A stretch of DNA of 64,000 nt from Octopus sinensis (GCF_006345805.1 NW_021832226.1:558001-622000); one strand, 5' to 3'; counted from the stretch's first letter, positions 1 through 64,000 are shown. Notes: generated from the sequence alone by a model not told the origin. A program made the numbers and translations.

Positions 1-1860
1 ATCATTCAAGGCGGCATGTCTGGGTATTCGGCCGGCACTGAGGCGACAAGAGAGGGGGTGTAGCCCTTTCCTGTCAATGTATTTCATCCCAGTTCTTTTG
101 AACTGAGGGGACGTCCGGGATTTTAAGCCCACGAGAAATCCGCATGTTGACACCTGCCGCGTATTCTAACAACTCGGGCTGTTCAGAGAAGGTGAATAGA
201 ACAGATTTGACGAAACTAGCGGAAGCAGACAACGAGGAAAAGTAACATAGGAAAGATAAATCTCCACATGAACGAATACCGATGCCCCCGTAACGAATAG
301 GTAGATTAACCCGTCGCATGTCTGAAGGTTTGAATTTGATATTTACACGTAGCTCAAGAGCTTTGGAGACGATGTTGTCGAGACGAGATAAGTGATTTTG
401 TTCGAGAAAGCAGGGCGATGAGCGCATGAGATGAGTTAGCTTCCGAATAAAGAAATAGTTCTTGAGCAAGAAAAGGCCCAAATGGGATTCAAGTTTGGGA
501 ATGCGGGAGATTAGAGTTTCCAATTCTTCGAGCCTGTTACATTAAGCCTTCTTAGCAGCTTTGCTATTGATTGGGGAACCCAGGATGATAAGGTCATCAA
601 GCTGGCTGATGCACAGGTCTTCAATATGGTGAGATAAGTGGAAAAAATAAGTTTGAATTTTGAAGGGCTCGCAGACAAACATATCAGCTCGGATTTGGAT
701 CTATTCAAAGCGAGCCCAATGGACGCAAAACCAGAAATAACTTTTTCTACATCATTCTTGACGATCTCCAAAGCCCCACCAAGAGTAACATCATCGAGGT
801 ACCAAATGTTGACCTCAGAGTACAATTGGCAAGCAATGTGATCAACACTCAGTGAGAATAAAAGAGGCCCAAGAGAATCGCCTTGTTGAATACAAGTTTC
901 GGACATAATAACATTGTCGGCAAACAAGAGACAGCTGGGGGAAGAGACGATCGGATATAAGGCAGGGAAACGACTTCGGACAGTTTCAAAGATATGATCG
1001 TGCCTAATCGAGTTGAACGCGTTTTTGACATCAACTTTAAAGAGGAATGGTATTTCATTACATTTTGCAGAAGTCAGCTGCCGTATGCCATGGGCGGGTG
1101 CTTCGCAAGCTCTTTTTACGCCCATGCCCAGTTGAATTGGCATAAGGTTAGCACTTGCTTCCGGAACCACTGATTGACAAATAATTTTAGCGGCAATTGG
1201 GCGAGGGAGCCTTTCAGCAGCATGAAGGGAAAAATAGCTGATCTCGAATTCTGAATTGTTGAAAAACTCGAAGTTTGTTTTAATTTGCTGCGAAACGGAC
1301 AATCGGTCACCACGAAGAGGGCCGTTTGAAGAGCTGCCCAGACAGACGGGAACAAATGAAAGAAACTTGCACCAATCGCACCAAGAATTCGAGGCCAGAG
1401 CCCGCTCAATAACTAAAGCTAGGGAATTAGCCGATTTAGGAATGCGTGACGGGATAGACTTCGATTTCCGGAAATGAGACAAGAGTACAAGAAATTCAAG
1501 AGCCTTGGAACAAGACCGGTCCTTAGATATTTTGGGAGGAGTCGGGGCATCGATGTACAGGGGAATAGAAGAGCAGCAAAAACATTTCCAATTTGGGATG
1601 CTTGCCGAGCCGATCTTCGATAAGCCGACACAAAAGAGATGGAAGTAGAGTTGGCACGAAGAACAATACCTTCCCTTTTTCCGAGGACACGTAAGTCTGC
1701 AATTGCTGCAGGAAGACATAGGATTAGATAAGTCGAACCACAACCATGATTTCCTCTGCTGGAATGTTCCTGGACAACAAATCCGTCCTCATTGGTTTGT
1801 GTCTTCGCCTTGGGATTGAGAAAAGGATGCAAGTGAATACTGTAGATCAAAATACTCCTA
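1..1860 (-). mobile_element. CRE-like (REL-type) non-LTR retrotransposon with N-terminal PHD finger; internally deleted and frameshifted; runs off window start
   Basis: ORF 511-1743: C4HC3 PHD (CSNC..CSSC..HLFC..WKCFCC), RT motifs RPIA, KVDVKNAFNS, QQGDSLGPLLFSL, WYLDD. ORF 74-523 has LPIRYGGIGI. Bases 1-60 encode HPLSCRLSAGRIPRHAALND (CRE CCHC region). Confidence 0.85.
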
Positions 1861-1925
1861 AATATATCATTAAAATATTTATTTATATTATCACTATGGC
1901 TATATAATTTATTTTTGTTATAAAA

Positions 1926-2463
1926 ATGATAAATTCGAACATTCAAAAAACGCCACTAGTACTTCTAATCGGACTAGACGGCTCAGGCAAGACAACACTC
2001 ATGAAAAATCTTGTACCTTCAATCGAAAAAAAACCAACAGTAGTGTTATCAGAATATCAATTTACCTACAAAACCCGATTTATTACTGTAGTAGAAATTT
2101 CAGGTCAAGGAAGGTGTCCATTAATATTTGTATACTAGGTGTCGTTACTTGTGGAAAAATTTCATAGATGAGTGCAAAGGGGTCATTTTCCTCGTTGACT
2201 GTTCTCAAATGGACCGTTTGGAAGTGGCCTACCAAGAATTCAAAGACTTGGTTGAAAACTCGCAATCTGAAGAAATAAAACATGTTCCTTTCGTAGTGGC
2301 GGTAAATAGAGCTAACGAAGAAAAGCTGAGACAAATTAAATCTCTTTTTAGTAGTGAGGAATTAAAAGTTAAACCTACTATTTTTGTCGTCGACTGTGAA
2401 AATGGAAATGGAGTAGATTATGTATTTAATATAATTTTAAATTCAATAAAAAATGTTAATTAA
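1926..2463 (+). CDS. ARL6: ARF-like small GTPase, ARL6/BBS3-like; one 25-nt intron (2114-2138)
   Basis: Spliced product has LIGLDGSGKTT and EISGQGR|CRYLW (cf. ARL6 DMSGQGRYRNLW), VIFLVDCS, VPFVVAVN. The intron joins ORFs 1926 and 2128 in frame. Confidence 0.7.
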
Positions 2464-2493
2464 TTATATAAATATTCTTCACGTTTACTGCGA

Positions 2494-2829
2494 ATGGTTT
2501 GTTGTGGTGTGCTCTATTATTTAATAGGCAAAAACTAAGAAAGTAGGAATTTGTGGCAAGTACGGAGTTCGCTATGGAGCTTCGTTAAGAAAGTCAATCA
2601 AAAAAATAGAGGAGTCTCAGCATGCGAGATATCCTTGTCCGTTCTGTGGCACAACCGCCGTAAAACGCAAGGCAGTTGGAATCTGGGGCTGTAAAAAGTG
2701 CAAACGCGTGATTGCTGGTGGTGCCTGGAGTCTTAGGTGACATATAATTAATTACTTATATTTAGCACTTCCTCCGCTGTCACAGTGCGGAGTACTATTA
2801 GAAGACTGAGGGAGGTCCGAACTGATTAA
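2494..2829 (+). CDS. RPL37A: 60S ribosomal protein eL43 (L37a); introns of 31 nt (2497-2527) and 29 nt
   Basis: M|[22 protein letters not shown]...CPFCG...GIWGCKKC...GGAWSLS|[16 protein letters not shown]. Confidence 0.97.
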
Positions 2830-3359
2830 TGATTCATTTTCTTGTTATTTTTGGTCCTTATTCTTTCTAATTTATTTCATATTTTTTATCAAACAATTAA
2901 ACAGTTATGTGATAAATAATGATCTATCGTTTTATTTAATATATGTTAGAGAAGAATTATACTAGCTAGAAACGTTGTCTCTTTTTCGAAAACTAATGTT
3001 TTTACTTCTTATTGAACAAAGGAAGAAACTTCTTTGCTAACAAAATACAATTCTTCTCTTGACTATAAGCTGATTTTAGCTCTAACAACTTTGCCTAAAA
3101 ACTAAATATTTTTCAATGGTGCCACAAACCGAGTTCGTACTGTATTATTGCATAGAAGAAAACAAAAGTCTGGTGATGGAGCGGATAGCCTGTATTTTTT
3201 ATTTTATTTTTAGCGAAAAAATATCAACGATCTAAGACTTCAAAAACAAAAATTAAATTTTAATGATCCTACTTTCTCTAATAGGAAAAGATTATCTATT
3301 CTAAAATTTTCTGTTATTAACACTGAAATCTTAACATGAATGTAATGCATTTAACTTCT

Positions 3360-3660
3360 AGGTGGATTTCTGGATGATTAAGCAATTTTATTGAAAGCAA
3401 AGAATATTGCTAACATTCATGGAATTCAAAAGTTTACATAGTTGGCCAATCAAGTTCAAGAAACGTATCAATTTTAAGTAAAGTAGCTTAGATTAAAAAT
3501 GGGTAACTACTGGAGTTAAAGAAAGAAATGGAAAAGTTCATATCATTGATCGTTACAAATATTCAAAAGTACACATTAGAAAATGTCTATAACACTGATG
3601 AAAGTGGAATTTTCTACACATCTATCCCTTCGAAAAATGTTTTTTCGTCGGTCCCAAAAA
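3360..3660 (+). mobile_element. Degenerate Tigger/pogo transposase fragment
   Basis: LENVYNTDESGIFYTSIPSK resembles the pogo IFNxDETGLFWK motif; many stops. Confidence 0.55.
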
Positions 3661-4132
3661 TAACGAGCAAGAGAGGTCATTTTTTCAATGTGATTGTTTT
3701 TGACTGAATTTAACCAATCTTTCTATGTACGATTTATAGAATTTGATCGTCGCCCCATCTCATCATCAAACTCTAGTTAAAAAAGCAAGTTAGATAATAA
3801 CACAAAGTTCACTATCACGTCTAAAGCAGGAAATGATTATCAATCCCAAGCGCTGTGTAAAAAAGAAACCAATGGGGCTTGCGGAACACAATAATTCATA
3901 CGTCACAGTTTGAAAGTTCGATGTTTCATTCAGATGAAATTTAAAGGAGTAAGTTCGCAAAGGCTGGTGGTGGATAGACAATAATTGATCAAATTGACGC
4001 ATAATAGGCAATCATGAGTTTTGAAACGTGAATTACACATGGTCTTACATCAAGGAGATTGTATTTGTACGGTTTTTCTACTTTCACCAACTTCTAAAAG
4101 TGTGGTAATCTACACTTCGATATTTAAAGAAT

Positions 4133-4866
4133 TTATTCAAAATCATTTACGTTTAGCAGGATTAATATCAACGAATTTTTTACCTTCTCTACTAAACTAT
4201 TAAAGATAAACGACCCGTGTCCTGCAGTTTGAACTCTCCTGCTTTCGAGAGCATTGTTATTGTAGAGGTGTTTGTAGATCGCAGTAATGTCCTTCGTCTC
4301 ACGGATGTCATGCTTTGCATCTTCTTTCTCCTGAGAACTCACTTTTTCTTCGTGTCTTCTCATTTCCTCCAATCGACGTTTATACCCAGAGGTGACAAAT
4401 GATTCCTTATTCTAAAAATGTACATAACTTAATAGATACCTTGTATTCTTGTGATTCTTTCTCAAGTTCTTTTTGGAACTTCCTTTCCATCCTCCGATCA
4501 TCCTCGATCTTCCTTTCTGCAGCAACTTCCAAGATTCTATGCATGTATTTTACGGGACGGTTTTTTGGAGTTATTTTTGGAACATCCTTTTTTATTTGGT
4601 CGTATATTTCATCGTATTCGAACACACTGGGATTCTCTCTGAGAGCGTTTTCTATATTGAATTGAGACTAAGTGTGTTTGGCTAATTATTTCTTACTTCT
4701 CGTGATATAAAGTGATTTGTGGTTCTACTTATCTTCGGTTGTTTAGTTGATTCTTCCTCGTCAAATATTGAGACTTTTGATTTGTTTAGAGTCTTCTTTT
4801 TCGGGATTATCAATCCATATACTCTAATTAAATAACACCACAACAAGACAACCTCTGATCAGTCAT
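4133..4866 (-). CDS. NSRP1: Nuclear speckle splicing regulatory protein 1 (CCDC55-like), with micro-introns; 3' end approximate
   Basis: MTDQR|VYGLIIPKK...ENPSVFEYDEIYD...KYMHRILEVAAERKIEDDRRMERKFQKE..|NKESFVTSGYKRRLEE; 28-29 nt introns restore the frame. Confidence 0.85.
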
Positions 4867-5027
4867 TATCAGTAATTTATTTTTATTAATTTTATTTAAA
4901 ATACAATTAATATTTAAATTATTTTGAACTTTTATTAAAATTAATGGATTGTAGATTTTATTTTCTTTGAAAGGAATGCTCTAGAAAGCTTATTTCAGCA
5001 GTCACTCTATTCACGAAAAATAGGAAG

Positions 5028-6800
5028 ATGGGGACGAAAACTATTGATGCCACGTTGAACGGAATTCCAATACCACAAAAGAAAACACAGAAGATATTCG
5101 GAGTAACGTTTGATACTTTCCTCTGTTTTTCACCTCACGTAGAATCGATCGTATCAACCTGTATAAAGAAGATCAATTTTGTAAAGGCCTTCCTTTGGAA
5201 CTGTGGGAGAACTTATCCGCCAGGGGTAGAGACCCTTTACAAGCAGTATATCGAGCCAACAATAGGCTATGCATGTGCTGCTTGGGGCTGTAACCTGGCG
5301 GCAACGAACCGGCTAAAAATCGAAAAAATTCAAGAAAGATCTATCAGTCTACTGAAGGACCATACCGATAGGGAAATTGAACAATAGAACACTGGAGTCT
5401 CTCGTAGATGCAAATGGGGGGGGATCGTGGAAATGGACCACAATTCATTCACCGTACATACAGAAAGTGTGTGGGGTCACGGTCGGAACATCGTGAAAAG
5501 ATGGCTCGACTGTTGAGAAGTGTCGGAATCACCTGAACGTGTTAGTTAATGGTTAAGACGGTGATTTTGTTTGGCTTAAATAATAATAATTTGAGGTGAT
5601 GCCAAATAAACTTGCCGAGTGGTTTCTTACTGTAAATGTGGAGAAAACAGAATTTATTGAACTTGTCAGACAAAGGTCTATGCTGGACGAACACTGGAGA
5701 AAATACGGCTGATTAAGAAACCTGGAAAGCCGACGAATCGAGCTATTAGCTACCGTCAAATAAGCCTTATCCCAACCATCTCAAGGCTAATGGAACAAAT
5801 CATGGCAAACCGCGTCGATTTTCTGGCCGAAAAGAAAAACGTTCTGCCTACGCAGCAATGGGGTTTCCGCTCGGCAGTGACTGTTTCCTGACGTTGCAGT
5901 CCTCAGTCTTGAGAGCAATGCAATTTAAAGAAATTCTATCGAAGGTTTTCGACAGCGTATGGCATCAAAACCTGCTGGATAGGATCCAACTCTATAAACC
6001 ACCGGAAGAGGTGTTTCTCTGGCTACAGTGCTTCCTCTCAAACCGTTACTCTTTCGTTTCCGAATCAGGCTATCGCTCCAGGAACATCACACTCTTCAGG
6101 GGGGTGCAATAAGAGTCTTGCCTCAGTCTACTTCTCTTCAATTTGGTAATGAGCAGTTTCCCTTAGCCCCCGACCCCCGGACAACTTTGATTTTAGATGC
6201 AGATGAAGTTCTCGTCCTTGACACCTCAAAGGACGCAAAGACCTCAAAAAGAAAGCTTTCCACCTATATTAAGGTGATAAAGGAGTGTTGCGCAAGCAAG
6301 CGGCTCTCGCTAGCCCACAAATCAACACGAAAAAGTCACCAGATCATAGTCCCGGACCCTAGCTGAAATTGACCGCCCCAGCTGTATACGCCACCTGGGG
6401 CTTAAAATTGACGCTAACCCGGGTTACTGTCTGCATGTCGAGAAAAAGAGAGCGAAAGCTATTGCAGCTCTCCGCCTCTTAAGAAGAATGCATCTGGACG
6501 CAAGGACGGGATAAAAGCGTGATACTACTCGAAAGATCTCTAGAAAATTAACAGTAAATGCGAAAAAATCGGGCGCTATGCTCTGAAGCTAGCTTATAGG
6601 CTTAACTCACGAGGTCCGGTCCCAAGCTGGACGGAGACCAAGTCCCTGGAGATACAGTAGGTCATTGTGAAATTTACCCGGTTTTTCCAAGACGATCTCA
6701 AGTGACCGACCTATTTATCGATTGGGATTGGTAACCGCCTAGCTTGCTCCAGACAGGAAATAGACGTTTCCTCAAAAGAGTTCGACTGCCTAGAGCAGTC
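5028..6800 (+). mobile_element. Decayed APE-type LINE reverse transcriptase fragments (at least two pieces)
   Basis: KIFGVTFD..FSPHV, YKQYIEPTIGYACAAW, QWGFR, LSKVFDSVWHQNLL; multiple frameshifts. Confidence 0.75.
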
Positions 6801-7479
6801 GTCTCGTTGTATCGAACGTCAAAAATTTCTGTCACTGTCTTTGTTTTTACAATAAAATTCTGTCTGTCTGTCCCATCTTCCTGTTTATTCTTTTATGATA
6901 CGGAGAATCCAAATTAACTGTTTGGGAAATTTTTTTTTTTTGGGAAATTAAAGTAGAATTTATCTTTCGTTGAATTTAAAACATTCACTTTATGTTTCGG
7001 GACTGTATTGATCTTCTGAGTATACTTTGGTATTTTCTACTACAGTATAGAATCCAAAATCTCTCAATATCTCGCGAACCAGCTAACGCATGCGATAAGT
7101 TAAAACAGACAATTCACCGTAGATGTGAGAAACGTTCGATTATATAAAAAACAACCTCTCTTATGTATTTTATCCACTCTTTTTTGTTATCCAAACTAAT
7201 GCATTTTCATAAACTCCTTGTGATTCTTTAAATTTTTAAATTTTTGGTGGACCAGGCTTCTGGGAGCGTGGCGATTCTGATAAAGACATAATTCCCTTTT
7301 CTTTTTCTTAGATCAAGAATATTGTAATATAAGTAAAGTTTTCTTTCAATTTGATTTAAACTATGTAAATTTTTTTGATGTTAAATAATAAATTGTAATA
7401 AAAAGGTAGATGATTACTTAGTTCGGTAAAAAAATTTTTTGAACAGAGCGAAAACCTGAAGGCAGACCGAGAGGGAAAA

Positions 7480-8090
7480 ACAAGCTTAGCTATGGTATGA
7501 GCTTTATCTCGATTAGGCATGAGCATTATCTCGAGTCATATGCCTTGAGTTGAGAATGAGAGAAGAGGCTTTTTCATTCTAGACTGGAACCCAAGGGTTT
7601 TTTCATCTCCTGTAAAGTCTAAAAGGTCATCGATATATTGATATCCAACTCCGAGATCCATAACAGCTCTTTGGAAATGTTTTGGGTCTTTAATATTGAG
7701 TTTTGCGACCACGGCACGAAATTCTAAAAACAGAAGTAGAGCCGCTGTTTTTTAGAAAACATGAGTTTGAGGGTTTCAGAATTAATAAATTTTCCATCAT
7801 AAAGTATGTCGATTACTTGACCACTAATCTTGCCATCACCGCCTCCACGACTTGAAAGGAGACGAGTTAGGCTGAGTTTTTTCAGATGAATTTCAACAAT
7901 TCGTGAAATAACATCCTCCAAGTGCTCATCCGTCAGTCTACTTTCAAAATGCACCAAATCATTTTTGACTTATTTTGTCCCAATAATTTATTATAGCTTT
8001 TTCTTCAAGCATCTTCCACGTATTGCCAACAATTGCAATTCCTTGTTTAAGTGAAATGTTTTTTCAATTTAGAAGGAGTGAACTATCATC
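7480..8090 (-). pseudogene. ispA: Bacterial-type short-chain polyprenyl diphosphate synthase (IspA/CrtE/GGPPS) pseudogene
   Basis: Collinear motifs GDGKISGQVIDI..GK, (frameshift) KTAALL, LGVGYQYIDDLLDFTGDEKTLG, (frameshift) NEKASSLIL. No introns; stops upstream. Confidence 0.7.
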
Positions 8091-8167
8091 CTTAAAAGTC
8101 AATTTATAATTCATTAGATAATCTTTATTAACTGATTTGGAAATCAATGTAATTAAATGTGATGAAG

Positions 8168-8461
8168 TTAGTTAGAGGACTTCCCCGCTTCGTAGATGGA
8201 GAAACAGTTTTCTCGTACGATGGCAAGGGAAATCCTCTGAAGGAGCCAGCCCGTCTCGCGTGTGTCATTTCTCTTCAGAGAGATCAGACGTCCGAGCTTA
8301 TAGAGGAAAGTCAAAGACTTTTCCCCAATGACCCCTGAAGTCTCGACAGCAACAGGGGCGAATAGATATCGCTCCGAGAGTTCTCTATATTTCGCAATCT
8401 TAAGCTTTTCTGTTCTAAGGGACACCGAACCGGCTGCGACGGCTGACAAGGGAAGATTCAT
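8168..8461 (-). mobile_element. 5'-truncated CRE-like retroelement, REL 3' end
   Basis: KYRELSERYLFAPVAVETSGVIG...WLLQRISLAIVREN. Confidence 0.8.
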
Positions 8462-8479
8462 TAGATTATTATAATAATA

Positions 8480-9130
8480 AAATAAAGAAAACTGGGAAAC
8501 TAAAGTCTCATTCAGTACAGTCTAGTTTATCGACTCGAAATGTCGAGATAAGAGTAGATACACCAATATTGACTGATACGCAAGTTCAGTTCAATAAGCC
8601 AGATATCTTTATCTATGACAGATTGAAGAACGAGATCACCATAATTGAGGTGGGGATTACATCGCAGGAGAGACTCAAACAAACCGAAGTTGAGAAACTG
8701 CATAAGTACGATTTGCTAAAGATGCTTTACGGGGCACCAGTCCGAATTATTCCGATTGTGCTGACGTGGGACGGGGTGGTTTCAACGTGTTACAAAGCCT
8801 ATATGGAGAAGTTATCCGTTGAAGGCCCGACAAGAACGTACATTCAGGGACTTGTCATGAAGAAGACATTGGAGGCAATTGTGGTAGAACATAGGCATGG
8901 AATCCATACGTCTCAAGAGGAACTCATTACGGCAACCAGTCAGTTGGCTGAAGTGGCAAATCAATCTTGCGAGGACCCTTCGGATGAAGCAAACGGGAAA
9001 ATCTTGTGTTCGGAGAATGAAAGTGCTGATGGTGCGTTGGTGGAAAGCTCTCCCAAGAGGAGATAAATTCCAGGAGACGAGGATTGTTGAGCTAACGTGA
9101 TTATGAACACATTTTCCATTGAAACTTAGA
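8480..9130 (+). mobile_element. 5'-truncated R4/Dong-like retroelement, REL endonuclease and 3' end
   Basis: NKPDIFIYD..EITIIEVGITSQERL..EKLHKYDLL (PD-(D/E)xK REL), IIPIVLTWDG. Confidence 0.8.
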
Positions 9131-9429
9131 ATAACATTTGTTTAATAAAGTTTTTTTTTATAATAATAAGATTTAGAGGATTTTATAATTCTAGTGGTTG
9201 AATTCTCAACGTTGTATTTTTCGGTAAAAAAACAAAATAACTAAATAATTTACCCAACCTTTACTCATTTTGTACTTTTTAGCAGTTTCACGTTGCGATA
9301 AGAAATTTTCGGCCAAATCTTTAATAATTTTAGATTTTATATCTTTAATGAAAGAGTCTATACAAGAAATAAACTAATATGCTAATAAAAATAATTTGAC
9401 AAAAATGCCTTAAAATTAAAAAAAATATA

Positions 9430-9920
9430 AGGGTGCCATAACAACTCCTCACAAAATGAGGGTGCTCCAAAAACGTGGTTTTTCTTGGCTGGGTTTTAGG
9501 ACCAGCTCATAGGAAATACTATAAGCGAGTGAACATCTTCCATTAGAATTAGGGTCGATATCCTGTTTTCCGAATTTAAGATTTTTTCTGTTTCAGCCAT
9601 GAAGCGGAAAGGTGGAAAGACAATTATTTGTGCATCGGTGTTTTAGCCTATTGAGCGAGTCCATAGGAGTCTCCAACATGATCTGCATGGGGTAGGATGC
9701 GAGCGTTTTTGAGATTTTAAGAAAATTAATTCTGTCGATGAGAGGTTTTAAACGTTCACAGCGCTCTTTTGTGTAATGACAAAGGGGATTATCAACATGA
9801 ATATTTTTTAAGTTTATCGTAGAGAGCAGTCATAGTGTATCCAGGTAGCTTTGTAAGACTAATGTAGTATTGAGTTTATCTACATACCGGACTCGTTTTT
9901 TTCTTTTGACGTTGCCTTCA
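9430..9920 (-). pseudogene. Unassigned intronless coding remnant inside the bacterial-like block
   Basis: Frame of about 170 codons with few stops (QQAERVMIEGNVK...RLKPLIDRINFL...QDIDPNSNGRCSLAYSIS), co-oriented with its neighbours. Confidence 0.3.
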
Positions 9921-9924
9921 ATCA

Positions 9925-10208
9925 TAACGCGTTCGGCTTGTTGAAGAGAGTATGCTGTTGATTGAGAAAAGGACGAGATTCACTTTTTTGGATAAATTTC
10001 ATAATTTCTGCAACGTCATTCATGACTCCTGTAGATCTCATAAAAGTCTGGTTGAAGGCTTTTTTGGATAAAGTCCCAAATTAAAATCGACAAGAGGTAT
10101 TTTTGAGATGATTTCCCTTAAAAGACCATTTGGACCAACTAGCTAATCTTGACCGACAACGGTCGCAAATTCAGCAAGTCTCAGTTCTTCTGCTAGTGGA
10201 ATCGACAT
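9925..10208 (-). pseudogene. rarA: Bacterial replication-associated recombination protein RarA/MgsA (AAA+) pseudogene, N-terminal part
   Basis: MSIPLAEELRLAEFATVVGQD*LVGPNGLLREIISKIP / LSILIW / Walker A deleted / KAFNQTFMRSTGVMNDVAEIMKFIQ; cf. RarA PLAERLRP..VVGQ.HL.GP. Confidence 0.7.
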
Positions 10209-10214
10209 GCAGTG

Positions 10215-10720
10215 AATTTTAGCATTACGTAATCTTTTTGTTTGCAACATGTTCGTCTTACGGAATTGATAGATAATTAGATGAATGGCCATCATTGCAA
10301 CAAGTCCGATAATTAAAAAGCCAACGTAAATGACTAAATTTCCTGTATCTAATTGTGCTGGAGGGATGAATCCAATGGCTATGGTAAAGAGAAAGGTAAG
10401 TAGACCGACGTTTTGCGACAACTCATATCCCTTTATTTGGGGGAGGGATCCAATAAATGTGTGGCACGTGAGGGTGAGAGTAGCAGAGGCGAATAGCTGA
10501 AATGGACATTAAAATGTACATGACTAGATACATTTGAGCAGAAAAGATGCAAAAGCAGTACTTACGTTTGGCATGAAGTTAATAACGAAAGATGCGATCG
10601 TGACTTTTACTTCACCTGCATAGGCAGTAGAAAATTCTAAACCAGCAAAGGCTAAGAAAAGGCCAGCTAAAAAGATCAGACTGTTCCTGCTCTGGCAAAA
10701 ATGGGGATGATAGTCAACAC
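10215..10720 (-). pseudogene. Bacterial APC-family amino-acid permease (GadC-like) pseudogene
   Basis: LIFLAGLFLAFAGLEFSTAYAGEVK / large deletion / VTIASFVINFMPNVSTAF / AQMYLVMYILMSISAIRLCYSHP..WIP / IAIGFIPPAQLDTGNL.IYVGFLIIG..IIYQFRK; at least 2 frameshifts and 1 stop. Confidence 0.72.
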
Positions 10721-10870
10721 CTAAAAAACTGAGATCATAAATATCTCAGTCCCAACACAAGACTTTGGCTTTGTAATAGAAAATATTTTGGAAATCTTGG
10801 CAGGGAAAAAACCAACTATCTCAAGCTAAGAGTTTCGAAATGTCCCATTTTCCTAAAAGCCTCTCTTTAC

Positions 10871-11480
10871 TTGACCCTCACACGGCCTTTTCCTCCTCAA
10901 AGAGCTTGCCTAACATCTGCCCTACACCTTTCCCTCCCGGCTTTCCTGTTCTCCGACTCATCCTGCCGAAAACTATCCCTGGAGATTCTACATAAATCTC
11001 CCGAATCTTCTTCGGACAAGCTTTTTGAAGATGAATGTATAGTGTGGAAAGATTCAGGATTAAAATTCCCACTCCAAACATCACTCCAACGGAGATGGGA
11101 CAATTTACATTGCAAATCCACCTCAGAAAACCTTGCATTGAGGCTCGACCAGCATCGCCTCGACTGTTTACGCTCTGCAACTGTGCCACAGAGCAGGTCA
11201 TGGCTAAATGCGATGCCAATTTGCTATCCTCGGAACACTATTAGAGGATGACTGCATGCGCATCAGTACTGCTCTGAGACTCAGACTTGATATCTGTGAA
11301 AAACATTCTTGCAGATGAGGGAAAATGGTTGACGTCAAAAGTGTTCACTTACTCTCTTGCAAACAAAGTGCTGGCCAGGCTCCTCGACACTCCGCTCTTA
11401 ACGATTTTATCTTACGAGCTCTTGAGTCAGCGGGCTTCTCCTCAGTGATAGAGCCAGTCGGCCTAGATCGTGGAGATGAG
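10871..11480 (+). mobile_element. CRE-like retroelement C-terminal remnant
   Basis: LSLPAFLFS, QRRWD, SRSWLNAMP, HLLSCKQSAGQAPRHSALND, IEPVGLDRGD. Confidence 0.75.
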
Positions 11481-11589
11481 GCTGTAGAGAAAGAAGAATG
11501 TGTGGCAAAGGGGTGTGATGAAAAGAAAAATATTGACGAGTTCGCATTTGCCGCCGTTTAGAGATAGTTAGATCTTGTAGAAACCAGAA

Positions 11590-12100
11590 GTGATTCTGTT
11601 TATGTCTTCCATAACGAATTATGTGGGACCACTAATCGTCACGTCATCCATGTACCAGAAGTTAACACACGAAGAAAGGTCAACTGAGAGGGAAAACTGC
11701 TATGGGTCCAGAAGGTCACTCTGCTGAATACCGCATTTGAACATGATAATTTGGTCATGGATCAAAGGCGCGCCATTTTTCGATTTGACAGAGCACTGTG
11801 CAACGCACCGAGACCACCTCGAACATATGGTCCCAACAAACGCAGTTTACGATGAACTTGCAGTCTTCGGGCTTTGACTGTACAAATTGGCGAATGCACT
11901 TCTTTTTCATACGCCAGGTTATGAATGCCATTTCGGCACCGATCTATCAATATCGTCGCCGATTCAGGGTCGCCCGAATTTTTCACTCATTTGTCTATCG
12001 GCCTAACAGAAACGGGAACAATCTTTTCTTTTGGTCGGATTAGAGGTTTTTGACTCGACGCAACCTGTTCTGAAACTTTCTTAAACGCGAGTCTCACCGT
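11590..12100 (-). mobile_element. CRE-like RT remnant
   Basis: QQSDLLDP*QFSLSVD...NFWYMDDVTISGP. Confidence 0.65.
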
Positions 12101-12299
12101 TTCCTTATAAAGTCATAAATAAAGACCTTATATAAGATTATAAATTGTGAGGTGCAAAATAGAGTACATTGGCCAATCCTCTAAATTACTTCTTTGTTAC
12201 TAAATAAATACGACATCAAATAATCATAAAAATAATCTTTATATTAGTGAACATATTCAACAAAAACATTTTATTGAATAAAGGTTTGATAAATTAAAT

Positions 12300-12780
12300 A
12301 TTTTTCTTTTTGCTTTTCAAGATTTCTTTTAACCTGCCTTTTAAAATGTTTATTGACTGCTCAATATTTTTGATGACAGTTTTTTTTTCCTAAAATAGTT
12401 GCCAATATTTCAACTTTATCAATATTTTTTAATAGATTATTCATTTTATTTAAATTTACATAATTTTCTTTAATGTGCATATCACTAAACTCCAAGTAGA
12501 TGCTTTGCATTCTGACCTGAACTTTTGATCTTCCTAAAAACTTTTTCGATCCAGCAGGCAAGATCGGATTTGAAAATTTTCTTTCATTCATATGAAAAAG
12601 TACTGGTATTTGAAATTATAAAGGTTTTATTTACGCTGATATCAATCTTTTGTTATATTCCATAGTACATCTCTAATATTAAGAAATTTAATAATGATTA
12701 TAACAAACTTTGCATCATAAAATTGACGATTTGACAATTAAATAATCTTGATGCTCAACTTTTTCCCACTGTATTGTCAC
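12300..12780 (-). other. Possible uncharacterised spliced host gene or pseudogene
   Basis: ORF 12361-12591 plus GT..AG micro-intron-like segments; I could not derive a clean model or homology. Confidence 0.25.
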
Positions 12781-12865
12781 AATAGATATGATTTGAAATT
12801 AATAAATAAACAATGCTACAATTGTCGTTTATTATTATTTTTGCGCTAACTACAAATTATAATCT

Positions 12866-12970
12866 AAGTGTGTAATCTGCTATCTCAGAGCTTTCGTGTT
12901 GTGTTATTTTCGTCTCTTACAAGCAACAGATGGACATCTTGTGGTGTTCCAGAACTCTTTTGAGTTAAAG
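12866..12970 (-). repeat. Dispersed repeat, second copy at 39974-40056 (+)
   Basis: Both share agagttctggaaca...gagacgaaaataac...gctct(g/a)agatagcagattacacactta. Confidence 0.7.
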
Positions 12971-13779
12971 TTTTTTCTACATAGGATTGCCGTTTAGTGT
13001 AACAATAAAATGTCACGTCCATTAAAAAGTTTTCAATCGTAAATACAAAATTGTTGAATTATCTACAGAAAAGGAGAAGTTCTATCCTTTTGGAGGCCAG
13101 TCTGGACGACTCCTCAAAGGAGTTTCCAGCATCGCGTGGATCTGATCCGATCAAAATGACATTCGATCAGGAATAAACATCGATAAAAGTTGCTTCTCAA
13201 ATAATTTAAAGGAAATTGTTAAAAAAATCTAGCTATTAAGTACCGGCTCGCAGGATTGAGAGACAATTCCCACGTAAATAAATAAGGAATATAAATTCCC
13301 TGTGATCTCTGGAGCGATAGGTGCACAGACGGCCAAGTTTCTCTCAACGGCAATTGTCCAAAAGCAAAATCGATCGCGTAAATTCTCGTATTTTGTTAGT
13401 TTCGCGAATTTGGTTTTTTTGGCCGACGAACCGGTTTTTTTAATTAAAAAAGGAAAGATCTTTCCTTTTTTGGTGTTCTCTCTGATAAAAGAAACGGATT
13501 TGAAATCACAAGAGAGGCTTGCTGCTTTTGGATTTCTTTAGAAAATGTCGTTGATGGCAAAATAGATAAAAAAAATCCAAAAGACAGTCTGTAAAAAAAG
13601 GGTCTAGTCGTTTGACGTATTTTTAGTCAGATGTCGAGTCTAATGTGGCTGTCGTCCAATCAAGTTCCAAGGGATTTTATTGAAACGGGGTTCATCAACG
13701 CCGATACGACGGCCTAGAAAATCTCTATTTTCAAGCATAAAGAAAGGCCGCACTTGCTTTTTTATTATAATTTTTATTA

Positions 13780-14245
13780 CTGCAAGATGTCTCTACTGAG
13801 ACCGAATGTTATTACGTAGGTTGTCCGTCAAGATAGAGTATTTCGAGATTTTAAGTTCTTCAGCATTTTTAGCGGCTGATCCTGGACTGATTGCCGAGTA
13901 GACTAAATTTGTCTTCGAGGAAATTTTTGTATACGTAGAGTCCCGCGAAAGGCATTTCCTATTAATACACGGAAAAACGGTTACTCCATGTCTTCAAAGG
14001 TTTGTTTGATGCGAAACCGAATATTTCGGACGAACAAAAGATATTTATAAGCTCAGACTTGCTGATGTTTACTTCCAGCCCGATTTCACAAAGGTTGGAT
14101 CGATCTCAGTATCAGCGGGTCCCTCGATGGTTGCATCATCGAGATACCACAGGTTGAAAGTAGAATCAGCTTGGCATACGGCAGAATCAATACCAAGGGT
14201 GAACAGCAGTGGATCGAGAGGGTCACCCTAGATCGAAGTAAAAAA
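13780..14245 (-). mobile_element. CRE-like retroelement, RT fused by deletion to REL remnant
   Basis: GDPLDPLLFTLGID...NLWYLDDATIEGP; SAISPGSAAKNAEELKISKY. Confidence 0.7.
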
Positions 14246-14719
14246 GGGATTTTAGTGATTTGTACTAATTGAATGCTCATCACGGTAAAAAAAACAAAAA
14301 AAATCATTCATATTAATTAAAATTATTGATTTTAATAAACTATTTCAAATAGTAATCCATTCTGTATAGAGCGTCTTTTATTCTGTCTTGATCTATACTA
14401 TTTAAAACTGACAAAAAGTTAGTATCTTTTTTTGGTTTCATGCCCGGAAATTCGCCCTAAAAATCAATACTCAGTATCTAAACAGTTTCACACCAATGAC
14501 CTATTGTTTTTTCGTTCCAAAATTTATCAGCGGGAAACATATTTTAATTTTTAAAATCGTCATTCATATTTATTTTATATAAATTTTTAATGCGCAAATT
14601 TTAATAACAGATACCTTTTAAGATCTACTTTAACTAAAAAAATATTTTTACAGATTAAAAAACTAAACTTCATTATTAGAACAAAATTTTTATTTGCCCA
14701 GAAATCAAATTTTTGCGCC

Positions 14720-14880
14720 AATAGCTGTGGAGACATTAGGGGTCATCGGTCGGGAATCTCTTTCTTTCCTTCGTCGGCTGGAACGAAGATCGCTAAGAAA
14801 AATAAAATCCCCAATAAAACTCGTCATCTTCTCCAAAAAGTCTCGTTGACGATCATCTTATGCGCCGGCAGCTCGATATA
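14720..14880 (+). mobile_element. CRE-like REL 3' fragment
   Basis: AVETLGVIGRESLSFLRRL...LLQKVSLTII. Confidence 0.65.
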
Positions 14881-15014
14881 ATTTTTTCTGTGTTTTTACC
14901 TTTACTAATAATAATAAATTATTATACAAAATTAATTATTCAAAATTTTTTTAGAATGACAAATTGGTGATAATCTTAGTTTAATGCGCAAATTTTAAGT
15001 CAATCTTCAAACAG

Positions 15015-16450
15015 ATGCTTAATATCATAGGAGAAACCACTCCAGGAGATTGGTTTTACACAGGGGTAATACATCTTATTCCGAAGTGTGAAAATCCGGT
15101 GTCCTCAAAAAAGTTACGGCCTATAACATGTATTCCGGCTCTCTATAAACTGATGACCAAATATGTTTGTGGAAGGTTCCGGCTTTCTGAAAATCAACTG
15201 GTAACAAGGAAGCTGTGCCATGGGGTAAAAAACAAGCATTAATGAACAAAGAGTTAAGCACAGCGAATGATTACAAACTCCACGCTGCATGGATCGACGT
15301 TAAAAAAGCATTTGATTCAGTAGATCACGCTTTTCTGATACAGACTTTGAAAAAGATGAATCTGTGAATCTACCTGGATAAATTGTCAAATTTTTTGAGT
15401 CGATGGTCACCAGATGGAGAGTCAAACTAAGGCTAAATGGCAATTAAATTTGAGATGCACGCATCGAGAGGGGGATCTTGAAGGGGGATAGTTTTCCCTA
15501 ATGCTATTTGTCCTTGTATTAGACCCTTTGAGCCGTTTATTATCTCATAATTTCCCGAAGGAAATCAGGGCACGTTATTTTTGACAAATCACATTCTCTT
15601 CATCGATGATTTAAAACTGGAAGTACTTGAAAGTTTAACTGGAAAAATCCAAAACCGGAAATGCTGAAAATAATTCTTGGAGAAGTAATTAAGCGAATTG
15701 AAAGGTTAGCAAATACAAAACTGAATGGAGTAAATCTGTTCAAGGCAATTAATGAAAACGCTTTCTCACTATACAACTATTACATTAGATGAGTCGATAT
15801 TGAGCCATTTGAATATGAAATGGTCCACGATACAATCAGGGCAAAATTAATAGAATACAAGATACATTTTTGATCGGCAAACAAGCAAAAATTACACTTC
15901 TCCCGTAACAATTTTGGAAGAGGATTAAGCTCAATTTCTCTTCTAAATGAATACATGGTTTTTGGATTCGTTACGGGCTTAAAAAACCGAAGTGGTGCCT
16001 GCAAAAGAAGCTCTTCGATTCTTCAGGCTTAAGTGCTGGAAAAAACTCATCTGGTCACTATTGAAGAATACTTGAAGCATAAATATCTACTTGTCCAATC
16101 AGTTTTACGTAACAAAAAACTGGTGGTTGGTGGACAGAACAAGTACCTACTGGACCAGATTTTTTCAAAATGTCTTCATTCCATCCTATACAAAAGTGCT
16201 AGGGAGGATTTTGTGAATGTCAAAAACTCTAGTCACTGGCTGTGCAAAGGCAATAATTCCCCACAGTCTGAAGGCTTATTCTGTCTCGTGCAGGATAGAA
16301 ATTCATTCTTTGCAGAATATAACTCAATATGTTCCCACTGTATGAGATGAAGAAGACTATCAATCATTGTGTCACTAGATTTGAGAAGATGTTACATAGG
16401 GATTATGTCAGGAAGCATGATGAAGTAGTGAGATGCATTCACTTTCATTT
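15015..16450 (+). mobile_element. Decayed R4/Dong-like retroelement (RT to CCHC)
   Basis: LRPITCIPALYKL, WIDVKKAFDSVDH, LFIDDLKL, GNNSPQSEG, CSHC, YVRKHDEVVRCIH. Confidence 0.8.
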
Positions 16451-16599
16451 TTGTAATAAAAACATTTTCGTTGGATACATTTATTTATGGATATTCATTA
16501 TTAAAGATGTCCTTAGAATTTTTCAAAGAGTATTCAGTTTTAATTTTTCTAGTTACAATCCTCTTCCAGCCATCAAATAATGTCACAGAGACTCCCGAA

Positions 16600-17100
16600 G
16601 CAGTTTTTAATTGTCACATTATCCCGATTTTTCTAGGATACCTCCCCAGTTGGCTCTGTGCGTCGACAGGCCCACAGTTGATAAATGGGAGCTTAATTCC
16701 CGTTTCAGCTGGATATTTTTCCGATTTATGCATACCCCCAGCGCACCTTGCAGAAAGATGCAATGTGACTGAAATTTTTACAGCAAAAACATCGGACTTG
16801 TGGTTTTTTGAACCATTCAAATTTCATTGCTGTGAAACTAATTTTTATTTCTGAAGTTATTAGACTTCGTACTTAAACTTTGTCGGTGATAATAAGTTTT
16901 CCGAGAGTTAGAGGCTCCACATTTTTATAAAATCTCTTCAGTACGAAGCTTTAGGGGATTACACTCGACTTTCCAAATCACAATCCCTAACCCAATAAAA
17001 GATTTTCCCTACTTCGAGCTCGGACCATCACAATTAAATAGAAGTTCAATCGTAAACTTTTTTGTTAAAACATGAAACTATGTTTTGTGTTGTTCTGAAT
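16600..17100 (-). mobile_element. LINE ORF1 (Gag-like) remnant with CCHC zinc knuckles, Jockey/I-like
   Basis: QVRCFCCKNFSHIASFC, then degenerate ARCAG-MH and INCG knuckles. Confidence 0.65.
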
Positions 17101-17769
17101 GAGCTAAAACAGTTTTGTAGTTAATTGAGCGAGTTTAGATATTACGTTTCATATCTACAGTATATTATTTTTAGGCTTTCCAGTCCCTTTTTTGCTAAAA
17201 CTCAGAATTTTAATCACAACTGTTTGACCACTATTGTAATATATCTTTGTATTAAATTCCTTTAATTTACGGAATTGTCAAACAACACTTTAAATTCCTC
17301 GACTTTTCAAATGTTTCTAACTGTTTACAACTGTTTTTTATATTAACCAAACTTTAATTGTTATATAAAGATGAAAAAATTATTATTGTTAAATAATTGA
17401 TTTAATCTGTTTATTTCTTTTTCGTAATGACAAGATCACTTATAGTATCAGTTAATATGTTCATTTCACACATGTCATTATCATTCTAAAATTTGTTTAT
17501 TACTTCTTACCAGCTCACTTTCCTGTGGTAATTCTCCCTAAATTATTATTAGAATGATTATTTAAAAAACAGTTTTACACCAGCGACTTATTGTGTTTTT
17601 GTTCCAAAAATTATTATCATCAGGTTGCATTATTTAGTTTTATAAGATTTTTCTCGCTTCTTTTTTATATTAATATTAAATGCGCAAATTTTAATACTTT
17701 AACTGTTAATTATTTTTTTACGAATTAAAAATTTTTGCGGCGATCAAAAAGTAGCATTATTTTATAAAA

Positions 17770-18230
17770 TATTATTATATTATTTCTGCAATAGTAGACG
17801 TTCCAGAAAGTTGCGAACCCATCGAGTTTAATTGGTGTGTGAGAACTCCAATGGTGTTCATATGGTGGATACCCCAATACGCACCTCGATTGTTATTCAA
17901 CACAACAAACACAATATTTTGGTCCATGATAAGGTCACCGTAGAGATCGCTATCGTGGAAGTAAGCATCAAGCGCCTAGATCATTTGTAAACAGTGAAAG
18001 TGGAGAAAAGGGGGAAGTATGACTTCTTTGGATACGAGCTAGTTATATGCAGTCTACTGTTCTTAAGAGGGCTCTGGAGAGTATCTCGTTTGATACTCGC
18101 CGATCCAGTTCTTTCTTGAGATTTAGTCAGCGAGAGGCGCTGGACTTTACTTTCTCTAAAATCAACTAAGCCAGAGAAGAGGAGGAAGAAAGCGAGCAGG
18201 TGCATGGAGTGCCATCCTCTGTTCACTTTG
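17770..18230 (+). mobile_element. R4-like REL 3' fragment
   Basis: NILVHDKVTVEIAIVEVSIK..TVKVEKRGKYD. Confidence 0.65.
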
Positions 18231-18325
18231 AAGGCTTTAGACTTATTTAGACAATTAATTAGTTAATTAGTTTAAAGAAATAGATATATGTTAAGATTAA
18301 AATTGTTTCCATAGTAAAAGTTTAA

Positions 18326-18702
18326 ATGGCACATCACGGCGCTGCACTACAGACGTACAACAACGAATTAGTTAAATGTATTCATTAATGAAGAGTATTT
18401 AAAGGCATTGAAGAACTGTCAGTTCGAAGAGACGAGCTTAGGAAAGAAATACAAAAAGATGAGGACGAAAGAATAGTCATCCAAAATGAACTGAGAATTA
18501 GTACTGAAAAATTAGCCGCAATCAATGAAATACTCGCCAAAAAATTAGCAACACTCGAAGAATGTTCAAAAATAATCAATGATGCCGAAGAATCTTATAA
18601 AAAGGTATTTACAGCAAAAAAGTCGTTTAGATACTTGAGAGTTCTCATTCTCTAGTAGAGAGCATACAGAAGAATTCTTATAATATTAAAAATCAAAAAT
18701 AA
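18326..18702 (+). CDS. SSNA1: SSNA1/NA14 microtubule and centriole coiled-coil protein; introns 27 and 26 nt
   Basis: MAHHGAALQTYNNELVK|CIEEL...IQNELRISTEKLAAINE...AEESYKK|ILESS. Confidence 0.93.
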
Positions 18703-18876
18703 TTGTTTTCATTTTAAATAAAATTTTAGTCAGCAAATATTCGTAAATTATAAAATCCTAATTTTTATGAAAAGTAAAAAATTTAAATAATTAAGGTGAA
18801 TTCAGCTAATAAAGTCAAATTAAACAAAAAGTATTTTAAATCTGATTCAAAGTCAAACTAATTTCCATCTTGTGAT

Positions 18877-19969
18877 TTAAAAAAAATTAAATAGGGCGAT
18901 TGAATTTTTTACCCGCTGAAGTACGGAGCTAAGATGAATGTCCCCCTAAGACATTGAGGAGTAAATTCAGACCCATAATGTCACATCAATATCCCTTAGC
19001 TGTGCCACTCCAGTCTTGACAGTGTCGCTTGTCAATTTCAGCACAAACGGAATTCCCAATTTGTCCAATCTTCACAAATAAAAAAAATCAATTTAAACTG
19101 GGAAGAGTCCTCAGTAATAATACAGGGCAGTTGTTCTGACCGGAATATTTCAGCCACATGTGCGCACAACTCGTTAAGGACGTCTCCACTGTCCGAAGGA
19201 GTCACAATCGCCAACTTATAAGGACACAGTCGTCTGTGCAATTTTAGAATCTACAGGAATGACAAAATATATAAATAAACTGATTTGTCCTCAGAAAGGC
19301 CTAAAATTAAAGCTCCTTTTGCAAAACTGTCGATAGAAACGAAAGCATGAACAGTGTTCAAACATGTTCCGTTTGGGAGGAGGAGGTCATTATATGGTTC
19401 GATGACTTCAAACGGAATTCCCTCCTTCAGACGTAAAGACAGTTTGCCTTCGTCAACGTCAACAATGACAGAACTGTCTAAAACAAACTTTATATTAGTT
19501 AGTTAAAAAACCTCATTCCACCAATTTAAACGTTTTTCTGAGAATATTCGCATAATTTCAGCAGGAGATTGACTTTGGGAGGCCAATAATAACGACAGGT
19601 AGTCTTTAGTGCAAGAAGCAATTCCAATTTGAGTGGAGACTGGCAGATGGGAAAGAAGGGAGGGCAGTTCTGAATGCAGAGAATGTGCCACATCAAAAAA
19701 AGAAGGCTCATTTGAGGCTAATTCAGTAAAATGAACGTTTGGTAATTGAGAGGTGAAATTTCTCCTATTATGGAATGAAATAAAAAGTGCCATTCAGTTT
19801 TTATGTTCTCTCGTAAGGAAGAAGCAAATACGCCGTATCTAATAAGATTCTTATTTTGTTCGTAAAATCCATAAGTCTCTCTTAATAGATAACTAGTGCT
19901 GCACATTCTAATATATTGAGTAGATAATATGATTGCACATTTAGTGCAAATTTTGACACCTTGTACCAT
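18877..19969 (-). CDS. POLG2: Mitochondrial DNA polymerase gamma accessory subunit, with micro-introns
   Basis: QIGIASC, EKRLNWW, IPFEVIE, ILKLHRRLCPYKLAI, RLDKLGIPFVL...VKTGVAQLRDIDVTLW|GDIHLS; matches the POLG2 anticodon-binding-like domain. Confidence 0.8.
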
Positions 19970-20204
19970 CACTTGGTCAATTTTTTAGTTTAAGAATATA
20001 TATTATTTATATTTACTCTTTATTAATTTAATTACATAATAAATAATTAATTAAAATATTATAATATTCAGCCACTTTAAATTGGAATTTAACTGAGTGT
20101 GAATAAAATAAAATTCATTTCAATACACACAGACAGAGGAATTTGATAATTTTTCAATAAAAGCGGATTTTTGCTGATTGGACGGGGCTGTTTCCAACAT
20201 GTTA

Positions 20205-20491
20205 TGTCACAGGTAAGAGACGGAACCACGCCGGAGGCGGAACCTGGAGGCGGAATTTTTCAAATTGTTTTTAAAATTAAAATTGTACACTGAAATATTT
20301 ATTAAAACACTCAAATATACATTTTTTGCTTAAATTTATTTTACTTTTTCCCCAAGTGAAAAACTAACCTTAACGCTAACCCTAACCGTAACCCTAACCC
20401 TAACCCTAAATGATTTTCCACTGAAAATTAAATCAAAAAATTATTGTTTATTAAAAATTCCGCCTCCAGGTTCCGCCTCTTACCTGTCACA
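20205..20491. mobile_element. Non-autonomous TIR element (TGT...ACA, 5-bp TSD TGTTA) with internal TAACCC repeats
   Basis: Left TGTCACAGGTAAGAG..GAGGCGGAACCTGGAGGCGGAATTTTT and its inverted copy on the right; TGTTA at 20200-20204 and 20492-20496; TAACCC units at about 20365-20409. Confidence 0.85.
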
Positions 20492-20499
20492 TGTTATAC

Positions 20500-21150
20500 C
20501 ATGGAAATCAGAACCTGTCGTCATTACAAGCGTTTCGAAAGCAGTTGGCTTTATACGCCGTTCAGTGAAACTGGAGATAAACTTTGCGCCTTTCGTTGTA
20601 GGTTCAAGATCTTTTGCAGATCTGGTGAAGCCAGATATGATCACCAGGCTCTACAAGCATAACCAACAGATGGTTCAACATATTGTTTGTATATAGTGTT
20701 AAACCAGAGTTGTTGTATTCCCGTGCATGAACCAAGAAGGGCCTTTAAAAAGTTTAATCTTCTCGATCGTTTAGTTATAAGATTGTCAATATGCTTAGAG
20801 AATAAGAATTGGCTGTAAAAAGTCACACCAAGTATTTCCTGCGTTTTTGTCTGCGAAATTTTTGTTCCGTTCCAAACAGCATTGATTTCGGAGTTGGATA
20901 TTTTTTAATCGTGAATAGAATGGTCTCGCATTTTTTGGGGTTTAAGTTCAGGTAGTTTGTACATAGCCAAAAAATATATTGTTAGTATTTTCCTGATATC
21001 CTTGGATTGCTGTGAGTAGATTTGTGTCCTGTGATCCTATAATAATATCATAAGCATAGAAGAGTAAGATGTCGTCCTGGCGAGTAATTGGAATGCCGCT
21101 CATTTAAAGGTTAAAAAGAATTGAAGACAGTGGTGATCCGTTTGGTAAAG
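20500..21150 (-). mobile_element. LINE RT C-terminal remnant
   Basis: YKQYVEPSVGYACRAW, RSRRLNFLKALLG; similar to 5028-5387. Confidence 0.6.
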
Positions 21151-21369
21151 ATTTAGAAATAGAGTTTATTCGGCCATGATTTACAAGTCTCAATGTTCAC
21201 TCAAGAAGTTTACCAACCATAGTTTAAAGTTCGGTGGATATTTAAAATAAAAATCTTGCGAATAAGGTTCGTTCTAAGAACTGAAATAAATATTAACAAT
21301 TAGGGTTCGCATAAACTAATTATTAAAAAATAATTAAAATTAAAAATATTTTAAAGGCTCGCTGGCGAC

Positions 21370-21564
21370 CTATACATGCAGAGGGCCCCATGTTTGACAC
21401 CCCTGGATTAGAGTATCTCTGTTTTCAAAAGAAAAATCGACATTATCAGGATAGTCATCGTAGAAAGTTCTCAGATCTCTCAAGGTGTCTTCCATGTAGA
21501 TGACAAACAGCAGAGAGAGAGAGTCTCCTTGGGGCGTGCCGACATTCTTTTCATAAAATATCAT
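21370..21564 (-). mobile_element. RTE-like RT fragment
   Basis: NVGTPQGDSLSLLFVIYME. Confidence 0.6.
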
Positions 21565-22036
21565 TTAAAAAATCCACATTTTTCATCGTAATGTAGAGGC
21601 AAGTTGTCTCTCGCTGTTAGTTGATAATTTGACTTGTTTTTCTTAAAAGTTTTTATTATTTGAAATATTAAATGTTTTAAAACACAAAATAAAAGCCCAG
21701 TAAAACTAACATGTCTACCTAAGTTTTTTCTAAATAGAAAAAATTAGTTTAATTTGTATTCATGAAAATTGTATTTTTATCAATACAAAATATTTAATTG
21801 ATTGAAGGATTAAGATAAATAAGTAAATATTCCGATCTACATAATTTTTAGAAATTGAATTTTTTCCAGACAGACGAAACTGTTGTCAAGCAACGAGTGA
21901 ATTGCTTGCTTTATTGTTCGACAAAAATAATACAAGTATGTCTAATTGATGCTTGTTGCCTTCAAAAAAATAAAATCATTTACAATTTTAATACTTTCAT
22001 TTACGAGTTATGATATATTTTATTAGATTTAAAAAC

Positions 22037-25000
22037 ATGGAACGTCCTTTGAATTATGAAAGTGCTTCAGTAGAGAATGAAATAAACCGTCTTGAGAGAA
22101 CAATTAATGATTTGAGAGCTCAGCAAAACTCAATTCGAAAAGTATAAATAAATTATTTAAGTAACCTTACTTTCTGGGCAAATGCAATTAATAATACAAA
22201 TCAGGTTACTAGGAGATTTATAATTATGTGAAATTTGACATATTACTCAAATTCGCTTAGAAACAGTTGCTAATTTTTTTATGGCTCGTTAAAAATTAAT
22301 TTTCTTAGACAACCATGTCAAGGAATACTAGTCCATATAACTGGGAGTTGAGAGAAAGACTGGAAGACGAGCATGCTCACTATCAACGTAAACTAGATGC
22401 GTATCAGAGAGCTCAACAAAACCAGTCAGAACTAGTTCAGCGACTGCAAGCCAAACTTATTCAATACAAGAAAAGATCAGCAGAAATGGAAGAAAGAGTG
22501 AGAGATATGGAACAGGACAGTAGTCGATATCGTCAACAAGTATATTATTTATTTACAGCATCCAAATCAGTTATATGAGGCAACAACACAGCTAAACCAG
22601 CGTCTTGAACTTGAAGACATTTCTGAAGATGAAATAAAGTAATTATATCACTTTAAACTTTCAAGGGACTCTCAAATGAAAAAAATGAATGTTAGGCTAA
22701 AAAATCAACTCAGTGAAACCGACTCGAAAAATAAAAGACTTGAAGAAGAATTGGAAGCTTTAAAGTTACAAAATAAAGAACTCAAGACAGAACTAATCTC
22801 AGTGAAAGACAATGGAACGAGAGCTGCCGGGTAATGTGACTTGAATAATCTAGTCAATGGACGAATTCTGCATACAACAACACGAAAATGCTCTTAGAAC
22901 TTGGAAAAAAGTTTCCGAGCTGAAACAGGAACTGTCATCTACGAGGAATGATATCGAAAAGAACATTTCTCTTGGGAAAACTCAAATAGCTACCACCGTC
23001 TCTAATATGACTCGATTTTGTGATTCGCTTACAAAATCAATAAAGTCCGCCGGAAAAGTAATTGAACAAAAATTATTCTGACAGAAAGAAAAAGAAAATT
23101 CCGTAGAAATAGTTTCATTGAATGCCAAAGTTCGAGAGTTGCGGAGAGAAGTGGGTTATAGTGAAGAAAAGTGCATTTGAAATTAATGTACATAGATATT
23201 CCACGTTAAGCGAAAAGTGCAATTCGGTTTCACTTGAAGCACATGGGAAGGATCGGGAAATAATTTATTTAAAAGAACAGATCAATCAAATGAAAGCCGA
23301 ACAAGCGAATAGTGAGAAGTTCTATCGAGCTGAAAGGGAAAATGCAGAAAGGCTTCAACATTCAATCAGAATTATTGCTGATGTTATTTTTTTATTGATT
23401 TTTAGGCGGTTTTAAAAGACGACGGAGATTTTGAATTGCCATCATACGAGAACAAGCCGACTGACCCAACCTACTCGGCCATTTTGGCAGCCTTCTCAAA
23501 GAAAATAAATGATGTTATAGAAACTCAATATATTTTTATAGAACCAAAACTTAAAAACACGGTTGTCTGGTCTAAACGATAGAAATGAGTCTCTGGGAAA
23601 TAAACTAAACGAATCTTTAAACAAGGACAGGACCATGCAACGAAAAATAACAGATCTTTGTACAGAAATTGAAACTTTGTATTCTATGTAATGTCATTAA
23701 TATAGAAAACGAGAAAGAGAATGTTATTCAAATGATAAATGTAAAGCGCAGAGTCAGTTGAGCCAGAAAGACAGTGAATATGCACAACTGGAAATTTTAA
23801 AGAAAAATTTAAACGAAAGAATTGACGGCCTTACGTCAGAAGTGGAACATTTTCAAAAAGTAAATAACGAGCTTCAAAAAACTCATAACGTTATCGAAAT
23901 CGAACTGAGCGACACACTACGTAATTTGTATCGACACTCCAACGAAAACGAAAGATGGTGGTCTTTATATTTTTAGTTTTCGCAGTCACCAAATGATTGA
24001 AAAATTAGAGCAAAAAAATACAAATTTAAGAGAAGAGTTAATGCGAATCAAAGAATCTTCATATAAACAGAATATAGAATTCCAAGTAACTACTGAACAA
24101 AACGTATAACTTTTATATAATTTAATCAGAATCTACTTTCCTCAAGCCTTGAGCGAGCAGAAATAGAAAAAATTTCTGCCGAGAGTGATTTGAGAAAGAT
24201 TCGATATGATTTGCTCAGCTTAAGGGAAAATCTTTCCGATAAAGAACAAGTTATTGAAAACCTTACTCGAGACGTCCAAAACTTCAATTCATTGAAAAAT
24301 AAGGTTTAAAAATAACTTCAAATTGCAAAGATCGAACAAGAAAATAACCATCTTTCATCAGACAAAAGCCGACTTGAAAACGAAAATTATAATTTGCAAG
24401 AGAATATGAGAGCAGTGGAAAAAGAACGTAGTGACATTGAAGTCGAATTTAACAGTAAGTGAAGCTAGTGACTTTGAAGTGTGTAAAAGACATTCTAATC
24501 AACTTATCGAAGACAAAGAGCGGCTAGAAGAAGAACTACTAAATATAATGGAAGACAGGGGAGAACTAATTGAACAGTGCAGAAATGTATGAACACGATT
24601 TAAAAAAATAGGACGCCAATGAAAAACATTTATTGAATGAAACAGTTTCTAACATTCGGAGAGAATTGTCGAGACTTCAGGAATCTACCACACGTCTCAC
24701 TAAAGACAAAGAACAGCTTACAAAAGCGAAGGGAAGTCTTTCGGAAGAACTCAAATCAAGTGGGAAAGAAATCCAAAATTTGCAAGAAGTTGGTCTCATC
24801 TCCATATATTTTAGACATTAAATGAACTGCGGACAGAAAAAGCCGAACTTGAAGGAAATCTGTACGAACTCCAACAAAAAATGTCATCCTTGGATTCCAA
24901 AAAAGACCAAATCGAAAGGGAAAATAAAGAATTGGTTATACGGAAAGAAAAATTAATCAGTTGAGTTCCGACAAAATTGATTTAGACGAACTTGAAAAAA

Positions 25001-28000
25001 GTAGAGAAGAGAACGAGCAAATGGCTGAGAGCAACAGACAATCACTTGAAGAATTAAAACAAAATTCAAAGGAAAGTGAGAATAAATTGACCCAGTCTCT
25101 GCAAAAAGAAAAACAACTGCGACAAGAAGATGAGTGTCGTTTTATTCAAGAAAAAGTAAATTCAAAGTTTAAGATAATAGGAAAATTTCAAAAAAGAGTT
25201 TGATGAACGAATCCAGCAACTTTCGTTGACCAATTCGCAGGAAATATCAGAAGTGATCCAGACCAACTCCAACAAAATTGAGGAGCTAAAAAATGAATTA
25301 CAAAACACGGTCTTGGATAAGGAAAATATCAAGTTAGCCCTACAGGCAGAAAGAGACGAGGTATCATAAATATATTCTACTGAAAGATCAAATCTAATCT
25401 TAATAACGAAATTAGTTCTCTTCAGGAAAAGTTGACGTATGCTAATGGAGAACTTGAACAATTTTCCGAAGACATTAATAGAGTCAAAAGAGATAGCCAA
25501 AATCGTCAGAATTACGACGATCAGAAAATTAAAGATTTAGAATCAAGTCTGCAGAAAACTGAGAACAAGCTTGAAGAAGCAAAGTAGGTCACAATTTATT
25601 AGAACCGCAGCTGTAAATACGAGGAAACTCAGAAAACTCTTGAAAATTCAATATCTACCCTTTCCTCTGAAAAGCAAGCTTTGGAGGTGGAGGTGGCAAC
25701 AAATAATTCTCGAATTGCTGAGCTAAATCAAGATAATTGTGACTTAAAATCAGAAATTGATTTGTTACAAGGACGAGTGAATAAAGTAGAGGAAGAAGCA
25801 TCCAGTCTTATTAGAGATAACTCAGAACTAAAAAGTATGTTTTAATTATTTGTTTTAAAAGACCGACTCGATAGTGAAAAGCGGGAAATTGACGTCTCTC
25901 GTCGTGCTGTTAATGAACTTAGGGGATGTATTCAGGGTTTGGAGTCAGACAAGTCTGACCTGGTCTGTCAACTACAAGAGGCAAAATCCCAAATAAACGG
26001 TATCCATGCTAGAACTATTTCAGATTTTGATGACAATTTGAATCATTCTTTAAGGCAAATTGACGAATTGCGAAGAACGGTGAGATCGTTGGAAAACAGT
26101 CGCAATGAAATCCAACAAGAGTATGAAGCCATGGAAAAAGAGATGGGTGAACAAAATCAAGAGCGGAATAACCTAGTGAAACAAATCACCGATCTTAACT
26201 TCAAGCTGACTACTAATCAAGAACAAAATGAAGAACTCAATAAAGAAATATATAACAAAAATAATAAAGTTATCAAAAGTCTAAAATATCTAACAGATTG
26301 AGGAAATGGATGTAAAAGTCAGTTCTCTAAACAAGGAAATCGCATTACTCCAACGAAGGTTAGGGGAATTGGATGGAGTCCTAAAGAAGAGTAATGAGGA
26401 ATTCGAACGAGCAGTTGACGAATTTTCAAGAAAAGAGCAAGGATTTGTCGACGAAAAGGAATCTTTCGAATCAACAATATATTCTCTGAATGAAGAGATC
26501 AACAATCTCCAGTCAGCCTTGAGCACAAATGAAGGACGAATTGACTATCTCGACCGTCAACTCGAGCGTAGCAATGCTGGAAGGAATGAAACGGAACATA
26601 AACTAGAAACAATTTGCACTGAAATTCGACTTTGCCTGGGAACAGAAAATACTCAACGCAGAACAAGATCACGCTCAACATCAAAAAGTTCCCGTCATCG
26701 AGATGGGAGTCCTTCATTAACCACTAACGAAGTCGATCCTTCATTTTTCTGTGCCGCTATAAGATCAGCAGCTGAAAAGATGTCGAAGACCGACAAAGAA
26801 CGAGTATAATCATTAGTTTACTTTCAGCTTGAATTAATAGAACAGGCAAAATATGTCAATTCATGTCTTAAAGACGCAGAAGATCAGAGAATAAACATTG
26901 AATCTCGTCTAGCAAAACTACAAAGGACTTTATCTGATATTTATAAAGGCAGATGATCGTATAATCAGTCTAGCAGAGAAGAGCAAAGTGGAACGTGGAC
27001 TGGAAGACGCTCAGGTCACAATTTCAACCCAAGAGGATGCCTTAAGATTAAATCAAAAACAACTTAGAATATATAAAAATCAGCTTTCGGAGCAAGAGTC
27101 GAATTTTAAACAAGGAGAACAGGAAAATCGAATGCTTATGGTTTTTATATTTATAAACTGCTTATTTAAAGGAAAAACTCCAAAATCTACAAGAAAATGA
27201 AGCACGGGCTAGCAAAGACTGTCACAATCTGCGGGAGAGAATGGAATCTTCACTTGGTAAAAACAATCAAATGAAGGAAACGCTTCATAAAACCGAAGAC
27301 AATCTAAAGCGCTCCAAACTATGTTTAAACAAGAAGGAAGAAGAAATTATGGTATTTTCATCAAAATGATAACAATCTAGGACTTAAAGAAAAATTTGGA
27401 ACATCAAAAAAAGAGGGTTCAAAAATTAGAAGAACGAAACAATGATTTGCAGACCACAGTAGATCGATTGAGTGTCAGTCTTTCCAAGCTTGAAGAAGAA
27501 AATTCGATATATAAGGACAAAGTATAATAAATATTTTTATTATTGAAGAGTGCCAAATTGACAATGTCAAACAGTGAATGTGAAGTCAAACTTAAATGTC
27601 TTCAGGATCGAATGTCGAATTTACAAAAAACAGTCCTCGATAATGAGAAAACGCGACAAAATCTGCAACAGAAAATGGAAAATACAAAGCAATATTACTT
27701 ATAACATATAGTAAGGTCTGCTATGGCGGAAGTGAGGAGAGAAAACTCTCGTTTGGCTAAAAACATAAATTTGAAAACAGCCAATCTCAACAACGCGGAA
27801 TGCAAAATTTCAGATTTGGAAAATCAACTCCAAGGACTAGGAACGACTATAATATCGCATGAATGCTATGAAAAAGAAATTAAATTGATGTTGCAGGATA
27901 TACAGGAAGCAAAGGATCAACTTCAAGACCGAGTTCAGAATTTACAACAGGCTTTGTCTATAGTAGAAGAAGAAAAAAGACAACTCGAAATAAGTAATAA

Positions 28001-28516
28001 GCGTGCTTCTAAAGAGCGGACAACTCTTCGCAATAACATTGACGCGGTGTGGATTTATGATTTAGCAAATGGTAGATTGAAAGGGAGAAACTCCAAACGG
28101 AGGAAGCATTGCAAAGGACGAACGGAATGCAGTCTAATTATTCTCGGACTTTGGAACGATTGGAGAGAGAAAACCGTCGCTTGCAAGAAAAAGCAAATAG
28201 TCTACAACTCCAACTTGACAACGTGGAGGCCAAACATTCGAAAAGAATGGTGGATTTTGTGCAAAGACATCGTCAAGACACTGACCAGGAGTTAAAAAAA
28301 TTACTCAAAGCTCAGTCCAAAGCAGAAAAACTTTTAGACACAAGGGACCGAGTTTATAAACAAAGAGTGTCTGGTCTTCAAGAACAAGTGACGATTCATT
28401 CTTCAATTATTTTGCAGGTAGGTGTACTTAAAAATGAACTGGAACGTGAAATTCGAAGAAAGCAGTCTGTGGAAAGACAGCGAGAGACAAGTTCTACTCG
28501 TCGATTGCGTAACTGA
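22037..28516 (+). CDS. CROCC: Rootletin (ciliary rootlet coiled-coil protein), roughly 30 micro-introns; first exon tentative
   Basis: RERLEDEHAHYQRKLDAYQRAQQNQSELVQRLQAKLIQYKKRSAEME and SERQWNESCR|SMDEFCIQQHENALRTWKKV match the rootletin N-terminal domain. Continuous E/K/Q/L coiled-coil exons; C-terminal RDRVYKQRVSGLQEQV. Confidence 0.9.
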
Positions 28517-28629
28517 AAGATTAGTAAATGAACGCATTTTGCATTCATTAGTCTATTTAATAACATACTACTAATAATGATTTTTTTCATGACAATAAAC
28601 TTTATCAAAAACTGCCTTATGGGCAATAT

Positions 28630-29400
28630 ATCTATGGAACGAGGTTAGGAAATAATCCGAGAAAAATTCTTATCCGATCTTGATTTACCGACTTCTGGTC
28701 GTAAATTACGAGATTTTTAATTCAAGTTGGTCGTTAGGCACTGTATGCTTGATTCCAAAACCTGGGAAAAATAAAGCAGTTAATTACGGACCGATTAATT
28801 TTATCGGCACATTATCCAGAATAATGAAAAGAATTGTGTAAAATAAATTGTCTAGTCAATTTTTTTCACCAACAGTGGAATTTTTAATCAAAAAGATTAT
28901 GTACGAATTTCCCCTTTAACTCAATCATGGGATTGTCATGAACAGGTCTACACCATTCACTGCTATTTGTTTAGATATCACGAAAACATTTGGCACTGTA
29001 TGGTATTTGAAACTTTAACAGAGCCGGCAAGTCGAAGTTGGATCTAGCATCTTTTAATTGGATCAAAACTTCTTTAAGAGATAAAACTCTTACATCAGAT
29101 ACGGGAACAATGTATCAAAGAATCTGTCACTGAAGAGAAAGATCTCATGGGGATCTCCGTTGAGTCCCCTGCTATTTAAAATTTACGTGGCGGATATTCT
29201 GAAACCAGCTCACATGAATGCTGTTTAAATATCTACACTGCTGTTTAATAATGGATAGATCATGGCATCTTGCACAGCGCAGATTGATCGAAATTGTCGA
29301 TGAAATGCTGGTTCTTAGCAAAAAGCATAAAACAATATATTTTGAGAAATTATAAATAGACCAAGTAAAATTCTGTCAAAATGTAATCTAACATATCCCT
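28630..29400 (+). mobile_element. Decayed APE-LINE RT remnant
   Basis: PKPGK..NYGPI, VCLDITKTFGTVW; many stops. Confidence 0.55.
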
Positions 29401-29422
29401 AGCTATTTTAATAGTTATTTAG

Positions 29423-30614
29423 TGTCACCTCCCAGACCAGCCTGCCACCAATTATCTAAAACAAAACAAATATTTTTCCTATAAAAAAATTTATTGCAAA
29501 AATATTGATAATAAAAAAATAAAATCTTATTAATAAAAAATTTCTAAAAAGTTAAAAGATTATCATTAATCAATGTTTTTAGCTGAATTAAATCGAGACA
29601 CCCTCTAAAAAATTAGGGAGTATTTGGGGTCAGGCCACCTTTATGATTCCTTGAGTTCGGGGGAGAAGGGCAAGAATACGAAGATATGCCAAAAATTTAG
29701 TTTCAAGGAGAACAACACCTATATTACTAAAAATGACTCAAAGTTGCGTTTTTTGTATCGAAGACGCTGTAGTTAAGTTAAAATTCATTGAAGTAGTATA
29801 TTTGTTTATTTAAATAAGGCTCAACACAATCTTTATCACTTTGGACTTGATAGATTGTACATTTTATTGACACTCACCATTTATGTTCCTAGACGTACTG
29901 ATGTGGAAACGATTGCTCCTGTCTAAACCAGTAATAACACCTATTATTGCTTCTTCCTCAAGGGAACGATACCTTGTAGATCTTATCTATTTAAAACGCT
30001 ATTCAACCCGAAATGAAAAATTTTCGTGGGTAATTTAGTAATCTAAATAATAGATTATTGTTTTATTGGATTCCTTTTCAAAATTTGCTATGGCAGAATG
30101 TGCTTTTACCAAATCAGCTAAAGAGATGCGCAGAATCCTAGATGACATGTTTTGTATTATTGGGGGCCACTTATTCTCCATGCTGATAATGGCAAGGAGT
30201 TTAGAAATTCTGAAATAAAACAGCTTTGTGAAGAATACTCATGCGAAAAAGAAAAATAATCCTTGCAAATATTTTAAAATCTGGAGAAAATATGAAAAAG
30301 TGGAGAAAATGGAAATATGAAGTTGTATGTGGCGATGAAGTTTTAATACGCTATAATGGGGATGCAAACCCGGGTTATAGAAAATATCCATTATACGATG
30401 AGTTATCTGCACAAAAGTATATTGTGAAAGATAGGAATCGAGACCATGTAACGATATTTAATGAAGAGGATAAAAAATGGTTTCTAATAAACTTAATAAC
30501 TTCAAAATTTTGGCTGAAATAGTGTTAAAATCAACAAAGTAATAAACAAAAAAAGAAAATAACTTCAGAAAGGTAATTTGTATTAAAAATTTTAAACGTA
30601 CTTGGACGATGACA
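29423..30614 (+). mobile_element. Ginger-like DNA transposon (rve integrase remnant), TGT...ACA ends, TSD TTTAG/TTTTG
   Basis: TGTCACC start and GATGACA end; LVDLIYLKRYS, IDCF, ILHADNGKEFRNSEIKQLCEE; homologous to 35803-37005. Confidence 0.75.
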
Positions 30615-30659
30615 TTTTGTTTCCGTTTTTGTAATTTGTAGCATTTTGTTACATTAACT

Positions 30660-31000
30660 TCACCCTCTTAGGGCCTACGTTCAGTGCACAGATGGGGAGA
30701 TTTATTTCAACGCGCAGTCTAGACTCAGAGGCTACCTCCTCAACAGGCTACATGCTCTCTAAAGTCTTTCGCAACACCAGTGTCTGGATATCACCCTGTC
30801 CTCTACTCTGAGCGCCTCCAAATGGTTTTTGAAGAATTTTTACACAATTCCGTCCCAGGTCATAACAAATGGACGATTTTCACTTTCCCCCCGGTGGATT
30901 GCAACCAGTTCATTTCTGGAACTTCTTCAGGTTGTATGTGTGAAACTTCTCCACTCGAATCTACTTAAGACAATTTTTTGAAGTGATCACCACTTCGATA
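30660..31000 (-). mobile_element. R4-like REL 3' fragment (near-copy at 31955-32200)
   Basis: Shares ..cgttcagtgcac.gatggg.. and tccgtcccaggtcat with 31955-32200. Confidence 0.6.
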
Positions 31001-31954
31001 AGTGTAATTGTTTTGCTCAATTCGTCGTTTGTTATTCTGGATAGCATTATCCGTCGGAAACTGAGATTTCCACAAATTAGTTGGTGTTAAAAATTTGATT
31101 CAATGGGTTTTTAATTTGTTCGACTTTTTTATCGCATATTAACGACATAAAATAGAGGCAGTCACTTGACAACCTCGTTATGGCGTCTGAGATAGTGGCC
31201 GTTAAGCACTCAATCACTTCTAACATTGTGATCAACAGTTATTTTGGATGAGCTACGGTGGCTCCATTTATTCTCCAATATTGAAAAATAAGCTTTGGTC
31301 TAGCAGAGAGTACAGGGTTGCTTCATGCCCGGAAAAATTGTTTCCGTGGATTAGCCAAGATTCATTAACATCAAATTCAAAATTCTTTAGGAATTGGAAC
31401 AAAATAAAGTGCAAGGGTTTTTTTCGACTTTTTCTATACATATTCACGTTGGATTTTTACCAGATTCGCTATTGTCAATTCATTTACATTTCCAGTATTT
31501 TATTTTCAAGATAAAAATTCTGCGATAGTAGCAATATGTGTTTTCTTTGAATTAAATTGGATAGAAGGTGATTAATTCCGGTTTACAACCAATCTTCAGA
31601 CTTGCGATTTTTTCCACGATTTTGATCTCATCTCGGAGTAAAAATGCAATCCTCTAGAACTCTCTTTTTTAATTTGTTGAAGCCATAAGAGCACAAAGTG
31701 TCACACTGTTTGTCAGTGATTTTTTTCTTTATCATCATTTTGCTAATAGTTTAGACTTGCTCAAGCTATCTTTTAATTTTAGCAAGTTTTCCTTTCATTG
31801 ATTATTTCCTTTACTCTTAAGCCTTGTTTTGTTGTTAAGCCTTTAATGTGCGCACTGTCCTGCATAGATGATATCAAAAATAAATTATACTGAGATAATT
31901 AATAGTTATTCAGTCTCCGTTTTCGTTATTTGTAGTGTTTTGTTGCATCAACCT

Positions 31955-32950
31955 TATTCTCTTAGGCCCCACGTTCAGTGCACGGATGGGCAGATCTATG
32001 TCAACGCGCAGCCTAGATTCAGGGACTACCTCTTCAACAGGCATCGATAAAGCGCCTCCAGATTGTTTTTGAAGAATTTTGACACTATTCCGTCCCAGGT
32101 CATGACGACATGGATGATTCAGATCGCTCCCAGTTCATTCGCCAGCAAGTCGTATTTGTGGAATTTTTCCACTTCGACCTGCTTGAGACAATTTTGCGAA
32201 GGATAATATCGAAAATATAGTTGATATTTAATTTTAGCAGGAAGGCCAATATATTTTTTGATTGACGCGTTAATCCCATTTAAGATTTCTGTTTCAGCAA
32301 TTTTCTTGGGATTTTTCTGGCTTGGACAAGCTGAAGAGTCTAATTCATTTTACAATGTTTTCGTTGACCATTGAAAAATTCTTATCCTGCAAATATGAGA
32401 ATAACCCTTCTGATTGCGGAGAGTAATTCCTATAGTTCAGTCACGTTGATAATGCCGGGACGTCAATGTACGGGTTGTCCGGGCTGCTAAAAAGAGTCGT
32501 GTGAAGCACTTTCAAGTTGATCTTTTTTTATTAGCAATTTCCTTTGATGTTTGATCAACTCCTTCACATTAACTTGGGTAGCATCCAGACCATACTTAAA
32601 CGAGACGTAGCTTTTTATGGTCCCAAGTTGTGTACCACGCGCTTTTTAAACAGCAAGGATGGAAGCCTTCCTTTGGGATAAATTTGAACCACTCCACAAA
32701 GTTTCGTGCATCTTGGTAAAAATTCTCTCACATAAGCGGAAGATGTTATTTAGTCCACGTCCTAACTGCCTTTGAGACAAGTACAATCTCTTCTAGTTGG
32801 TTGCTAACACGTTGACGTGATTCTGCCGGAGTAATTTTCGGACGATAAGGTTCATTTCATCGTACTCACTCGGGTCGAGTTCAATCAGGCCAACGGAATA
32901 GTTTAGCAGAGAGATTGCATACTCGTTCAAAGCATGGAATACTGTCTGTT
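31955..32950 (-). mobile_element. R4-like retroelement remnant (post-RT to REL)
   Basis: VEVEKFHKYDLLANELG on the minus strand; similar to 56200-56800. Confidence 0.65.
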
Positions 32951-35198
32951 GAAAAAAAATTTCACTTGAAAGTGTATGTTTATTTAAATTTGTGTAACTT
33001 TTTTAAAAATTTTTAAGGAAGACCAAATTTAAAAACCTTTTATCTAAACAATTAAATTTTTATTTTCGTCACTGTCGGCAAAATTCAAAAGTAACAACAT
33101 ATTCCAAAAAATCTTTGTTTAAAGAACGTGACCGCAAGTATTTTAATACATAATTCGTTTTCCTTTTTTCTTATAGACTTCTAGAACTCTTTAGTTGAAG
33201 CTCAAAACTTATTTCTTTATTAGTTCACGAATGTGATTATTCAAATTTTTCATAATTTCGTGCTTTAACGTTTCCCTATCCAGTTTTCCCATTCCATGTA
33301 ATCGACTTTATATAAGCTCACAAATGCTCGATTGGATAGAGATCTTGACTTTGTATGGGTCAATTGATTGTTTAATCCCCTTTCTTTCATAAATTTGGTT
33401 GTGACCCTGTATGTCTTGAATCGTTCATAAATTAAAAGTCAATTAAAATCATTTCTCCTGCTGACTGATTTAAATTTAGTGTTAAGATTTGTAAATAATG
33501 TGCAGCCGTTATAATCCCATTAATAAAAATAAGCCTGCCTACTCTCTTAGACGAAATACAGTCCCAAGCTAAAAAACTTTCTTCCTCAAATTTTACCGTG
33601 AGTATAATGTTTGCTTAATTATATCTTTAACTGTGAAAATATCGAACATTATTTATTTTATTTGATTAAAATAACTCGAATTTTGTTTCATCGGAAAAAA
33701 TAATTTTGCTTAGATCTTCAGACAAGATCCCCAAATAATTTTCTCTTTACTGGTCGCAATAGCGGTTTTTTACACGGTTTTCGATTTTATAGTCCAACAG
33801 AATGCAAGCGTTGTTTATTGTTGATCGAGAAAGTCGTACAATGTGCTCAGATTCAATACAATTTGTAATTTCTTGTAAAGTGGAAAAATGATTTCTATCA
33901 TATTATTTCAATATTGCGTTATTAATCGTCTGAGTAAGCTTTTTTAGACAACCAGAACCCACTGCACGTGAAAAAAGGCGACTTGCAGTTGCCTTTGAGA
34001 CAAGCACAATCTTTTCTAGTTGGTTACTAACACGTTGACGTGATTCTGCCGGAGTACTTTTCGGACGTAAGGTTCATTTCATCGTACTCACTTGGGTCGA
34101 GTTCAATCAGGCCAACGGAATAGTTTAGCAGAGAGATTGCATACTCGTTCAAAGCATGGAATACTGTCTGTTGAAAAAAAATTTCACTTGAAAGTGTATG
34201 TTTATTTAAATTTGTGTAACTTTTTTAAAAATTTTTAAGGAAGACCAAATTTAAAATCCTTTTATCTAAACAATTAAATTTTTATTTTTGTCACTGTCGG
34301 CAAAATTCAAAAGTAACAACATATTCCAAAAAATCTTTGTTTAAAAAACGTGACCGCAAGTATTTTAATACATAATTCGTTGTCCTTTTTCCTTATAGAC
34401 TTCTAGAACTCTTTAGTTGAAGCTCAAAACTTATTTCTTTATTAGTTCACGAATGTGATTATTCAAATTTTTCATAATTTCGTGCTTTAACGTTTCCCTA
34501 TCCAGTCTTCCCATTCCACGTAATCGACTTTATATAAGCTCACAAATGCTCGATTGGATAGAGATCTTGACTTTGTATGGGTCAATTGATTGTTTAATCC
34601 CCTTTCTTTCATGAATTTGGTTGTGACCCTGTATGTCTTGAATCGTTCATAAATTAAAAGTCAATTAAAATCATTTCTCCTGCTGACTGATTTAAATTTA
34701 GTGTTAAGATTTGTAAATAATGTGCAGCCGTTATAATCCCATTAATAAAAATAAGCCTGCCTACTCTCTTAGACGAAATACAGTCCCAAGCTAAAAAACT
34801 TTCTTCCTCAAATTTTACCGTGAGTATAATGTTTGCTTAATTATATCTTTAACTGTGAAAATATCGAACATTATTTCTTTTATTTGATGAAAATAACTCG
34901 AATTTTGTTTCATCGGAAAAAATAATTTTGCTTAGATCTTCAGACAAGATCCCCAAATAATTTTCTCTTTACTGGTCGCAATAGCGGTTTTTTACACGGT
35001 TTTCGATTTTATAGTCCAGCAGAATGCAAGCGTTGTTTATTGTTGATCGAGAAAGTCGTAGAATGTGCTCAGATTCAATACAATTTGTAATTTCTTGTAA
35101 AGTGGAAAAATGATTTTTATCATATTATTTCAATATTGCGTTATTAATCGTCTGAGCAAGTTTTTTAGACAACCAGAACCCACTGCACGTGAAAAAAG
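32768..35198. repeat. Tandem duplication, period about 1.22 kb (32768-33977 and 33991-35198), containing an R4 fragment and a Tc1-like transposase remnant
   Basis: Near-identical units with scattered substitutions; minus strand SKIIFSDETKFELF (Tc1 DDE first Asp). Confidence 0.9.
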
Positions 35199-35199
35199 T

Positions 35200-35640
35200 A
35201 TTACTTTTGGTGCTCCTCCAAGACTTTGACTAGGTCATCACACACAGGGTGTTGGTCGGCGATTTGCAGTTGAGCTCCAGACCCCCGGCATTCATAAATC
35301 TTCCCAGAGGTTTGCCCATCGAGTAGAAAATGTCCGAAGACCGAGCGGACAGTTTAATGTCGTTTATCAGTATGAGATGGTTGCTGCTAAACACCTCCAT
35401 CATACTCGATCGAAATTTATTCATATCGGGCAGTGAGAATTCTAATCAGCGGTTCAAGGCAAAGGATAAACAGCAATGAAGACATGCTGTCGCCCTAAAT
35501 ATGCCGCTCTCTGACTTAACCCCGCCTATATTGCATTTGTTGTAGTGTAGATGCACATTCAGTTCCAACAAATTTGATAAATCACAAAGGCAAATTGAGT
35601 CTTCGCAGGCACTCAACTAGGAAGGCATGGTCAACAACGT
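35200..35640 (-). mobile_element. R4-like RT fragment
   Basis: NHLILINDIKLSARSS (R4 FxDDIKL region); similar to 56804-57480. Confidence 0.6.
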
Positions 35641-35802
35641 TATATATCGTCACATCTACCCACATCGACACTACAGTGCAACCCCTTATTGGGGCGACCC
35701 CGGACGGCACCCTCGGGTTTTGGGGCAATTTGAATTTCTATTAGGAGTTTTTCTGTTTATTCTTTATAAGATAAACCCCGTTATGGGGCATTTAATATTA
35801 TA

Positions 35803-37005
35803 TGTCACCGTCCAGACCGGCCGGGGCGCCAGATCGGTCAGGTCAATTATCTAAATACAAAACAAATATTTTTCCTATGAAACATTTCATTGCAAAAAAA
35901 TATTGATAATAAAAAAATAAAATCTTATTAATAAAAAAGTTCTAAAAAGTTGAAAAGATTAGCATTAATCAATGGTTTTAGTTGAATTAACTCGAGACAC
36001 CCTCGAAAAAATTAGGGAGTATTTGGAATCAGGCCACCTTGATGATTCCTTGAGTTCGGAAGAAAGGGCACGAATACGGAGATATGCCAAAAATTTAGTT
36101 TCAAGGAGAACAACACCTACATTTCTAAAAATGGCTCAAAGTTGCGTTTCTTTTGTATCGAAGACGCTGAACTTAAGTTAAAATTCATTGAAGTAGTATA
36201 TTTGTCTATTTAAATTAGGTTCAACACAATCTTAATCACTTTGAACGTGATAGGTTGTACAGTTTATTGACATTCACAATTTATGGTGCCATACGCACTG
36301 ATGTGGCTTTGAAAATGGAAATATGATGAAGTGAAAAGTGGCGATAAAGTATTAATACGGCATGATAGCGATGCAAACCCGGGTTATAGAAAATACCCAT
36401 TATACGACGAAATATCTGCACAAAAATATATTGTGAAAAATAGGGGTCGAGAACTCGTAACGATAATTAATTAAGAGGATGAAAAAGATCAAAGGATACA
36501 TATTAGGAGAGTAAAAAAACTTTAACTGCAAATATTCATGGGGTTCGTTCTGTGTTTTTTCTCGTTTCATATTTATTTAAATGTGAAATAATTGTGCCAT
36601 TGTTACAAATTCGACGCGGCCGAAGGCCGCATAGGGAAAAATATTCACATTGAATTATCCGGCCGTAGGCCGGATTGTATTTTAGAGTTTTAATGATAAA
36701 AATAGAAATTTACAACATTTTTAAAAATTAAAAATGGATTTTTCTAATAAACTTTAGTGTTGAGAATTGTTTGGCTAACCTTGGTTAAAGCGTTTTTAAA
36801 TAAAATGCAAAATCAATACAGTAATTATCTGGAAATGACTGGATGTTGGTTTTTTATGAACTCAGTAACTTCAATATTTTGGCAAAAATAATATTAAAAT
36901 CAACAAAAGAATGAACAGAAAAAGAAAATAACTTCCGAAAGGTAGTTTTTATTAAAAATTTTATACATAACCGATCTGGCGCCCCGACCTATCTGGACGG
37001 TGACA
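35803..37005 (+). mobile_element. Ginger-like DNA transposon, internally deleted; about 40-bp TIRs, 5-bp TSD TTATA
   Basis: TGTCACCGTCCAGA..GGGGCGCCAGATCGGT and its inverted copy at 36968-37005; TTATA at 35798-35802 and 37006-37010; shares integrase N- and C-terminal coding with 29423-30614. Confidence 0.85.
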
Positions 37006-37399
37006 TTATATATATTTTTTAGTTATAATTTTTGAATTTTATTTTATAATAACTAATAATAACGTGTTTCTGTTGTTTTGATGGATGTAATTTTGATGGA
37101 TGTGAAGGTTCTGAGGGCTTCAGAGAACCCGATAATAGTGATAAACATTCATTTCTCGACAAGGTCGTTTTGGATCGATTAATTTGACAATGGATCGATT
37201 AATTCAAAAGTACCAATTCGGAGCGAAAATAACGGATCATTTCCCGACAAGTAAAGACTAAAATTGTTAAATGAAATTAAAAATAAACATCTTTTGGTTT
37301 TAAATTAACAAAACGTTAGTTTTTTTCGTTAATATTAGAAAACTCCTCTATCTGGGGAAACCCCTGTTTTTGGGGCACTAGGTGCCCCAAAAAGAGGTT

Positions 37400-37790
37400 A
37401 GACTGTAGTGAGTTTCCGTGGACTCTCGCAAGGTATTTGTTCATGAATGCCTCTTCCTAAACTCCCTGGCAATTCCTTCGAGTACCTAACTGTGTTGACA
37501 CCGAGATTCATGAGTTGAGAGCTTCTTTTGATAAACAAGAATCAATTCCTCTCTATTTGCCTGGACACGCCTCAACTCATTAAGTTTCCATTTGGCAGGT
37601 CGTGCTCGACGATGTACAGTACTCGCCAAGGTGGAATCTTACTTTTGATTTCATCCTCCAGTGAACGCTTCTAGCTCGGCCTGTCTTGCAGCTATCTTTG
37701 CGACAATGTTTTTCCTCCACCTACTCTTTGGCCTAGGCTTCTGGGTAAATTCTTCGTAGGTTATCTGTGCCGAGTGAAAATGAATGTTAA
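37400..37790 (-). mobile_element. R4-like retroelement pre-RT region
   Basis: PRPKSRWRKNIVAKIAARQAEL.., similar to the R4 PPWKRRLE region. Confidence 0.5.
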
Positions 37791-37792
37791 TA

Positions 37793-38603
37793 TGTCACTG
37801 GTGATCAGACCCCTATGGGCAACCTGGCCTTACGTGTTACCATGGCAACTAATAGCAAATATTTTACTAACAGGCCAACTAATATAAAGACAAACGATTC
37901 GTACTAATGATTGAACTTTAAATTTTTGATAAAATGATGTTTTATATTTGAACCATGGTTGCTTTAAAATAGTAAAATTATTTACAACATTAGCAAATTA
38001 TAATTGAATTATTTTTGTATTTGGATAATATAAATTGCAAACATTAGTAAATTATAATTTACATCAAATTTTTTTGACAAGTTTGTAACAACTTTAACTC
38101 TAACCTTAACCCAAACCCTAACGTTGGCAAGTGACAAAAAAATATATTCAAATCTAACCCTAACTTAACGTTGGCAAGTGACACATAAATATTCAAAATC
38201 TAACCCTAACTGAAATTAAATGATGTTTTCTGCTGACGATTCTTCAGACATTTTTGACAAAAATGGAAGCCTTTTTGGCCAACCGGTGTTTGCTTCGAGC
38301 ATTCATATCCTCCGGAATATCCCGATTAACGCTCCTTAATTTGATTGTATTCGTAATATTTCTGACGTAACCCTTAAACCAGACATCACAAAGTGTGAGT
38401 AACACGCTGTTTAAATTAATATACTTTTGGGTAAGCCATTTTAAAAGATAATTCAAATGTAATTTTAAAATTAGAATAATTGATTAATCTACACTCTTCC
38501 ATATATAACATTGCTATATTAAATATTAAACCTTTTCTGCGGGTTCCATAGAAAACACGTAAAAGGACTGGCTGCCCATAGCGACATAGTCGCCCATGTG
38601 ACA
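37793..38603. mobile_element. Non-autonomous TGT...ACA element, 5-bp TSD TAATA, subterminal IRs and TAACCC-like repeats
   Basis: TGTCAC and GTGACA ends; CTATGGGCA..TTACGTGTT (37813-) inverted at 38553-38581; hairpin GCGAC-ATA-GTCGC; TAATA at 37788-37792 and 38604-38608. Confidence 0.8.
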
Positions 38604-38807
38604 TAATACCACTCGCAATTTGTATTTTCCAAAGGATTTGATTTAAATTTATATAACCTTTTTAGACATTTGCCCGACTAAACCATTGTACGGTTAACAT
38701 TAAAAAATGTTCAAATTAGTTAAAAAATTATTATTAAAACATTCTACCAAAATTTAAAGGATTAATTATTTTTTGTATTCCTATAAAATGATAAAATATT
38801 CAATTTA

Positions 38808-39163
38808 ATGGACGAACTAGCTTTACGTGCAAAGATATTGACCGTTCTTAATAATAGTGGACAAATGGCAAGGTAAACATTATATGCACTAAATTCAGAA
38901 TAAAGGAGCAACTTAAACAAGATCTTGCATCAACCGGGTGGAATGAATCCCTTCAAAAACACTGCAATGAACTTATACAATGCGAAGGTGTAGAAAGCCT
39001 AAATTTAGAGGATGTGACAAATAGACTCACTCCAATTGCTCATCGTGAGTAGATGAGTCGATTACCCCATTTAGAGATCGTTCCTGCTTCAGCTAAAGAA
39101 CATTTGTTACAAAATATTAAAAATGCCCTAATAGATCAGGGATACGAAGATTTACTCACTTGA
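38808..39163 (+). CDS. ENY2: Transcription and mRNA export factor ENY2/Sus1; introns 26 and 30 nt
   Basis: LRAKI..LNNSGQMAR|IKEQLKQDLASTGWNESLQKHCNELI..LTPIAH|EIVPASAKEHLLQNIK. Confidence 0.9.
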
Positions 39164-39244
39164 TTTATAACACGTGTTTCTTTATTTTTAAATATCTGCA
39201 CTTAACTAGGAAACAATGATTAATTGAAAGAGTGAAAAAACAGG

Positions 39245-39746
39245 TCAGTAATAATTATTCCTACGGCGAGATTGAATATTAGGAGGGCAGATTGACACAC
39301 TGAGGTAGTCCCCCACTCTAAATCTACGGGAATCGAGAGTGATGTCATCATCTGACGTCTTCTCCCCCACAATTAGCGTGCCGATATCTCTACGCAAGAA
39401 TTTGTTGCTTCTTTTATCGGGGTAGACCTCGCTAAAGTTAACTACTGTGCCACGTCGCTTTATTTCCGGCTTGACCTGTCTAATCAGACAACATAGTTCT
39501 CGGAGAGAGGCGTCCATCCTATGGTTGCCACTCATAGACATACCATGTGTATATTTGGAATTCTCCATTTGGCAGTTCGTTGTTACGAAAACTACTCAAA
39601 TCGTGATGTCCACCAATGTTACAGAATATGCGGATTAGGTGGGGACAAATCTTGTCTATTACTCAATTTAGTACTTTTTGACGGTCTACTTTCTCGTATT
39701 CCTTAGAATTGTCTTCCTGTACAACTAGAGATTGAGGAACAGCCAT
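39245..39746 (-). CDS. SAP18: Histone deacetylase complex subunit SAP18; introns 24 and 25 nt
   Basis: KVDRQK|ICPHLIRIF...FQIYTW|MDASLRELCCLIRQVKPE...TLDSRRFRVGDYLSVSICPP. Confidence 0.95.
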
Positions 39747-40089
39747 GTGCCACAACAAAGTAAAACAAAATCATTTATTAGTAATTAATAATAATAATTT
39801 TAAAGAATAAAATTTAATATTATTAAGATATAATTTATGTTACAGTCTTGATCTGATCAGTACCTTTGTATCCGGAATGTGAGGTGTTAACGTTCTCTTT
39901 TGCACAAATATATTTTTCACACTTGATATCCGCTAGCCCACGACTCAATCCCATGTACAAAAAACTTCAACTCGCAAGAGTTCTGGAACATCACAAGGTG
40001 TCGCATGAGACGAAAATAACAGAATATTAAAGCTCTAAGATAGCAGATTACACACTTATTACCCTCCTAACGACATGTATTCACTACGG

Positions 40090-41240
40090 ACTGGAATTTG
40101 TAATCGACCGAGAATTTGACAAGCATGTATCCTGGATGTGGTCCGTCTCAGACAGGATTTCGGGGTTTCAAAACAAATGGGAAACCAGACCCAAAAACGG
40201 ACTGGAGAGATTCCAGCTTCCTCCCACTGCTTCCGATTCTCCGCCTTCTCTCAGGATCTGGTTCTACTGATGTCTCGTGGTGGGTACTTCTTCCATTCAG
40301 TCGCTCATTGATTGTTCTAACATCCACTAAAATATTTGTTCCGTGATTTGCCCCCGTAGCTGAAAGTTTGTGTTTCGGAAGCATGCTCTCTAATGTCTTT
40401 TTAATCACGATCGTCTGGACATAAACACGAATCGAATTTTTGACTTTTACGGAGTTTTAATAGTGCTTGTAAAATTCGGATATTATTCTATTCCATGTGA
40501 GAACTAGTGGTACGACGTTCACTTTTTGATTGTGGATTAACTTTAAATCACTTGCAAAAAGATCGTATTTGTGTAATTTTTTAACTTTCACATGCTTTAA
40601 AGATTGTTGAGAAGTAATCCCAACTTTGACGAGCGTAAGTAATGATATTCTGAACCTTGTTGTAGACAAAAATGTCCGATTTATTATTAGCTTTAGTATC
40701 CGTCTTGATCGTCATGTCCATGCGTTTTTCGACCATCTCATTAGAGACAGTCTACTAAACAAAGTGGGTCTTCAACTTCCTATATCTCACATACACCTTA
40801 CCACCTAATTGTGGCGACGCAGGTAATCGCTGTTCAACATTCTGCCACATTTTGTAGCAAAATAATCCACAGTTTTTTTGACGGCATTTCAATGGTTGTA
40901 ACTACTACCTCCGCTGTCAAAGTTGCCGTCCTGAATCATACACAGCATTCCCTCTACCTTGGAGAGTTGTTCCCATGTGATAACAACAAAGACAATTCCT
41001 TCAAATCCACATCTAAATCATTATTGCAATTAAACCAAATAGAGTAAAGGGGGTTTCTTTGTATCTGCTTAATTAAGTATTTTCGTTGTACATCCTTCAA
41101 AACGTTCTGTTTAAGGCTTTCCGGAGTTGCCAATTGATACTTTCTGCATAGGAATTTTTGATAGTCGCCATGCTTTCTTTCATGTGTATTCAATGGCGCA
41201 TCAAAACCTTGCGCATATTCTTTTAATATTCTCAAATTCG
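40090..41240 (-). mobile_element. R4-like retroelement remnant (CCHC, REL, 3' ORF tail)
   Basis: HGNNSPR, TKCGRML..DYLRRHN, VGITSQQ..KKLHKYDL. Confidence 0.75.
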
Positions 41241-42768
41241 TCCGATGTAATAGCTACAAAACGACAATGCATGCTCGGCAGCCTTGAAAAAATTTGGAGA
41301 ATTCAGTTTTATTTTGTCTCCAGAGAAGTTGAAAATGATAATTTTTCGACAGACTTTCAGATAATAAAATCCAAGTCAGACAACAAGTTGGGTTCCTGGA
41401 AACACGGAGATGAACGGAGTAAGTAGATGAGATGCAGGATAGAAAGATAGTTTTTAATGAGAAATAGCTCACGTGTGCATCGAGGTCGAAGATTCGTTCC
41501 AGGGTCAGAACTAACTTACCTCTCTTATCCCCGATTGCAGTGGATATTCCTCCACCGGAGATTGGCAAACCAAGGATAATCAGATCTTTCAGATTTGTAA
41601 ATCTGTGACCGACAACCTTTTTAGAAAGAGATGCGAAGGGCTGATCGAATAGAGAGTAGTCAGGGGAAAGGCGAGTGAACTCCGACTTGGAACCATTGAG
41701 GGATAGACCTCAGACGCAGAGATTAGCAAATTTTTCCAAAATAAAAGATTCAATTTTTTATTATATTATTTATTTTGGATGACCCCGGTTTGCTTGTACT
41801 TCTTATATATTATTATTTGACATATTTATTTTGATTTTTATATGGTTCATAAAAAAATCAAAGATTAATCAGTAAAGTTTTATGGTTAAATAATAATTAC
41901 ATCAACTAGAAGTTAACAAAGCAATTCATCCGAAGTGGACCCCGCCGACATTATCGACGTTGCGTTGCCTCTCACGATAGCAACAGAGATCAACTGGAGA
42001 AGCCACTGGGTCTCACGTATGTCGTGGCTTTTTAGTGTGGCTAAGCATCCAAGCTTCTTTAGGAAGCGAAGCGATTTCCCACTTATTCCTCCAGTTTTCT
42101 CGACCACAATCGGAAAGATTAATTATGTAACAAAAATTAAAATTGCTAAAAATATGGAATATGGTCAGTTTTCAAAACTAGATCTCGCAAAAAATATAAA
42201 ACGAGCAAAGGTATCGTTTTATCTAATATATTGGAAAAAACGGAAGCAAGTAAGTAAGCAATGAAAATCTATGATCCAATAAAATATTATGCTGCTCTAA
42301 AATCCAAGGTGTTAAAAAAATATGATTAAATTTTTATTATATTATTTATTTTGGATGACTGCGGTCTGTGACACATATTTATTTGATTTAATTACAAAAT
42401 GTTATTGTACTTCTTATATACATTATTGGACATTATTGGACATAAAAGATTTATTAATTGGTTTTGTTCCGAGTCAGTTTTATAAATAAACTTTAAAAAT
42501 TTTTTACACGTGTATTTATATTATAAGATAAAAAGTAAAAAGGACACGGTTAAAAGGTATTTGCGGTGGCATGCATGATGGAATGTGCATTACTGCGGAT
42601 GACGCCTATTCCGATTTGTTTGAACAACCATGACACTTCCCGGGGCTCCCCTCTCACATAGCGACTTTTCCTTAGACTTCTTTGATCAAAGAAGTCGTTA
42701 AAGGCCTGTTGCCCCAGATTTCTCCACAGCGATAGGGATGAAACAATACCGTTGTCCAGGATTTTCAT
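41240..42768 (-). mobile_element. Cluster of CRE-like remnants (41240-41720, 41913-42107, 42550-42768) with shared 3' UTR
   Basis: LPISGGGI; WLLQLISVAIVRGNA; WLFKQIGIGVIRSNA; shared tttattatattatttattttggatgac. Confidence 0.7.
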
Positions 42769-43352
42769 ATTTGGCTATTTTTAGCTTAAAAATAAATAGC
42801 AAAAAAGATTAATAAAAATCACAAATTTTCAATAAATTGTATATTTTTGCAAACAAATTAATGATGAATCTACTGGAAAGTGCGAAAATTATTCTAAAAA
42901 GTTTAATTTAATTTTTTATCGAAAACTTGAAAACATGGATTCCTTAAAACAAAAAGAATCGCAAAAACAAACAATTTTCAAAAACAAAATTAATTAAAGA
43001 ATAAACGTTAATAGGGATATTATAATTTATGACAAAAATTGTCAATCTCAATTACTTAGTTACCAAGAAACCGCGAACCATTAACAAACAAAGCACGCAT
43101 AAACACGCAAAAACGTTGATTTTTTTCAAATCTGTCTTTGACTATAAAACTTCTTTATATAATATAATAACTTTAAAACTCACAAAATGGTTGATTTAAA
43201 AAAAATGCATTCGCGTGTATAAACTATTGATAAAATCATGATAAAAAGCCAAGGTAATCAATTTTGAAAGATAATTTAAAATTAGTTTTCATAAAATTAA
43301 TTATATAATATAATGTTAAAAATATATTTTAGGAATGTGTATCGGATATACT

Positions 43353-44875
43353 CTATGTAAAATTTACTTCAGAGTTTTGAATATCTTTTGGAGAATTATT
43401 TTTAATTCCTAAAGATCTAAAATATATTTAATTTTTATTACATGTTAAATTTCTTAATTTTTTTACGCAGAAAAATATTTTGATTTTTAAGTTTTTTAAC
43501 TTTAACTGATAATGTTTTTTTTTCTTCTGATATTTTAAGGAGTTCATTTTTTATTAGGTTGTACTTGTCATTTAATATTAATTAAATTTACTTCAAATGT
43601 ATGCTTCCTTGTCATTTCTGATTTTATTTGGCTAATTTGATTATCAAAAAGTTTCGAAATGGTTTTAATTTGTTCTGAACTTAAAACAAATTTTTCTTTT
43701 TCATTTTCTTTACTGAGTTTCTGAAAGATTGTAGTCGAGTCTATGACACTGTTCTCTTTATTTACTAAATTAAATTATTCCCATGAAAAAACCGAGCTCG
43801 TCCACTTCCAATAAGAGTTTCTCGGATGTCAATTCGGATTCGGATCTATAATTAGATTCAATTAACATTTTGATTAAAATAATGTAAATATTTTACTTAA
43901 TTGATTTTGATTCTTCTTCAATTTTCTCGTAATTATCATTAACGGGTTCACTAAATGTTGTCAATTAGTTTGTGAAATAAAGAAACATTAATATGTTAGT
44001 GATATTACTTATAAATAATACTCTTATTTTAAGCCATTTTGGGTTATATAAATCAAAGTTTTTACTTACCTAACAAATGTGATATGAGGCCAAGCCCTAA
44101 GATCAGTCTCTCGAATTGGCACTTCTTTCCTCATAAAGACATCTTTTGAAATTTCATCATCCTAAAAAATATAGAAAATATAATCTACAGAATTATGTAT
44201 AAACTTATTCTTCATATCTTCAATAATTTGTACACAAAAGGGATCTGAGTTGTTAGACGCAAATATAAAATGACGCCATTTGGATCGTTCAAGTCCCCAA
44301 TGCTTTACGGATCTTATTTTAACGTCATGCGTGTGCATGACAAACTCCTCGGGGTTTAACATCCCGAAACATTCCTGGCATATTATGCACTTGTCGGACT
44401 CAGTGTTGTACAATTTTTGTTCAAAAAATCCATTTGATCTTCCAAAACAGTAGTGATGAATTAATGTAGCCTGTTTCGACAAAGGAAACTCATATTTTGG
44501 TAGATTTTCTGGAAGAAGCAATTGGCACAGACGCTCAGCCTCGGAAAGATTTATTAAACCGCAGCCAGGAGCTTCTATAGGAATTGTTTTTGAATTTTTG
44601 AGTGCCATTAGTTGTAGTACATTGCATCTTCCACATACGACATTCATTTTTTGACAGGTCTCGTTGATTTTTTTAAGGGAAATGTCTTTAAGAACAGTAT
44701 TGAGAAATACTGAGAGAACTAGTCTCTTTTCCCCATTTACTTGAAAACACGGAATCGACTCGTTTCGTACAATCGTTAAAATTTTAGTGCACGAGCCGTC
44801 ATTTAGATGTGGAGGTACTTGTAAATAAGAATCCATTCCCGCTTGCTTCCTATGGTTTGAGATAAATGGAATCAT
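43353..44875 (-). CDS. SKI: Ski/SnoN-family transcriptional co-repressor (DHD and SAND-like domains); exons below 44160 and the true start are tentative
   Basis: ESIPCFQVNGEKRLVLS..CGLINLSEAERLCQLL; HHYCFG..CIICQECFGMLNPEEFVMHTH..HWGLERSKWR. Confidence 0.88.
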
Positions 44876-45699
44876 TTCTGGTAAGTAAGTGGGAGATTAT
44901 AAAACAAGATTACGGCCAGAAAGTATTTTTGTAGGCTTAGTGGAACGGCAAAATATCAATAGACGCTAATCAGTCGATAGACGTATTGATTGCAAAGTAT
45001 ATTATCTACATTTTCTCTCTATTAAGCTTTCATTAGTATCACGGAAATGGAATTTTTTCCGTGTTTATACTCGGTAGCAACGCCTTATCGTCAAATTAAA
45101 ATAAAAGTGCATTTGCCTCTAATCAATATTTTTAAGACTTGCGGATAGACAAGAATGTGATCAAATTATCGTTAACTAAAGACCATTTTTTGTGGTTATT
45201 TGACAATAATCTTTTGTTTTTTTAGATCAATAAAAAGGAAACATAACATTAAATGTGATATTATTTGAATCCCAGAAAAATCTTTAATGTCACGTTTACT
45301 CCAAAAATTATGTCCCATTATTTTGTCTCCCTATGGGGTTGTTTTGTTCATCGTCATCAAATATAGAATCTCACCGTTTTTCCACTGATTTGCGTTCTTC
45401 GTCAAATGTGTTAGGTGAGTGAGACATATTTTTAAAACTAAATTTGTATTTTATGATTATGCTCTCCAATGTTTTTTTTAACCAAACAATGTATCATGCC
45501 AGCTGAGACACGACATAGGTCATCGTATGCCTGTTAAATTATGCTTAAACACATGTAACTAAGTTTAATAAATTATACAAATAAAGATTACAAATAAATA
45601 TTTCATCCAGACTATAGATTCTTTTGATTTAGTTAATATAATTTCTAATTTATAGAAGCAATATTTCATCTTGTAAATTGCAGGGTGAGCATCTCAAAA

Positions 45700-45960
45700 A
45701 GTATAATAGTTTGGAGACGTGGATACAATTTTTGAGGAGGAAAAAAACCGTATGAAAGTCAAGTAGAAAGAGGCGTTCAGAAAAACAGAACATTCCACCA
45801 CTTTTAGCTCGGAGGTGGTTTTGCAATTCTGACTCCCCGAAAGGAAACCTGAGAAAATAAACACATTGAGGTGTGCTCGGGAAGTTTTATGGTTGCTCCA
45901 ACAAATCGGAATAGCTATCGTTCGCGGGAATGCATACTCCATTAAGCGTCTAACCGCATG
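45700..45960 (+). mobile_element. CRE-like REL 3' fragment
   Basis: REVLWLLQQIGIAIVRGNAYSI on the plus strand; the listed minus ORF is a shadow. Confidence 0.65.
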
Positions 45961-48049
45961 TGTCGTTTGACCGTGCTCTTTATTCCATTCCTTAACAATG
46001 TAGTTTATTTTTCATAAATAAAATTGTTTTTTTAAAAAATTAGAGAAATTTTTTTAGAATTTTAAATCACAATAAAAAAATATTCTACGGTTGGCTCGAG
46101 TTAAAATGAAATTTTAGAAATTGGAATAAATATCTTATCATTTTTATTTTTAAAATTTGTTTTTTGGCTTTGCTCCTCTTGATTATTAAAACTTTCAGAA
46201 ATTATAATCTTGGTATCACTTATATTGGTCTGAATTTACTTGACAGGTCTGGATTTTTTAGTTAGAACTTTTTATCATTTAAAATAATTAAAGATTTCTA
46301 AAAGAGGCTGGGATCACCCGAAATAGTTAATTATGGTTATGACGGTGTTTTTGGTCCTAAATAAATAAAATAAGAAAACGTCTGATAGTTTTACCTGTAA
46401 AGATTTTCAACTACACATGATGCAACCTCTGGTCCATGTGTCATTCATGTGTTCTCGCGAGCTCGGACGTAATTTGAGACAAGCGAAGGTTGGTACCATT
46501 CAATTCAGAGACAGATGAATTTGACCAGGGGAGTTTACTCTGAGATAGCTTAAGAGAAAACACGACTAGTTTACTTAAATATAGTGAGGATGCTACTGCA
46601 CCTCTTTAAAAAATACTAAGCTTTAGAAGAGTTCTAATTAAATGCTTTTTTGAAAACACATAGAAACGCACTGGTCTGAGTACCATTTCCAAGACGGGAA
46701 AAGCAGAAATTTGTCTTTTTACAAAGTTGCCCATATTTGTGTAGATTAAACTAAACCACCAACGGTGTCCAATTTAGAAATATTTTTAATTCAATAATCA
46801 GATTTATTTAGTTTTTTGCTACTTATAATAATGTAAATTTTTAGTTCAGACTGGAAACAATCTATTGGTCCAAACCCCCCGATAAGATTCGAAATGTCAA
46901 ATAACCGCTTTTCAGATAAGACATGATCTTTTAAGATATTGCCAAATTCTTTTCTATCAACTATCTTTTTTATTTTGAAAACAAATTGATTAACGATCCA
47001 GATATCAGAATTTTTAATAATTTTGAGTAGAAAATATTTATCAAATGACCGAAGATCTAAGGAGTATATAACTATAAGTCAAAATGGAAAACCTTGTCAT
47101 TTTTAACATCCCCCGCCTTTACAGAAGATGCGGGTCAACGCCAAATGATCAAAACACATCACCCAATCTGACACTATGCTAACTCACGATCTCATCTCGT
47201 AAATCATGGACAGTGATCTACGACTTTCTATCTGACCATAATCCACTCATAATCATTATCAACCTCCTTTCTCAAATGGACAAAAACCGCAACTCAACTA
47301 TTAACTACAAACGAGCACGATGGGCTGCCTATCAGATGAAAACAGAAAGTGCATTACAAAACTTCTTTCTCTTTTTTTCTCTTTACCTTTAAGACCAGCG
47401 GTGTCATCGACAGCCTACACGTGCTGTTTTTTTCGGATCTCAGCCAAGACCTATGAATGTCGAGAGACCAGCATGATATTCAAACAGATTAAGGAAAACA
47501 TTTTGCCGGCAACTTTATTTCCTTAAAATGAACTATATTTTTGTATAAATAATTTAAAATAGTTTAATCTACCTTCTTTTGATATGCCGATTTTAAATTG
47601 AAATTAAAAACTTACAAGATTCTATTTTAAGAAGGAAGTCGACGTGCTATGTTTCGAACAAAATAATTTTAATATGAATTCGTTTCGTAGATTTAGTTGA
47701 ACTAGAAAAATTATTATTGTTATTAGCACTTTCACGGGAGCTATATTTTGTATAACTCCGCATTTGCAGTAAAAGACATTGGAGAACTAATTACAGTGCT
47801 GGTAAATTAAAATCTTCAAAATTTTAAACGATTAATGAACTTTTTATAAATAAAAAAATTATAAATCTAATCAACTCCAAAGAGTTCAATTCAGTTGGAA
47901 AATTGAATGCTATCCGCCAAAAAAAAGTTAGTAACTATAAAACCGGTTTTTTTACCAACACTATAGATTGCTCCAAGCTTTCCTGTTCTTAGCTAGGTTC
48001 TTCAGAAAATTCAGATTAATCTTTTCTTTACGCTTTTCAGATCGTTTTA

Positions 48050-48840
48050 TTAAACCATCGGGAGGGTAGTTGTCGGTATCACACAGAAACGACCTACGTT
48101 AAAGAAGGGGTAGTAATCCTCCATTGCGATGTTCGAGGGGGATGTCGGGTCTAACCTCAGGACGTGCCCAAAAATTCTCCGACGAGAGCTAATGATGTCG
48201 CGACCTATTGGCGTAGAGTCACACTTATTGTACAGTCCATCACTTCTATTTTTCCTTGGTATAATAGTTTCAGTTTGCTCATAGCGGCCTCCAGGTATAT
48301 TGTGAATAGTAGCGGAGATAGGGAGTTTCCCTGAGGAATGCCTGTGTTTGTTTCAAATTTCCTTGAGTAGGTTTTTCTAACTCTCACAAGGAGCTCTGTA
48401 TTAGATAGAAGAACTTCGGTCATTCTTAGATTCAATTCGTCAATAATCCCTTCCAGCACTGTCATCAGTTTGTTCTTGTTAACCAAGTCAAAGGTTTTTG
48501 ATAGATCTATTCCCAAAATGTGAGTGGCATTGTAATATCTTTGATGTGTTACACATCTCCACCTGTGACTCCATACAGCATCAGCTGTTGATCTTCCTTC
48601 TCTGAACCCACTTTGACTATTGGGTAGGTATTCATAGACTGGTCCTTTTATTCGTTCCAATACAATGTTAGCTAAGACTTTCCGTAGAGAATTTAATAAT
48701 ATAAAATATGGCAGTAGGTGGGTTATCCAACCCAGTGGGCTATAAAACCGGTGACATAATATAATTGGTTGTAGGTTTTCAACCGGTCCTTTTGGTTTAT
48801 TCGGTTTTGGTATAGGTATTAGTAATTCAGTCCCCAGGGG
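48050..48840 (-). mobile_element. RTE-like LINE RT remnant
   Basis: QSGFREGRSTAD, GIDLSKTFD, GIPQGNSLSPLLF, RRRIFGHVLRL. Confidence 0.8.
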
Positions 48841-49149
48841 TAAAGTTGTGTTAGTTGAAAGATTTCATTTAGTAATGTAGCGATTTTTTCAAAAAGGGTT
48901 TCACGGCCATATTTTAGTAATTCCGGGTTTATCGTATCTAGTCCAGGGTTTTTTTAGTTTTTGACATGTCGGAAATTATGTTAGTGACATTGAAATTGGT
49001 TATAAAATTTAAACCGTAAAATTATGCTAGTATTTAGAGTTTAACAGATTCGGCAGCGTCGCCCTGAAAGGGAAAATAATTTCGCTATACGATTTAAATA
49101 TGTCCTATATTAAAATTAGAAAGAAATCAAGGTGCATATTCAACAGTCG

Positions 49150-49720
49150 TAAATTTTATCAAAAAGTACAATAAAACTGGATCGTATAACAAACTATAAC
49201 GCGAAATTTAAATAAAAATTTTCAGAAGAATTGCAAAGTAAAACCATTTCTAACAAAAAAACACATGGTTTCCAGATTTGAGATCGTCAAAAGAATTCTT
49301 CAAATTTCAAACCATGATTTTAGATCAATAATCTTTTCTGATGAATATATTTTTGAATTATTACTGACCGAAAAAGGAAAAATTGTGTATAGAAGAAAAT
49401 TTGAAATAAATAAATCCGAAAATATTACTCCAACCGTCAACTTTGGGAAAGGTAAATTGTAATGTAATAAAAATTAGGGAAAGGTGGTGTTTGATTGTTT
49501 TTCTTAACATGGGGTAGGCAATTTGGTATTTGTAGACAAGACGCTTAATTCTTCAAAATATCAATTCATTTTGACCAATAATTTGGCACATTCTGCACAA
49601 AAAATGGAGACTGTTGATTATATTTTTCAACATGACAACGCTCAAAATTATACATCAAAAATGATCATTCAATATTTTCGCGAAAAACATATTACAAAGG
49701 AACATTGACCACAAAGCTCT
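49150..49720 (+). mobile_element. Tc1-like transposase remnant
   Basis: IIFSDEYIFEL, PTVNFGKG, GVGNLVFVD, YIFQHDNAQNYTSK. Confidence 0.8.
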
Positions 49721-50113
49721 AAAAAGCTTTTCTTCAGATACAAAGCCTCTATCGTTGATGTTCAAATTTATTATTTCACACTTCTTCAAGTTGATCTCTT
49801 GTGCCAAAACATGACAGGGAATTCAATTTCTATATTGGAAATTCAACTTCTTGAAGGTTGGTCATATTTTAAAGAAACACAGTACTGGAATCAAATGACT
49901 ACTTGATGTTTGAAATAGTATGGAGGCGTTTTTTCCTAACCAAATCTTACACATTCGTAAATTTCATAACGTAAAAAATTGGTCTAACAGGTCATTTCCT
50001 TAAAACAAGGCTTTATTGCAGGTCATTAAGAGAATCGATATTGACGAAGCAGTCTCTATAGATAAACTCTAAATAAGAACTTTCTATGAGTAAAGGAATA
50101 AGGAAAATAAATG

Positions 50114-50902
50114 TTATCTTAACTGAATTCGATAGACGTGAGATATTTCGTGCTGAAAGTGGTAGTTGTCAGAGCTACATTTTGGACACTTCATTCTCCG
50201 ACTGTACCAACAGAAAAATCTGTTCAAATCAGTAGATATCTGTGCATCACACTTCTGCAATTTAAAAATAAAGCAACCTTGCATCTAAGCATGAATTGAC
50301 AGCAGGGAAGGGCACTGAATATGTCGTACTCATTGAGAGTGCCAATCATGTAGTTGTCCCCTGACCACGGTTGGGAACACTTTAGGCACCTTAGCAAATT
50401 CGAGTTTGTTAAGCACCAAAGACAAATAGCACTCATAATTAGAGTGCCTGAGGAATGGTCGACCTGAAATACTGAATGGCAAATACAAATATTCCATTTT
50501 GGGAATGTTGGACAGAAGAGAGGAATAACAGACCATCAATAAGAGGATATGAGTCGTATATCGTCAATATTCGTCGACAAACACAGCAATCGAGGGACGT
50601 CACGTTGACTTTGCTGAGGCTGATTAACACAAAATTTCTCGTCTCGTCGTTTCCAAAGGGTCCGTCATCCTCGAGCTTAATATTATATGGATTTTGTTTG
50701 GTGATAAGTAACGAATTGAAAACTGACAGGTCACGACGACGCTGTCACTATACCCAGTCCGATCTTACTTGGAATATATTTCCGGACGAAATATGTTCCT
50801 GTTCAGTAAAGAGAGGAAATTCGTTCGATAATTTTTTTCTATGTTTGTTTAAATATTTAAAAACTCGGGTATTTTGTTGTCGGTTTTGACGACCAAGCCC
50901 AT
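50114..50902 (-). CDS. HECA: Headcase homolog (conserved C-terminal domain), 4 micro-introns
   Basis: SGNIFQ|RRRDLSVFNSL..NIKLEDD..CCVC..YPLIDGLLFLS..SAICLWCL..IGTLNEYDIFSALPCC..|KC..CPKC...YHF. Confidence 0.85.
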
Positions 50903-51219
50903 CAATGAAGCACTTTATTTATGGTTATAAAATTATATATTTAATACTAACATAAACTTGAATATTGAAAATTTTTTAACAGAAGAGTATAGTTCTTCTA
51001 TTTATGGTACAACGTAAAAAATAAGCTCACGAGACAGCATCAAGAACAAATCTTCAAAAAATGCCTTCAGAACTGAAGGGTCGGTTTGTCATTCCGATCT
51101 TAAGCCAATTAGGCAAGTAGAAAAAGAAACATCTAGTCTGAAAATTTGACTTTTAAGATAATTCCCAAGTTTTCCCGGTGCAATCTACGATAGTTTTTGG
51201 AGCGATGATTTGTCGGTGA

Positions 51220-51445
51220 CACAAAGTCGACGTCATCAGCATAAATTAGTTAAGTGATTGATTATCTCCTCACACATTTGTCGAGAAGGAGCTAGACGAT
51301 GTTGTTCCAAGGCGAACAGTAACACTTTTATCATTCTGATGTCATCTTCGTCTGGAAGTTCTGCTGGAACTTCATGAGCAGGTCTCGACCGATGGAGTCA
51401 AAGGCTCTTGACATATCAATTCCCATGATGGTTGTGGCAGAAAAG
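51220..51445 (-). mobile_element. RTE-like RT fragment
   Basis: GIDMSRAFDSIGRD, FYADDVDFVS. Confidence 0.65.
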
Positions 51446-51535
51446 CTAAAAATAGGAGAGAAGTAATTAATGTAACATTAATTCTAAATTTTACTCCAAT
51501 TAATAGGGTCACTTTAAACATTGAATTGTTTACTA

Positions 51536-53298
51536 CAGTCCGACCTTGAATTGGAACACTAAGTGTTCCAAAAACTGAGGTTTTTCCAAAAACTGAGGTT
51601 TTGTCAAAAAATTAATATCAATATACATTTAATAATTTAATTAATGCAAAAAAGTCTTAAATATTATTATTTATTGAAAATAGTCATCGATCCTTTTTCC
51701 ATAACTATAATTTTTCTTCAAACTACTGAACAAATTTTGTCTGAAACAGTAAAAATCATTTAACAAAATTGGAGCTATGTCTAGAACTGATTCTTCCAAT
51801 TCATTCACTTTTGTTACTACTTCTTTGACCGTAGTCTGTTTATTTTGCATACCACTGTAAAAAATTTCTTCATTATCGTGGCTTTCCGTATTTTCCAACA
51901 CTTCGTCTACAACTTGTTCTATAACATCATCCGTCAGATTATCAGAAACAACAAATATTTCATTGCCGAAAGCATTATCCCAACAATTTTTAATTATTTC
52001 GGAGGATACATTTTGCCACGATTTCGATACTATCATCAATGATTGGCGTAAATTAATTTTTTTAAGTAAGTCGCAGTAAAAATCTTCTTCATCTATACAA
52101 CAAATAAATTCAATTAACGCCTTCGAATAATTATCTTTAAAAGCTTTGATTATCCCATTATCCAATGGTTGAAGAATTAGAGTTGTATTTTTGGGTAAAA
52201 ACAGCAATTCGATATTTGAGAGCGATTTATTTTCATGACACGAAGCGTTATCAAGAATTATTAAAATTTTTCTCTTTTCCATTTTCATTCGTTCATTCAC
52301 TAAGAATAACCATTGAATAAAAATATCTCTTGTCATCCAGGCATTTTTGGAAGATGAGTACATAGCACCATAATCCTCAGGGTTAAAATTTCTGAAACAT
52401 CTGGGATTTTTAAATTTCCCGATTATTAAAGGATCAAATTTTTGGCCTGAATAACTGCAGCAAAAGAGCAAAGAAATTTTTTCCTTATTTATTTTAGAAC
52501 CTGACGCTTTTTTATTTTTTTGTACGAATGATTTTTTTGGGGTCTTTTTTATAAAAAGACAAGTTTCATCAATGTTAAAGATATTATTTTTTCCAAATTG
52601 ATGAATTTTTTCATGGAAAATTTTTAAAAATGATTGAATTCCATCACGATTACATGAGTTTTTTTCGCCGCTAAGGATTTTGAATTTCAGTTCATGTCTT
52701 TTTTTAAAATTCATTAACCAACCATTCGATACTTTAAAGCTTGTAATGTTCAATTTACCCGCAATTTTCAAACCTTAAAACAATGTGAGAAAAAGTAAAA
52801 TTACCAATTTTTTTGATAAGAGGACCGAAACTGGAATATTTTGGAGCCGTAATTGTTGAAAAACGTCGATAACTTTACTATCCAATGTTTTAAAAATATC
52901 GTCAGTTTTTGTTTCAGTCCGAAAATTTGGAATAATGTTCCCACAGGTTATTTGCGGCGTAATCGTTTTTTATTCAAGCAATTGTGCCAATGCTCGTTTC
53001 ATATTTTTGAGAAAGTACTCTGTGTGAATGACTTTTTAGTTGTCGAGCAATTTCAAACTTTTTCTCGTAACTGAGACCCATAATGATTTAGCGTGGAGTT
53101 TTTTTAATCCAAATTAATTAATTTTTTTAATGACTAGAAATAAATAATAATAATAAATTTTGTTCCAAATCGATGTTTTCATTTAAAAGGAATTATTTAT
53201 TCTAGGCAGAGATCCTACAAAGTGTTCCAAAAACTGAGGTTGTTCCAAAAACTGAGGTGTTCCAGCCCCGAGGTCTGTTCCAAATCGAGGTCGGACTG
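51536..53298 (-). mobile_element. Full-length Tigger/pogo transposon (TIRs, TA TSD); CENP-B HTH plus DDE transposase with a 31-nt intron; HTH region disabled
   Basis: TA|CAGTCCGACC..GGTCGGACTG|TA; ORF 51671-52771 has SNGWLMNFKKRH, IFNIDET, LDNASCH, LQPLDNGII; N-terminal exon has stops and frameshifts. Confidence 0.92.
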
Positions 53299-53319
53299 TA
53301 ATATTTTACGTTTAAAATA

Positions 53320-53697
53320 AATACGACACGGAGACTAGGACCGCTTTAATTAAGACACGGATGTCATCATTCTTAGATTTTCGGTCGAGAGCCCGACCTC
53401 TTTAAGAACGCGATTACAAAGTTAAAAAAGGAAGTTGATGCGTCTGTCCTAATCTAGTCATCTCGCTATTGTCCAGGTGATCCCATCATTCTCGTCTGCA
53501 ATAAGGTCGATTTGAAGACTTTCACATCTGTTTCTTTTGAGGGAGGCAACAGGGCATTCTCGATTATACCACCCCGGGATTACTCCGAGTGTTCTGCTTG
53601 TACGTTTGTGGGGATTAAGAAAGTCTTTGAGGAGGCAGTGCGTATTGAAATATCCGAGAAGCAGAATAAACTTTGTTTTATTCTTCGAACTGCTTAA
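53320..53697 (+). pseudogene. Rho-family (Rac/Cdc42-like) GTPase pseudogene, 3' half
   Basis: TDVIILRFSVESPTS, YCPGDPIILVCNKVDLK, YSECSACTFVGIKKVFEEAVR; frameshifts; no P-loop in this fragment. Confidence 0.65.
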
Positions 53698-53962
53698 TTC
53701 ATTTACTTCCTGCATATTATTGAATCTTAATGATTATGCCTATTACACAATGTTAATTAATGTCAGTACTTTACTCTGAACCCTAATCTCATTCTGATAA
53801 GCATGCCAAACTTAACTCGGTCTTTATAAAGCAGGAGAAAAGCTCTTTACGGACAATAAGTATTAAATTATTTTAATAAAAGATTAATTAAAAGAATTAA
53901 TAAATAAATAGTAAATTAAAACAATAAAACATATTAATAAAATACATTTATTTGAGGTCGGA

Positions 53963-55316
53963 ATGTCCGATATTGTGGATTACTCAGAAGAGAATGGAAT
54001 TGATGTATTGTCACATCTAATACATAGATCGAGTCTTTTCCAGTAGAGACAAGCATAGTGAGCTACCACAAAGTGGGAGAAGGGATGAATTCCTATGTAC
54101 TTTTTGTCATAACTTCCAAAGTAATTATTCGTAATTAAAAAACAGTTCGACCTACCAGAACTGAGTGGGGAAATCACAGTAGAACGTAGATTCAGTGACT
54201 TTATTGGTCTCTACGAACGACTCCACGAAAAGGTTTCCCACTACGGATTTTTTTTGCCTTTGCCCCCAGAGAAAGACGCCACAAGTTTCAATCCTATTTT
54301 TACTCGGCAGGCAGTCAGAAAATGGAGAATATTTCATTTCTGGCCAAGAGAAGGGCTTCTCTTGAACAGTGAGGGGTGTTGTGATAAATAGATTTCTTAA
54401 ATTGCTGTGTTCGCATCATTTTCTGCACAAGGACTCCCTTGTCATTGAATTTCTCAGCAGAAAGGATCCCCTTCCGAAGACTCCCAAAGCAGTCTCTGGG
54501 ACAGGGCTCCTCAAGTTTGTAGGGAGAATGGCCTCGGCAGTGGAGCTCAAGAGATTTAAGGAACCAGAACCCGACCAAGTACTCTGCTTTGTAACATTCC
54601 CAGTGGTTTATTGACACTCTCAATCGAATTAACGCAGTAGAGACTGACCTTAAAGGTCTCTATGGACATATTCATCATCTTTCTACATATCGGAAGGGTT
54701 AGTCCTTTTGCCTAGTCTCAGAAATTTCTTCTTCCCTCGAATCAGCTGCCTCTGCGATATCTCTGTTGAGTAATATGGACGAATCATACGTACTCTCTCG
54801 TGCCTTTTCCTCCCTGTCGGACACTGAGCATCAGTTAAGTCGAGTTTATGAAGACCAGTTTATGACTGACCTATATTTTGCCGAGTCGTACAATACCTAT
54901 ATCTCTCTTATCGAAGCCATCAAGGCATTTCTTTTGTCTAATCCTCAGAAATCTTTTAATCAGAGGACTCACTTGTTCAAGGCATTAACTACTGCCAATG
55001 CTAATTTGGTTAAAAAGACGGATCAGCTGAGCAAGGCAGAGACTCTCAATAGACTGGACAAACTGGAAAGAGCCAAAGACGAGTTGGAAGAGGTAACCTA
55101 GAGTGTTCATTGCAGGCTAAAACAGCTAAAAACATAGCTCAGCGTGACTTTGATTCAATATCGAATAACATTAAAAAGGAAATGGCCATATTTGATAAAA
55201 AAAATGATGGGTACTTTCGTGGTTCAATGGTCGAATATTTACGCTCTCTTCTCTCCAACCAGACCAAAATTACTTCTATTTGGGAGGGGTTCCAGGATGT
55301 TATTGATGAACTTTAA
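53963..55316 (+). CDS. SNX1: Sorting nexin 1/2 (Vps5-like PX-BAR), with micro-introns
   Basis: KVGEGMNSYVLFVITSK, VERRFSDFIGLYERLHEK..PLPPEK, RRASLEQ, HPVL-like HHFL..FL, BAR helices ending ..IWEGFQ; SNX1 versus SNX2 not resolved. Confidence 0.85.
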
Positions 55317-55779
55317 TTAACACATACATTACTAATCAGATTTTTCTTTATTACTTGATGTTTCGTTTATTACGTAGACATTTCTCTTATTTCTTTCAGT
55401 CCCGTTTTACAAATATTTAGATAAAAATTCATAGTCTAGCCTCTTTTGAGCACCGAAAAATGCTTAGTTTTATTTTGTTTGTACTCAGAAAATCATTATT
55501 TTTTAATTTACCTTTGCAAAATCTTGATCTTTGTATATAATCTTGAAATGTGTATATTTGTGAGTCATTCCTTAATTTCTTCATCTTTGACAGAATAGAA
55601 ATGACCATTTTTTGTGACGGTATGTTTTCGCAGATATTCCTTCATGTAATGGAAACTTTCTGTTATTTGAATCGAAGTCGTTTCTTAATACAGTCAGACC
55701 TCGGTTTGAGCCAATTCGTGGCTCATAAACCGAGGTTCACTAATATTTTTGAAACTAATTAACTAATTAATTACCTAAC

Positions 55780-57480
55780 TAAGTCAAGAGCCTTAGAAAT
55801 GAACAGAGGATGGCACTCCACGCACCACCTACCATTCTTCATCCTTTTTTCTGGCTTGTAGACCTTCGAAAAAGTGCAATCCAAATTTCATCACACGGAA
55901 TGACATGGACTTTGCACTGATGCATCACCCCTAGCTCGTTTGCTAGGAGGTCATAGTTTCTTCTTTTCTCCACTTTTACTGTCTGCGAACAATCTAAGCA
56001 CTTGATGCCCATTTCCACGATAACGATCTCCCCGGGAACCTTATCATGAACCAAAATTTCGTCTCAAGCCATACTTATTGCAGAACAGAAGATGGAGGTA
56101 TCTCACCACCTCGTTATGCCTCCATATGCAATCATGGTAAAGCGTATTCCTGCACTTCGTGGCTAACTGGTCAACGGTCATCGCCTTACTTTTACAGTGG
56201 TTACACTGTTTCCGTTAACTATTAAAAACGTTTCTATCTTGCAAATATGAGAATAACCCTTCAGATCTGGAAAAGTTATTCATATATTTCAGCCACGTTG
56301 ATGACTACTATACGTCAATGTGCGAGTTGTCCAGGCTGCTAAAGAGAGTCTTCTGAAGGACTTTTAAGTTTATTTTTTTATTAGAATCTCCCTCTGAAGT
56401 TTGATAAACTTCTTCACATTAACTTGGGTAGCACCCAGATTATACTTAGCTGACAGGGGTGTGTACCACGCGCTTTTTCAACAGCTAAAATGGGAGCCTT
56501 CTTTAGGGATACACTCGACCCACTCCTCAAGGCGTCGTGCATCCTAGTAAGAATGTACGACGTTACTCAGTCCACGTCCTGGTTACCGCGAGACAAGTTT
56601 AATCTCTCCTTATTGCTTGCCAACACGTGGACGTGATTCTCTCGTAGTACTCTTCGGACAATAAAGTCCATATCATCGCACTCACTCGAGTAGAATTTGA
56701 TCAGGCCAACGTAGTAATTTAGCTATGAGATCGCGTACTCGTTCAAAACATGAAATAAGTTTCATGCATAGAAGCGAGTACATTGCTTTACATTGCTTCC
56801 ATACTACGAACACCTTTCATTACAAACTTTCATTTTTGGTGTGATTAATGAGGCCGGGCTCTCAACCACGCAAAGATATTTATATTTTTGGTGCTCTTCC
56901 AAGATTTTGACTAGGTCACCACACACAAGGGTGTTAGTTGCCGACTCGTTGTACTTCAGACCCACGACCTTTATAAAACCTTTCAAGGCGTTGTCCATCG
57001 AGTGGAGGATCTCTGAAGACCGAGCGAACAGTTTAATGTCGTCTATGAACATGAGATGGTTGGTCCTAAAACACCCTCTTTCATGTTCGATCGACATTTG
57101 TTCGAATCGGACAGTGAGGACTCTACTCAGCGGTCTAGGCAGAGGACAAACAGCAGCAGGGACATATTCGCTCTGTAGTATTCCCCTCTCTAGCTTAACC
57201 TCGCCTATATTGCATTTGTTGTAGTGTAGAAGTACGTTCCACTCGTCAAAATTTGTTCGAATCGGACAGTGAGGACTCTATTCAGTGGTCTAAGCAGAGG
57301 ACAAACAGCGGCAGGGACATATTGCCTATATTGCATTTGTTGTAGTGTAGAAGCACGTTTCACTTGTCCATCACAGTTGCAACAAATTCAATAAACCACG
57401 AAGGCAACTTGAGACTTCTAAGACACTCAACAAGGTAGGCATGGTCAACCGAGTCATATATGCCTTTTCCATGTCTACCC
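55780..57480 (-). mobile_element. R4-like retroelement remnants (RT, post-RT, REL) with a local ~100-bp duplication near 57100-57350
   Basis: NHLMFIDDIKLFA, YKYLCVVE, VKVEKRRNYDLLANELG. Confidence 0.8.
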
Positions 57481-57489
57481 ACATCGGCA

Positions 57490-57810
57490 CTAATGAGTTT
57501 TGGAAGGAATAAAACAGTCTAGGAAGTTGAAGACCCACTCTGTTCAGTCAACTGTCTTTAATGAAAACTCCTTAAAAGTCCAATATTCAACACGTGCTCA
57601 TGTTCAGATTAAAAAAACACTGGAGAGGACACGTCTGGAATACAAAATCTTAGCTACGGAGGCGAATTATGCAATCAATGAACGACTAAGTGGAAAAAGC
57701 AGCCACCAAGAGACATCAGAGGAACCTGTCGAGAATATAGACGGTGTATCCCTGTCCACGAATCTGGCAAAAGGAAACGGATCGGAAGCAAAGAGGAGGA
57801 AACTGTAACC
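57490..57810 (+). mobile_element. R4-like 3' ORF tail
   Basis: ORF 57500-57808 is similar to the tails of 8569-9066 and 40148-40408. Confidence 0.55.
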
Positions 57811-57824
57811 AAAATTATCATAAG

Positions 57825-60800
57825 AATAGAATAGAATAGTATTTATTGACCGAAAAGAAAAACAAGGAAGAAATCATTAACGGGGAGATAAAAACAAGGC
57901 ACCGAAGTGTCTCTTTCCATGCGTATCCCCAATTGTAGTCATAGTTGACAACAATTCTCCAAGACCATCCGGATCGTGGGCACAGAGGATTCTTGTGAGT
58001 CTTTTAACCTTCCGTCAAGTTGTACTCCGTAAGCCAGTTTCATAGTGAAACGTCTTGTCTTTTCCAAACTGTTCGATCAGATAGTCACTCTCCTCCGTAC
58101 CGTACCAGCCCTCGTAGCCATATGTGAGGACTGGCTGCACACACGTTTTGTATACGTAGATGTACGTTTCCGGATTCAGATGGAACCTGGTTAAGCTTTT
58201 GAGGATCCTCACACTCCTCTTTCTCTGATTTGCTATATGATCTGCGTACGAGCCACGACAGTTGATGGTTGTTGCTCCCAGGTAATAAAGATTTTTGCTT
58301 TTCGAGAGATCCATCACATAACTACTCATCGCATATGCACACGACTCCACATAGCGACTCCCTCTCCGCAACCATGAAATAATGCTCTTCTCCGGTGCTA
58401 GGGTCAAACCCTTCTCTATAGTCCACATCTTTAGCGTTGCAATGTATGATTTAAGTCGTCTCCAAGACTGCGATATCCTTTTCGAGGTATCCATGACCAG
58501 GATATCGTCAGCATAGATGACGAGCTTGCCAGTACGTGTCGACGGCAGAGGAATGTCCGACAAGAAGAGGTTGAACAGAAGTGGACTCAAGATAGATCCC
58601 TGCGGGACTCCCCTTCTAAGTTCCACACACCCCGATAGGCGGTTTCCACAGCGGACAAATGATTGTCTTCCTGACAAGAAGCTTTCCAGCCATCGATAGG
58701 TCTTTATCCCGGCTCCGGTGTCATGGACTCTGGAGAGTAGGCCCAGGTGCCACACGCTATCGAAGGCTTTGGCCAGGTCTAGACACACCACAGTTAGCCA
58801 TGCTTTATTTCTGTCAGCACGGGATAATTGGTGCTCTAACTCCCTGAGGCAGTCCCCTGTGGATCTTCCTTCACAAAATCCCCATTGTTCGGGTAAAAGC
58901 AAATTTTGTGATTCTATATGACCAGAGAGTCTGTTAAAGACAATCTTTTCCATTGTCTTAGAGAAAACACAAATGAGGCTAATTGGCCGGTAGTTCTGTG
59001 CCAGCAGTGTCGATTTACCAGATTTTGGAATCATTCGAACAATCGTATGCTTCCACGCCGATGGAAGGTGTCCGAACGTCCAGCTGGCGTGAAACAACAT
59101 AGTCAGTGCTCGTATCAAGATTTCAGGGGCCTTCTTTAACAACTTCTGAGGGATGTAGTCGAAGCCAGGCGCCTTGTTCTTCAACCCAGCAATTGCCCTT
59201 TCAACCTCTTCCTGTGTTATCGCCCCACATAATGGTCCCTCCGATAATTGCGAAGAGCCAAGCTTCTTCACAATTCGGTCATAAGTCCCTCGTGGAACGG
59301 TAGATTCGACCTCTTGAACCTGACTGAGTTGGTTCCTGAGTACTTCCGGGATACGATCAGAGGAGATATATTTCCCGTCTGGTTCTTTTAGTGAAATTTC
59401 AAATCCTTTGGCATCATTTCTGGTAAGGCGTTGATATGCTTTCCAGAAATTAGGGTTTCGCTTATCCAGTTTTCTGCATTCAGACCTCCATTTACTTTCG
59501 ACCTCAGTCTTGGCCATTTTTGCAATAGTAGATTTTATCTTGTCGATCTCCAATTTCAGGCGGCATTTGATTGACTCAACCCGGCATCTTTTCCTGCGAT
59601 TTTCCAGAGTACCTTTCGTTCTGATCAGAGTGACAAGTTTCGAATTCATCCGCTTTTGCGTTCCTTTGGGTTTCCATACATTTTTTAATGCATGAACATC
59701 CAGGAATTTTATGATTGACGATCTAAGGTGATCATCGAGATTGTCAATATCATCTCTGCCTCTCAGAGGATGGAACACAACATTTCGAAGAGAATCCCGC
59801 ATATATGATTCGAATAAACTCCAGTTCATATTCACGAGGTTGTAACCAATGAACAGGTCCTCCGCAACATTCATAGTCATCTTTATCAACATCGTTTGCG
59901 GCACGTGGTCAGAGCCAATGTCCGCTTCCAACCTCGGTATGTAACATAAAGGACTAATTGATGCCGAGCATAGAAAGAGACCCAAGCGATCAGCCATCCT
60001 CTGTCTGCATAATGATTCAGTTCTTTCGATGTAAATACCGAAAAACCCAAGCTACTGGCCAAGTCTTCAAGGACAGTCCCATCCATATTCGTAGTTTCAC
60101 ATCCATAACTCACATTTTTGGCATTAAGATCTCCTGCTAGGATTGACAGGCAATTTTCCTCAAAGAACGTCCCAATAACGTTTGAATAGCGCCTTAGCGA
60201 CTTTGAGTAAATTCCCTCGACGGTTAGCCAGCCAGCAGTCGTGTGCAACTCGAGCACAATAAGTTCACAGAGTGACTCCTCCACAATTCTGATGTTTCTT
60301 ACCTTAAGGTTCGCCCTGTAGTAGACTGAGGTTCCTGTTCCCGCCACTGAGTTTATTTTCCATGGTATATTAATAGACTTATAGCCTTCGAATTCCACCC
60401 TCGTAGCTTCCTTCAGCTTAGACTCATTGATAATCAATATGTGAGATTTCGCTGTGGCCAGCAGGAGCCTCAGCTCCGATGCCCGTCTCGCAAGCGAGCG
60501 GGCATTTGTGATCGTTATTACGATCAATCCTTCCGCCTTCGGCGACTGACCTCCCGTGGGAGCGCCGCCACCTTGGTTAAAAGAGACGTATCCATTGTAT
60601 GCTTTCCAGCCATTTCGAAGGCTTGCTCCTCTATCAAGTCCGGAGATTCATTTGACTTTGGCTTCCTTCTGGTCGTTTTTGTTAAGGGGCCCGTTTTCAC
60701 ATTGCTCACTTTCTGTGGAACACAGATCGGGTCTGTCTGCATGCCAAACTCGACAGTCATCGGCACTCCATTGTTCCCTGCATCGGGGAACTCAGCGTCC

Positions 60801-60995
60801 GTCTGTACACCAACATCAGAGACATTCAGGACTGTCTGTTTCTTAGCAATTTTTCCTTCCATGAGTTTCTCATTCGAAACTTTCATGTAAGGTGCCTTCC
60901 TTTCGAGAAATTGATTATTTGGGATGTCCTTAGGATCTCCCAAAGAGTTTTCCGTTTTAACTTTTTCATAAGATATTTTTTCACTTTGATTAATT
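57825..60995 (-). mobile_element. Near full-length APE-RT LINE (L2/CR1/Jockey-like): partial ORF1, APE, RT; frameshifted and 5'-truncated
   Basis: APE: TNARSL, INESKL, AGDLNAK, GSDHVP. RT: YRPISL, QWGFCEGRST, LDLAKAFDSVWH, VPQGSILSP, YADD. 3' end has AATAAA followed by (CTATT)n. A frameshift near 59995 splits APE from RT. Confidence 0.92.
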
Positions 60996-61045
60996 TACTA
61001 GTGTGGATTTAATTAATAATTTTTACCACGTTATAAAACAATTTA

Positions 61046-61587
61046 ATGAGACTGTTGGTTCATTTATGAGTTTGTCATTTATAGTTTTTTTGTTCCGGCT
61101 GTTTAAACCGAAAAGAAATTCTTTTGGAAATGCATCGGGAGTATGGGAAACAACTAAACTTGACAATGTAAAAAAATAATTTATTAATATGACAGAATGT
61201 CTGTAACGAGTTCGGTTGATATAGATTATGATTCACTTGATGAGGTCACTCACATCATATACTTGATTGATTTATCCACTTTTCATAACTTGGACGAGGC
61301 CGTTACACACTATAATCGATTGAGGGAAGAACAAATATTGATAGATACAGCTTTTATTGCTCTTAACTGTACACGAACAATAAAAATATATTTGCAGACA
61401 ATTTAGAGGAAACAGATACAAATACTACTTTCCTGGAAAATTTCTCAAATTTGTACAAAGTTCCACTTCTTTTTGCAAATGCCAATGTATGTCCTTTTTC
61501 CATTTTTAGGATCATTTCGCCATTCAAAGATTGGTTTTCCGTCTTGCAGTGTTTGTCCAGAGTTCTCATTATCTTGACTTGATTTAA
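61046..61587 (+). CDS. Small GTPase-fold protein lacking a P-loop; tentative CENP-M-like pseudo-GTPase; 4 introns (27, 28, 29, 23 nt)
   Basis: Four GT-AG micro-introns give one open frame: MRLL|FFCSGCLNRKEILLEM..|..VTHIIYLIDLS..TAFIALNY|..FSNLYKVPLLFANAN|DHFAIQRLVFRL.. Confidence 0.5.
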
Positions 61588-61689
61588 TTATTCATTAAAT
61601 TAGAAATCACTGAAACTTTTCTATTTGTTTTTTTTCTTTCTATTGTCAATAGCAACTTTTTTTAATTAACGTTTTCTAGGAGAAACTTT

Positions 61690-62967
61690 TCTTTATATTA
61701 ATACAATAATTTTTTAGAGAACAGAGTTTTGCTACTACGTCACATAATAAAGTGTCCATATCACAATTCCGTAGTCTTTGAGAACGATTTATATCGTTGT
61801 AAGTAAAAAAGAGAATCTTGGTTTTCAAATTTAATTTCTGGACACAACTAAATTAAGCCGGAAAATTATAAGAAAGTCTTCGGAACAACGCATACTCACA
61901 TATAAAGTCTTTTTGGGTATAGTTTGGAAAACTTTCCTAGTTATAGCCGTCATTTTATTTTTTATATCTATAAAAGAATATGTATTTTTTAATGTAAAGC
62001 GTTGGTCAGGTTTTTTTGGAGATTCAAAGTAAAGCTTATGACCAATGGTAAGCATTTTAAAGCCATTTGTCAATTGTTGATATTTATTTCTCGGATGAAT
62101 AAAAATTCCTTGTTAAAAACAAGAATTTAATTTTCGATTATCAAGAAAGTTTGGAGGCAAAGAAATCTAACTTATCTTCAGATTTTTTTAATAGTCAGAA
62201 TTTTTCTAATAAACAGTCGTTAATTCTTTGATTGAGAGGACGAGCGAATAGACAGGCAGTTTCCGCGAAATGCGCTGAAAAAGCCAGCTAGACTCACGTC
62301 TATCGTGACTCTTCCTCAAGATCATCAAACCAATCTCCGAAAGGGACTCCAGGGCTTTTGGGCCGATTATCCCACTCGTCTCGAAAACTAGGGGGACGAA
62401 AAGGCAGGTGTTCTCCAATGAGGCGTACTTTGCGAGTTTTTTCGTTTCGGCATGTGCGGAGGCTGAGCCAGGGCGGGAGGCAGAGTCGATGAGAGATGAC
62501 GAGGAAAACGAGTCGACACAGGTGACGTCCCATCGAGAGTGAGTCCCCCCTTGAACGGGAATAGCGTAGACCCAGCGGGACGTTTTCCGTCACCACGGTC
62601 TAACCCAACCGGCTCCAGGACCGAAGGGAATCCATCTCCAGATTGAATAAAAAAGTATCAGAGCTGAGAAATTGATCGAAAGAAAGCATAATTTTATGAT
62701 ATGCAGATCAGTTATTTTTAAACTTGTACTAGAACCTCCCTAGATTGTCTAAAAGACGACCCTAAACTAGCACGCGTGAATTTGGGCTTTGGTTTTCGTT
62801 ACAATATACTCAACATGAGTTAAAAAAAGATTGGTCAAACATAACATTAAAGATCTTTGGGAATTTGACAACGGATAAATGTTCGAAGACGTCATGATGT
62901 TAAAACTACCAATTCGGTAAGACAATCAGTCTTATCAAATAGCTCCAAAATGGATTCGCACACAAAA
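61690..62967 (+). other. Probable unidentified spliced gene with a predicted transmembrane segment, interrupted by a CRE fragment
   Basis: Plus-strand exon-like frames (RVLLLRHIIKCPYHN..; VFLGIVWKTFLVIAVILFFISI) flanked by gtaag donors and ttag acceptors; model incomplete. Confidence 0.3.
62200..62640 (-). mobile_element. CRE-like REL domain fragment
   Basis: LEPVGLDRGDGKRPAGST..WDVTCVDSF..AETKKLAKY..FVPLVFETSGIIG..WLFQRIS. Confidence 0.85.
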
Positions 62968-63023
62968 TTATAATTAATTTAATTAATTAAAATAATTTAA
63001 TAATATTTTTATATGATTTCGCA

Positions 63024-63374
63024 ATGATATCTGGTACTCATTCTGGTCAATAATATAGACACAGCCAACGACAAAAATCATTCATCCAATTTGCGCTTCA
63101 GAGTAGGAACGGTAAGCAAGATAATAAAAGCCGACCCTGAAGTTTCCATGTTGTCCTCAGATGCAGTAGCTGTCGTGGCCAAATCTGCAGTATTATGCCT
63201 TAATACCTTAAGGAACTATTTGTTTCTGATCTTGTAAGAGAAACCGCATTTTATATGGGCATGGAAAAGAAGAAAGTAATGCGAATAAAGGATTTGTGTA
63301 TTTTGTATTTCTCAATGTATTCAGGTCATCTTATTTCAACAGACTCTCGTTTTGAGTTTCTTGAAGGCTTGTGA
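63024..63374 (+). CDS. POLE4: Histone-fold protein, DNA polymerase epsilon subunit 4-like; introns 25, 23, 28 nt
   Basis: VSKIIKADPEVSMLSSDAVAVVAKSA|ELFVSDLVRE..KKKVMRIKDL..FEFLEG; CHRAC1 not excluded. Confidence 0.8.
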
Positions 63375-63790
63375 ATTTTTTGGAATTATTGCCTTAGGGA
63401 TCGTCGGGGAAGACGAATCCTCGTAATAACTCATTGAGTCGAATTATTCCTCTCTAAGCTTCCGTTCTGTGTCACTTGGTTGCTTAATTACTTATTTATC
63501 ACTTTCATTTGGGCAACTGGTTGTCACATTTAATCCAGTCTGCCATTAGCGTAGCACAATTTCTGAAATATCACGAATTGGTGATAAGGGCTAATTTTTC
63601 TCAAAGTACATGTCTTAGCACTGTTACATCGAACACATTACTTTTTCTGGTGGTCAAAGTCGTGAGATTAAAGACATTGGCGTTTGTCCGACTCTTATAT
63701 AATTACAACGCGTAGCGATAATATTTGATGACTGATAAATCTGTGAGTATATCTGTTTAAGCACCTAATCATTATCAACACGTTCAAAAT

Positions 63791-64000
63791 AGGCCTCGTT
63801 TGATTTGACTAAATTTAACAACTCGGAGCTGCCCCACCAGTCCCAATTTGAATACGAACCACTGACTATCAACAACACTCAGTCCTATTTTGGACAACAC
63901 GAAGTTTTGGGGAATTCTGCTTTCTACATGGACTACAACAGACAATATCACCAAATTTTTAATTTCACTGATACTAAAACATATCAAAACGAGCCAGTAA
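63791..64000 (+). CDS. Partial exon of an unidentified gene running off the window
   Basis: Open frame ASFDLTKFNNSELPHQSQFEYEPL.. after an AG acceptor; the opposite-strand ORF looks like a V/L-rich shadow. Confidence 0.3.

Follow-up and report, generated by a model that had tools for sequence, protein, structure and literature searches.

Remnants of five bacterial genes in a decayed block that is probably embedded in animal DNA

A block of about 3.3 kb within the 64,000-nt stretch of DNA analysed here (the window) carries the remains of five bacterial genes, namely a GadC-like permease, rarA, ruvX, nadA and ispA. All five lie on the minus strand (~7539-10745) without introns, and each is broken by stops, frameshifts or deletions, with ~2.3 kb of bacterial sequence left from at least 5 kb of genes. 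The evidence supports a long-dead block of bacterial origin that lies within animal DNA in this assembly, and it is highly probable that a bacterial chromosome segment was inserted into an animal germ-line genome, was non-functional there and then decayed. Stops, frameshifts and truncations, together with the loss of ~118 codons inside the permease, have abolished coding capacity. The interest of the block is historical rather than mechanistic, because it has no function today.

When the whole window was compared with 1.2 Mb of prokaryotic loci (tblastx), prokaryotic matches were confined to 7400-10900. The GC content was 0.347 and 0.355 in the bacterial parts and 0.357 in the entire window. 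Amino-acid identity of the remnants to their nearest relatives was 40-59%, and no relatives closer than ~50-59% were found among 15 billion proteins and 241 million metagenome records. Two tight gene junctions of bacterial style were kept, permease/rarA and ruvX/nadA. Four of the five families (NadA, RuvX, IspA and RarA) indicate bacteria. RuvX is a bacterial protein, and neither RuvX nor NadA has a known animal counterpart.

The original prediction had described three intronless bacterial pseudogenes on one strand (a GadC-type permease, RarA and an IspA/CrtE-type synthase) together with one unassigned ORF, and had set them apart from the animal counterparts. The intronless, same-strand arrangement was confirmed, as were the permease and the prenyl synthase, and a bacterial origin is supported by the presence of RuvX and NadA, by the PDB matches of IspA and by the start of RarA. 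RarA survives only as a stub, RuvX and NadA had been overlooked, and a NadA remnant (9452-9716) lies in the area around the unassigned ORF.

The five gene remnants

The permease was recovered in three pieces on the minus strand. Piece 1 (10527..10745) joins ~residues 175-221 directly to ~residues 340-365 of a ~470-aa GadC-like APC permease, with the deletion junction at 10604/10605 (tblastn of P0001; alignment to 85 permeases). P0001 residues 340-466 mapped to 10604-10233 and residues 189-221 to 10706-10605 by tblastn, and therefore ~118 internal codons have been deleted and the N-terminal ~170 codons are gone. Piece 1 has 54-59% identity over 27 aa to chlamydial loci (tblastx). Piece 2 (10426..10542; ~residues 366-404) is out of frame with both of its neighbours, giving two frame changes across the remnant, and is 70% identical over 33 aa to a permease (L101) encoded on metagenomic contig Ga0309773_1000192. 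Piece 3 (10233..10430) holds the C-terminal ~65 residues and has 55% identity over 60 aa to the same permease. It matched positions 405-464 of 479 in the NCBIfam GadC model (TIGR03813; E = 5.4e-10), and the best phmmer match of the permease among 1.84 billion representatives (E = 3.5e-9) was aligned at the extreme C-terminus of a 468-aa permease. A 121-aa piece of the window found no relative in a back-translated scan of GTDB genomes. The remnant matches the last transmembrane segments and the C-terminus of GadC-like APC family members, and from such a fragment no substrate specificity can be inferred.

Permease piece 3 reads in frame into the start of rarA with no surviving stop codon between them, and the rarA ATG (10206-10208) is located ~24 nt past the last aligned permease residue, in agreement with the predicted abutment of the permease end and the RarA start. 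The start codon and N-terminal ~35 codons of rarA (mgsA) occupy 10101..10208 on the minus strand. A PSSM of 33 N-terminal columns, built from 11 diverse RarA proteins and scanned across the window in six frames (127,804 positions in all), scored 35.5 bits at 10101-10199 (minus strand), with the next best position at -2.4. The RarA N-terminal motif PLA..RP..L.E.VGQ.HL.G.G..LR..I is present by this PSSM, 10-15 of the 33 residues are identical to those of individual RarA proteins, and an in-frame TAG is found at 10143-10145 (codon 22). The protein opens M-S-I-PLA (M-x-PLA), like Bacteroides RarA, and a long N-terminal extension is impossible because the permease C-terminus lies directly upstream. 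E. coli RarA as a lone query was too distant to find the remnant and a search seeded with it gave Enterobacterales only; the diverse RarA and NadA proteins were drawn from mislabelled chromosomes or chromids in a plasmid collection.

What is left of rarA is the stub of a gene and not a gene. The ungapped Walker A, Walker B and sensor-1 blocks of RarA gave no score in the region (PSSM), there is no room ahead of ruvX for the C-terminal 300 codons with the MgsA_C domain, and two short RarA pieces had no match in the PDB (phmmer). The DNA at 9946..10099 (minus strand) may possibly be more of rarA, with two further frameshifts, at RarA HMM positions 58-97 and including the stretch that separates Walker A from Walker B. 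The match is weak: it was the top match of the full model at E = 0.41, and with the N-terminal model (E = 0.10) it was second only to a host Arf-like P-loop at 1908-2135. Ahead of the P-loop in this stretch, the residues LLSILIW were assigned to rarA by eye only. A reading of RarA past codon ~110 (ATSKE...INSILH, by eye) was rejected, as the PSSM blocks were silent and the same DNA encodes RuvX in another frame. The distal part of the predicted RarA (9833-9952) is the C-terminus of RuvX/YqgF.

The ruvX (yqgF) remnant (9830..9952, minus strand) consists of the C-terminal ~40 codons and the stop codon (9830-9832). It matched positions 96-133 of 134 in Pfam PF03652 (E = 1.7e-4) and PDB entry 1vhx (E = 1.6e-4), and has 44% identity over 34 aa (E = 1.5e-5) to the RuvX of metagenomic contig Ga0309773_1000192. 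The C-terminal helix region ending ...LQ.YLD is present. The N-terminal ~100 codons are missing, and the RNase H-like fold and catalytic Asp are absent with them, a full-length RuvX query aligning at residues 104-137 only.

Closely 3' of the ruvX stop, nadA (quinolinate synthase) is represented by ~residues 60-131 in three reading frames (9452..9716, minus strand). This remnant matched Pfam PF02445 (E = 2e-4) and a purpose-built NadA HMM (E = 8.6e-5, with two collinear pieces at HMM positions 60-72 and 101-131). All its PDB matches were NadA, and E. coli NadA was the top tblastn match. The segments GV.FMAEtAKiL and then PD..AgCsLA are present. By eye, the nadA start perhaps lies near 9800, immediately past the ruvX stop. 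The adjoining spacer (9131..9451, minus strand) is unassigned and had no match in Pfam or the PDB; within it, the ORF-like stretch 9209-9373 faintly resembles a helix-turn-helix regulator, its sole match being NCBIfam MarR_EPS (E = 0.006).

The remnant of an ispA-type short-chain prenyl diphosphate synthase (7539..7969, minus strand) covers ~residues 100-243 in two frames. It matched Pfam PF00348 (polyprenyl_synt; E = 4.1e-7) and positions 129-174 and 174-230 of the NCBIfam FPPsyn model in two adjacent frames. It was also matched by E. coli IspA (E = 2e-4) and by the IspA of contig Ga0309773_1000192 (44% over 50 aa and 34% over 71 aa; E = 9.4e-9). The PDB matches were bacterial prenyl synthases only, although human FDPS and GGPS1 are well represented in that database. 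The second aspartate-rich motif (DDxxD) is kept as YIDDLLD and the GGQ..D region as GKISGQVID, both of which aligned to Pfam, NCBIfam, the PDB and the contig IspA. The N-terminal 100 residues and the first of the two aspartate-rich motifs were not recovered: 7962-8171 and 9209-9373 gave no family match, and the E. coli and contig IspA proteins aligned only from ~residue 123-132 onwards. An extension of ispA by eye into these two intervals was rejected on the same ground, and an xseB upstream of ispA, as in the E. coli arrangement, was not supported.

Gene order and the possible donor

The closest permease relative found was encoded on contig Ga0309773_1000192 (149 kb; JGI sample 3300028840; also Ga0180438_10000149 and Logan SRR6963591), with identities to the window of 70% over 33 aa, 55% over 60 aa and 56% over 27 aa, and 48% over 171 columns. 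The permease (61847-63289), ruvX (76031-76459) and the IspA-type synthase (87899-88705) are all on the plus strand of this contig, in the order and common strand seen on the minus strand of the block. Gaps of 12.7 kb (permease to ruvX) and 11.4 kb (ruvX to ispA) separate them, and they span 26 kb. The gene order is shared in part only, as neither rarA nor nadA occurs in the 80 kb of contig sequence examined. The predicted permease-rarA-ispA synteny was found in none of 80 GTDB loci with related permeases, and none of rarA, ruvX, nadA or ispA lay within 10 kb in these loci (tblastx with the block; blastp with E. coli RarA, IspA, XseB, NadA and YqgF).

The contig encodes SET, RING, two UCH, Ank-repeat, Mip-like FKBP and Legionella_OMP-family proteins, and it has traits that we take to be chlamydial (a pyrG-yqgF-zwf order, a long GcpE, a 537-aa PFK and a fused aroDE). 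For its orphan proteins, SET-domain and Mip-like matches were the only informative NCBIfam results. From this gene content and these traits we infer that the contig derives from an intracellular, Chlamydiota-like bacterium, and a donor of the same kind is suggested for the block. The Chlamydiae- or Legionellales-like intracellular donor of the original prediction gained indirect support in this way, from the order and content of the contig genes. The permease tree provided no placement: in two runs the window branch was 1.9-3.1 substitutions per site long and stood beside the contig permease, a position that is unreliable since two long branches meet there.

A free-living donor, or an extracellular associate from the habitat or food, is a serious contender that falls somewhat short of an even chance; likeness to the contig would then reflect shared ancestry of mobile transporter genes. 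The spread of the GadC-like permease family across many phyla in the tree suggests frequent transfer, nadA points to de novo NAD synthesis and presumably to a genome that was not strongly reduced, and rarA and nadA are missing from the contig region. On the other hand, three functionally different genes share order and strand over 26 kb, for which a rough estimate of the probability by chance is ~1e-4 to 1e-5. The eukaryote-like proteins of the contig and the presumably easier access of an intracellular bacterium to the germ line also speak against it and for an intracellular donor.

Several separate insertions, or a rearranged mosaic in place of one contiguous donor segment, are unlikely. In favour of this reading are the mosaic, rearranged structure of many known bacterial inserts in animals, the fusion of the rarA stub with the ruvX tail, and the DNA without a family assignment that follows nadA. 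Against this, the five remnants share one strand, two native-looking gene junctions are kept, permease, ruvX and ispA follow one another as in the contig, and the fusions are explicable by simple deletions. A single insertion event, of a segment whose original size was possibly at least 26 kb, would be the likelier reading.

Host sequence in and around the block

The bacterial remnants are split between nadA and ispA by two fragments of host retroelements. Fragment A (8171..8521, minus strand) is 5'-truncated and holds the end of an ORF, with 48-57% identity to 41928-42122 and 62266-62484 (tblastx). It also matched 13823-13966, downstream of a reverse transcriptase (RT) motif at 14072-14227, and in other copies the ORF that it ends follows a reverse transcriptase. 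Fragment B (8419..9130, plus strand), also 5'-truncated, comprises a C-terminal ORF module and 3' tail, with protein-level copies at 17778-18023, 40367-40778, 30801-31026 and 32050-32199 (tblastx within the window). Its GC content is 0.44 compared to 0.35 in its flanks. Two host retroelements had been predicted at 8168-9130, and both were confirmed at 8171-9130, with diverged copies elsewhere in the window. The right-hand boundary of the block (10824..11561, plus strand) is formed by a host repeat and a retroelement fragment, with 76% identity over 79 nt to 45731-45809 (blastn) and tblastx matches to 1-84 and 682-837.

Host genes in the window have introns of 24-31 nt, as the predicted micro-introns implied, and no micro-intron was found in any of the five bacterial remnants. 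The window also contains metazoan genes (Ski/Sno DHD plus a SMAD4-binding domain). Spliced RPL37a had no close relative in the collections searched, and exact look-ups of four ORFs of the window gave no match. The size of the introns, a GC content of ~36% and the many LINEs indicate that the host is probably a dicyemid, the best fit to this combination among published animal genomes.

The evidence for linkage of the block to host DNA comes from this one assembly and consists of the host retroelements inside and beside the block and of its host-like GC. Misjoining of DNA from a contaminant or co-resident bacterium to host contigs would produce such a block as an assembly artefact, and both the reliance on one assembly and the presence of foreign DNA in parasite samples favour that explanation, as does the decontamination that published dicyemid assemblies required (PMC6543705). 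It is nevertheless very improbable. A living contaminant would be expected to carry intact genes, and here all are fragments that carry large deletions as well as stops and frameshifts; retroelement fragments of host type are found among the bacterial pieces and flank the block on either side; the GC content equals the host background; and no relative closer than ~50-59% was found in the protein and metagenome collections searched.

Least credible of all is an origin from decayed host genes (WRNIP1, GGPS1/FDPS or an SLC7 transporter, for example, as processed pseudogenes), since, despite the existence of eukaryotic homologues of RarA, prenyl synthases and APC transporters, the block includes both NadA and RuvX, its IspA pieces match bacterial PDB enzymes only, its RarA begins M-S-I-PLA right after the permease with no space for the eukaryotic N-terminal extension, and its genes are packed head to tail, three of them collinear with a bacterial contig.

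Proposed history and comparison with known systems

For the inserted bacterial segment we propose the following history. A segment with at least the permease, rarA, ruvX, nadA and ispA on one strand would have entered the germ-line genome, where it would never have been functional, or would soon have ceased to be. Neutral decay may then have acted through large deletions that took most of each gene and probably entire genes between them, while frameshifts and stop codons built up. Two host retroelements would have entered between nadA and ispA, and these are now old fragments themselves.

The fullest version of this history, in which a segment of at least ~26 kb came from an intracellular, chlamydia-like bacterium that formerly inhabited germ-line cells of a dicyemid mesozoan, is tentative and, taken whole, rather doubtful. 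No bacterial symbiont, insert or gene transfer in dicyemids was reported in the literature searched. If true, the block would give the dicyemid phylum its first molecular evidence of a bacterial endosymbiont, and it would be datable through the inserted retroelements. The collinear contig, rich in eukaryote-like proteins, is a concrete and testable lead to the donor lineage. Its identities to the block are far too low for the donor species, and unlike the block it has no rarA after the permease and no nadA after ruvX.

Dead bacterial inserts are well known in animal genomes, where they serve as fossils that show past access of bacteria to the germ line. In bdelloid rotifers, as here, bacterial genes are found amid retroelements in the genome of a small invertebrate. 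Many of the bdelloid foreign genes are intact, intron-bearing and expressed, whereas the five genes of the block are all dead fragments without micro-introns. The nuclear inserts of Wolbachia in insects and filarial nematodes are similar to the block in that multi-gene bacterial pieces entered the germ line, are mostly non-functional, have acquired stops and indels and have been invaded by host transposable elements. The block differs from these inserts in being far more eroded and in its donor, which as far as can be told was not Wolbachia-like, the nearest relative here being a contig with chlamydia-like traits.

Gene remnants of the bacterial block

Every stop-free stretch was translated and each piece searched separately. 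All bacterial signals fell within 7539-10745 on the minus strand, and a tblastx comparison of the whole 64-kb window with 1.2 Mb of prokaryotic DNA gave matches confined to 7400-10900. This block consists of five co-directional gene remnants, each with independent statistical support, plus a pair of inserted retroelement fragments, in the minus-strand order (5' to 3') permease, rarA, ruvX, nadA, retroelement fragments, ispA, with bacterial spacing at two gene junctions. The core of the original prediction, fossil bacterial DNA in an animal genome, holds, given five broken same-strand remnants with host retroelements inside. The permease and IspA of its gene list stood, RarA proved to be no more than a stub of 35 codons, and both RuvX and NadA had been overlooked.

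The last ~65 residues of a GadC-like APC permease were identified at 10233-10430 (minus strand; NCBIfam TIGR03813 positions 405-464 of 479, E = 5.4e-10). Among 1.84 billion representative proteins scanned, this piece aligned with the far C-terminal end of a 468-aa permease (51% identity; E = 3.5e-9). tblastn with the 468-aa protein placed residues 340-466 at 10604-10233 and residues 189-221 at 10706-10605, indicating that ~118 codons were deleted at 10604/10605 and the N-terminal ~170 codons lost; the remnant also has two frame changes.

As had been proposed, the end of the permease abuts the start of RarA, the rarA ATG (10206-10208, minus strand) lying ~24 nt past the last aligned permease residue. 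A PSSM built on 33 columns at the N-terminus of 11 diverse RarA proteins scored 35.5 bits at 10101-10199, and the highest score at any of the remaining 127,803 six-frame positions was -2.4. The remnant carries a TAG at codon 22 and a frame shift after about codon 35, beyond which there is a weak collinear HMM match (E = 0.1-0.4), and scanning for the RarA Walker A, Walker B and sensor blocks detected none of them in this region. The stretch at 9833-9952 (minus strand), previously read as RarA, is instead ruvX: it matches Pfam RuvX positions 96-133 of 134 (E = 1.7e-4) and Bacillus subtilis YrrK in the PDB (E = 1.6e-4), and terminates at a stop codon as the RuvX family does.

The nadA remnant (9499-9642, minus strand; Pfam NadA, E = 2e-4) ranked first among the window's 3,358 pieces with our own HMM from six NadA proteins (E = 8.6e-5), and its PDB matches were quinolinate synthases only. 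Pieces in other frames at 9651-9716 and 9452-9592 match adjoining NadA profile positions 60-72 and 101-131. The ispA remnant occupies two minus-strand frames (7727-7969 and 7539-7751; Pfam polyprenyl_synt, E = 4.1e-7) that match NCBIfam FPPsyn positions 129-174 and 174-230, keeps the second Asp-rich motif intact and matched bacterial enzymes exclusively in the PDB. A 320-nt spacer with no gene assigned separates the nadA remnant from the retroelement fragments. A 55-aa stop-free stretch at 9209-9373 (minus strand), whose segment 'LSQRETAKKYKMSKGWVNYL' resembles the helix-turn-helix of MarR-type EPS regulators, has a sole match (NCBIfam MarR-type EPS regulator, E = 0.006) and may be a sixth bacterial remnant.

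Probable embedding in animal DNA and probable host lineage

In this assembly, the two host retroelement fragments inside the block (8171-8521, minus strand; 8419-9130, plus strand) have diverged protein-level copies, at 38-57% identity, at five or more other sites in the window, one such copy lying directly downstream of a reverse-transcriptase motif. A repeat common to 45731-45809 opens the right flank. At 0.347 and 0.355, the GC content of the bacterial parts is level with the mean of the window (0.357), which we counted as a sign of host residence. Were the block DNA of a live contaminant, it would not be so broken. Exact look-ups of ORFs from the window returned no match.

Metazoan proteins encoded in the window comprise a Ski/Sno DHD domain with a c-SKI SMAD4-binding domain, an Arf-like GTPase and RPL37a. 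The first is a single-exon ORF at 44162-44875 (minus strand; Ski/Sno/Dac DHD), its predicted domains marking the host as a metazoan that retains a TGF-beta pathway corepressor. LINE-type elements are numerous, and an apparently intact one at 58015-60527 (minus strand), in which a 213-aa endonuclease ORF overlaps a 660-aa reverse-transcriptase ORF, could still be active. A pogo/Tc5-type transposase ORF of 366 aa without stops (DDE_1 and HTH_Tnp_Tc5) lies at 51671-52771 (minus strand). Tandemly duplicated sequence, repeating every 1222-1223 nt, spans 32767-35000 (plus strand), its copies 95-99% identical (32767-33145 compared to 33990-34367) and encoding identical 33-aa peptides at 33517 and 34739.

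Delimitable introns in the window measure 24, 26, 28, 29 and 31 nt. Among animals, introns below 30 bp are reported only for Dicyema japonicum and myxobolid myxozoans (PMC13644364), and the D. japonicum genome has 36.7% GC, 48.9% repeats and many LINEs (PMC6736024), a profile that the window fits. The RPL37a gene (2494-2830, plus strand) has a 31-nt intron right after the ATG (2497-2527) and a 29-nt intron at 2737-2765; its spliced 91-aa product had no relative above 78% identity among 5.8 billion proteins and no myxozoan among its top matches. From the short introns, the agreement with D. japonicum and this lack of a myxozoan among the top matches, we infer that the host is probably a dicyemid. 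Our literature search found no report of bacterial symbionts or gene transfer in dicyemids.

Donor and origin of the block

The 80 GTDB loci with related permeases came from Micrarchaeota-labelled bins, Omnitrophota, Planctomycetota, Chlamydiota, Akkermansia and others; their permeases share 39-44% identity with the fossil across 171 columns, none of these loci has rarA, ruvX, nadA or ispA nearby, and a permease tree gave no placement for the fossil. GadC-like permeases are abundant in the Candidatus Micrarchaeota-labelled bins (loci L001-L008, L022, L049), often two copies per locus, which is unexpected in such small archaeal genomes; transfer or mis-binning may lie behind it.

Scanning metagenome contigs by motif yielded the nearest permease relative found (L101), identical to the fossil at 70% over 33 aa, 55% over 60 aa, 56% over 27 aa and 48% over 171 columns. 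On its 149-kb contig, Ga0309773_1000192, ruvX (44% over 34 aa; E = 1.5e-5) lies 12.7 kb downstream of the permease and an IspA-type synthase another 11.4 kb on (44% over 50 aa and 34% over 71 aa; E = 9.4e-9, compared to 2e-4 for Escherichia coli IspA in the same search space), all on one strand. The synteny expected in related genomes was found in part, as permease, ruvX and ispA in the fossil's own order on this one contig, without rarA or nadA in the 80 kb inspected, and in none of the 80 GTDB loci. For a ~2-Mb genome, the chance of this shared single-strand order would be roughly 1e-4 to 1e-5, one contig having been examined. Both rarA and nadA are absent from the 80 kb of contig inspected, so the local gene order of the donor differed.

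The contig encodes a SET-domain protein, a RING-finger protein, two UCH-type ubiquitin hydrolases, an ankyrin-repeat protein, a Mip-like FKBP and a Legionella_OMP-family protein, a predicted set that suggests an intracellular life in eukaryotes. Further genes specify a 537-aa PFK, a 634-aa GcpE and a fused aroD-aroE, and the gene order pyrG-ruvX-zwf-opcA-pgl is present, features that presumably point to Chlamydiota. The contig stretch covered (22.9-102 kb) also encodes a ParD/ParE pair, and this uncultured bacterium is present in at least three samples (JGI 3300028840, Ga0180438, Logan SRR6963591). The donor first suggested, an intracellular bacterium resembling Chlamydiae or Legionellales, is a lead open to testing rather than a result.

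Insertion, decay and invasion by elements can be read from the sequence, while the single event, how large the insert once was and what the donor was are our reconstruction. Most probably, a single stretch of donor chromosome, which may have measured tens of kilobases, entered the germ line, became fixed and decayed without promoter context or selection. Deletions joined the rarA stub to the ruvX tail; the central part of the permease and two thirds of nadA were lost in the same way, as were, probably, genes in between. Two LINE-type elements later inserted and decayed in turn. Nothing points to a present function of the block.

The block belongs to the same class as the Wolbachia inserts known from insects and nematodes. 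Its host lineage, unlike theirs, is without a reported case in the literature found, and the block looks older and of a different donor.
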